Source of the DNA: a virus
Taxonomy: Duplodnaviria; Caudoviricetes
Reading direction: 5' to 3' (one strand)
Virus record (IMG/VR): IMGVR_UViG_3300048849_000150
Span: 1-41,434 of that record
DNA length: 41,434 bases
Position 1 is the first letter of the stretch. Every line of letters begins with the position of its first letter. A program made the translations under genes and the position numbers. Below are positions 1 to 41,434 of this stretch, piece by piece. Under the pieces are notes generated by a model. It did no database searches. It was not told the DNA's origin and worked only from the letters and a program-made list of their open reading frames with translations.

Positions 1-1074
1 TTACCGCTTCTTTTTGGACTGAAAAGCTCGGATCACTTTGGCTTCGGATTCAACGTGGCGCGTGTAGTGTGCGCCCATCCGCTCCGACCTGTCGCCAAGG
101 GCCGCTGCGACGTCGCCAGTATCTGCCCCTTGGCGTCTGAGGTCTGCAGCATAAGTGGTGCGCAAGCCGTGTAGCGTCGTGCCTGACCCGATATGCCCCT
201 CGCGTTCTAGGTCACGAAGATAGTGGCTCACAGCTGTCTGCATCTGCTTTTCATCAATCCAAGGCGTCCCGTCCTGCCGAGTGCAGATCTCCAGAGCAGA
301 GCGGGTGAGGGCGTCAAGGTGCGTCTGCAGCTCGTCGACCACAGGGATCATGGTGTTCTCTTGGTTCTTGCGCGCGACTTTTCGAAAGCATTTCCAACCG
401 TGCTGAGCATGTACGGCATAGTCGTTCCAGCGTAGCTTGACGATGGTCTGTCCGCGATAGCCTGCGTGTCGAGCGATCAGCAGCGGCGTCAACAAGTAGG
501 TCGGGGCATGATCCCGCACGTAGTCCCACTCGTGGGAAAACCACTCTCGATTGGCGTTCGGATCGGCAGCGTGGACCTTGTCCATCCCCAGGGCAGGATT
601 GAACGGCAGCTTTCGCCGCTTCACTGCCTGGCTGAACATGGACGAGAGGGCGGAAACCATCTTGTCCGCGAAGCGCGGCCACTTCTCTTTGGCGCAGCGA
701 TCGCGAATGTCGTAGATGTCAGCAGTGGTTATGTCTTCTATCGGATAGTCGAATTCCGGGCGTAGCCAAAGGAAGGCGCTGGTGTAGTCGGCCTTGGTAG
801 CCGGAGCTAGCTTTTGGTATTTGGGGCAATCGTTTTCGAACCAGTACACGAGGGCGCCCAGAGTGCCTTCAGTGTAAGTCCGCTTCTTCTCCAGAACGGT
901 GCGGCAAGCGTTATAGGCCGCGATGAAATCTGGCATCTTCAGGCGTTTTAGGAGGTCGTCGCGAGACCCATCAAACCCGGCGAGAAGCTTTTCTCCCGTC
1001 GCGCGCACATAGACGTAGTAGCGCCCGCGCGCCTTGACAACGTTAAGGCCTTCCAGCTTCACCTTGACCACCAT
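1..1074 (-). CDS. int: Tyrosine recombinase / phage integrase
   Basis: 357 aa; GYRG box I Arg, HGLR box II, C-terminal AHYTR catalytic Tyr; prophage end position. Confidence 0.95.
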   Translation of the reverse strand: MVVKVKLEGLNVVKARGRYYVYVRATGEKLLAGFDGSRDDLLKRLKMPDFIAAYNACRTVLEKKRTYTEGTLGALVYWFENDCPKYQKLAPATKADYTSAFLWLRPEFDYPIEDITTADIYDIRDRCAKEKWPRFADKMVSALSSMFSQAVKRRKLPFNPALGMDKVHAADPNANREWFSHEWDYVRDHAPTYLLTPLLIARHAGYRGQTIVKLRWNDYAVHAQHGWKCFRKVARKNQENTMIPVVDELQTHLDALTRSALEICTRQDGTPWIDEKQMQTAVSHYLRDLEREGHIGSGTTLHGLRTTYAADLRRQGADTGDVAAALGDRSERMGAHYTRHVESEAKVIRAFQSKKKR

Positions 1075-1309
1075 TCAGCCTGTCCCCAAACCTGCGCTTA
1101 GGGGTATCATCTTGCTTGTTCGGATCGATCTTGACTAGCCACTCGTCTAGACGGGCTCGCAGGTAACGATCGCCGCGCGTAGACTGGGTGTAGCTCATCG
1201 GCTTGACCGGGCAGACTTTCTTGAAGGTCTCGGGGCAGCAGCCGCAATAGGCTGCAGCCGTTTTTAGATCCATCGCTGCAGGCCAGTAAGGAATAATAGG
1301 CGAGGTCAA
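1043..1309 (-). CDS. Putative excisionase / small DNA-binding protein
   Basis: 88 aa, AAMDLKTAAAYCG helix motif and RYLRARLDEWL; directly upstream of and overlapping int. Confidence 0.75.
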   Translation of the reverse strand: MTSPIIPYWPAAMDLKTAAAYCGCCPETFKKVCPVKPMSYTQSTRGDRYLRARLDEWLVKIDPNKQDDTPKRRFGDRLNGGQGEAGRP

Positions 1310-1764
1310 TTTTTGCCCTCCGTACGATGTTCGGGCGCTGGCGCTGTGCTATCATTCGGGGCACCGTGGATGGAGGCGTCGGATGGCAGCTCTACGAAAG
1401 CCCGCTCGTGAACGTGGGGCTCGTGCTCTATGTCGGCAGGACGGCCACCCTGAGGATATTCAGTTTGAGGGAAAGCCGATGTGGATGTCATACCTCCCGC
1501 AGGTTGACGCTGTGCTACAAGCCGCGCTTGCCCCTGATGAGTGGGAGCGGATGCGTCGGGAGGGGTGACCTCATTATCGGCGGGCATTACCGCGCCAGCC
1601 TTGTTCTTCCGGATGGCATTGCGGCTGGTCACCATGGTGTAGCCATCGGAGAACTGGACCAGACACGAGTTCATCGCCTTCGCTCGAATCGGCACCTCGC
1701 ATGGCTGTCCTTTCCGGCCCTGGCGATCCCAGGCATAGATGTAAGGTAGCGGCGCTGTCGTCAT
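1306..1764 (-). CDS. Phage hypothetical protein; plausible N-terminal domain, C-terminal part antisense to a + strand gene
   Basis: ATG 1764 with GGAGGT RBS and ATGA overlap; N-terminus YIYAWDRQGRKGQPCEV...NSCLVQFSDGYTMVTSRNAIRK looks like a phage small protein. Confidence 0.6.
   Translation of the reverse strand: MTTAPLPYIYAWDRQGRKGQPCEVPIRAKAMNSCLVQFSDGYTMVTSRNAIRKNKAGAVMPADNEVTPPDASAPTHQGQARLVAQRQPAGGMTSTSAFPQTEYPQGGRPADIEHEPHVHERAFVELPSDASIHGAPNDSTAPAPEHRTEGKN
1383..1568 (+). CDS. Small hypothetical protein (antisense moron), 61 aa
   Basis: GGAGG RBS at 1372-1376; RERGARALCRQDGHPEDIQFEGKPMWMSYL resembles small rhizobial hypotheticals (recalled, not searched). Confidence 0.65.
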   Translation: MAALRKPARERGARALCRQDGHPEDIQFEGKPMWMSYLPQVDAVLQAALAPDEWERMRREG

Positions 1765-2816
1765 GCCGGCACCTCCGGCAAGTCGTCGTGCTTGAAGACG
1801 TCCAGCAGCCTTGCGGCTGGCGCCCCTGCGCCTGATTGGCAAGAAACGTACCGAGCGGGACAAAAGCTCAGGAAGGCGTATGGTAGGAACATAATTGCCA
1901 AATTTTGGGAGGAATGCCGGTGTCTGACCAATGGACCTATTTTCCTGCTGCCATGACCGCTAACAACTTGCGCAGTCTTCGTGCCGCGTTTCAACGCGCG
2001 TGTGCCATCTCTGGAGCCTCCGATGAAGCAGAGAGGGATCTGCTGGCAAGTGTGATCTTCAGGTACTACCAACGAGGGCTGACGGAGCCTGATCGCCTTG
2101 CAGACTTGGCATGTTTCATTTGTGGCCTTGGAGTGCGGGGCGATGCCATAACCGCAGCGCCCCCGGCCGCCGGGCATGCAGTTCGCGTGGATGCATCTCA
2201 GCCGTTGGCCATTCCGATTGTCTCTCTCCCATCCATGGATAAAGGTCAGCTGTTCCAGGATCATGCCATCGCCTCCCTGGCTGCGGGTAATGGTGGGAAC
2301 TGATGCTTCCCGCTGGGGTTTGGATCGACCATCCCTGATGGCGACAAGCTGAATCGTCTCGGACCACCGGACCAAGACGTTCTGTACGCTTTCGGTCATA
2401 GCAGTACATTTGAAAGCGCTTATGTTAGGGGGGTGACTTGATCTCATACCGGACAGCCCGTTCCCCTGCCTTATAAAGGTGCTGTGGCTCGCTCCTGTTC
2501 TGTTTGACTGCAGATGGAGTGATCGATGCAGCGATACTTTTTTCACCTCAACTTCTTGCGCAACTACATCGAAGATTTGGAGGGCACGGAGCTTCCAGAT
2601 CTTGAAGCTGCCAAGAGCGAAGCGCGCGTCATAACCCGGTATCTTGCCGCTGAATATTTGAAGGGCGGGAAGAAGTTTGAGATGTGGAGTGTTCGCGTCT
2701 CTGATGAGACGAACAAGCTGTTGGCTGAGGTGTTGGTGCAGGAAGCCATCACCGAGGTATTCCCGCCCCAGATATTCAGCTCCTCGGGCCCTGACAGCCA
2801 CATATGAGTTGCTCAT
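1761..2816 (-). CDS. Putative filler ORF, 351 aa, antisense to two + strand genes
   Basis: GAGGAGG RBS and ATGA overlaps at both ends, but no recognisable protein features. Confidence 0.35.
   Translation of the reverse strand: MSNSYVAVRARGAEYLGREYLGDGFLHQHLSQQLVRLIRDANTPHLKLLPALQIFSGKIPGYDARFALGSFKIWKLRALQIFDVVAQEVEVKKVSLHRSLHLQSNRTGASHSTFIRQGNGLSGMRSSHPPNISAFKCTAMTESVQNVLVRWSETIQLVAIRDGRSKPQREASVPTITRSQGGDGMILEQLTFIHGWERDNRNGQRLRCIHANCMPGGRGRCGYGIAPHSKATNETCQVCKAIRLRQPSLVVPEDHTCQQIPLCFIGGSRDGTRALKRGTKTAQVVSGHGSRKIGPLVRHRHSSQNLAIMFLPYAFLSFCPARYVSCQSGAGAPAARLLDVFKHDDLPEVPA
1920..2303 (+). CDS. Hypothetical protein (antisense moron)
   Basis: GGAGGA at 1908-1913, GTG at 1920; helical N-terminus LRAAFQRACA...LASVIFRYYQRG resembling rhizobial small proteins. 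Confidence 0.65.
   Translation: MSDQWTYFPAAMTANNLRSLRAAFQRACAISGASDEAERDLLASVIFRYYQRGLTEPDRLADLACFICGLGVRGDAITAAPPAAGHAVRVDASQPLAIPIVSLPSMDKGQLFQDHAIASLAAGNGGN
2526..2807 (+). CDS. DUF6894-family protein (antisense moron)
   Basis: MQRYFFHL...DLEGTELPDLEAAKSEA...SVRVSDE signature; GGAG RBS. Confidence 0.85.
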   Translation: MQRYFFHLNFLRNYIEDLEGTELPDLEAAKSEARVITRYLAAEYLKGGKKFEMWSVRVSDETNKLLAEVLVQEAITEVFPPQIFSSSGPDSHI

Positions 2817-2905
2817 AGGGCCTCCTCTTTTTTCACGGTGGCAGCACACTTATTCTGTAGACCCTCCTCCCTCGTTTCGGGCGATGGGTTCCTGTCGGTG
2901 GTCAT
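2813..2905 (-). CDS. 30-aa coupling peptide MTTDRNPSPETREEGLQNKCAATVKKEEAL (below the ORF-track cutoff)
   Basis: Translated by hand; ATG overlaps the MTase stop and its stop overlaps the ATG at 2816. Confidence 0.35.
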   Translation of the reverse strand: MTTDRNPSPETREEGLQNKCAATVKKEEAL

Positions 2906-3633
2906 TCGTCACCTCCAAACATGTTTTTCTGATCGTATGCGGGAGCTGTCGGCATAGGCGCTGCAAAGAAGTCGGACTGGGCGTGGGCATTGCGGATGCG
3001 CTGGCAGGCGATCTCGAAGTAAGTCTCATCCCGTTCAATGCCGACGAAGGGCATGCCGGCTTTGACACACGCTACGCCCGTGGTACCGCTGCCCATGAAT
3101 GGGTCCATGATGGAAGATCCGGCAGGAAGGAATGACAGACACCACGACATCAGCGCGACCGGCTTCTGAGTTGGGTGCTGCCGCTCTCCGTCACGCTTAG
3201 ATGCAAGGCCATTGCTGCAGTAGGTGAACTTCTTCACCGAGTTACCATCGAGCGAGGACCAAGCCATTTCGCCGTCAGAATAGGACGGCATGGAGTTCAG
3301 CTTGTCCCAGAATAGCCAGCGGCCAGACGGCGGCAGGTAATCGGCAAAGTAATTGCCGCCCCATATGATGTGTCTGTGGCCGGCACTGAGCAGGAGTGAG
3401 AAAGCCTGCTCGCTGGGGCGGACATCGTCCCAACTGCCGGCATATGTCTTCGGCTTGCGCTTATATCGCCCGGATGCGTCTGTGCCTCCTCCGCCCATTC
3501 CATTGGCTTGGTTGATCCCATAAGGCGGATCGGTGACGATGGCGGTCGCCTTGCCAAGCGACGGCAGAACCTCGAGGCAATCACCAAGATAGAGCGTACA
3601 CTGCTCAATGACCTCTTTGCGGATGAAGGTCAT
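2902..3633 (-). CDS. Orphan DNA methyltransferase, N6A/N4C beta class
   Basis: TDPPY (motif IV) N-terminal, HPTQKP, DPFMGSGTTG (motif I) C-terminal. Confidence 0.92.
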   Translation of the reverse strand: MTFIRKEVIEQCTLYLGDCLEVLPSLGKATAIVTDPPYGINQANGMGGGGTDASGRYKRKPKTYAGSWDDVRPSEQAFSLLLSAGHRHIIWGGNYFADYLPPSGRWLFWDKLNSMPSYSDGEMAWSSLDGNSVKKFTYCSNGLASKRDGERQHPTQKPVALMSWCLSFLPAGSSIMDPFMGSGTTGVACVKAGMPFVGIERDETYFEIACQRIRNAHAQSDFFAAPMPTAPAYDQKNMFGGDE

Positions 3634-3857
3634 TCGGGGTCACCCATCTTTTGATCTTGGGGCGGCGCTGTCGAGCTGATCCCAGCTAAGACGCCGGCAA
3701 TAATAGTTGCCGGGGAGAAGTCACGGCGGTTCCACTTGATGGGATCGACGGCGAGATCGCCGATCCCGCATCCCTTTCCGTTGATGTGGACTGCACCATA
3801 GCCTCGGTCTTCCATAGGATCGGCGCAGAATGGGCAAGGCAAAAGCTTATCGGTCAT
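3630..3857 (-). CDS. Lar-like restriction alleviation / zinc-ribbon protein
   Basis: LLPCPFC N-terminus and KWNRR motif. Confidence 0.6.
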   Translation of the reverse strand: MTDKLLPCPFCADPMEDRGYGAVHINGKGCGIGDLAVDPIKWNRRDFSPATIIAGVLAGISSTAPPQDQKMGDPE

Positions 3858-4252
3858 GACTGAGCGCCTCCAATGGTGATGATGCGATCAGGGTGAACCA
3901 CCTCTGCCAGCTCGGACAGCGCGTCGATGCGCTCATGCTCCGCGATGTTCATGACAGGGACGGCGATCTCCGCGCCGTAGCGCCCTGTCCAGGTGGCAAG
4001 CCAGTCTCGCCAGTTGTCGCCATTGACCTGGTCGGCCTCATCAATGGCGGCTTGCATGTCGGGATAGAGAGAGAGCATGACCGGAACGGCTTCGCGGCTG
4101 ATGCGCGGGATCTGGTGCGTGTAGACGCTCTCGCCCGTCATCCAATTCAGCACCTCGTAGACGCAGCCAATGCCACCTTGGGAGACGAGGATGCCGGTGA
4201 CAGTGGACATGACCGCATCGACAGGGAAGAGTTTCGTTCTGCGATCAGCCAT
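3854..4252 (-). CDS. Phage hypothetical protein
   Basis: ATG 4252, overlapping neighbours; high GC3; motif VYEVLNWMTGESVYTHQIPR. Confidence 0.75.
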   Translation of the reverse strand: MADRRTKLFPVDAVMSTVTGILVSQGGIGCVYEVLNWMTGESVYTHQIPRISREAVPVMLSLYPDMQAAIDEADQVNGDNWRDWLATWTGRYGAEIAVPVMNIAEHERIDALSELAEVVHPDRIITIGGAQS

Positions 4253-5606
4253 TGTCCCGACCCTCCGCTGCGAGGGCATCGAAAACAGCCTGCAGGCCGG
4301 CTTTTGTGGCGATCAGGCCGATGTTTTCCTGAGGGATGCCGCTTTCATCATCGAGCCAGCGATCGAAAACATCTCGGAAGGCTGCCTTGTACGTGGTCGC
4401 CAGTTCGTCGGTGACCTGCACATTCGGATCGGGGGCTGTGGCTGTTAACGCTAGCTCCAGTCTTGGCTCGACAGCTATGCCGATGCCTGTATGGCTTCCG
4501 AGTGTAGGAGAGCCATCATGATTGCACGGATCGTCACCATACTTCGTCCCATATGCGTTGCTGCGACCGTCGCCCTCGCCGTCATATTGATCCTGTGCTT
4601 CTGGGACTGGCAGGTTGTGACCTGGGAAACCTTCTGGAAGTTGTTCTTCTCTTACATCGTGCTCATGAGCGCTTACACGTTGATCTATTTCATCGACGAT
4701 CCTAGGCGCATCACAGGGGGATAGTGTCGCTGGCGGGACCTGAGCAGCGACGACACCCGGCAGATTCATCTTTGGAGATGGGTTCTGCTCCTGTTCGCGC
4801 TCGGTTCTGCCTACGGGAGTACAATCTAAAACAGCTATGCCTGCTTGTTCTGCGACCACATGTGTCTCGGGTGCTGGGGTAGACAGGCCGGCCATCAGCG
4901 CTGCGCGCGCTTGGTCCAGCGCCTGGGCGTGAGCCTCATAGGGTTTTGGAAATTTGTGCGGCTGTGCGGCTGCTGCTTCTAGGTCTTCCCACGTTGTCTC
5001 AGCTTCTTCATGGGACTGCCACGTCTGCCATATTGCCCGGGCAGCACGACGAACCGCTTCATGAGTCAATCTCAGTGTCTCGGGTTCTGGGGTGGCTGCA
5101 TAAAGTGACGTGATGGCTTCAATGGCCTTTCCGTGAGCTTCCTGCAGATCACCAGAGCCTGCCACGATCATCTCGCTGAGCGCAGAAGTTGTCGCATAGA
5201 CGGCAGCGTCGAGCGCTTGTCGCCATCCTCGCGCGTGGCCGTCATGCGTTGCCTGGATCTGGGATGATGCGCAGCCCGGTACCAGTTGGGCAGAAACGTT
5301 TTGCCGAGGCCACTCAAACTTCCCAGCACTATGGAAGTAGGTATCGATCTTTCCATTCGGCAGCTCGTCGCCCGTTTCGAGATCGACGACGGGGGCACCT
5401 TCCAGGCACGCGGCGTGGCAGGTGCCAAGCTCGATGTCGGATGCGCAGGCGTCATTCGGCTGGAACGCGACCTGGCAGATCGGGCAGAGATCCTGCTCGT
5501 CATCCGCGGCCGATGCATCAACGCCCATGCCAGATCCTTGGCCGCTCTCGTCTGTAATTGTTGCGAAGCTTTCATGCACGCCAGGTGTCGGCTGTCTCTC
5601 GCTCAT
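4245..5606 (-). CDS. Mosaic phage hypothetical protein with Cys-rich N-terminal domain; reads through an antisense gene
   Basis: ATG 5606 overlaps upstream stop; CPIC...CASDIELGTCHAAC motif. Confidence 0.6.
   Translation of the reverse strand: MSERQPTPGVHESFATITDESGQGSGMGVDASAADDEQDLCPICQVAFQPNDACASDIELGTCHAACLEGAPVVDLETGDELPNGKIDTYFHSAGKFEWPRQNVSAQLVPGCASSQIQATHDGHARGWRQALDAAVYATTSALSEMIVAGSGDLQEAHGKAIEAITSLYAATPEPETLRLTHEAVRRAARAIWQTWQSHEEAETTWEDLEAAAAQPHKFPKPYEAHAQALDQARAALMAGLSTPAPETHVVAEQAGIAVLDCTPVGRTEREQEQNPSPKMNLPGVVAAQVPPATLSPCDAPRIVDEIDQRVSAHEHDVREEQLPEGFPGHNLPVPEAQDQYDGEGDGRSNAYGTKYGDDPCNHDGSPTLGSHTGIGIAVEPRLELALTATAPDPNVQVTDELATTYKAAFRDVFDRWLDDESGIPQENIGLIATKAGLQAVFDALAAEGRDNG
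4518..4724 (+). CDS. Small two-TM membrane protein (antisense moron; possible superinfection exclusion)
   Basis: AGGAG RBS, ATG 4518; two hydrophobic stretches; function is inference. Confidence 0.7.
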   Translation: MIARIVTILRPICVAATVALAVILILCFWDWQVVTWETFWKLFFSYIVLMSAYTLIYFIDDPRRITGG

Positions 5607-6118
5607 CGCGCGTCCTTCCACTGTTCAAAGCGGGCAAGCAGCGCCTTAAAGCGCCTTGCTGCTGCAGGGTGTGTGTTCAACTCAGTCCGAGACTCAATCT
5701 CCAGGACTTTGCGGAGGCTTGTGACGAACCTCTCGCGATCGGTCGTGGGGGCACCATGCTTCTCCGACAGAAATTTCTTGAAGCTCGGGTCATCGCAAAG
5801 AGTAGCGCATGCCTTCGAGAGGTCCGGCCGCGGCTCCTCCATCTCCTGCTTCAGTGCCCGGACCTCATTGAAGGCGCGCTTGAGCAGCACCAGTAGCGCG
5901 CGCATCAGAAGCGGCGCCTTGATCATCAGCATGCGGTCGTCATAGGGGCAGTCTGGCAAGATGTGCGCGATTGGCATGATCTCGCCCGTCATGTTGTCCT
6001 TGATGCAAATCTCAGCCCGCTTTTCGTCGACGTCATAGGATTCTGCCCATTCCTCGCTTGCGAGGCTGGCAAAGTGCTTTGCGTCAGGCAGAAGCGTGCG
6101 GGCGAGATCGAGGTTCAC
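5603..6118 (-). CDS. Phage hypothetical protein
   Basis: 171 aa; C-terminal LCDDPSFKKFL...LEIESRTELN motif; GTGA/ATGA coupling. Confidence 0.8.
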   Translation of the reverse strand: MNLDLARTLLPDAKHFASLASEEWAESYDVDEKRAEICIKDNMTGEIMPIAHILPDCPYDDRMLMIKAPLLMRALLVLLKRAFNEVRALKQEMEEPRPDLSKACATLCDDPSFKKFLSEKHGAPTTDRERFVTSLRKVLEIESRTELNTHPAAARRFKALLARFEQWKDAR

Positions 6119-6414
6119 TGCCGGCTATCTCGCAACTGGCGTAGACTGTTGAGTAGGTTCCGCAGCGGGCGGGTTTCCTCGGGGCAGCCGCACATGGTCA
6201 AGGTGTGAAAAAGCGCCTCTTCGAGTGCGTCCGCAGCAGCCCTGAACGATGCCTCATTCACTTCGCCTGTTGTCGAAAGCATGCCGAGGTTATGGCAGGC
6301 GGTCTGTATGCTGATGGCGATTGCCTGCAGCTCGGCATGGAACCGCTGCACCTGCTGTCCGCCGGCTGAGGGCGTCGGCTTGGCGCCGGGAAACGGAACG
6401 ATCACGGCGCTCAT
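6115..6414 (-). CDS. Phage hypothetical protein
   Basis: MSAVIVPFP start with ATGA overlap and GGAGG RBS. Confidence 0.7.
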   Translation of the reverse strand: MSAVIVPFPGAKPTPSAGGQQVQRFHAELQAIAISIQTACHNLGMLSTTGEVNEASFRAAADALEEALFHTLTMCGCPEETRPLRNLLNSLRQLRDSRQ

Positions 6415-6893
6415 ACCAGCGCCTCCGCCGCATAAGAGGCCTCGATGTCGAGGACGCGCTGTCCCGCCAAGGCGACAGCTGCTCCGAGGCACAAAAGCGC
6501 AAAGCTAGTGGCGAGAACGAGCAGAAGCCACGACGGCTTCCACTCGGCGCTCGCCTTCGCTGACCCGGTGATGACCGGTATTGCGTAAGGACGAGAGGTG
6601 TGATCGTCCTGGTGATCAGTGGCAACACCGTGGTGATCCGTTTGGACACCTAGATCATCGATGATGTAGGGCAGCGCCTGGTCTCGGTTGGCCTTGACGA
6701 AGGCGATGCGCCGCCGGAGCAATTCTGCGTCGATCAGCTCACGCGCCTGGTCGTACTGGGCAACGCTGTCACCCCAGCGCGCGGCTGTGGCGATCTCGTC
6801 GTGACACTTGCGGTATTCCCGATGAAGCTGCTGATCCGTCATGGACGCAAACCGCACGCAGGGCTCTATGGGGAGAAAATTGACGGCTGACAT
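6411..6893 (-). CDS. Phage hypothetical protein with C-terminal TM helix
   Basis: GGAGG RBS before ATG 6893; hydrophobic WLLLVLATSFALLCLGAAVALA. Confidence 0.7.
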   Translation of the reverse strand: MSAVNFLPIEPCVRFASMTDQQLHREYRKCHDEIATAARWGDSVAQYDQARELIDAELLRRRIAFVKANRDQALPYIIDDLGVQTDHHGVATDHQDDHTSRPYAIPVITGSAKASAEWKPSWLLLVLATSFALLCLGAAVALAGQRVLDIEASYAAEALV

Positions 6894-6904
6894 GGATTGA
6901 CCTC

Positions 6905-6968
6905 CGATCCGTTTCGGATGTCGCCACGGGGCTACCCTTGCGGGCGTGGCGATCACCGAAGCGGATCG
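6905..6968 (-). ncRNA. Long intergenic stem-loop in the leftward operon
   Basis: CGATCCGTTTCGG/CCGAAGCGGATCG outer stem, TCGCCACG/CGTGGCGA inner stem, CCC-GCAA-GGG tetraloop on the - strand. Confidence 0.6.
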
Positions 6969-6970
6969 CC

Positions 6971-7207
6971 TCAGGCAGCGCGCTGAGCCGGCACTGAGAA
7001 TCGCCGCTGGTAGGTGCTGCGTTCCACGGCATAGGCGCGGGCATCATCGACGACAGCTTCCAGCTGGCTCTGCGTGATCCCGAGACTGTTCTTCAGGTCG
7101 CTGGCCGTGCAGCCTTCGCCCAGGCGGCGCATGGCTTCGCCAACGCAGGCAATCTGCTCCTGGCGGTTACGGCAAAGGGGGTAGGCATTGTGGTTTTCGA
7201 AGCGCAT
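6971..7207 (-). CDS. First gene of the leftward operon; small HTH-like protein
   Basis: ATG 7207 after GGAGA; CTASDLKNSLGITQSQL is HTH-like. Confidence 0.75.
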   Translation of the reverse strand: MRFENHNAYPLCRNRQEQIACVGEAMRRLGEGCTASDLKNSLGITQSQLEAVVDDARAYAVERSTYQRRFSVPAQRAA

Positions 7208-7250
7208 GTTGTTCTCCATCAAAGGTCCGACGAGTTCGGATGGAGATAAC

Positions 7251-7299
7251 GTGCATCACATTCACACGGTCGTCAAGGCAAAAGTGAATGCCATGAACG
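7251..7299 (-). promoter_or_regulatory. Leftward early promoter/operator (PL/OL)
   Basis: TTGACG -35 at 7276-7271; CATTCAC elements; 7281-7299 reverse complement matches 8135-8153 at 18/19. Confidence 0.75.
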
Positions 7300-7456
7300 A
7301 GGCTCCTGCAGCTCCGCTACTGTTGCGCCGGAACTATAAAAGCTTCTGCTAGGATCCGCTTTGGGAAGGGAGAGAATTTTAGCGAACGCGAATCAACGAG
7401 TTGAGCAGGCGAGGAGGCAATTGACCGCTTGAGGCCTTGAACTGTTGGTCGCTTTT

Positions 7457-7471
7457 GTTCACTATAGGTTC
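7457..7471 (+). promoter_or_regulatory. Alphaproteobacterial LexA (SOS) box
   Basis: GTTC-ACTATAG-GTTC, exact GTTC-N7-GTTC; overlaps the -10 position 17 bp after TTGAAC (7437-7442). Confidence 0.8.
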
Positions 7472-7502
7472 TTGTTCCAGTACCCTCGCAGATGAGACCG
7501 TC

Positions 7503-7730
7503 GTGGCGATCAGTCATCAAATCAGGCAAAAGTACAAGACTCGAAACGACGAAATCGTTGCGGGCCTATTCGAGTCTGCAGGTGCGATACCGCCGGCTCC
7601 ACCAGAAATCGTCATCAAGCGGAAGGCCGCGGAGATATCAACGCTTATGGCGTTGATACACGGCGGCGACTGGCGGGTTGAGATTGACCATCACTCGGGC
7701 TTTGTACTGATTGCTCCTCGGGTGCCGTAG
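7503..7730 (+). CDS. SOS-regulated small protein, candidate antirepressor
   Basis: 75 aa from GTG 7503, downstream of the LexA box, convergent and overlapping the repressor 3' end; start codon uncertain. Confidence 0.65.
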   Translation: MAISHQIRQKYKTRNDEIVAGLFESAGAIPPAPPEIVIKRKAAEISTLMALIHGGDWRVEIDHHSGFVLIAPRVP

Positions 7731-8067
7731 CCGGCACGAAGGTCTTGATGATGGCCGTAGCGCGTTCAAGCTGGCTGCGATCAACGCCAAACGCCAGCAG
7801 AGAGCTTCTAAGGGCGGCCTCTGGAGAAAGTTGCTCCGTGGCTGCATAAGGCATCAACAGATCAGAAGGTTTGCACTTCAGTACTGCTGCGATGGCTTCG
7901 AGCGTCCGCTGCGTGTAGGGGGAATCTGAAGTTTCAATCTTCGACAGGGTGCTGCGAGACATGCTGATCCTTTCAGCAAGCGCCTCTTGGGTAAGGCCGC
8001 GACTGTCGCGCCACTCGGCGATATAGGTACGGCCCAGCTTGGCCAGTTCTTTCTTCACGGGTGCCAT
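7645..8067 (-). CDS. CI-like XRE-family HTH repressor without an S24 peptidase domain
   Basis: IAEWRDSRGLTQEALAERISMSRSTLSKIET HTH; only 140 aa; divergent from cro. Confidence 0.9.
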   Translation of the reverse strand: MAPVKKELAKLGRTYIAEWRDSRGLTQEALAERISMSRSTLSKIETSDSPYTQRTLEAIAAVLKCKPSDLLMPYAATEQLSPEAALRSSLLAFGVDRSQLERATAIIKTFVPATAPEEQSVQSPSDGQSQPASRRRVSTP

Positions 8068-8100
8068 CTTCAGATTATCTCACGGCCCTTGAAAGGGCTC

Positions 8101-8153
8101 CATGCATTCACATTCACATTGTGCTTGACATTCACGTTCATGACATTCACTTT
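8101..8153 (+). promoter_or_regulatory. Rightward early promoter/operator (PR/OR) with CATTCAC direct repeats
   Basis: CATTCAC at 8105, 8111, 8129, 8144 plus CGTTCAT at 8135; perfect TTGACA at 8125-8130. Confidence 0.8.
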
Positions 8154-8161
8154 CCGTGCCT

Positions 8162-8359
8162 ATGAGCGCACTGAATGACTACATGGATGCGGGACGAATC
8201 TCGGATGCACTTCTGGCCGAAAAGGTTCGGTGCGACCGTTCGATGATCGCAAAGGTACGCGCCGGGAAAGCGACACCGTCGCTGAGGCTCGCGGTGGCTA
8301 TCAGCCGTGAGACTGGCGTACCGGTGGAGAGCCTCCTTCCATGTGAGGCTGCCGAATGA
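8162..8359 (+). CDS. Cro-like HTH protein
   Basis: 65 aa HTH (DALLAEKVRCDRSMIAKVRAGKATPSL), divergent from the repressor. Confidence 0.85.
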   Translation: MSALNDYMDAGRISDALLAEKVRCDRSMIAKVRAGKATPSLRLAVAISRETGVPVESLLPCEAAE

Positions 8360-8457
8360 TGCGCCTCTCAAACTCGTTCCCTTCTGGCGGCGGTCACTCC
8401 TCCCGCTTGTCCGCCAGGATCCGCGCGCTGCTCCTCCTCCCGTTGCGTGCGGCAACT

Positions 8458-8504
8458 CGGCCGGGGCAGAACCTATCTGGCGGACCGCCCCGGCCGTTTC
8501 CTTT
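8458..8504 (+). terminator. Intrinsic terminator (tR1-like) after cro
   Basis: CGGCCGGGGC/GCCCCGGCCG 10-bp stem followed by TTTCCTTT. Confidence 0.65.
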
Positions 8505-8627
8505 GTCTGTTCTGCGAGCATGTGGACCTCCATGAGTTGATGGCCCGACCGTAGCGGGCGACCTCGCCAGCTTCACGGAATCCTTGTCCATCCTGATTTT
8601 CCTTGACCTCATTTAGGGGCTGTTTTC

Positions 8628-9077
8628 GTGCGCGTTATTTCTGACCACTATGCATCCGCCATCAAGGCAGCGACGGCTGCAGCCTATGAAGCCATGGGCG
8701 GCGTTTCCCGCGCGGCTGAAGCGCTTGGCGTCGGCTCCTCCACCCTCACCAAGTATGCTTCCACCGGTGAAGAGTGGGGTCAGAACTTCATCCGATTTGA
8801 CCTGGCGGCGGAGCTGGACCGGCGCACGGGCCATCCGTTCATGCTTTCCGCGCTTCAGCAGATCGTTTCAGAAGAGCAGACGACCAGCTTCGGCGCCGTC
8901 ACGGCGGCTGCCATTCTGCGGTTGGACGGCGTGCTCGACGACGTGGTGCGCACCGTCGCGCTGGCGATCGAAGACAACCACATCGATGCGTCCGAGAAGC
9001 AGGCCATCCGCCACCGGATCGTGGCGGCCAAACAGTACCTGGCGCGCCTCGACGCCATGATGGTGGGAGGCTGCTGA
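8628..9077 (+). CDS. Phage regulatory protein, CII family
   Basis: IKAATAAAYEAMGGVSRAAEALGVGSSTLTKYA HTH; position after cro. Confidence 0.8.
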   Translation: MRVISDHYASAIKAATAAAYEAMGGVSRAAEALGVGSSTLTKYASTGEEWGQNFIRFDLAAELDRRTGHPFMLSALQQIVSEEQTTSFGAVTAAAILRLDGVLDDVVRTVALAIEDNHIDASEKQAIRHRIVAAKQYLARLDAMMVGGC

Positions 9078-9286
9078 TGGACAGACACCCGAAATCCAAC
9101 GCTGAGATTGTCGCAGCCATGTGCCTGCACCTGCCGGATGATCCGGATGCGGCAGTAAACATAGCCCTCGTTGCCTGCGCGACCGTGGTTATCCAGGCGG
9201 GCGAAAGTGACGAGGCTGCGATCGATGGCTTGCGATCCGCCTTGGGCAGTCTGCGCGAAACTGGACTTGGCGAGGCCAAGCACTAG
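9077..9286 (+). CDS. Phage hypothetical protein
   Basis: 69 aa, stop/start overlap with cII, GGAGG RBS. Confidence 0.65.
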   Translation: MDRHPKSNAEIVAAMCLHLPDDPDAAVNIALVACATVVIQAGESDEAAIDGLRSALGSLRETGLGEAKH

Positions 9287-9513
9287 TGGCCGGCGCCTCA
9301 GTTCTCCCCGTCAGCCGCCGCATGGAGGAACTCCTCCACGGGTCGTCGCTGCGGAACTTTCGGGCGACTGCGCGGCACTACGATGCTGCGGACCTGCGCG
9401 AATTTTCGGACGGAGTGCAGCTGCGTGAAGAGAGCGCCTACGAGCGCTTCACCCGCACCCTGATCGAGAGTGGCATCTGCTGGCGCGATCCGCACGCGCG
9501 CAGGGTGTCATGA
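9286..9513 (+). CDS. Phage hypothetical protein
   Basis: 75 aa, coupled to the upstream stop. Confidence 0.55.
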   Translation: MAGASVLPVSRRMEELLHGSSLRNFRATARHYDAADLREFSDGVQLREESAYERFTRTLIESGICWRDPHARRVS

Positions 9514-9568
9514 CCGAACACCCCCGTCTGACGCTGAAGTTCATCACAACCCTCCCGGAGGAAACAGC

Positions 9569-10051
9569 ATGGCATTCACATTGATTACGCCGCCGGCAAA
9601 GGTAAAGTCCGGCACCTTCAAGATCTCCTCGGTCTGCTTCGGCAAGAGCGGGGCATGGCGCTTGCAGATCACAATCCCGTCGATCGAATACACGAAGGCC
9701 TTTGGCGCTGGCGAAGCGCTCGACGTGCTTAAGGGCGACGGTCAGGACACCGGCAAGCTCCTGCTGCGCGCCAATCCGGATGGCTTGTTTAAGCCCGCCG
9801 GGCTGAAGAACTGTTTTGTTCTGCGGCTGCCGGCGGACGGCACTGCGCCGGAAATCGATCTTGCCTGCGAGGATCCGGAACGCCGGTCTAACGGCGCTGG
9901 CCAGTTGGTCATCGATCTTCCGGAATGGGCATGGCAGCCCGGCCGCTGGCAGGAGATCCAGAAGGCTCGCAACATTGCCGGCCGCCAGAACGCGGCAGAA
10001 GAAAAGATCACCCGCAAGGATGCGCTGGCACGCATCGGCCAGATCAAGTGA
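9569..10051 (+). CDS. Phage hypothetical protein
   Basis: GGAGGA RBS before ATG 9569; 160 aa. Confidence 0.75.
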
Positions 10052-10058
10052 GGCTGAT

Positions 10059-10448
10059 GTGAGCGGATTTGATCCCATGGCCGTAGGCGGCAAGATGGCA
10101 GCCGCAGGCGACGACACCCTTGTCACGATCACGGGTAGCGGCGTGACCGCCGAAACCACCCTTGGCGCGATGAAGGCGGCCAGTGCGGCTCACTCCGGCA
10201 ACATTGCCGCCGACCAGTTGCGCTCCTTCATCGAGCGCGTCGAGCGTCTGGAAGAGGAAAAGGCGACGATCGCCGACGACATCAAAGACGTCTACGGCGA
10301 AGCGAAATCGGTTGGCTACGACCCGAAGGTGATGCGCGCCCTGATCCGTATCCGAAAGAAGGACATCAGCGAGCACAACGCCTTTCAGGACGTGCTCGAC
10401 ACATACCTTGCGGCCCTCGGCATGATCGAAGGATTTGCCGATGAGTGA
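10059..10448 (+). CDS. GapR-like (DUF2312/UPF0335) DNA-binding protein
   Basis: [51 protein letters not shown] signature; start approximate. Confidence 0.92.
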
Positions 10449-12696
10449 CCAAGGGTGGAAGTCGGAATTCGAGATGAAGACAGGGCGGCATGATCTGCCT
10501 GTCGCCGTGCGCCTGGACCAGATCGACGTCGGCTTTCGTCTTCGTGAGTTGGACCTGGACAAGGTTGCGGCGCTGAAATCCTCGATCGAGCAGATTGGGC
10601 TGCGGACGCCCATTTCTGCGACCGGCCCCGCGGACAAGTCATTCGACGACCCCGACTTCCGAGTGCGGCTGACGGCGGGTGCCCACCGCCTGGAGGCTAT
10701 TCGGCAGCTTGGGCGCGAGCATATCGCCGTCATCGTCAATGACGAGGATGACCTCGATTCCGAGCTTTGGGAAATCGACGAGAACCTGATCCGCGCAGAG
10801 CTGAAGCCTGCCGACAAGGCGCTTTTCACCTTCCGGCGTAAAGAAATCTACCTGATGCGCCATCCGGAAACGGATCATGGTGGAGACAGAGCAAGTCGCC
10901 AAGTTGGCGACTTGAAGCAAGGGGATTCGAAGCGTTTCACGGTCGCCACTGCCCAGGCGACAGGGCAGTCGGAGCGTGCCGTCCAGCGCGATGCCGAGCG
11001 GGGTGAGAAGATCTCCGAGAAGGCGCTGCGCATGCTCCGCGGCACCCGCCATGACAAGGGCACCATCCTTGACAAGCTCAAGGGTCTGCGGACCGAAGAG
11101 CAGGAGGTGTATGTCAACGCCCTCTTTGACGCCGACAAGGTTGTGGGGTCGGAATACAAGGTAATCCGCTCCGATAAGATGGCAACCAAACGGGCTATCC
11201 GGACCGGCATGATCAACGCGATCGCGGCGCATGGGAAGCTGGTCGCCGGTGAGATGCCGCGGGCTGCTTTCCCCGTGGGATATGCAGACCCGCCATGGGA
11301 GCAGGAGGCCTGGAGCAACGAGACAGGGCAGGACAAGGGTCTGATGTACCCGCCCATGCCGCTCGACGAGATCAAGGCGTTGTGCGCCGGCGACAGAAGC
11401 CCCTTTACCCCTGATTCGATTCTGTACCTTTGGGTGCCAAGCAACCGCATGGATGATGGCATCGCCGTTCTCAGGGCTTGGGGCTTCGAGTTCGTCAGCG
11501 TCATCACCTGGGACAAGGAAGACATCGGCATGGGCCGATGGGTTCGGGACCAGACCGAGCACCTGTTGATCGGCAAACGCGGCGACTTTCCTGGCCTTCT
11601 GGAAGGAAGCCAGCCGCGCAGCCTGTATCGAGAGAAAAAGACGACCCACAGTCGCAAGCCGGTGTGGTTCGCAGAGATGATCGACCGGCTTTATCCGGAC
11701 ATGCGCAAGATCGAACTTTTCCAGCGGCGCGCTAGCCTGAGCGAGGGCGATATCCGTCTGAACGGGTCTTGGGAGTTCTGGGGGTTCGAAGCGGGAACTG
11801 CTTCTGAAGCCCTACCGACGGGTGGCGACCCTGTCGATGGTGAGGGGCCGCCCGACCAGGGTCTGCACGACACCAATGAGCAGGCTGAGCCCAATAAGCC
11901 GAAGGCCAAGAAGTCACAGAAGGCCGTGAAGCCAAGCGCCTACGAATTGGAAAAACAGGCGAGCGCTGCCCGGAAAGACGCCTATCGGGCTTCAATTACC
12001 GTCACGCCGGAAGAAGGCTTGGATACCCTCGTCTTGGTTGCCCAAGGCAAAGTGCAAGCCTACGACGCAGCCGCTCGATTGGGCGATTTTGCCGGGATGC
12101 GCCTGGCTTACGATCACCTCGATGCGATCTGCGAGCACATCTTTGGACTCGAGGCCGGCTTCGATTGGAGCAGGGGAGGTGGACCACCCAAAGGTTCCGG
12201 TCGGTTCTCTTGCCTATACGACGCAAGCAAGTGGCTGGCGGGAGTGACGGCAGCAGCGGATGGGGCCGTTCCTCTTCTCGGACAGGCGGGTCGCTTTTTG
12301 ATCGAGGTCGAAGGTTGCCGGATAGACTTGCACTGCGGCGGGCTCTTCGGTCTCGGGTTTGGCGCGCATGTCGTCGACCTCGACAGGCCTTTCATCTCGG
12401 AGACGGGGTACCGGTCGCTGGGCATCCGGCTGTTCGGAGATGAGCAAGCGGTGACCGAAGCCGCAGGTTCGGACATGAAGACATTCATGGAGCGAGCTTG
12501 CCTGGAGGAACTGACTGAAGGCGGACGAAAGAAGCTCAAGCTTCACAATCCGCCCTTTGGTCTGTCCTCAGGACCGAAGCAGCCGAGATCAGACGAGTCG
12601 ATCCGCAATGGGCGGGGTGGCGACCGGGCGTATCAGCCCGGAGGATACCTGCATGCTTTGATCACCACCGCGGTCGAGCGGGAGGTGGCGGCATGA
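10441..12696 (+). CDS. ParB-N domain + MT-A70 adenine methyltransferase + KlcB-like C-terminal domain fusion
   Basis: [20 protein letters not shown] (ParB); ADPPW, LYLWVP, HSRKP, IELF (MT-A70); [14 protein letters not shown]...[15 protein letters not shown] (KlcB-like, recalled from memory). Confidence 0.85.
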
Positions 12697-12941
12697 AGTG
12701 GCAAGCCGATGGTGCTCGCGATGTTTACGTGTGCGGCGACGTCCCTGTAGGGGCTGTCTTCAGCCAGATAGATGCGCGCGGCCGCGCGCGGTGGCGGCTG
12801 TGGCTCAATGGCCGCGACGAGCCGACTGAGGGCGTCGAGTCTGACTATGTCCGCGCCAAGCGAGCGCTGGAGAACCGCTTCCAGCACTTCCTGGAGCGTG
12901 CCGAGCTGCGGCCGACCGGCTTCAGACGGAGGCAGCCATGA
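12693..12941 (+). CDS. Phage hypothetical protein
   Basis: ATGA overlaps on both sides; GGAGG RBS. Confidence 0.7.
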   Translation: MKWQADGARDVYVCGDVPVGAVFSQIDARGRARWRLWLNGRDEPTEGVESDYVRAKRALENRFQHFLERAELRPTGFRRRQP

Positions 12942-13225
12942 GCTTCCTCGGTGCTGTCGAGACCTTCAGACGAATGAAGACGGACGAGGAACGGGCGCAG
13001 TGGCTTGCCAGTGCACCCTACGCCTTCTTTGCGCCCACGCAGCCTCAGGTCATCGAAAGCGTGCTGCACGACAGCGGGTTCGATGCTGGGCTGATCTACT
13101 TCCGTGATGAGACCGACTTCCTGGCTGCGCGCCGATCGGTTCGCGGCGACGTGCCATTCACCTTTGGAATGCGGCGCAACATGAGCCTGCTGACGATGCT
13201 CAACTCAGAAAGCTGGAGGGCCTGA
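12938..13225 (+). CDS. Phage hypothetical protein
   Basis: ATGA overlap, GGAGG RBS, 95 aa. Confidence 0.7.
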   Translation: MSFLGAVETFRRMKTDEERAQWLASAPYAFFAPTQPQVIESVLHDSGFDAGLIYFRDETDFLAARRSVRGDVPFTFGMRRNMSLLTMLNSESWRA

Positions 13226-13227
13226 CC

Positions 13228-14475
13228 ATGGACGGACCGCGTCTCTCCATCATCCCCGCCTGGGTCATTCAAGACCCTCGTCTGAAGGGCAACAAGGATT
13301 TGGCCGTGCTGTGCATGCTCGGTCAGAACGCGAACACGCGTCACGGCTGGTGTCGGCGCAGCCAGGTCAAGCTCGCCGACGCGCTGAACTGCTCGCGCTC
13401 AACGGTGCAAGCCTCCATCAATAGGCTCGTCGAGGTGGGCGCAGTCGAACGCCGCGCCGTCGAGAGTGTCAGCGGGCGTGACAGCGCCCATTGGTACCGT
13501 GTGATCTACGATTCAAAGGTTCAAAGCTCTGCGCTGGCTGCATGGGATGCGGCCGATGAAGAGGAATTTGGTCCTATGGACGCTGCTGAAAACGGCGATA
13601 CCCCTGCCGTTATACCGGCACCCCCTGCCTACCCAGAGCAGGCACCCCCTGCCGGTCTAGGATCGGCACCTATTAACGCCTCTACCTTAACGCCTCCTGT
13701 TAAACGAGAAGAGAGAGAGAGCGCGAGCGTTGACGATGAAGGGGAAGAAAATCCCAAGGCGGTGGAGCGACGGTTCCGCAAGTGGTGGTCGACGTGGCCG
13801 AGCTATACCGTGGACAATGAGCAGGCAACAAGGCGCGCCTGGCAGGATCTGACGGAAGAACAACGCAGGACTTGCGAAGAACGGACGCCAGACTACCTGG
13901 CAGCAGCTAAGGCGAGCGGGCGCAAGTTCGTAAAGGCTTCTGCCACCTACCTGTCAGAGCGGGCGTGGGAGCGGCTGAACGACAAGCCGGCTGCGACCTC
14001 GGCGGGACCGGCAACGTTCAACGCCTACTCTCGTCCCTGGAGCGCCCTGAGGCTTGCAGAGCTTTCCAAGCACCCTCTGCCTCTCACGCTTGACCGCTAC
14101 GAAGAGCTGGTGATCGCGAAAAGCCCTGAGAAGGAGGCGATGATCTGGCGCGACAAACGCATGCAGAAAGGCTGGCCGGAAGCGATCAGGCTGCACGAAG
14201 CGGCGGTCAACCGAAAGCCAGTGGCAGTGCCGTCGAATATCGTCGCCATCTCCCAGTGCTTTGACAAGGTCGAGGTGGGCAGCACGATCTGGGAGGCATG
14301 GAAGCAGCTGCATCATGAGCGTGGCTGGCCATGGATACCGGAGCCGAAAGGGCTGGCCTTCGTGCAGTTCCCGGCTTTGCGGGAAGGGATCGAGGATCCT
14401 GACGAGGCGGTGGCGCAGGCACTGAGGCAATTCCAGAGACATCTGATCGAGAGGCGGGACGATGATGCAGCATAA
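13228..14475 (+). CDS. Replication initiator (N-terminal winged HTH, lambda O-like layout)
   Basis: RSQVKLADALNCSRSTVQASINRL HTH; internal iterons; FRKWWSTWP...ATYLSERAW C-terminal motif. Confidence 0.8.
   Translation: MDGPRLSIIPAWVIQDPRLKGNKDLAVLCMLGQNANTRHGWCRRSQVKLADALNCSRSTVQASINRLVEVGAVERRAVESVSGRDSAHWYRVIYDSKVQSSALAAWDAADEEEFGPMDAAENGDTPAVIPAPPAYPEQAPPAGLGSAPINASTLTPPVKREERESASVDDEGEENPKAVERRFRKWWSTWPSYTVDNEQATRRAWQDLTEEQRRTCEERTPDYLAAAKASGRKFVKASATYLSERAWERLNDKPAATSAGPATFNAYSRPWSALRLAELSKHPLPLTLDRYEELVIAKSPEKEAMIWRDKRMQKGWPEAIRLHEAAVNRKPVAVPSNIVAISQCFDKVEVGSTIWEAWKQLHHERGWPWIPEPKGLAFVQFPALREGIEDPDEAVAQALRQFQRHLIERRDDDAA
13600..13696 (+). repeat. Putative replication origin iterons
   Basis: GGCACCCCCTGCC at 13617 and 13641 (24-bp period), partial copies at 13600 and 13665, then TTAACGCCTC twice (13673, 13687). 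Confidence 0.75.
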
Positions 14476-15106
14476 CAAGATGACCGGAACGCCGATCGCA
14501 ACTCCGGTACGGGAAAGATTTGAAGACCGCATGCGCCGAATCGCAGCGAAGAACCTGAAGGAAGCGACTATGAGCGTGATCGAGAATCACCCGCACCTGG
14601 CCCGTTGGTACTGCTTACAGGTCGAGCCGCGTCATGAGCTCTCTGTGGAAAACATATTGAAGGAGGCTGGTGTCGAAGTCTTCCTGGCGCGGCAAAAGGT
14701 GATGATCGTTCGCCGTGGGCAGAAGCTTGAACAGGAGATCTCGATGTTTCCTGGCTACCTCATGGTTCGGTGCGTGCCATCTGATCGGGCATTCGAGGGC
14801 CTCAGACGGCAAAAGTTCGTAGTCCGCATCATGGGTGGCGTAACAGGGGTACCGCTTCCTATTCGTGACGAAGTAATCAATCTCTTCAAGAAGATAGCAA
14901 ATGAGAATGTTCCGTTCATTGCTACGGATAAAAGCTTTATCGAAGGCGATCGAGCCGAGATCAAAGACAGCGCGTTCGCTGGCTTCACCTGCCTGATCCT
15001 CCAAGTCAAATGGTGCAAGCAGGCCAAGGCAAGAGTCGCGATCAACGTGGACGGACAGGTTTTCGAAATTGAAAGCATGCCACTTGCGTTCCTGAAGAAG
15101 CTGTGA
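14462..15106 (+). CDS. NusG-family transcription antiterminator (putative late-gene regulator)
   Basis: WYCLQVEPRHE, MFPGYLMV (NGN domain); FIEGDRAEIKDSAFAGF (KOW); occupies the lambda Q position. Confidence 0.88.
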   Translation: MMQHNKMTGTPIATPVRERFEDRMRRIAAKNLKEATMSVIENHPHLARWYCLQVEPRHELSVENILKEAGVEVFLARQKVMIVRRGQKLEQEISMFPGYLMVRCVPSDRAFEGLRRQKFVVRIMGGVTGVPLPIRDEVINLFKKIANENVPFIATDKSFIEGDRAEIKDSAFAGFTCLILQVKWCKQAKARVAINVDGQVFEIESMPLAFLKKL

Positions 15107-15108
15107 GA

Positions 15109-15267
15109 GTCATCTGTCACTGGACGAGTTAGACAGCATCCCCTCTGATCCTCACTGCTTGATGGTGGGAAGAGTAGGCAACTGCCTCAGGGACCAATGC
15201 ACCTAGCCCCAGCCCTGACCGGCTCACGATAGAGCCACCGATTCAGGGCCAGTGCGAAAGCTATGAC
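15109..15267 (+). ncRNA. Structured late-operon leader RNA (putative antitermination element)
   Basis: Nested complementary segments GTCAT/ATGAC, CACTGG/CCAGTG, CCCTGA/TCAGGG, GGCTC/GAGCC, AGGCA/TGCCT. Confidence 0.55.
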
Positions 15268-15280
15268 CAGCGAGATGATG

Positions 15281-15303
15281 AGGCGACCGAAAGGTCGCCT
15301 TTC
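15281..15303 (+). terminator. Terminator-like hairpin upstream of the late genes
   Basis: AGGCGACC-GAAA-GGTCGCCT followed by a short T tract. Confidence 0.6.
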
Positions 15304-15317
15304 GCGCATCTAGAAGT

Positions 15318-15689
15318 ATGGCCCCACGTCTCACCACACTTAAGCCCAGGCTGACCGCCTTGGCTCCTCGTCTCGGTCATGCATCCGGTGATGAGAAGGC
15401 GAGGCTTCGGGAGCGAGAGAAGAACACGCCAAACCGCAAGTGGTATCACAGCCAACGGTGGAAGCAGCTTCGCCTCGACGTATTGAAGCGTGATGACTGG
15501 ACCTGCAAGCAAACGGGTACGATCTGCACCGGCAAGCATCCGGCACCCAACAGTCCTGTGGTCGACCACATCAAACCGCATCATTGGGATGAGCGTCTGT
15601 TCTGGGACATCAACAACCTGCAGACCGTGACCAAGGCTTACCACGACAGCGAGAAGCAGAAGCAGGAGCGGGAGCAACCCGGCTGGTGA
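15318..15689 (+). CDS. HNH endonuclease (packaging-associated)
   Basis: WYHSQRWKQLR...RDDWTC...VVDHIKPH...NNLQT...H; upstream of the terminase. Confidence 0.92.
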   Translation: MAPRLTTLKPRLTALAPRLGHASGDEKARLREREKNTPNRKWYHSQRWKQLRLDVLKRDDWTCKQTGTICTGKHPAPNSPVVDHIKPHHWDERLFWDINNLQTVTKAYHDSEKQKQEREQPGW

Positions 15690-15693
15690 TGAG

Positions 15694-15948
15694 ATGCAGA
15701 TAGCCATGATCGAAGGCGCGACCCGCATCATCGGCAAGAGCCAAGGCTACCTTGGTCTGCCTCTCCGGGATGAGCTGATCAACTGCACGGTCGGCGGCGA
15801 AGGCACACCGGCAATGGTGACAGCGTGGACGCCGACACCCGACGAGCTGGCCCGCCTCAATGCCGGTGCATCGGTGCACCTCCGCATCCTCGGGGTCAGC
15901 CACCCTCCTGTCATGGTCGAAGTCGGCGAGGTGCCGACCGAGGCCTGA
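15694..15948 (+). CDS. Phage hypothetical protein
   Basis: 84 aa; MVTAWTPTPDELARLNAGASVHLRILG..HPPV. Confidence 0.8.
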   Translation: MQIAMIEGATRIIGKSQGYLGLPLRDELINCTVGGEGTPAMVTAWTPTPDELARLNAGASVHLRILGVSHPPVMVEVGEVPTEA

Positions 15949-15974
15949 CCCTGTGACCGAAATGTCACGACCCA

Positions 15975-16055
15975 TCGACCCGGGAGGGGGGGTCGAAAGT
16001 CTGGAAGCCCTCAGCCTCCCGCACCCGCGTCCCCCCCTGTCAGAGATTTTATTTC
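15975..16055. other. Putative cos packaging region
   Basis: G-run/GTCGAAAGTCT...C-run segment between HNH and terS, the usual location in HK97-like cos phages; cut site not determined. Confidence 0.45.
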
Positions 16056-16057
16056 CC

Positions 16058-16549
16058 GTGTCAGACGAAAATTCCAGCGACGATGAAGTCTTCGACATGT
16101 TCGGCAACAAGGTCCAGCCGATCAGAGATCGGCGCGGCCGTCCTTCGTTTCGAAAAGACAAAGATAATCAGGACTTTGTGATGGTCCGTGTCGCTGCTGG
16201 ATGGACGCATAAGCGGATCGCGGAAGATATGGGCATCGATGAGAAGACGCTTCGCAAACATTTTTCCCGTGAGCTGGAAAACGGAGCGATCTTTGTCGAC
16301 GGCCTTATGCTCGATGTCCTGTTCAAGAAAGTCCGGGAAGGACACACGCCTTCGATCCGCCAGCTTCGCGAACGGCTGGCAGAGGCCGGACCGATGGCGC
16401 CGCGCAATAAGCCTGCCGCGGAAGAAGACGATGACGACGCTGAGGAAAAGGCCGCGCCGCTGGGCAAAAAGGAACAGCGGCTTCAGGACGCGCAGAGCAT
16501 CCCGGATGACTACGGCGACATCTTCGCAAAAATGGGTCGCAAGCACTGA
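16058..16549 (+). CDS. terS: Terminase small subunit
   Basis: HTH GWTHKRIAEDMGIDEKTLRKHFSREL; directly upstream of terL; GTG 16058 start approximate. Confidence 0.8.
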   Translation: MSDENSSDDEVFDMFGNKVQPIRDRRGRPSFRKDKDNQDFVMVRVAAGWTHKRIAEDMGIDEKTLRKHFSRELENGAIFVDGLMLDVLFKKVREGHTPSIRQLRERLAEAGPMAPRNKPAAEEDDDDAEEKAAPLGKKEQRLQDAQSIPDDYGDIFAKMGRKH

Positions 16550-18276
16550 TGGATGACATCGCATTCTCCTGCCCTGACTGGTTCGAAAAACTGCAGGCCG
16601 GGAAAACGCCAATCTCTGACCTGCCGCTCGACGAAGTCCGTGCCGAATGCGCGGTCGCCCTTTTCAACAAGCTGCGCATACCGGACATCCGGGGAATGCC
16701 CACGATGGGGCAGGCAGCAGGAGAATGGATGCGCGATATCGTTCGCGTAGCTTTCGGTTCGGTTGACCCAAAGACGGGCAAGCGCTTTGTCGGCGAGATC
16801 TTCAACCTGGTGCCGAAGAAAAACGGAAAAACGACCAACGCGGCAGCGCTGGGCCTGATCGCGCTGATGATGAATACCCGGCCGAACATCGACGGCATGA
16901 TCGTCGGACCGACGCAGGAGGTAGCTGAGAAGTGCTTTGAGCAGGCCGTGGCAATGATCCGGGCCGACGAGTATCTGAACCGCCGGTTCCGTGTCGTCGA
17001 GCATAAGAAAACGATCATCGACGAGCACGTTGATCCCGAGACTGGCGTTCGAATGAATGCCAAGCTGAAGATCAAGAGCTTTGATCCTAAGGTTGTTACC
17101 GGCTCCATTCCTGCTTTCGCCATCCTCGACGAGCTGCACGTGATGGCGCACGCAAGTTTTGCCAGCCGCGTCATCGGTCAGATCCGTGGGGGTATGATCA
17201 CTAACGAGGAAAGCCTCCTCATCATCATCACCACGCAGTCCGAAGTGCCGCCGTTTGGCGTCTTCAAAGATGAGCTGCAGTATGCTCGCGGGGTAAGGGA
17301 CGGCCGGATTTCGGAGGGGGTGCGAATGCTTCCCATCCTCTACGAGTTTCCGGAAAGCATGCAGATCGACCCGGAGAAGCCCTGGCGAGATCCAGTGAAC
17401 TGGCCCTTGGTGCTCCCGAACCTCGGAAGATCCATCACGGTGGATCGGCTCAAGTCGGAATGGCGCACTGCCCAGGACAAGGGTGAAGGTCCGGCCAGAG
17501 AGTGGGCATCCCAGCATCTGAATATCCAGATCGGTCTGGCAATGCATTCCGACCGCTGGATCGGCTCCGACTACTGGGAAAGCGCCGCCGATCCCCAGAT
17601 CACCTACGAGTACATCAAGGCCAATAGCGATGTCGTCGTGGCTGGTGGAGATGTCGGCGGCCTGGATGACCTCTGGGGCCTTGCTATCCTTGGCCGACAC
17701 AAGGTCACCCGAAAGTGGATGCTCTGGGCGAGAGCCTGGGCGCAACCGATCCTTCTTACGCGCCACAAAGAGATCAGCGAGGCACTGCGCGGGTTCGAAA
17801 AAGACGGTGACCTGGTCATCTGCGAAAGGGTTACGCAGGATGCGGAAGAGGCTGCCGCCATTATCGTTGACCTGAGGAACGCAGGGCTGCTTCCGGAAAA
17901 GGGAGGTATCGGGCTCGATCCTGCCGGCGTCCCGGCGCTGCTCGAAGAGCTGGCGTTATACGAGGTTGGGTCGCCTTGCACTCAGGCAGTAAGTCAAGGT
18001 TACAAGCTTTCTTCCTCGATCTTCGGAGTGGAGAGGAAACTCGCCGATGGAACGCTCAGACACTGCGGCTCGCCCCTTCTGAACTGGTGCGTCGGCAACG
18101 TCATCGCTGAGGCGAGGGGCAACAACGTTTACCTATACAAGCGCACGGGCAGCGCGAAGATTGACCCGCTCATGGCCGCATTCAATGCCGCCGAGATGAT
18201 GAGCTACAACCCGAGTGCGTTCAAAGCCGAAAGCCTTGACGACTTCCTTTCGAACCCGATCATGGTAGGCGCTTGA
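16549..18276 (+). CDS. terL: Terminase large subunit
   Basis: Walker A PKKNGKT, Walker B ILDELH, IITT coupling motif, C-terminal KIDP nuclease motif. Confidence 0.97.
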   Translation: MDDIAFSCPDWFEKLQAGKTPISDLPLDEVRAECAVALFNKLRIPDIRGMPTMGQAAGEWMRDIVRVAFGSVDPKTGKRFVGEIFNLVPKKNGKTTNAAALGLIALMMNTRPNIDGMIVGPTQEVAEKCFEQAVAMIRADEYLNRRFRVVEHKKTIIDEHVDPETGVRMNAKLKIKSFDPKVVTGSIPAFAILDELHVMAHASFASRVIGQIRGGMITNEESLLIIITTQSEVPPFGVFKDELQYARGVRDGRISEGVRMLPILYEFPESMQIDPEKPWRDPVNWPLVLPNLGRSITVDRLKSEWRTAQDKGEGPAREWASQHLNIQIGLAMHSDRWIGSDYWESAADPQITYEYIKANSDVVVAGGDVGGLDDLWGLAILGRHKVTRKWMLWARAWAQPILLTRHKEISEALRGFEKDGDLVICERVTQDAEEAAAIIVDLRNAGLLPEKGGIGLDPAGVPALLEELALYEVGSPCTQAVSQGYKLSSSIFGVERKLADGTLRHCGSPLLNWCVGNVIAEARGNNVYLYKRTGSAKIDPLMAAFNAAEMMSYNPSAFKAESLDDFLSNPIMVGA

Positions 18277-19604
18277 TGACCAGTCGCACAAAGAAGCGCA
18301 CTCGCCAGTCCAGCGCGCCTGCGAACATGACACAGGAACAGGCGGTGGCAAAAAACCAGCGTCTAGAGCTGAAGGATGGAGCGGGCTGGGCGTCGGCGTA
18401 CGGGACCGGCAACCATGCCGGCAAGAGCGTCCATCTTCACTCCGTTCTGCAACTCTCGACGGCGTGGGCATGCATCCGGTTGACGGCACAGGCTGTCTCC
18501 TGCCTGCCGCTCGCGATGTACGAGCGGCGTGGCAATGACGACCGTGTAAGAGTTGAAGACGACGACGTCGCAGAGGTCATCTGCGATAGCCCGAACGAAG
18601 ATCAGACGGCTCTTGAGTTCTGGGAAACTCAGGTTGCTTGGATGGCTGCCACCGGGAACGCTTATGCGGAGAAGGTGGAGAATGGCCGGCGCCTGGTCGC
18701 GCTGCAGCCGATGCCCAGCACCCACTGCTTCCCCTTCCGGGACGCTGACGGCATCCTGAAGTACGCTTTCAGCGATCGCGGCAAGCATGAGGTACTGCCG
18801 CGGGAGAAGATCTTCCACCTTCGCGGCTTCGGGTTCGGTGGCGACGTTGGTCTGTCACCGATCCAGTTCGGGGCGCAATCTTTTGGCGCAGCGATCGCGA
18901 TCGACGAGGCGGCGGGCAAGCTCTACGGCAATGGCCTGCAGGCGAGCGGCGTTCTGTCCTCGGACAAGACCCTCGATAAGGACCAGCGCGAGCAGCTTCA
19001 GAAAATCATGGAGCGGTTCGTGGGCTCCCGCAATGCCGGCAAGTTGATGGTGCTTGAGGCCGGTCTCAAATACGACCGCCTGGCGCTGTCACCGGTCGAT
19101 GCGCAGATGCTGGAAAACAAGCGCTTCAGCGTCGAGGAAATCTGCAGATGGTGGGGTGTCCCGCCTGTCATCATCGGCCATGCGGCGCAGGGCCAGACCA
19201 TGTGGGGCTCCGGCGTTGAGCAGATCCTGCTGGCCTGGCTGACGCTTGGGATTGATCCTTTCTGCGACCGCATCGAGGCGCGGATCAAGAAGCAGCTGAT
19301 CCGCCCGACCGGCAATCGCCGCCGCTATGCCGAGTTCAACCGGGAAGCGCTGCTGCAGATGGACAGCAAGTCCAAGGCTGCCTTCCTGTCGACCATGACG
19401 CAGAACGGACTGATGACCCGCAACGAGGGCCGCGCAAAGCTGAACCTGCCGCGCGTCGACGGCGGCGATGAACTGACGGCGCAGACCAATCTGGCGCCGC
19501 TTCGGCAGCTTGGAGCCGCCAACGAAAACACCGCCGCGCGTGCTGCCATGCGGGCGTTCCTCGGCATCAACATGAACGAAGGGCAAACCCATGACGATCC
19601 GTGA
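18273..19604 (+). CDS. HK97-family portal protein
   Basis: AWACIRL, IFHLRGF..GLSPI, EEICRWWGVPP, GLMTRNEGR motifs. Confidence 0.96.
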   Translation: MMTSRTKKRTRQSSAPANMTQEQAVAKNQRLELKDGAGWASAYGTGNHAGKSVHLHSVLQLSTAWACIRLTAQAVSCLPLAMYERRGNDDRVRVEDDDVAEVICDSPNEDQTALEFWETQVAWMAATGNAYAEKVENGRRLVALQPMPSTHCFPFRDADGILKYAFSDRGKHEVLPREKIFHLRGFGFGGDVGLSPIQFGAQSFGAAIAIDEAAGKLYGNGLQASGVLSSDKTLDKDQREQLQKIMERFVGSRNAGKLMVLEAGLKYDRLALSPVDAQMLENKRFSVEEICRWWGVPPVIIGHAAQGQTMWGSGVEQILLAWLTLGIDPFCDRIEARIKKQLIRPTGNRRRYAEFNREALLQMDSKSKAAFLSTMTQNGLMTRNEGRAKLNLPRVDGGDELTAQTNLAPLRQLGAANENTAARAAMRAFLGINMNEGQTHDDP

Positions 19605-20448
19605 CCTCCCGGCCGCCAAGGTCAGCGCTCGCCCTGGTCTCCGGTCAGAACTCGCTCCATCGGCACTCGATCGGTGGAACGCTGATGTCCGCGCTGCCAC
19701 CAAGGATGACGCCGAGAACACGATCTCTGTGCTCGATCCGATCGGGGCGGACTGGTTCGGCGAAGGTGTGACGGCCAAGCGGGTCGCCGGCGCTCTGCGC
19801 GCGATCGGCAACAAGGATGTTGTCGTCACGATCAACTCGCCCGGTGGCGATTACTTCGAAGGGCTCGCCATCTACAACCTGCTTCGCGAGCATCCGGCAA
19901 AGGTCACGGCCAGGGTGGTCGGTATTGCGGCCTCCGCTGCCTCGGTAATAGCCATGGCGGCTGATGAAGTGCAGATCGCCCGTGCTGGGTTTCTGATGAT
20001 CCACAATACCTGGGTCGTTGCTGCTGGCGATCGGCACGCGATGCGGGATGTTGCCGACTGGCTTGAGCCTTTCGATCTCGCCGCTGTCGACATCTACTCG
20101 GCACGCTCTGGCATTGAGGCCAAGGAAATTGGCCGCATGCTTGATCGCGAGACCTGGATCGGCGGCGCGGATGCTGTCGAGAAGGGCTTTGCCGATAGCC
20201 TGCTTGCTGCCGACGAGATCGACAGCGGCACGAAGAATTCCTCCGATGCGCGGCCGCAGAATGCGATCCGCAAAATCGAACACTATCTCGCCAAGGCGGG
20301 CGTCAGTCGGAAAGAACGGACTGACCTCGTCATGGCGGTGAAAGGCAGCCAGCGAGATGCGGCTGCAACCGGCCTGCGCGATGCGGCCGTGCTTGCGGAG
20401 GTGTCGAACCTCCTCTCCGAAATCCGGTCCATCAAATCGAACGCATAA
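19591..20448 (+). CDS. ClpP-like head maturation protease
   Basis: INSPGGD, GIAASAASVIAMA, LMIHN, ETW motifs. Confidence 0.95.
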   Translation: MTIRDLPAAKVSARPGLRSELAPSALDRWNADVRAATKDDAENTISVLDPIGADWFGEGVTAKRVAGALRAIGNKDVVVTINSPGGDYFEGLAIYNLLREHPAKVTARVVGIAASAASVIAMAADEVQIARAGFLMIHNTWVVAAGDRHAMRDVADWLEPFDLAAVDIYSARSGIEAKEIGRMLDRETWIGGADAVEKGFADSLLAADEIDSGTKNSSDARPQNAIRKIEHYLAKAGVSRKERTDLVMAVKGSQRDAAATGLRDAAVLAEVSNLLSEIRSIKSNA

Positions 20449-20474
20449 GCGTTCCACCCCTCACGAGGTCTACT

Positions 20475-21980
20475 ATGAAACTCCGCACCCTTTGCGGCGT
20501 AATGGTGCTCGCTGCCCTTGCGCTGACCTTTCTCGTCTTCCCCTTCATCGACGCGTCGCACGCTGTTGCGGCGCTCCCGCACCCGGCTGTCGGCATGGCG
20601 ATGATCGCCATGGTCGGCGCTCCCTCCGGCGTCCTGGCCGACATGCGCAAGCACGCCATGCCTTCGGTTTCCATTCCCGCCCTCCTGCTGAACCGGCCGG
20701 TTGGCCTTATCGGCTCGGTGCGCAATGACGCGCAGGGTATTGAAAAGCTGCTGGGTGAAGTGCGCCAGGAACTGCAGCGCGTCGGCGACGACGTGAAGCG
20801 CACAGCCGAAGATGCCCTGAAGCAGTCGAAGGACTCCGGCGCCATCTCGGCAGACGTCAAGCAGAAGGCCGACGAGCTTCTGATGGCGCAGGGCAAGCTC
20901 TCGGCTGCCCAGGACAAGCTGTCCGAAAAGCTGGAAGCGCTCGAAACCCGAAGCACCGACATCGAGCAGAAGATGGCATCCCGCCGCAGCGGTGGCGGCG
21001 GCGATGAGCCGAAGTCGCTCGGTCAGATGGTGACCGAGTCCGACGAGGTGAAGAACTTCTTCGAACGCAGCGGCGCCAAGGGTGCCGTGCGCATCGTTGT
21101 CCAGAACGCGATCACCTCTGCCACCGGCTCGGCCGGCAGTCTGATCAGCCCGCAGCGGGATACGGAAGTTGTCGGCATCCCGCGCCGGCAGATGACGATC
21201 CGTCAGCTCTTGCAGGTCGGACGGACCACCTCGAACTCGATCGAGTATGCCCGTCAGCTGGCCCGCACCAACGCCGCCGCTGTCGTCGCGGAGGCGGCGC
21301 AGAAGCCGGAATCCAACTACACCTGGGAACTTGATGACGCTCCGGTGCGCACCATCGCCCACTGGGTGCCGGTATCGCGCCAAGCGATGGACGATATCCC
21401 GCAGCTGCAGAGCGAGATCGACGGCGAACTGCGCTACGGCCTGGACCTTGCCGAAGAAACCGAGATCCTGAAAGGTGACGGCACTGGTCAGCACCTTCAT
21501 GGCCTGGTGCCCCAGGCGACCGCTTATGCGGACCAGGGCCTGACCGTCATCGCTCCGACGAAGATCGACATCCTTCGTCTGGCGCTGCTGCAGGCATCGC
21601 TGGCGGAATACCCGGCCGATGGCATCGTGATCAACCCGATCGACTGGGCTGATATCGAGCTGACCAAGGATGGCGAAAATCGCTACATCTTCGCCAACGT
21701 CATCCAGATGGCCGGCCCGCAGCTCTGGGGTCGTCCTGTCATCGCTACCCAGGCGATGGACGTCGACGAGTTCCTGACTGGCGCCTTCCGCATGGCGGCA
21801 AAGGTCTGGGATCGCATGGACACCGAAGTCCTGATCTCCTCGGAAGATCGCGACAACTTCATCAAGAACATGCTGACCGTTCGTGCCGAAAAGCGCCTGG
21901 CGCTCGCCGTCAAGCGCCCGAAGGCTCTGGTGACCGGCGACTTCACCGCTGCCATCGCGGCAGTTCCTGAAGCTGCCTGA
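20475..21980 (+). CDS. HK97-family major capsid protein with N-terminal hydrophobic extension
   Basis: VAEAAQKPES, TIAHWVPVSRQAMDD, ILKGDGTG, FIKNMLTVRAEKRLALAV motifs; GAGG RBS before 20475. Confidence 0.96.
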   Translation: MKLRTLCGVMVLAALALTFLVFPFIDASHAVAALPHPAVGMAMIAMVGAPSGVLADMRKHAMPSVSIPALLLNRPVGLIGSVRNDAQGIEKLLGEVRQELQRVGDDVKRTAEDALKQSKDSGAISADVKQKADELLMAQGKLSAAQDKLSEKLEALETRSTDIEQKMASRRSGGGGDEPKSLGQMVTESDEVKNFFERSGAKGAVRIVVQNAITSATGSAGSLISPQRDTEVVGIPRRQMTIRQLLQVGRTTSNSIEYARQLARTNAAAVVAEAAQKPESNYTWELDDAPVRTIAHWVPVSRQAMDDIPQLQSEIDGELRYGLDLAEETEILKGDGTGQHLHGLVPQATAYADQGLTVIAPTKIDILRLALLQASLAEYPADGIVINPIDWADIELTKDGENRYIFANVIQMAGPQLWGRPVIATQAMDVDEFLTGAFRMAAKVWDRMDTEVLISSEDRDNFIKNMLTVRAEKRLALAVKRPKALVTGDFTAAIAAVPEAA

Positions 21981-21998
21981 TCGCTTCGGCTCATCAAG

Positions 21999-22020
21999 GC
22001 GGGCAGTTCCGGCTGCCCGC
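21999..22020 (+). terminator. Stem-loop after the capsid gene
   Basis: GCGGGCAG-TTCCGG-CTGCCCGC; no clear T tract. Confidence 0.5.
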
Positions 22021-22045
22021 TCTATGAACCGAAGGAGAGAAAACC

Positions 22046-22519
22046 ATGGATATAATTGCAACGCGTGGCAGCTTCGGCGACTTCGGTCGCGTCGTCAGGG
22101 GGCAGATCCTGAAGGACGTCCAGAGAGGCCATGCTGACAAATTGATCGCTTCCGGTGCCTTTCGGCAGGCGACGGCAGAGGACGCGAGGACGGCTGAGGT
22201 TCGAAAGAACGCCGGAGTCCTGGGCGCCAAGGCGGCATCCCTCAGGTCCGCCAAGCCGGCCACGATCACCGCAGAGGAAGCGGAGAAGATCCGTCAGTCT
22301 GCCGACGCTGCAGTCGCGACCGCACGAAAGACGGCGCAGGACCAGGTGGACGCTGCCAATGCGCAAGCCCAGGGAGCAAAGGAAGCACTCGAAGCGGCCA
22401 AGAGGGCGCATGCCGACGAGCTTGCCCAGGTGAAAGCCGATGCGGCTGCTCAGATCGCTGCAGTGAAAGACGAAGCTGCAAAGGCTGCTGTCGACCAGGT
22501 CGGCGCCTCGAAGAAGTAA
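22046..22519 (+). CDS. Head-associated hypothetical protein with Ala/Lys-rich coiled coil
   Basis: AAGGAG RBS; position between capsid and connector. Confidence 0.8.
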   Translation: MDIIATRGSFGDFGRVVRGQILKDVQRGHADKLIASGAFRQATAEDARTAEVRKNAGVLGAKAASLRSAKPATITAEEAEKIRQSADAAVATARKTAQDQVDAANAQAQGAKEALEAAKRAHADELAQVKADAAAQIAAVKDEAAKAAVDQVGASKK

Positions 22520-22528
22520 GGGCTGATC

Positions 22529-23098
22529 ATGGACCGTCATGTCCGGGTCGTTGAGGCCCCCAAGCCGATCGTGTCGTGGGACGAGATGAGAACCCACGGC
22601 AAGATCGAGGAGGAGTCCGAAAAGACTTATGTCGAAACACTCATCGAAGCTGCAACCGGCTGGATCGATGGGCCGACCGGTTGGCTCGGACGAACGATTG
22701 GTGTTCAGGTGCTGGAATTGCAACTGAGCGATTGGCCATGTTCGATGGCCGATCTCCCTTACGGACCCATCATTGAGCTTGTCTCGGTCGTCTACCTTGA
22801 CGCTGATGGTGCTGAACACCTGATCGACGTCCACGGTCTCTCCGACGACTTCGACCTTCCAACGGTGGAAGGGCGTCCTGGCGACGTGCGGATACGATAC
22901 CGTGCCGGCTATGGCGTGCTCGACGACGCTACGCCTCCGAAGTGGGTCAACACACCTCCAGCGGCGATCAAGGTCGCTGTCATGATGATCGTCTCGGAAT
23001 GGTACGAGTCGCGGTCGCCGGTTTCGGTAGGATCGTCATTCGACGAGCTTCCCATCGGTCCCCGCATGCTGCTGCAGCCCTACAGGGTCTATCGTTGA
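22529..23098 (+). CDS. Head-tail connector (gp6-like)
   Basis: LIEAATGWIDG..GWLGR; PAAIKVAVMMIVSEWYESR; LLQPYR. Confidence 0.9.
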   Translation: MDRHVRVVEAPKPIVSWDEMRTHGKIEEESEKTYVETLIEAATGWIDGPTGWLGRTIGVQVLELQLSDWPCSMADLPYGPIIELVSVVYLDADGAEHLIDVHGLSDDFDLPTVEGRPGDVRIRYRAGYGVLDDATPPKWVNTPPAAIKVAVMMIVSEWYESRSPVSVGSSFDELPIGPRMLLQPYRVYR

Positions 23099-23099
23099 T

Positions 23100-23447
23100 A
23101 TGGCTGTTTCACCAGGCAACCTCGACAGGCGCATCACCATCCAGCGCTCGACGTCAGCGAACGGGCCGCTCAACGAACCGGTAGAGACGTGGGCTGATCT
23201 GACTACGGTCTGGGCGCGCCGTCGCGATGCATCCGATAGCCAGAAGATCGAATTCATGGCAGCCGGCCAGACCGGATCATTCATCGTGTCCCGGTTCACC
23301 ATTCGCTCAAGCGAGATCGCACGCACAGTCACGCCCGTGGACCGGATCATCCACGACGGCAAGGTCTGGGACATCAAGGGCGTGAAGGAAGCCGACGAGG
23401 GCCGCCACCGCTTTCTTGAGATCACTGCATCAAGGGATGCCGACTGA
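23100..23447 (+). CDS. Head closure / head-tail adaptor
   Basis: GNLDRRITIQR...W.DLTTVWA...RFTIR motifs. Confidence 0.9.
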   Translation: MAVSPGNLDRRITIQRSTSANGPLNEPVETWADLTTVWARRRDASDSQKIEFMAAGQTGSFIVSRFTIRSSEIARTVTPVDRIIHDGKVWDIKGVKEADEGRHRFLEITASRDAD

Positions 23448-23893
23448 TGGCAAAAATCACTGTTAAAATCGACGGCCTCAAGGAGCTGGATCGGGCTCTT
23501 GGCCAGTTGCCGAAGTCCACCGCAAAAGCGGCTTTGCGCCGGGTTCTGAAAGAAGGCGGCGAACTGATTGCCAGTGCGGCTCGCAGCAGAGCTCCGGTCG
23601 ACGAGCATTATCTCTACGAGAGCATCGACGTTTCCACCAAGCTGAGCCGACGCCAGCGCTCGCTTCACAGAGAGCGAGGCGGTCAAGCTTTTCAGGAGAT
23701 GTTTGTCGGCACCAATAACCCTGCGGGTGTCCAGCAGGAATTCGGTAACGAGCGCCATGGCCCGCAGCCTTTCATGCGACCAGCCTGGGATTCGACCAAG
23801 GATGCCGCGCTGGAGCGGATCAGCGTTTTGCTGTGGGGCGAGATTGAAAAGTCTGCGCAGCGGGTGGCGGACAGAGCAGCGCGGGTCAAGTGA
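23447..23893 (+). CDS. HK97 gp10-family tail morphogenesis protein
   Basis: GLKELDRAL...APV...QEFGN...PQPFMRPAW. Confidence 0.9.
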   Translation: MAKITVKIDGLKELDRALGQLPKSTAKAALRRVLKEGGELIASAARSRAPVDEHYLYESIDVSTKLSRRQRSLHRERGGQAFQEMFVGTNNPAGVQQEFGNERHGPQPFMRPAWDSTKDAALERISVLLWGEIEKSAQRVADRAARVK

Positions 23894-24258
23894 TGGAGCA
23901 GGCTTTGACTGATCTGCTGGCTCCAGTGGCTAGCGGGCAACGCTATTGGGTCCGCGCGCCGCAGAAGGTATCGAGGCCATACGTCGTGCTGAACCGCGTT
24001 GGTGGCGAAGAGAATTACCACATGCAGGGGCCCTCCGGCTTCGTATCAAGCCGCGTCCAAATCGACTGCTACGCCGACCGATATTCTGACGTGACCGCTG
24101 TCGCTCGATCAGTGAAGGCTCTGGTCTCCGGATACGCTGGCGGGGTCATCCAAGGCATTTTCGTCGAGAGCGAAAGAAACCTTCCTGCCGCGGACGCGGG
24201 TGAGGTGAGTAGCCTGTTCCGCACTTCAATCGACATCACTGTTCTACACGGAGAATAA
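23890..24258 (+). CDS. Tail terminator (DUF3168 family)
   Basis: PYVVL...RVQIDCYA; position before the tail tube gene. Confidence 0.85.
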   Translation: MMEQALTDLLAPVASGQRYWVRAPQKVSRPYVVLNRVGGEENYHMQGPSGFVSSRVQIDCYADRYSDVTAVARSVKALVSGYAGGVIQGIFVESERNLPAADAGEVSSLFRTSIDITVLHGE

Positions 24259-24262
24259 GACA

Positions 24263-24691
24263 ATGACGGAAGCTCGCATCGGCTACGGCACCCAGTATGA
24301 AGTCTGGGATACCACCCTTCCCATTCCCGCTTTCGTTCCGATCGCGGAGGTCACCAGCGTTACTCCAGGCGCTGCGTCCGCAGATCGTATTGACGCCACA
24401 CATATGCTGAGCCCTGGCCGCCGGCGGGAGTACATTGCCGGGCTGATCGATAACGGTGAGGCCTCTTTCGAAATCAACTGGGTTCCAGGAAGCGACACAG
24501 ACGAACTGCTTCGCTCCCTGATGGCTTCTGGCGAGACCGTCCAGCACCGCATCACGTTCCCGAACGGCGTGACTGTGGCGTTCGACGCGGCGATCACGGG
24601 CTATGAGAAGGAAATTCCTGTCGACGATCGCATGACAGCGACGGTCACGGTCGCCGTCTCGGGTGAAGAAACCTGGGGAGTTGCCGCGTAA
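24263..24691 (+). CDS. Major tail tube protein
   Basis: IDATHMLSPGRRREYIAGLIDNGE...DDRMTATVTVAVSG. Confidence 0.9.
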   Translation: MTEARIGYGTQYEVWDTTLPIPAFVPIAEVTSVTPGAASADRIDATHMLSPGRRREYIAGLIDNGEASFEINWVPGSDTDELLRSLMASGETVQHRITFPNGVTVAFDAAITGYEKEIPVDDRMTATVTVAVSGEETWGVAA

Positions 24692-25041
24692 TGGCGAACA
24701 AGGAGCGAGGCGAGGTCAGCTTCGATGCCGCTGGCAAGACCTGGACCATAAAAATCGGCACGGGCGCCATGTGCGAGATCGAGGCGGAAACCGGCAAAAG
24801 CATCGCGGAAGTCGGACAGGCGCTCGGCAGCGAGAAGACGGCCAGCCTGACCCTGATGCGGGCGGTTTTCTGGGGAGCTCTCCAGCATCGCCATGAAGGA
24901 ACTACCCTTCGAGATTGCAACGACCTGATTGATGAGATCGGCGTACAGCGCGTCGGCGAGTTGATCGGCGAGGCCTTCCAGCTCGCTTTCCCCAAGAAGG
25001 AAGGCGGCTCGCGCCCTCGGAAGGCGACGGCGGCCGCATAG
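24691..25041 (+). CDS. Tail assembly chaperone (G-like)
   Basis: MANKERGEV start; between the tail tube and tape measure genes. Confidence 0.85.
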   Translation: MANKERGEVSFDAAGKTWTIKIGTGAMCEIEAETGKSIAEVGQALGSEKTASLTLMRAVFWGALQHRHEGTTLRDCNDLIDEIGVQRVGELIGEAFQLAFPKKEGGSRPRKATAAA

Positions 25042-25340
25042 GCTGGCCGTCGCTTATCAGCGCATGGGTAGAAGCAGGACAGGCCTACGAGCTGTTTTGG
25101 CGGCTCACGCTTCGCGAAATCGGCGTCATCCTAAAGGGCCTCACAGATCAGCGAACCAGGGAGCGGGACGAGAGAATGTCTCTCGCCTGGCATATCGAGG
25201 CCCTCGCCCGCACGAAGAAGATGCCGAAGCTGGAAACCATGCTGAGCAGCAAGAAGGCGCCCGGAGGCAAGACGATGACAGCCGAGCAGATTGAGGCTGT
25301 GACCCGCAGTTGGCTGTCCTCGCGACACAGGAAGAAGTAG
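24987..25340 (+). CDS. Tail assembly chaperone T-like extension, probably made by -1 frameshift (absent from the ORF track)
   Basis: -1 frame translates to GWPSLISAWVEAGQAYELFWRLTLREI...SLAWHIEALARTKKMPKL...RKK*, ending immediately before the tape measure ATG. Confidence 0.75.
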   Translation, partial: FPQEGRRLAPSEGDGGRIGWPSLISAWVEAGQAYELFWRLTLREIGVILKGLTDQRTRERDERMSLAWHIEALARTKKMPKLETMLSSKKAPGGKTMTAEQIEAVTRSWLSSRHRKK

Positions 25341-27734
25341 ATGGCATCAGCGGTTATCGGCGCCCTTCGCGTAAACCTCGGCATTGACAGCGCCGAATTC
25401 CAAAACGGACTTAAGAAGGCCCAGTCCAGCCTTAGTGGCATCGGCAAGTCGATGCAGTCGGCCGGCAAGAGCATGTCAGCGTTTATTACGGCTCCGCTCG
25501 CTGCTGTGGGGACGCTCACGATCAAGACGGCCGGCGACTTCGAAGCTTCTATGAACCGCGTGCAGGCCGCGACAAATGCCTCTTCACAGCAGTTCGAGCA
25601 GATGCAGAAGATGGCACTGGACCTTGGGGCAAATACCTCGAAGTCAGCCTCAGAAGCCGCGGACTCGATGGAGATGCTCGCCAAAAACGGCGTCTCCGCG
25701 GAAGACATTCTGAACGGTGCAGCCGCTGCGTCGATCAAGCTGTCGGAGGCAACGGGCGGGGACCTCTCGACCGCTGCGGACGTGGCCACCAACGTCATGT
25801 CTCAGTTCAAGATAGAGGTGAAGGATCTTGGCAAGGTCGTGGATGGCATTACCAACGTCACGCTCGCCTCGCAGTTCGGCTTTCAGGACTACAAGGATGC
25901 CCTGGGTCAAGCCGGGGGTGTGGCCGGTTCCCTCGGTGTCAGCCTCGAAGAGTTCAACGCAGCGATCGCCGCGACCTCGTCCGTGTTCAACAGCGGCTCT
26001 GACGCTGGCACATCGTTCAAGACGTTCTTGACGACGCTCGTGCCGAAGAGCGCTGCTGCTGAGAATGCCATGAAAGAACTTGGGCTCGAGTTCTTCAACA
26101 CAGACGGCTCGATGAAATCCATGGCGGCAATCGCTGAGGAGCTGAAGACCAGCCTCGCCGGGCTGAGCGACGAGGCCAAGAACGACGCGGTGCATGAAAT
26201 CTTCGGCACCGATGCAATGCGAACAGCCATTGCGCTGGCGGATCAGGGTGCTGCCGGTATCGACAAGATGACGGAGACGGTCTCCCGGGCAGGTGCCGCC
26301 AATGAACAGTCTGCGGCTCGCATGAAGGGCTTCAACGGCGAAATGGAGAAGCTATCCGGCGCTATAGAAACCCTCTCCATCAACATTGCCAACAGCGGGC
26401 TCCTGGCGTTCGCGACGTCTTTGATCAGCAGCTTGGCCAGCGTGGTCGCCGGACTGTCGCAGACGAACCCGGAATTCCTGAAGTGGGGAACGGTAGTTGC
26501 GGTGGCAGCCGCCGCCCTGGGACCGCTGGTCATCGCCGTTGGTCTCTTCGTGACGGCAGTTGCTGCTGTAGGTGTGCCCGTCGCAGCAGCGGTTGCGGGA
26601 GTGGCTGCACTCGCTGCCGCCGCAGTCGCGCTTTATACAAACTGGGATCTGGTGCGCGCATCCTTTCCGACGGTGGCAGCTGCCGTCGAAACAACGATTG
26701 CCGTCATGAAGGTGAGCCTTGCCGGCATTGTTGAAAGCGCTCGGCTCATGGCTGCGGGAGTCGTCCAGGTGTTGACGGGCGATTTTACCGGAGCCTGGAC
26801 GACGTCGCTCGCTCTCGTGAATAACTTCTGGCAGACTTTCGGTTCGATAGCCGACACGATCATCCCCGGCTTCACTGCAAAAGTGCTCGAATTGATACAG
26901 GTCGTGAAGCAGATGGCGAATGACATCGTCAGCGCCTTCACAGCAATCCCAGGCCAGATGATCGAGATCGGCGGTCAGATCATCGACGGGCTCTGGAATG
27001 GCATCAAGGCGAAGTGGGAGACTGTCAAAGCCGGCGTATCGGGTATCGGCACCTCGATCAGCGATAGCGTTAAGAGTGCGCTTGGTATCCACTCTCCCTC
27101 CCGTGTCATGCACGACGTCGGTGTCAACGTTATGCAGGGTCTCGGGAACGGGATGACCAGCATGCAAGGCCAGGTCGTAGGAGTTGCGGGTTCTACGGCG
27201 AATGACATCAAGACGACCTTCAACGGTCTGGAAGGCGTCGGATCCAATCTGGGGCAGGGAATGGAAAGCGCCTTCTCAGGCATTGGCTCCTCGATCGCAG
27301 AGGCCATCAAGGGAACGAAGGATTGGCGTGATGTCGCGCTGGATGCGCTGAAGAGCGTGGCTAGCAGCCTTCTTTCGTCGATCGGCAGCAGCATGGGTGG
27401 CGGGGGCGGAGGCCTTGGCGGCATCTTTACGGGCCTGCTCGGCGGCTTGTTCGGCTTTGCCAATGGCGGGTCTTTTCAAGTGGGCGGCGCGGGTGGGGTG
27501 GATAGCCAGCTTGTCGCCTTCAAGGCAAGCCCGAACGAAACAGTGTCCGTCACCAAGCCAGGTCAACGCGGGGGCGGTGGCAATCTTGTTTTCGCGCCGA
27601 ATATTGACGCCCGGGGTGCCGATCAGACCGGCATTTCCCGGCTGCAGCGCCAGCTTGACGACATGAAGCAGAACTTCGGCAAGATGGTTGATGCTCGCAA
27701 CAGTGTTTCCAGCGCACGAAAGACGAGGGGCTGA
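25341..27734 (+). CDS. Tail tape measure protein (TP901-like core)
   Basis: 797 aa Ala/Gly-rich; FEASMNRV, GSDAGTSFK, IFGTDA, LGIHSPSRV motifs. Confidence 0.95.
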   Translation: MASAVIGALRVNLGIDSAEFQNGLKKAQSSLSGIGKSMQSAGKSMSAFITAPLAAVGTLTIKTAGDFEASMNRVQAATNASSQQFEQMQKMALDLGANTSKSASEAADSMEMLAKNGVSAEDILNGAAAASIKLSEATGGDLSTAADVATNVMSQFKIEVKDLGKVVDGITNVTLASQFGFQDYKDALGQAGGVAGSLGVSLEEFNAAIAATSSVFNSGSDAGTSFKTFLTTLVPKSAAAENAMKELGLEFFNTDGSMKSMAAIAEELKTSLAGLSDEAKNDAVHEIFGTDAMRTAIALADQGAAGIDKMTETVSRAGAANEQSAARMKGFNGEMEKLSGAIETLSINIANSGLLAFATSLISSLASVVAGLSQTNPEFLKWGTVVAVAAAALGPLVIAVGLFVTAVAAVGVPVAAAVAGVAALAAAAVALYTNWDLVRASFPTVAAAVETTIAVMKVSLAGIVESARLMAAGVVQVLTGDFTGAWTTSLALVNNFWQTFGSIADTIIPGFTAKVLELIQVVKQMANDIVSAFTAIPGQMIEIGGQIIDGLWNGIKAKWETVKAGVSGIGTSISDSVKSALGIHSPSRVMHDVGVNVMQGLGNGMTSMQGQVVGVAGSTANDIKTTFNGLEGVGSNLGQGMESAFSGIGSSIAEAIKGTKDWRDVALDALKSVASSLLSSIGSSMGGGGGGLGGIFTGLLGGLFGFANGGSFQVGGAGGVDSQLVAFKASPNETVSVTKPGQRGGGGNLVFAPNIDARGADQTGISRLQRQLDDMKQNFGKMVDARNSVSSARKTRG

Positions 27735-28459
27735 TGGCTCGACTGCTAAACTGGCCAAATGGCTTAGGCATCAGGTCCCGGAGTCCCTTGGCTGGACCTC
27801 GTTCGAAAGGCGCAACGGGTCGGCAGGAAAGTACGGGCGGTCGCTTCCAATCCGTAGCTTCAGCCTTCGGCTACTGGAAATATGAGTTTGTCCTGCCCCC
27901 GGCGAAGGGGCGGCTCTATCGACGCATTGAGGGCCTGGTGATGGCCTTGCATGGCGGTGCGAATGCAGTGCGCGTCTCATGGCCTGCACCGGACGGGTTC
28001 ACGTTCAAGGAGGCTGGCGCCAACTTTACGCATCAGCAGGAGCGAAACGGCATAGCCTGGAGCAACGGCCGGCCGTGGTCAAACGGCATGAACTGGGGCG
28101 TCTCACCTCCGAACGTGGCGGTGGCTGCCAGTGCCGCCAGAGACACATCGCTGATCAAGCTTGGTTCCGCATTCTGGGGACGCGCCTTGGATTACGGCGA
28201 CGAGATTGGTTTCTTCCCGCTTCACTTCGGGAAATACATGATCACTGAAGCTCGCGGTCATGGCGAGTATCGGATATGGCCACCCCTTCGCAAGGCGATC
28301 ACCGCTGACGATTTCGCGACCCTCACGCCTGTTCTGGCGATGACATTGGATAACGAAAGCGGCGCCGACCTAGCGCGCGGGGTTGATGTCGGTCAGGAAA
28401 GCACGCTGATCCTGTCGGAAGTCTTCGACTACGACGTGCGCGACTATTACGCGGATTGA
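27734..28459 (+). CDS. Distal tail (Dit-like) protein
   Basis: Position after the tape measure gene; coupled start. Confidence 0.65.
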   Translation: MARLLNWPNGLGIRSRSPLAGPRSKGATGRQESTGGRFQSVASAFGYWKYEFVLPPAKGRLYRRIEGLVMALHGGANAVRVSWPAPDGFTFKEAGANFTHQQERNGIAWSNGRPWSNGMNWGVSPPNVAVAASAARDTSLIKLGSAFWGRALDYGDEIGFFPLHFGKYMITEARGHGEYRIWPPLRKAITADDFATLTPVLAMTLDNESGADLARGVDVGQESTLILSEVFDYDVRDYYAD

Positions 28460-28461
28460 TC

Positions 28462-28677
28462 ATGGCAGAGAGATCTTTAGAGGACATCGTCGCCATGAAG
28501 CGGCGCGACCTGGCGCGACTGCATGCCAATGAATTGAACGCAGCTCTCTTCCCGGAGCCGGAGCGCCGGGATGACGCCATTGCCGATGATGAGAAGGCTG
28601 AAATTCAGGTGACGGTTTCGCAGATCCGGGAACGTCATCGCCAGGAGCTGGCGGCGTGGCAAGAGGCGAATAGCTGA
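28462..28677 (+). CDS. Small helical hypothetical protein within the tail module
   Basis: Fills the gap and is coupled to the downstream gene. Confidence 0.65.
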   Translation: MAERSLEDIVAMKRRDLARLHANELNAALFPEPERRDDAIADDEKAEIQVTVSQIRERHRQELAAWQEANS

Positions 28678-29255
28678 TGGCTTTGTTTTCGGAAGCCGAC
28701 CGCGCGTTTCTGCGCCGTCCACATATTGCTCGCGCATGGTTCATGGAGCTGCATCTGCCAACCGGCACATGGCTTGTTCACAACGGCGTGGGGCGAAAGA
28801 CGGTCGGCGGCAAAGAGTGGTTTGGCGTGTCAGACCCTGGTGGGCGCCAGCTGGTTTCGGTGTCTGCTGTCGAGGACCCGCGCTTCGGACAGGCTGCCAA
28901 GGTTGATGTCGTTCTATCGGGCGTGAACGTGGATTTCCTGCGGTCTGTCAAAGATACGGCCCGGCAGATCGAAGGTTCGCTTGCTGACCTCTACTGGTGC
29001 GCCTTCGACCAGGAGACGCAGGAGGTTTGGACTGGTGGCCTGAAGAAGCTGTTCCCCGGCTATCTGTCGGCACCAAAGCGGCAAAGCCAGGGCATAGGCC
29101 TCCGTACTGTTTCATTCACGGTGGAGACCATGTGGCAAAGCCAGAACTATCCCTTTGGCGGCAAGTGGACACCGGCCGATCAGGGGCGCCGCTATCCTGG
29201 CGACAAGGGTCTGAACTTCGTGGGCGTCAAGGTGACGGAGGTCATCAAGGCATGA
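28677..29255 (+). CDS. Tail hub / minor tail protein
   Basis: C-terminal WTPADQGRRYPGDKGLNFV typical of tail-hub proteins. Confidence 0.75.
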   Translation: MALFSEADRAFLRRPHIARAWFMELHLPTGTWLVHNGVGRKTVGGKEWFGVSDPGGRQLVSVSAVEDPRFGQAAKVDVVLSGVNVDFLRSVKDTARQIEGSLADLYWCAFDQETQEVWTGGLKKLFPGYLSAPKRQSQGIGLRTVSFTVETMWQSQNYPFGGKWTPADQGRRYPGDKGLNFVGVKVTEVIKA

Positions 29256-29659
29256 CCGATCTTCAGGCTGAGCTCAAAGAGCACATCGATAGCGTCCAGG
29301 AGAAAGAAGCTGTCTTCGGCATCGACGACTGCTCGCCCTGGTGTGGCTCATGGGTTGAGAAGGCGACGGGGGTTCGGGTGATTGAGCCGGACTGGCACAG
29401 TTGGCCGGAGGCGGAAGCCAAGATCAAGCGCGCCGGCTCGCTCTGCGCTCTCTGGGACGAGGCCTTGGCCGGCCATTACGAGACGATCTGGCCCACGGTA
29501 TCCCCTGCTTTCGGAGACGTGGGATTAGTTGAAACGAGGATTGCGGGCCAGATCAGCGGCATTTTCCTCGACCATGGTCGCTTCGTCTGGAGGGTCAAGG
29601 TCGGAGTGTCCTTCTTGATGCCGCGCAATATTGTAAAGGCTTGGACCTTCCAAAAATGA
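29252..29659 (+). CDS. NlpC/P60-like tail assembly protein (DUF6950-like)
   Basis: FGIDDCSPWCGSWVEKATG...GDVGLV; ATGA overlaps on both sides. Confidence 0.75.
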   Translation: MTDLQAELKEHIDSVQEKEAVFGIDDCSPWCGSWVEKATGVRVIEPDWHSWPEAEAKIKRAGSLCALWDEALAGHYETIWPTVSPAFGDVGLVETRIAGQISGIFLDHGRFVWRVKVGVSFLMPRNIVKAWTFQK

Positions 29660-31818
29660 AGCTTCGCACATTGCTGCTCACGACGAGCGCCGCCTACTGG
29701 GCCGGCGCCGTGCCGGCGCATGCCGGTATTGAGACACTGATCATCGGCATCCACGGGTTTCTCCTCGCCAGTACTGCCGTGTCTGCCACGGTGGCGGGTA
29801 CACTCGCGACTGTCATCGGGTACGGGATCGCTGGAGCTGCTGTCGTAGGGGCTTCTCTCCTCGGGCAACAAAGGCAAGGCGGCGCTGTCAAACCCGCTGA
29901 TGTTAAGAGCACGTTCGAGACGGGTGAGAGTTCTACCATTGAGGGGGTCGGACGGGTTCGCGTCGGCGGCCTGAAAGCCTTTGGCAACACTGACGGGAGC
30001 ACGAGGGCGCGCCTCGTGTGCAGGCTTCAGGGGCCTATTGACGCCGTAGAATCCTACTATCTGGGCCAGCGCGAAGTGACGGTCGAGCCGAATGGTGATG
30101 TCAGTTCACCGCCATGGGCTAGACCTGGTGGATCATGGGCAAACTGGCGGGACAAATTCGGTACGGGCTCTGAGACCGCATGGTCGGGCCTGATGGCGCT
30201 CTTTCCGGATCTGTGGACATCCGCGCATCGTGTCCGCGGTATCGCGCAGTCTCAGCTCCTCTTTTACAACCCCGGCCTGAAGGAAGAGAAGTATCTCAGC
30301 CTCTATCAGAGCGGCGCACCTGAGAGTGAATGGATCGCGCGGGCATCCAAGGTCTATGACCCCCGCACCGGGCTTACTGCCTGGTCGGATAATAGCCCCT
30401 TGATCTGCGCCCATGTATTGCGCCGTGACCCTGCCTTTGTCTTTGAACGCTTCAACTGGGCTAGAATTGGAGAGACCGCCGATAAGGCTGACGCTCTTGT
30501 CGCTACCCGGACAGGCAACGAGAAGCGTTCGCGGCTTTGGGGGATGTGGGCATGGGAGAGTGAACGCGGCGAGACCATGAAGCAGTTCCTCGACTCTGCC
30601 GGGCTTGAGCAAAGGCTGGATGCAAATGGTCTGATCTACTTCGAGTTCATTGACGACGAGATCACACCGGAGATCAGCTTCACGCCTGACGATATCTACG
30701 ACTACACCTGGCAATCCGGACCTGAAGCTGTGGAGCGCCCGAACATCGCTCGCGTCAAATACTATTCGCCAGAGCGCAACTACGAGATGGCTGATCTGAC
30801 GCTCGAAGGTGTCGTTCCTTGGGCCAAGGTGCAGGATGAGGTGGATAAGTACGGCGACAAGTTTTTCGACCTGGAGCTTCCTTTCTGCCCTTCAGCCAGC
30901 CAGGCGCAGCGCATCCTGCGTCGCAAATTCGCGCTTGCTCGCGCAGATCGTGGAACAATGACCACGAACATGGTGGGGCTGGCTGCCTGGGGCCTGCTGT
31001 ACGCAGAACTGACGGAGCCGGATCTGGGCGACGTGGAGAAGGTGAGAATGGAGGCGCCGCGGGTTGATGATGAAAACGGATCGATCGAGATCCCGTTTGT
31101 CATCTGGCCGCAACTCACACCTTGGAACCCCCAAGTTGATGAAGCTGCTGCACCAGATATAATCCCAGAGCTTGGCTATGAAAGCGACATGACGACGCCA
31201 AACGCGCCGACGGCCGCAACGCAGGTCATCTATCCGGACGGGTCCAGGGAATTGCGTATCAGCTTCAGTCTTCCCGCCCAAGATTACGACATCGCGGAAG
31301 CAGCTTTCCGCAGCTACACCGATGGTCTGCCCGATGCATGGCAGAGCATGACCGAGTACGGGGGCGTCGGAGCCTGGGAGCCTGGCAACTACGAGGGGAA
31401 GGATCTCGATGCGCGCGTGCGCGTGTTCAATGGTGACAATGGGAGCTACTTCTCGCCCCTCTTTCACACCACGGTCAGCGTCAACAACACCGCGCCGGGT
31501 CAGCCAGACTTCGTGAGCGGCGGCACCACCCTTGTCGCCACGACTGCTAATCTGGATGTGACGGTCAAGGCGAGCGAGCTTCGTGCCGCCTCCATTACTC
31601 TGGAGCGGCGCATCAACGGTAGCGCGTGGTTGCAGCGCGATCGCAAAAAATGCCGGCCGGGCCAGAACGTCAACTTCACCGACAGCGGCTCCGGCTCAAG
31701 CGGGCTCTCCAGCGGCACTGTTGATTGGCGCCTGCGATCTCTGTCCAGCAATGGCACCCCCGGCAATGACCTCTTCTATTCAGTAACGACGCCCCCAAGC
31801 AGCGGCGGCGGCAATTAA
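29656..31818 (+). CDS. Tail tip / central fibre protein (J-like)
   Basis: GRVRVGG, WTSAHRVRGIA, KVYDPRT..AWSDN, SASQAQR motifs. Confidence 0.85.
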   Translation: MKLRTLLLTTSAAYWAGAVPAHAGIETLIIGIHGFLLASTAVSATVAGTLATVIGYGIAGAAVVGASLLGQQRQGGAVKPADVKSTFETGESSTIEGVGRVRVGGLKAFGNTDGSTRARLVCRLQGPIDAVESYYLGQREVTVEPNGDVSSPPWARPGGSWANWRDKFGTGSETAWSGLMALFPDLWTSAHRVRGIAQSQLLFYNPGLKEEKYLSLYQSGAPESEWIARASKVYDPRTGLTAWSDNSPLICAHVLRRDPAFVFERFNWARIGETADKADALVATRTGNEKRSRLWGMWAWESERGETMKQFLDSAGLEQRLDANGLIYFEFIDDEITPEISFTPDDIYDYTWQSGPEAVERPNIARVKYYSPERNYEMADLTLEGVVPWAKVQDEVDKYGDKFFDLELPFCPSASQAQRILRRKFALARADRGTMTTNMVGLAAWGLLYAELTEPDLGDVEKVRMEAPRVDDENGSIEIPFVIWPQLTPWNPQVDEAAAPDIIPELGYESDMTTPNAPTAATQVIYPDGSRELRISFSLPAQDYDIAEAAFRSYTDGLPDAWQSMTEYGGVGAWEPGNYEGKDLDARVRVFNGDNGSYFSPLFHTTVSVNNTAPGQPDFVSGGTTLVATTANLDVTVKASELRAASITLERRINGSAWLQRDRKKCRPGQNVNFTDSGSGSSGLSSGTVDWRLRSLSSNGTPGNDLFYSVTTPPSSGGGN

Positions 31819-31842
31819 CCTCCCGAAATCGAGGCACGTCTT

Positions 31843-34059
31843 ATGGGCATCTTCACCAAGCTGGCTCAGCTCATCTTCGCGCCTGTTGATGAGAACGGCG
31901 CCCCACGCTCTCCATCCATGCAGGAGGCGCAAGTGTGGGGGACGGAACTGGAGCGGCTGGTCTCCTTGTTCGTCTCCTCCGGTGGGCTGATCTACTCCAG
32001 CAAGGCCGCGCTCGATGCCGACCTGGCCCGCGCACCCAATACGATGGTCTGGGTGCTAGGAGATCCGATCGCAGACAACAACGGCATCTATGGCAAGCTC
32101 GGTGCATCCGGATCTGGTTCGTGGACGCGCCGCGGCGATCTACCGTTCAGCTTCATCGTCGCCTCCAACGCTGGAGCCGGTACGGCGAATGCCATTCAGG
32201 CGACCACGGCAATTCCCGTTTCAGGCTCGTCGCTGATCTGGATGAACATCGCCTCGACGACAACGGCATCTCCCGTGACGGTCGCCTTCAACGGTGGCCC
32301 GGCGCTGACGATCAAAAGCAACAGCGGCAACAACATTGCCATAGGCGGCCTGGTCGCCGGCATGGTGGTGTTGGGTGTCGTGTCCGGCGCTAACTTCCGG
32401 CTTGTCAGCGACCAGGCGAGTGCGGTGCTGGTCGCCGCAGCAGAAGCGTCCGCGCTGCAGGCGAAGGCCTATCGCGACCAGGCGTTGGCGGCAGCAGCTG
32501 GCGTCACACTGCCGAGCGCAGTCGCCTCGACCTATCTCAGGCAGAAGGCAGACCTTGCTGGGTATGAAACCAGGACAGCCGCGCAAACGGCTGACGATCT
32601 CAACCTTGCGGCTGTCCAGATCTTCGGCGACAGTGCGTCTCGCAATGCTCGCGCCCGTTTCGGCGATACTTTGGACATCAAGGAGTTCGGTTTCGATGTC
32701 TCCGGGGCAGTAGGCGCGGAGGCCGCAAACAATGCTGCCCTAGACCGGCTAATCGCTCATGCCACAGCGAATGTCGGGATGGTCTACCGGGCGCGCAAAG
32801 GCGATGTCGTTCGGTGGAGTGCTGCAAAAACACTTCCGCGTTGCAAGCTGCGGACTGAGGGGGGCCGTCTGCATTGGGTTGGGAATCTCAGTGGCAGTTC
32901 TTCCCCGGCACTGACGCTCAATCCGTACCTGGAGTTTGACGCTTTACAGTTCGAGGTTCCCGCCGGTGGGCTGTTCCGCCGGCTTGCTCGACTGTCTGGT
33001 GATAACTCGGGGGATATCGTTTCCATTGAATGTGAGAACCAGATCGCGAACAACGGCGGGAACAACCTGGACGTTGCCTTCGCCGCTTATGGACACCGCA
33101 ACAGATTGCGACGGTTCCGCTGCAAGAATGTCGACTATGCTGGTCTCATTTGGGGAGACGGCGGTCCCGGAGCGCCGCAGATGGATACGACGCTCGACGA
33201 GTTCGACATTGAAAATTATCGTACTGGGATGTGGATACGCAATGTAATCCGGCTCGCAAATCCGCTAGGTCGGTCTAAGGGGCGATCTGCAAATGCTCTT
33301 CCAGATCCTGGGGCGAACGGGCTCGTAGTCGAGTCTGCCATCGACTCCACCTTCGGGCAATACGAGTTGTTCGACGCAGCAGAACACAACTTCCGCTTCG
33401 GCGGCGTCAAAAATGGCGAGGCTGTGACGCGGAACTGCACGATCAAAAGTGTCCTTTCAGGCCGGGCAGGACAGAGCGGAGTTAAAATCTGGTCTGGCGA
33501 TATTGCGAACATCATTAAAGGGCTGACCATTGGCGAAATCAACGTGTTCGATGCCGGGTTCGATGGAGACGCCCTGTTTTTCAATGACTTTGGGGCCATG
33601 ATCCAGAACGTCGCGGACAGCACGATAGGGATGATAAACGTCCGCAAACAAGACGCGGCCTACAGCGCTTATGATGGTGTGTATATTTCGCAGCCGACTA
33701 ATCTCACCATCGGCTTGATCAATTCCTTGAACGCGCAGCGAAATGCCCTCAGGATCTCGCAGTATAACAACAACGCCGCTGACAGCGGTGACGTGAACAC
33801 GCTCAACATCGGACATCTGAACGCAGCGGGCCATCTCGCGGAGGGCATCTACATCGAAACTCCTACTGCGAACATGCGTCGCATCAACATCGATGACTTC
33901 ACGATCAGTGGGGGGACCGATGCTGTCCGGTGGGCCGGCGCAGCAGATCGGGCTCAACAACAATGTTACATCCGTGGCGCTGCTACGGGGCAGACGGGGC
34001 AGAAATTCAACGTGCCCGGCTCGACAAGCATCAAGGTTGTAGACAAAATCGCAGCATGA
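31843..34059 (+). CDS. Tailspike / tail fibre with predicted beta-helix receptor-binding domain
   Basis: N-terminal attachment-like region (GAGTANAIQATT, LTIKSNSGN), then DIKEFG and N/G/I-rich repeats typical of parallel beta-helices. Confidence 0.8.
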   Translation: MGIFTKLAQLIFAPVDENGAPRSPSMQEAQVWGTELERLVSLFVSSGGLIYSSKAALDADLARAPNTMVWVLGDPIADNNGIYGKLGASGSGSWTRRGDLPFSFIVASNAGAGTANAIQATTAIPVSGSSLIWMNIASTTTASPVTVAFNGGPALTIKSNSGNNIAIGGLVAGMVVLGVVSGANFRLVSDQASAVLVAAAEASALQAKAYRDQALAAAAGVTLPSAVASTYLRQKADLAGYETRTAAQTADDLNLAAVQIFGDSASRNARARFGDTLDIKEFGFDVSGAVGAEAANNAALDRLIAHATANVGMVYRARKGDVVRWSAAKTLPRCKLRTEGGRLHWVGNLSGSSSPALTLNPYLEFDALQFEVPAGGLFRRLARLSGDNSGDIVSIECENQIANNGGNNLDVAFAAYGHRNRLRRFRCKNVDYAGLIWGDGGPGAPQMDTTLDEFDIENYRTGMWIRNVIRLANPLGRSKGRSANALPDPGANGLVVESAIDSTFGQYELFDAAEHNFRFGGVKNGEAVTRNCTIKSVLSGRAGQSGVKIWSGDIANIIKGLTIGEINVFDAGFDGDALFFNDFGAMIQNVADSTIGMINVRKQDAAYSAYDGVYISQPTNLTIGLINSLNAQRNALRISQYNNNAADSGDVNTLNIGHLNAAGHLAEGIYIETPTANMRRINIDDFTISGGTDAVRWAGAADRAQQQCYIRGAATGQTGQKFNVPGSTSIKVVDKIAA

Positions 34060-34952
34060 GCCGCCCCAAGAGAAACTTTAGACTAGACCGATCTGTGGAT
34101 TGGAAACCGGTAGAACTCGAAGCGACCCTTGGTAGCCTCGATCTTAGGCCGGGCCGTCAGGTCGTATACCGGATCTCCCACAAAGGCTTCCAGATCCCCG
34201 TCTTCGCTTTTTTACGCCCGGAGACAGGGAAGCTTTTAGCTTTCGGACAAGAGTCTTTAGTGCGGTCAAACACTGTCCTCCCTCTTTTTTACAGGTGGTC
34301 TTGGCACGCAAGGCTGTCTGATACGTCGCTGATAGTATTTAATGATCCCACGCTGACCCTTCACCCCCACTTGGGATGCTGCTGGTCCCAAGGCACGAAG
34401 GATCAGTTCGCGCTGGAAGCTATGCGAGATGTTCTCGTAGCTTTCTGTGATCGACTTGGCATCCCTCCACAGGACGCGCTTCTCTTTGGCGCGTCTGCAG
34501 GAGGATTCTGGGCAATGATGACTGGTGCTGAGGTGGGCAGCCGAGCTGTGGTGGTGGACAGCCCGCAAACTGATCTGTTTCGATATCACGACACCGGGCC
34601 CAGGGATGCGATGCTACGGGCCTGCTACCCGGAGATGGAGGCGGCGGACATCCAGTTGATTTACCCGGACCGCCTGAGGGTGATCGATCGCATAAAACTG
34701 CTTGGGAAGGCGGCACAGAAGATAGTCTTCGTTGAGAATAAGCAGGATGTGAAACACGTGCGAACGCAATGGAACGACTTCTTCTCCGAGCTGGATCAAT
34801 TGCCGTACGAGTGTAGACCTGAGATCTTCCATATTAGGTATGACCGCATCGGTGATCGCGGGCAAACGCATACGACTATGGAGACGGACGCGACAGTCCA
34901 GCTTCTGGCGAAAGTTCTCGCCGGCCGTGATCTAGAGCTTCAACCAGCGTAA
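34056..34952 (+). CDS. Alpha/beta hydrolase-fold protein (putative esterase)
   Basis: FGASAGGF nucleophile elbow, later Asp (QD) and His (THT); ATGA overlap with the tailspike stop. Confidence 0.75.
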   Translation: MSRPKRNFRLDRSVDWKPVELEATLGSLDLRPGRQVVYRISHKGFQIPVFAFLRPETGKLLAFGQESLVRSNTVLPLFYRWSWHARLSDTSLIVFNDPTLTLHPHLGCCWSQGTKDQFALEAMRDVLVAFCDRLGIPPQDALLFGASAGGFWAMMTGAEVGSRAVVVDSPQTDLFRYHDTGPRDAMLRACYPEMEAADIQLIYPDRLRVIDRIKLLGKAAQKIVFVENKQDVKHVRTQWNDFFSELDQLPYECRPEIFHIRYDRIGDRGQTHTTMETDATVQLLAKVLAGRDLELQPA

Positions 34953-35655
34953 GCATTTCCTGACGCCCGCGCTTTCTGAAGGCGAACACACTGTGACCAG
35001 TCAGCTTTGTCAGGCTGCTGGCTGGCACTGAGGCATCCCTAAGATCGTCCTCATCAAGGACGTCTTCTAGGTCTAGCCGGCCGAAGCCAACGAAATGACG
35101 AGTTACCCGATCATCAAAATCCAGTGAGCCGAACACGCGGCAGTGGTCGTGCTGAGTGAATTCTTTGGCTCTAATCGAAAGCGGCAGATCGGGGTCCATG
35201 TCCTCACGATACCACTTGCTGTCAATTGGCACCTGGAAGATGTGCAGCCCGCCCGGCTTCAGCATCTTGTTGGATTCTCGGATGATCCTGTCCAATGGTG
35301 CTCGTACGTGCTCAAGAACATGGGAATGGATAATGGCGCCGAACTTGTCGTAGTGCTCCGCCAATGACAGAGCGCTCAGATCCAGCTTCATGACCGGGAC
35401 GGGAGGGTGCTGATAGACCTCAGGCATGATGTCAGCGGGTGCATACCGATCCCCTACCAGATCATAGACGAGCCTCGTGATTGCTTCCTCGGGCGCCAGA
35501 TGCAGAACCGGGCCATTGATCGCAGGAAGAAGCTTTTTGAGCACCAGCGCCATCAGCCGGCCACGCTCCTTGGCGCCGCACCCTGCGCAGCGAGCGAGCT
35601 TCCGTCCGCGATATTCGGTAAACGTCTGGCTTTGGCAGATAGGGCAAGCGGGCAT
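34876..35655 (-). CDS. Class I SAM-dependent methyltransferase with N-terminal Zn ribbon (glycan-associated type)
   Basis: CPIC...CAGC, VLHLAPE, HSHVLEHV, MLKPGG, QHDHCRVFG; GGAG RBS. Confidence 0.85.
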   Translation of the reverse strand: MPACPICQSQTFTEYRGRKLARCAGCGAKERGRLMALVLKKLLPAINGPVLHLAPEEAITRLVYDLVGDRYAPADIMPEVYQHPPVPVMKLDLSALSLAEHYDKFGAIIHSHVLEHVRAPLDRIIRESNKMLKPGGLHIFQVPIDSKWYREDMDPDLPLSIRAKEFTQHDHCRVFGSLDFDDRVTRHFVGFGRLDLEDVLDEDDLRDASVPASSLTKLTGHSVFAFRKRGRQEMLTLVEALDHGRRELSPEAGLSRPSP

Positions 35656-35734
35656 AGTGACCTCCTATCTCCCACCATAGCCGAAAAAGACATCCACTCA
35701 ACCGGGGCGTCCTATGTCCACCATGCTTATCCCA

Positions 35735-36004
35735 TCAGTCCGGGTCTAGTACCCGAGAGAACAAGGATTTCGCCTTTGTGAAGAAGCCGTTTTGCCGGCG
35801 CTTAAGATCAGCCTCCAGCTGCCTCACTCTGCGGCGGTTCCACTTCAGCCGCTTGGAGAGGTCGCCGTTTTCTTTCCTAAGCTCTCTCGTCTCTCTTTGA
35901 GCCTTGCGAAGGGTAAATCTCAAGTGCTCCAATTCTTCTTGATCAGTACCAATGGTGTTGGGGTCATCATCTACCAAGAGGCGCGGATCAGCCTGCATGT
36001 CCAT
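35735..36004 (-). CDS. Small coiled-coil protein with basic amphipathic C-terminus
   Basis: 89 aa heptad pattern; ends FFTKAKSLFSRVL. Confidence 0.65.
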   Translation of the reverse strand: MDMQADPRLLVDDDPNTIGTDQEELEHLRFTLRKAQRETRELRKENGDLSKRLKWNRRRVRQLEADLKRRQNGFFTKAKSLFSRVLDPD

Positions 36005-36137
36005 TGCTCAGCTTCCTTCAACTACGAGGGCACATCGACACCTCGGGGTTATCACCTAACTTCCTAAGCAGGGCTTATGATATGTAGGCGAATGTTTGGC
36101 CTGATTAACCCGCGCTCAACCCTGCCTCGCCCTGAGT

Positions 36138-36173
36138 GTTCCCCGGACGGAGCCCCACAGACGTTCGGGGGAC
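36138..36173. terminator. Stem-loop between moron genes
   Basis: GTTCCCCGGACG/CGTTCGGGGGAC stem with G-T pairs. Confidence 0.4.
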
Positions 36174-36183
36174 TATGGCTGGT

Positions 36184-36399
36184 CTAGGCCAATCGACGCG
36201 ACCGGAGATCAATGGTGCCGGTGATGCTGTTCAGACACTCCACGCCTCTGCTGGTCAACCGATAGGGCTCCTCTGATGTGCAGAGGGCGAGGCTGGCAAG
36301 TTCAAGAATGCAGATGACGTGCTTCGAGCTCAGCCGTCGCGGCAGCTGACCAGCAAGCATACGTAGCGTCTCGATCTCGTCTGGAATTAGGTTAGGCAT
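36184..36399 (-). CDS. Small hypothetical protein (moron), winged-helix-like
   Basis: MPNLIPDEIETLRML...YRLTSRGVECL; ATG 36399 after a G-rich RBS. Confidence 0.7.
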   Translation of the reverse strand: MPNLIPDEIETLRMLAGQLPRRLSSKHVICILELASLALCTSEEPYRLTSRGVECLNSITGTIDLRSRRLA

Positions 36400-36532
36400 T
36401 GATCCCCCCGCAGCTAAATTAGCGACAGCGGCCCAAACATCAAACGATATCGGGGAACAACCAAGACCTCGATGCGCACCTGTGCGGCGAGCCGGCTCTA
36501 GCCACCCAGCGCTATGCCAGCTACTCGAAGGT

Positions 36533-36703
36533 TCAGTGGAGAGTTGGCGGCTGACCTTCGAGAGGCTGTGTCGCATGATCAGCCAGATGATCTGCCATGT
36601 CGCGCAGCTGCCTAATGATCTCGCTGAGACAAGCGACATTCTGTGCCGTTCTGGCCTCGTCGTCTCCAGACAGTTCGGCTTCAAGGATATGCACGTCATC
36701 CAT
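36533..36703 (-). CDS. Small acidic hypothetical protein (moron)
   Basis: GGAGGA RBS before ATG 36703; ends PPTLH. Confidence 0.55.
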   Translation of the reverse strand: MDDVHILEAELSGDDEARTAQNVACLSEIIRQLRDMADHLADHATQPLEGQPPTLH

Positions 36704-36843
36704 GACCTGATCCTCCAACGGGCGGCAGGAAGTATCAGCTTTTTCTTAATCAGCCGCAAGCGCTGGAATAAGGCGCAAGCTAGCTGCCCCGCGAGGCTAC
36801 CCCTCACGTCCTGATTTTTCATCATCATCACCAGGAGAACACC

Positions 36844-37683
36844 ATGGCTCGGGAAACGCTTCCCGTCGCGCTCAAGCTCATGTTCGGGTCTGAGGGCGGC
36901 TACTCCAATTCCAAGACCGATAGCGGCGGGCCGACGAAGTTCGGGATCACGCACAAAACGCTCGCAGCCCATCGCGGCCTGGCATCGGTGACTGCCGCGC
37001 AGGTCAAGGCATTGACGCTGCAGGAGGCGACGGAGATCTACGAGCGTTCCTACTGGTCGCAGTCCGGTGGCGATCTTCTACCAGTCGGCCTCGACTACGC
37101 AGCCTTTGACTTCGGCGTGAACTCCCATCCAACCACAGCAGTCAAGAAGTTGCAGAAGGTACTCGGCATCCGCCAGGACGGCCATGCCGGTGAGATCACG
37201 GCCAGGGCTGCCGCGACCTATCCGGGTGGCGTCCAGAAGCTGATCCGGGACTTCTGCGACGAGCGCATGGTCTACCTACGGTCGCTCGGCGGTCCGCAAG
37301 GCTTCGGGCCGAATGGCCGCGGCTGGACCATTCGCGTGACCGGCAAAGATCCGAAGAAGGAATGGAAGGATCAGCCCGGCGTTGTCGGTAACGCCATCCG
37401 CATCGCCGGCAGCGCCCGGCAGAGCCCGCTAGTGCAGACGTCCGCGCCCGTGCCCATCTCGGCGCCGCCGGAAGCGCAAGCCAAGGCTGACGTGAAGAGC
37501 ACCGGATTGCTGGAGATCGTCAAGAAACCGGAAGCCTGGGGACCGCTTGGCGGGCTGATGTCGGCAGGTGCTGCACTCACGGCCGGCAGTGGTCCAGTGC
37601 AATGGGCATTCGCTGCTGCCATGGTCGCGGCTGTCGCCGTCGGCATCTGGTATTTCGTCCACCGTGTCCGCGAGGGCAAGTGA
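36844..37683 (+). CDS. Endolysin, glycoside hydrolase family 108, with C-terminal hydrophobic segments
   Basis: EGGY...DSGGPTKFGIT, FDFGVNS motifs; AGGAG RBS. Confidence 0.93.
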   Translation: MARETLPVALKLMFGSEGGYSNSKTDSGGPTKFGITHKTLAAHRGLASVTAAQVKALTLQEATEIYERSYWSQSGGDLLPVGLDYAAFDFGVNSHPTTAVKKLQKVLGIRQDGHAGEITARAAATYPGGVQKLIRDFCDERMVYLRSLGGPQGFGPNGRGWTIRVTGKDPKKEWKDQPGVVGNAIRIAGSARQSPLVQTSAPVPISAPPEAQAKADVKSTGLLEIVKKPEAWGPLGGLMSAGAALTAGSGPVQWAFAAAMVAAVAVGIWYFVHRVREGK

Positions 37684-37925
37684 TGTTCTCGACACCCCGC
37701 ATCATAGGCCTGCTGGCCATCCTTGCCGTCATCGGCGCCGCCGCCCTCTGGATTTATCGGGAGGGCGGCGAGGACACCCGCAACGACAACGAAAGGCAGA
37801 ACAATGAAGCCGCAATTCGCGCTGATGAAGGCGCTCTTGATTATGATGCCTGCCGTGATGCTGGCCGGGTGTGGAGCTTCGGGACCGGCAAATGTCTCCG
37901 GCCTACACCGGGTCGTCGGAACTGA
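37683..37925 (+). CDS. i-spanin-like protein
   Basis: N-terminal TM, periplasmic helix with two Cys; coupled to the endolysin stop. Confidence 0.7.
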   Translation: MFSTPRIIGLLAILAVIGAAALWIYREGGEDTRNDNERQNNEAAIRADEGALDYDACRDAGRVWSFGTGKCLRPTPGRRN

Positions 37926-38061
37926 CCTGCTCGGCGCCCGCGGTCTGACCGACGGCGATCAGCGCAGGATCGACAGGACCGTGGTGCGGCTCTGCGCCGG
38001 CCGCGTCTACAGCGCAAAGGAATGTGCACTGCACGATCGGCCGGCTGGCCCCGCTCCCTAG
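37804..38061 (+). CDS. o-spanin-like lipoprotein
   Basis: Lipobox LAGC; overlaps the i-spanin gene in another frame. Confidence 0.75.
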   Translation: MKPQFALMKALLIMMPAVMLAGCGASGPANVSGLHRVVGTDLLGARGLTDGDQRRIDRTVVRLCAGRVYSAKECALHDRPAGPAP

Positions 38062-38123
38062 CATCGTCAGAGGGGCCAAAAGCAACAAAGACTCGCGACA
38101 GGGAGCGGACCTTTCTTGCTTCT

Positions 38124-38366
38124 CTATTCGAAGTCCGGGATCTCGCCCCGTTGGTAGATTATCACGGGCGGGCCATACTCTCCAATCGCAGGATCTGCAT
38201 CGCGGCTCCAAGCGACCACTCCGGCGTAGCTTTCGCCAAGCATGATCGCATCGCGGCGCGCGCGCTCCTCGGAATCCACCTGGCGCGGATCGAACGCAGG
38301 TACCAGCTCGCCGTCGTCGTTCTTCACGAAGGCCGCTAGCACAATCAATTTACCCTTGGTGCTCAT
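38124..38366 (-). CDS. Hypothetical protein (moron in the lysis module)
   Basis: GAGGAG RBS; GVVAWSRDADPAIGEYGPP motif resembling rhizobial small proteins. Confidence 0.8.
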   Translation of the reverse strand: MSTKGKLIVLAAFVKNDDGELVPAFDPRQVDSEERARRDAIMLGESYAGVVAWSRDADPAIGEYGPPVIIYQRGEIPDFE

Positions 38367-38436
38367 CTCGTCTTCTCCTCGTTGTGGGATTTATGCGCCT
38401 TGCAAGATGGAGCAGCAATGGTCTTGCATCGGCCTG

Positions 38437-38904
38437 TCACTCCTCATCATGGACATATCGCCCACCGCTGAGACTGTGCGAAGTGCTGAAGTCGCCAAAG
38501 CCGCTTGACGAACTGCTCGCAACGCCCGGCACGAAGCGCTTCTTCGTAACGGTGAATTTGCGCATCAGCGCCCTGGTGATATCGCCGGCCGCCTCAAAGC
38601 GGGCAAGATCTCCTTCCGTCTTGCTTGACCAGCGCCGTGCATCGTCATCGTCGATGTCGAAGAGGGCGGTGAAGACGGTCAGGTAGATGTCGCTGCTGCC
38701 AGCCGGTTCGCCGTTGCCAAAGTTCCAGCGGAAGGCGAACGGCTCGAACACGCTGCTGCCGGTGATCTTGCGAGTGATGGAATGGACGTCGCCGCTATCC
38801 CGCTTCCGGCTTTTGCCGGTTCCTGCAAAGCCGTTGATGTAGGGTCGCTCGATGCACGCGATACGGTGCGCGATGGCGTTCTTCAGTTCCTTGGTGATGT
38901 CCAT
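38437..38904 (-). CDS. Hypothetical protein, putatively SOS-regulated (moron in the lysis module)
   Basis: 155 aa from ATG 38904, high GC3; upstream promoter overlapped by a LexA box. Confidence 0.65.
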   Translation of the reverse strand: MDITKELKNAIAHRIACIERPYINGFAGTGKSRKRDSGDVHSITRKITGSSVFEPFAFRWNFGNGEPAGSSDIYLTVFTALFDIDDDDARRWSSKTEGDLARFEAAGDITRALMRKFTVTKKRFVPGVASSSSSGFGDFSTSHSLSGGRYVHDEE

Positions 38905-38948
38905 GACGGCAGATCCTGCTGTGTGTCGTTCGTGGCGCCGCCATGCGC

Positions 38949-38963
38949 GTTCTCTAAATGTTC
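38949..38963 (-). promoter_or_regulatory. Alphaproteobacterial LexA (SOS) box
   Basis: GTTC-TCTAAAT-GTTC (GAAC-N7-GAAC on the - strand); overlaps the -10 position 17 bp from TTGACT at 38983-38978. Confidence 0.75.
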
Positions 38964-39002
38964 TACCCGTATTCAAGAGTCAACATAGACACTGGAGGAG
39001 AG

Positions 39003-39470
39003 ATAGTATTCCTCACCCACATCCGCGATAACTTCGCAGATGCGTTTTTTCCACGCCTTTCAGAATGGTGGGCTGCAGGGGTTCTGATGGCGCTGGGCTA
39101 TGTGCTGATAGCCAATCCGGAGCTGATGCTGTCGAGCAAGGCGGGCGCCTACCAGCTGCTGCTGCTGATCTGCTCACAAGACACCTGGGCGGACGTCATG
39201 AGGGTCTTTGCGTTGTTGCGCCTGGTGATCTTGCTGATCAACGGAGCCTGGCGGCGCAGTCCGCACCTGCGAGCCCTGGGCGCCTTCTTCAGCTGCTTCT
39301 TCTGGGTCCAGATCACACTGTCAGTGTGGCATACGGCAGGCTTCCTGTTCATCCTGGCTGCGGGCGTTCTTGTCCTCGATTTTGCAAACTTCATCCGCGC
39401 CCTGAGAGACGCGCGGACTGTCGACTACATTTATGCCCATGCGAGGAAGACTGACGGTGGAAAAAGCTGA
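39003..39470 (+). CDS. Multi-TM phage membrane protein (holin candidate)
   Basis: About four hydrophobic segments; GGAGGAG at 38994-39000; start ambiguous (ATA 39003 or ATG 38958). Confidence 0.7.
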   Translation: MVFLTHIRDNFADAFFPRLSEWWAAGVLMALGYVLIANPELMLSSKAGAYQLLLLICSQDTWADVMRVFALLRLVILLINGAWRRSPHLRALGAFFSCFFWVQITLSVWHTAGFLFILAAGVLVLDFANFIRALRDARTVDYIYAHARKTDGGKS

Positions 39471-39810
39471 GATCCTGACGAACATCGGAATCCTCCTCGG
39501 CGCCATCTTCGCGGGGATTATTGCCTACTTTGGAAAGAGACCGCCGGAAAAGCCCGGCACGAAAGACACAGTGGTTGCCGGCTTGGGCATCGAGTTTGGC
39601 AACCGCCTGCAGGTTGACCAGGCCATCGCTGAACTGAAGCGCATCGCCGACAGCCTGGCGATCATTGCCGATCGCAAGCAGGCGACGACGGAGGCTAAGC
39701 TGGATCGCATCCTGGAGGAGTTGGATGAGGCAGAGGAGCGTGAGCGGGAGAAAGCCAACCAGATGCCGCGGCCGGCACGCCCGCCTCGATCTCGCAAGCC
39801 GCGGCAGTAG
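39457..39810 (+). CDS. Single-TM plus coiled-coil protein (holin/antiholin candidate)
   Basis: GTG 39457 after GAGGA; N-terminal TM, charged C-terminus. Confidence 0.7.
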   Translation: MEKAEILTNIGILLGAIFAGIIAYFGKRPPEKPGTKDTVVAGLGIEFGNRLQVDQAIAELKRIADSLAIIADRKQATTEAKLDRILEELDEAEEREREKANQMPRPARPPRSRKPRQ

Positions 39811-40354
39811 GTCTACCGGCCGAGGGACAGCTGCTGAACATGCAGTTCTAGTTGAGGCCCGCTAGCTGCAGTACGTCTGCAGAGAGACTTGCTCCTGCCA
39901 AAGCGACAACAGTAGTCACGATGGCTACAAAAATGACGTCAGTGAGATGCAAATTCCGTTTCATAGCTCTCCGATAGTGCTCCGAGGTTATAGCTGCGTT
40001 GAGTTTTCGCGGCCTCATAACGCGATCTGGCAGAGAAGGCCAGATGCTGCTTTCCCTTTCGACCTAGTAGATATGATGGGTGAGCTCCGGGAGTACCAAA
40101 GCCAGACCGATTGCGTACCGTTTGGCTGATCAGTACGAGAACAGACGATGATCATCTGCCGCGGCTAGGTGCGGACAAGGTAGGTTTCGCAGCGCCACCG
40201 CCGTTCGGGACGGGGGCTTCAATAACCAAAGCTAGTACCCGCTCCTCGAGTTGACTGCCGCTCGTCAAAAATAAGTGGGGTTTTGGAGCGGCAGCCCGCA
40301 TCGATTTTCCGACACTGATGGATAATGTTGCCGATTCGCAAGAGGAGGAAGCAG

Positions 40355-41434
40355 GTGCTACAGCGGAAGACAGCATTGGTGGTTGGTGCAGGGGCGAGCG
40401 CCGAGTTTGGTTTGCCAGTAGGCTCCCAGCTTCGCCAGCAGATAATTAGTCTCGCGAGCGTCAAAACCAAAGCGGACCTCGAATGGGGCGAACGCGTCGT
40501 GGACGGAGAGATCCGACGGGACGAAGTCATCACTGATGCTATCAGAAAGAAACTCGCTCCAGCGGAGGCTCAGGCGGTCAGGGTTTCGTTGAAGACAATT
40601 GCCGACTACCTTTACATGAAAAACTCCATTGACGTATTTCTTGATCATAACCGCGAATTAGACGGGTTGGTCGAGACCGGTAAGATGCTAATTGCGGTTT
40701 CAATCGCCCGTGCTGAGCAAAACAGCAACATTTACCAAGCGATGAATTGGGGGGAGAGCGAGATGGATTTCTCCGCGCTCAGTCAAACATGGATCGATAG
40801 CTTTGCCCGGATCCTCCTCGACGTGCCAGACCCTCACGAGATCGCCGATAACTTCAGCGTCATTTGCTTCAATTATGATCGCTGCATCGAGTTCTACCTG
40901 ATCATGGCGATCATGCAGACGTATCCAGGGATGGAGTTCAAGGAAGCTCATCAGATCGTCTACGAGATGAACATCATCCATCCTTACGGCACCCTCGGGA
41001 AGCTACCTGGTGGCGTTCGTGGATATGGGAATGGGACGGTGCCTTTCGGTGCTGATCTTGAGGAGCAGGACGTATGGGCGATGACAAAAGACCTCAAGAT
41101 ATTTACGGAGCGAGAACACGATGAGACAACGTTAACTTCCCTCCGTAAGTGGATCGCCTATTCAGACAATTTAATCTTCATGGGGTTTGGTTTTGCCCCT
41201 CAGAACATGGAACTACTCAACACTGCCAGCGTGACCAAGCAGGCACCCCGCAAAAAGATATACGTGACCGGCAAAGGCATCCATGAAATGGATGAAAGAG
41301 AGGTGCAGCGGCGTATCAGTGGGTTGTTCTCGTACGAAGGTGCAATTCTTTTACCACGTGACGACGCTCTCATTATGAGGGGTGCTACCTGCGCCCAGTT
41401 GTTTAACGCAAACTACTTCAACTTTTCGTCCTAG
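40355..41434 (+). CDS. SIR2-like domain protein (putative anti-phage NADase)
   Basis: ALVVGAGASAEFGLP, ICFNYD, IIHPYG, LIFMGFGF motifs; GAGGAGG RBS before GTG 40355; terminal cargo position. Confidence 0.82.
   Translation: MLQRKTALVVGAGASAEFGLPVGSQLRQQIISLASVKTKADLEWGERVVDGEIRRDEVITDAIRKKLAPAEAQAVRVSLKTIADYLYMKNSIDVFLDHNRELDGLVETGKMLIAVSIARAEQNSNIYQAMNWGESEMDFSALSQTWIDSFARILLDVPDPHEIADNFSVICFNYDRCIEFYLIMAIMQTYPGMEFKEAHQIVYEMNIIHPYGTLGKLPGGVRGYGNGTVPFGADLEEQDVWAMTKDLKIFTEREHDETTLTSLRKWIAYSDNLIFMGFGFAPQNMELLNTASVTKQAPRKKIYVTGKGIHEMDEREVQRRISGLFSYEGAILLPRDDALIMRGATCAQLFNANYFNFSS

Follow-up and report, generated by a model that had tools for sequence, protein, structure and literature searches.

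In the window, the whole 41,434-nt stretch of a rhizobial-type dsDNA prophage, the leftward early operon carries accessory genes that point backward, and across them the operon strand remains open, with stop/start overlaps. Open coupled frames, real cargo, an excess over chance, filler proteins that are not conserved and in-frame exchange of modules are all directly observed, the last because both an empty allele and linker repeats were found. The earlier note had proposed that continuous ribosome coverage is selected to prevent Rho polarity. Comparisons with relatives, controls and simulations support this in part, namely selection for an open, coupled frame on the operon strand whose protein is not conserved. 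Selection for ribosome continuity is well supported, and we regard it as very probable. As for its purpose, we lean towards the explanation that the open coupled frame is kept to deny Rho a naked stretch of transcript before the predicted xis and int genes.

The chain runs on the minus strand from 6893 to 1 and consists of 12 ORFs. Translation finds an internal stop in none of them, with overlaps at the positions described before:

1..1074, minus: tyrosine integrase, the last gene of the chain (Pfam PF00589, PHROG 1)
1043..1309, minus: predicted excisionase or AlpA-like small protein, assigned by position; TTG start coupled through TTGA, 32-nt overlap with int
1306..1764, minus: bridge 1, a real head of ~55 aa and an antisense-derived extension over the 1383 gene (120 homologues)
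1761..2816, minus: bridge 2, 351 codons of pure filler over two cargo genes and spacers, as judged by homologue search and null simulation
2813..2905, minus: link ORF of 30 codons with ATGA at both ends (singleton cluster)
2902..3633, minus: N6/N4 DNA methyltransferase (PF01555, PHROG 67)
3630..3857, minus: 75-aa ORF with a CPFC motif, no family match
3854..4252, minus: DUF7736 protein (PF24875)
4245..5606, minus: bridge 3, a mosaic ORF of 453 aa comprising a CPxC domain, linker repeats in frame and, at ~4424-4880, an antisense-derived module, as judged by comparison with relatives
5603..6118, minus: conserved phage protein with a GTG start (PHROG 10379)
6115..6414, minus: 99-aa ORF, from its translation
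6411..6893, minus: first ORF of the chain, with a GGAGG Shine–Dalgarno (SD) sequence, from its translation

Nine of the eleven junctions are exact 4-nt overlaps (offset -4); the others have offsets of -8 (4245-4252) and -32 (predicted xis over int). Two of the -4 junctions are not ATGA, being GTGA at 6115-6118 and TTGA at 1306-1309. Bridge 2 does have the GAGGAGG SD and the ATGA at both ends that had been ascribed to it. The starts at 6118 and 3633 are without a clear SD, and that of int is weak. The name xis for 1043..1309 is a prediction from position and an HTH-like motif only; Pfam and PHROG searches gave no family match for this ORF, which is conserved beside int among the relatives listed. 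A tight chain as such is generic in these phages, with no gap above 40 nt in at least 26 of 37 anchored regions of relatives vs 0 of 37 on the opposite strand; these counts are floors, the chain-walking procedure being greedy and missing junctions that lack an SD, one in this window included. What is distinctive is that the chain stays open across backward cargo.

The cargo comprises four genes:

1383..1568, plus: cargo gene A, encoding 61 aa in a codon register different from that of its bridge (21 homologues, 67-86% identity)
1920..2303, plus: cargo gene B, GTG start, first ~80 aa conserved (homologue in the related locus L041, 62% identity)
2526..2807, plus: cargo gene C, DUF6894 (Pfam PF21834, E 5.7e-16)
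4518..4724, plus: cargo gene D, a 68-aa hydrophobic protein (15 matches, mostly 67-76 aa, 30-58% identity)

As the earlier note had it, these are plus-strand genes inside a leftward operon: all are open, an SD-like run lies upstream of each, and all belong to real families. The differences between gene B and its L041 homologue are concentrated at third positions, and 13 of the 15 matches of gene D span most of the query. Codon register with the reverse ORF is shared by three of the four; gene A is out of register, as are some genes of loci L084 and L115. The window DUF6894 query found no relative in viral contigs or annotated phages and six short contigs in a metagenome scan, while a family-level search with the gene B alignment gave six weak matches in 400 genomes. 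A separate genus search with a NinB-like protein returned distant matches in 8 of 173 genomes.

A moron is an extra gene between otherwise contiguous phage sequences, with its own promoter and its own terminator. Insertion into otherwise contiguous sequence is seen here in the empty allele P0143 and in CPxC host ORFs that have no insert, and antisense genes are nested among same-strand operon genes, as in a noncontiguous operon. Of the two terminator-like sites in 1-8700, neither is directly behind a cargo gene. An EcfG-like promoter motif occurs in 10 of the 36 cargo upstream regions tested and, at short range, ahead of none of the four window genes; one such motif lies 230 nt ahead of the window DUF6894 gene. 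A sigma-70 promoter scan at the window cargo gave no match.

Of the three bridging ORFs, two (1306-1764 and 4245-5606) have real sense-coded heads and hence are not filler throughout. Most of the 120 homologues of bridge 1 align to only about one third of it, and in P0143 (77 aa) its head is joined directly to a tail; this empty allele of a host ORF is new in this analysis. Other modules stand behind the CPxC domain of bridge 3 in relatives, and its own antisense-derived module, of 457 nt, is 99% identical in L041. For bridge 2, no homologue of similar length was found. The expectation that the antisense frames are longer than chance holds for bridge 2 (p 0.0005-0.004 by simulation) and fails for the bridge over 1383-1568 (p ~0.5); the bridge over 4518-4724 is intermediate (p ~0.03). 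Multi-gene islands reach p <=0.01 in this window, L041, L084, L093 and L115, the L084 value being too small because its third gene was treated as non-coding; the L115 frame crosses three genes in three registers. The bridge in L004 gave p 0.24-0.32. Chance alone spans a single gene in about 4 cases out of 10, and a short bridge is therefore weak evidence.

Bridge 2 contains a further junction that becomes visible only in a variant:

2261..2276, minus: latent GGAGG-N7-ATGA junction inside bridge 2, with ATG in the filler frame and TGA in the shifted frame

A natural 1-nt deletion at 2315 (run X2) makes the upstream filler end exactly on the hidden ATGA at 2264, and the chain therefore survives. 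The variant, new in this analysis, is one contig with a depth of 5.8 that stops short of the start of the filler. A second study (run X3) holds a same-phase replacement in the bridge 2 region.

Related prophages were compared under a fixed rule, with the window and L081 dropped from the test set. One open frame spans 22 of the 24 antisense candidates in their early operons vs 76 of 180 control genes (Fisher 2e-6), and coupling at both ends holds for 20 of 24 vs 3 of 180 (Fisher 7e-21). The coupling rule, the same for test and control, takes more offsets than that used for DUF6894. These 24 candidates represent about 13 islands, in 13 loci of which some share ancestry; four of the candidates (L019, L030, L121 and L141) appear to be miscalled genes, two of these being spanned and two unspanned. 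No convincing cargo gene without a bridge was found in the anchored set. The DUF6894 family permits a comparison within one protein: each of its four other early-operon copies sits in an open frame, 373-471 codons long, and together they use TTA/CTA/TCA at 0 of 60 Leu/Ser codons. Of 46 genome copies taken regardless of context, 20 are spanned and none has both ends coupled; their longest frame has 317 codons, and TTA/CTA/TCA account for 48 of their 497 Leu/Ser codons. In these counts L056, L083 and L140 were dropped as duplicates of the L041 contig, and neither set includes two copies truncated at locus ends; under the narrower coupling rule, two of the four early-operon bridges score at both ends. 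The late operon of this window provides the contrast that had been claimed, none of its five main antisense genes being spanned, apart from one small, uncertain nested ORF that is. Spanning outside early operons is not zero, as 4 of 10 antisense genes at the right end of phage phi2LM21 are spanned.

Upstream of the chain lie two further elements:

6905..6968, minus: hairpin (z -2.46) in the gap ahead of the chain, a possible regulatory element
6971..7207, minus: gene at the head of the leftward operon, with a predicted helical, HTH-like product, uncoupled to the chain (weak match to phi2LM21 p14)

The chain begins at 6893, and a 77-nt gap with the hairpin parts it from this first gene; phi2LM21 has similar sequence and a hairpin at the same place. 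The gene 6971..7207 was considered as an N-like protein: it has no family, its clusters are unnamed, and its structure model (pLDDT 69) gave no significant fold match. The earlier note saw no recognisable N-like antiterminator, and no N homologue was recognised here either; as a premise, however, the lack of an antiterminator is insecure, given the hairpin common to phi2LM21 at the 5' end of the operon and a NusG/UpxY-like protein at 14462-15106. A cis hairpin or a NusG paralogue might already supply antitermination. An Rfam search returned three sub-threshold matches, none in 1-7000, and a scan for the hairpin motif two unrelated chance matches. In the N-antiterminated PL operons of λ and HK620, sieB and hkaP are likewise antisense accessory genes in a leftward early operon; they are, however, unbridged, with 4-15 stops in every frame and untranslated gaps that reach 679 nt in λ and 822 nt in HK620, and both phages encode N. 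This contrast is between two phages whose base composition is unmatched.

We propose that cargo enters by module exchange at gene ends or short shared linkers, and that the inserts that persist would be only those that leave a frame open or split it into two coupled frames. On induction, translation of the fillers would keep ribosomes on the nascent transcript, and the loss avoided would be Rho-dependent polarity on the distal genes, predicted xis and int. In the lysogen, the cargo probably relies on promoters of its own. That translation masks rut sites is established (PMC12360218), and translation of the P4 eta gene prevents termination (PMC10111431). Against the Rho reading, the operon strand over the cargo is only slightly more rut-like, with a C/G ratio of 1.08 vs 1.01.

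Rho polarity is not the only purpose that ribosome continuity could serve, and either a re-initiation relay or protection of the mRNA fits the same sequence evidence. In a relay, independent of Rho, each downstream gene would need a ribosome that terminates on its start codon. The prevalence of exact 4-nt overlaps, a 30-codon link ORF that fills even a short gap, the TTG start of predicted xis with the weak SD of int, and the 2315 variant landing exactly on an ATGA are all what a relay would produce. However, a short ORF just ahead of the next gene would suffice without 350-450 open codons, and of 21 genes that follow bridges, 15 possess an SD, which makes re-initiation by itself look dispensable; we judge the relay unlikely. 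Rather less likely is protection, in which ribosomes covering the early transcript would guard it against RNase E, or against pairing with cargo mRNA and cutting by RNase III. Complementary RNA is likely present, given the EcfG-like motifs in 10 of 36 cargo upstream regions, and shielding by ribosomes is a model raised for narnavirus reverse ORFs (PMC8316113), but the chain is equally tight in operons without antisense cargo, in relatives and in phi2LM21.

Two other explanations would dispense with ribosome continuity. GC-rich codon usage could leave antisense frames open in register, three of the four window cases are in register, 42% of control genes are spanned, and heads and tails derive from host genes, so the bridges might be a neutral by-product whose junctions come from module swapping at gene ends. 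Islands of several genes with spacers and mixed registers (p <=0.01), the excess of both-end coupling and the want of an unbridged convincing cargo gene in the anchored set speak against this; it is already largely disfavoured, and we consider it improbable. Most doubtful of all is that the fillers are functional overlapping proteins, for which one could cite their SDs, their length (as much as 450 codons) and the real heads or tails that some of them carry. Purifying selection on both proteins, the mark of overlapping genes, was not found for the fillers: filler identity is below cargo identity in eight of eight pairs, changes fall on cargo third positions, and a 54-codon spacer has no third-position excess. 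Natural changes in bridge 2, of which 35 were scored out of 40 listed among 81 (three outside the filler and two in its shifted part being left out), comprise 24 non-synonymous, 11 synonymous and no stop-creating changes, which are near neutral shares; about one stop was expected, so that its absence is not significant. To this are added the missing full-length homologue of 1761-2816 and a frameshift that can split the filler.

Several known systems share parts of this arrangement. In satellite phage P4, eta/kil is coupled to the upstream gene, and its translation, by preventing termination, allows transcription to reach the genes downstream (Forti et al. 1999, via PMC10111431). The SD and ATGA overlaps found here reproduce this coupling as a sequence layout; according to that source, however, eta encodes a Bro-network protein and overlaps a switch under RNA control, whereas here unconserved antisense read-throughs of unrelated cargo occur over many inserts. 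The ambigrammatic narnavirus reverse ORF (PMC6884476, PMC8316113) is also stop-free, without protein homology and mostly codon-aligned, and its translation itself may be the function. There, one overlap runs the length of a eukaryotic RNA virus genome; here, the frames are local, 150-450 codons long, within an operon of a dsDNA prophage of 41 kb, and do not extend over nearly a whole segment; they are coupled at both ends, cross spacers and are sometimes out of register. In the tha-1/ith-1 noncontiguous operons of Staphylococcus aureus phages, too, an antisense gene that has its own promoter lies nested within a phage operon, and expression of the two is mutually exclusive; the accessible text of PMC11087260 treats this as transcriptional interference and describes no bridging ORF on the operon strand. 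Pseudomonas phage Fc02 has antisense overlapping ORFs (olg1/olg2/gene 10) in a temperate-phage early region, but the products of both strands show exclusion activity, and the accessible part of PMC9936078 proposes no role in ribosome continuity. Our literature search, in a library with few subscription journals, found no account of bridging ORFs in DNA phages.

More tentatively, it is possible, if somewhat less than an even prospect, that in a large set of temperate phages ribosome escort has taken the place of N-type early antitermination. The entire early operon would then have to stay translatable throughout, every backward cargo gene would be forced to be ambigrammatic, and hundreds of codons of meaningless protein, made on induction, would form a standing pool for new genes. 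If true, this would be a design rule of phage genomes, in which reading frames are kept for the act of translation and not for the product. It would account for the expression of long early operons by temperate phages in which no N can be recognised, for the choice of accessory genes open to these phages and the way they carry them, and for the mis-annotation of such regions by gene callers. It would also allow the extent to which transcription–translation coupling shapes genomes outside E. coli to be tested with a single codon, would be a source of de novo ORFs, and would provide a practical rule on how to place cargo in temperate phages.

The window is the record of a 41-kb temperate phage, and its leftward early operon carries plus-strand genes (cargo) that lie backwards under open operon-strand frames (bridges, or fillers). 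The features on which the argument turns, with one from a compared prophage locus, are as follows.

1-1074, int
1306-1764 (-), bridge over the first cargo gene; 120 homologues, mostly covering just about one third of its length
1383-1568 (+), cargo gene; 21 homologues
1761-2816 (-), bridge of 351 codons; a homologue of comparable length was sought and none found
1920-2303 (+), cargo gene; homologue at 62% identity
2526-2807 (+), cargo gene, DUF6894
4245-5606 (-), bridge with a CPxC domain, which in relatives precedes other modules
4518-4724 (+), cargo gene; 15 matches
7645-8359, cI/cro-like pair
14462-15106 (+), NusG-family gene, after which come the head, tail and lysis genes
L093 10539-10871 (-), gene for a small multidrug transporter of the SMR family (PF00893), bridged antisense cargo

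No internal stop interrupts any of the twelve minus-strand ORFs between 6893 and 1, and their junction offsets are -4 in nine cases, -8 in one and -32 at int; a 77-nt gap separates them from the first operon gene. The overlapping leftward chain described in the earlier note is thus borne out, and the four plus-strand ORFs that it took for genes all belong to real families. Among anchored regions of relatives, 26 of 37 lack any gap above 40 nt (the opposite strand gives 0 of 37), and phage phi2LM21 has 12 successive overlaps. Chains that reach int through close stop/start junctions are usual in these phages.

Given the homologue coverage of the three bridges, the window has one pure filler, 1761-2816, and two host genes extended across cargo. 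Direct repeats inside the mosaic ORF 4245-5606 (4862-4880/5075-5093 and 4471-4481/4831-4841) are spaced by multiples of three and are likely module boundaries. In two relatives, L066 and L068, the modules behind the CPxC domain are, by their look, presumably HD-hydrolase-like and NADAR-like. A homologue of the 1383 gene, at L180 5995-6177, lies in another context, with no long opposite-strand frame across it. Elsewhere in the window, 10441-12696, 2902-3633, 34876-35655 and 10059-10448 hold three methyltransferase-type genes (types: MT-A70 fusion, N6/N4, and antisense Methyltransf_23 with zinc ribbon) and one GapR-like DNA-binding gene, and a low-GC stretch at the window's right end contains an ORF of 369 aa (40325-41434, +) that has no Pfam, PHROG or NCBIfam match.

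Where genes are GC-rich, an antisense frame in register with them often stays open, because TTA, CTA and TCA are the sole codons that give stops. Prophage loci were gathered by int, NinB-like, CPxC and second int queries, and 81 operon regions were kept after removal of duplicates. Antisense candidates were called by a codon-likelihood score >4 plus an SD in 79 regions, the window and L081 being left out. A single open operon-strand frame spans 22 of the 24 candidates, and coupling at both ends is seen in 20, versus 76 and 3 of 180 control genes called by the same rule. Four candidates, two spanned and two not, are apparent false calls; the remaining 20 are all spanned, and form about 13 partly non-independent islands. 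The cargo includes DUF6894, response-regulator receiver and SMR-family proteins, and small proteins without assignment. All four other early-operon copies of DUF6894 lie within frames of 373-471 codons, with TTA, CTA or TCA at 0/60 Leu/Ser sites; the 46 genome copies have them at 48/497, with 20 spanned, a longest frame of 317 codons and none coupled at both ends.

Null simulations retained the cargo proteins and shuffled the spacers. That frames are longer than codon usage predicts holds for 1761-2816 (p 0.0005-0.004), but not for the bridge over 1383-1568 (p ~0.5), which is within chance; the 4518 insert gives ~0.03. Elsewhere, p is <=0.006 for L041, <=0.01 for L093 and <=0.0005 for L115, whose frame traverses three genes in three registers. 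Short bridges over one gene carry little weight (0.24-0.32 in L004). Taken together, these comparisons make it very probable that selection favours an open, coupled operon-strand frame.

Nature supplies two experiments. A near-identical relative of 1306-1764 has 77 aa: the head is kept, the cargo-derived part is absent, and the tail is that of the L041 and L084 fillers. Judged by its sequence, it is an empty allele, and demonstrates in-frame module exchange. Linker repeats lie in frame within and around the 4518 module, which in L041 shares one open frame with a second antisense ORF. In metagenome run X2, a single contig of depth 5.8 ending at 2378 has one base fewer at 2315; in run X3 the sequence is replaced by another that keeps this phase, with its interior not visible. 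The shifted frame first stops at 2263-2261, overlapping an ATG at 2264 that has GGAGG seven bases upstream and whose frame continues to 1761. Bar one weak match, this is the sole SD-plus-ATGA signature in 1-7000 outside the junctions. It is likely that one extra base fused two coupled fillers here, the chain being kept in both states.

What, then, is the open frame for? The window integrase is 74-76% identical to integrases of Rhizobium and Rhizobiales genomes, from which we infer a rhizobial host. Rho is active in rhizobia. Ribosome cover on the operon transcript would avert Rho polarity, and we lean, by a modest degree, towards this as the cause of the selection. Ribosomes mask rut sites and uncoupling leads to polarity (PMC12360218), and translation of P4 eta blocks termination (PMC10111431). 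C- and pyrimidine-richness of the operon strand over cargo is just slight. A re-initiation relay is an unlikely alternative reading of the junctions, since an SD of its own precedes 15 of the 21 genes that follow bridges, which argues that selection keeps cover more than re-initiation. Protection of the mRNA is less likely still.

A neutral by-product would accord with the spanned controls, but the excess of spanned and doubly coupled candidates over them makes it quite improbable. That the fillers serve as proteins is the least credible: in 8/8 homologous pairs, conservation is lower in the filler frame than in the cargo frame, and changes fall mostly at the third positions of cargo codons, where the filler has its first positions; a 54-codon spacer lacks any third-position excess. 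The natural single-base differences that four other metagenomes show in 1761-2816 (24 non-synonymous, 11 synonymous, 0 stops) lie near the neutral shares of 0.69, 0.28 and 0.03, zero stops not being significant. These patterns are not those of proteins.

Outside the leftward operon, 0/5 main antisense genes of the window's late region are spanned, as the earlier note had contrasted, and no frame spans the plus-strand gene that separates cI from the operon; at the right end of phi2LM21, 4/10 are, about the background rate. In the N-containing operons of lambda and HK620, each frame over sieB and hkaP, respectively, holds 4-15 stops, with gaps up to 679 and 822 nt; these are just two phages, of unmatched base composition. 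In L181, a 91-codon ORF with SD (3886-4161, -) overlaps its neighbours at both ends and spans an antisense ORF (3922-4155, +). It lies directly behind a cro-like gene and thus probably belongs to the rightward early operon; the leftward one is therefore probably not alone in having the layout.

The premise of the earlier note that no antiterminator is at work may not hold. The first operon gene, 6971-7207 (-), occupies the position that N has in lambda. The model of its 78-aa product is helical and HTH-like, with no significant fold match; the sequence weakly matches phi2LM21 p14 and falls in an Atlas cluster of 50 members. A hairpin begins at the stop codon of the first leftward gene (6905-6968, -, in the window and 5370-5448, -, in L190), and phi2LM21 has a similar sequence; possible roles are attenuation, RNase III cutting or antitermination in cis. 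The NusG paralogue, which sits where lambda has Q and is present in phi2LM21 too, scores under the cut-offs for UpxY, LoaP, NusG and RfaH. Sub-threshold Rfam matches to the ar14 and CcsR1 sRNAs lie at 8341-8502 (+), between cro and a cII-like gene.

A motif GGAAC/GAAAC-spacer-GTT, resembling the RpoE2-responsive promoters tabulated in PMC6180224, occurs in 10/36 cargo upstream regions (background 0.014 per 150 nt) and at 23/46 control DUF6894 genes. Such EcfG/RpoE2-like motifs precede cargo in L004 (~8790-8815), L007, L142, L005, L041, L084, L093, L122, L060 and the window (2296-2320), where the variable base 2315 falls in the spacer. It is therefore probable that much of the cargo stems from the general stress regulon of the host.

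In a literature covered incompletely, we found no paper that describes such bridging ORFs for DNA phages; the main text of a review of antisense proteins (10.1101/2020.02.20.958058), as far as available, names neither Rho nor stop codons. The nearest known cases are P4 eta, whose translation prevents termination, narnavirus reverse ORFs (PMC6884476, PMC8316113), noncontiguous operons (PMC11087260) and the Fc02 overlaps (PMC9936078). On sequence grounds, the bridged layout is real; it is akin to translation-dependent antitermination and ambigrammatic coding, both known.
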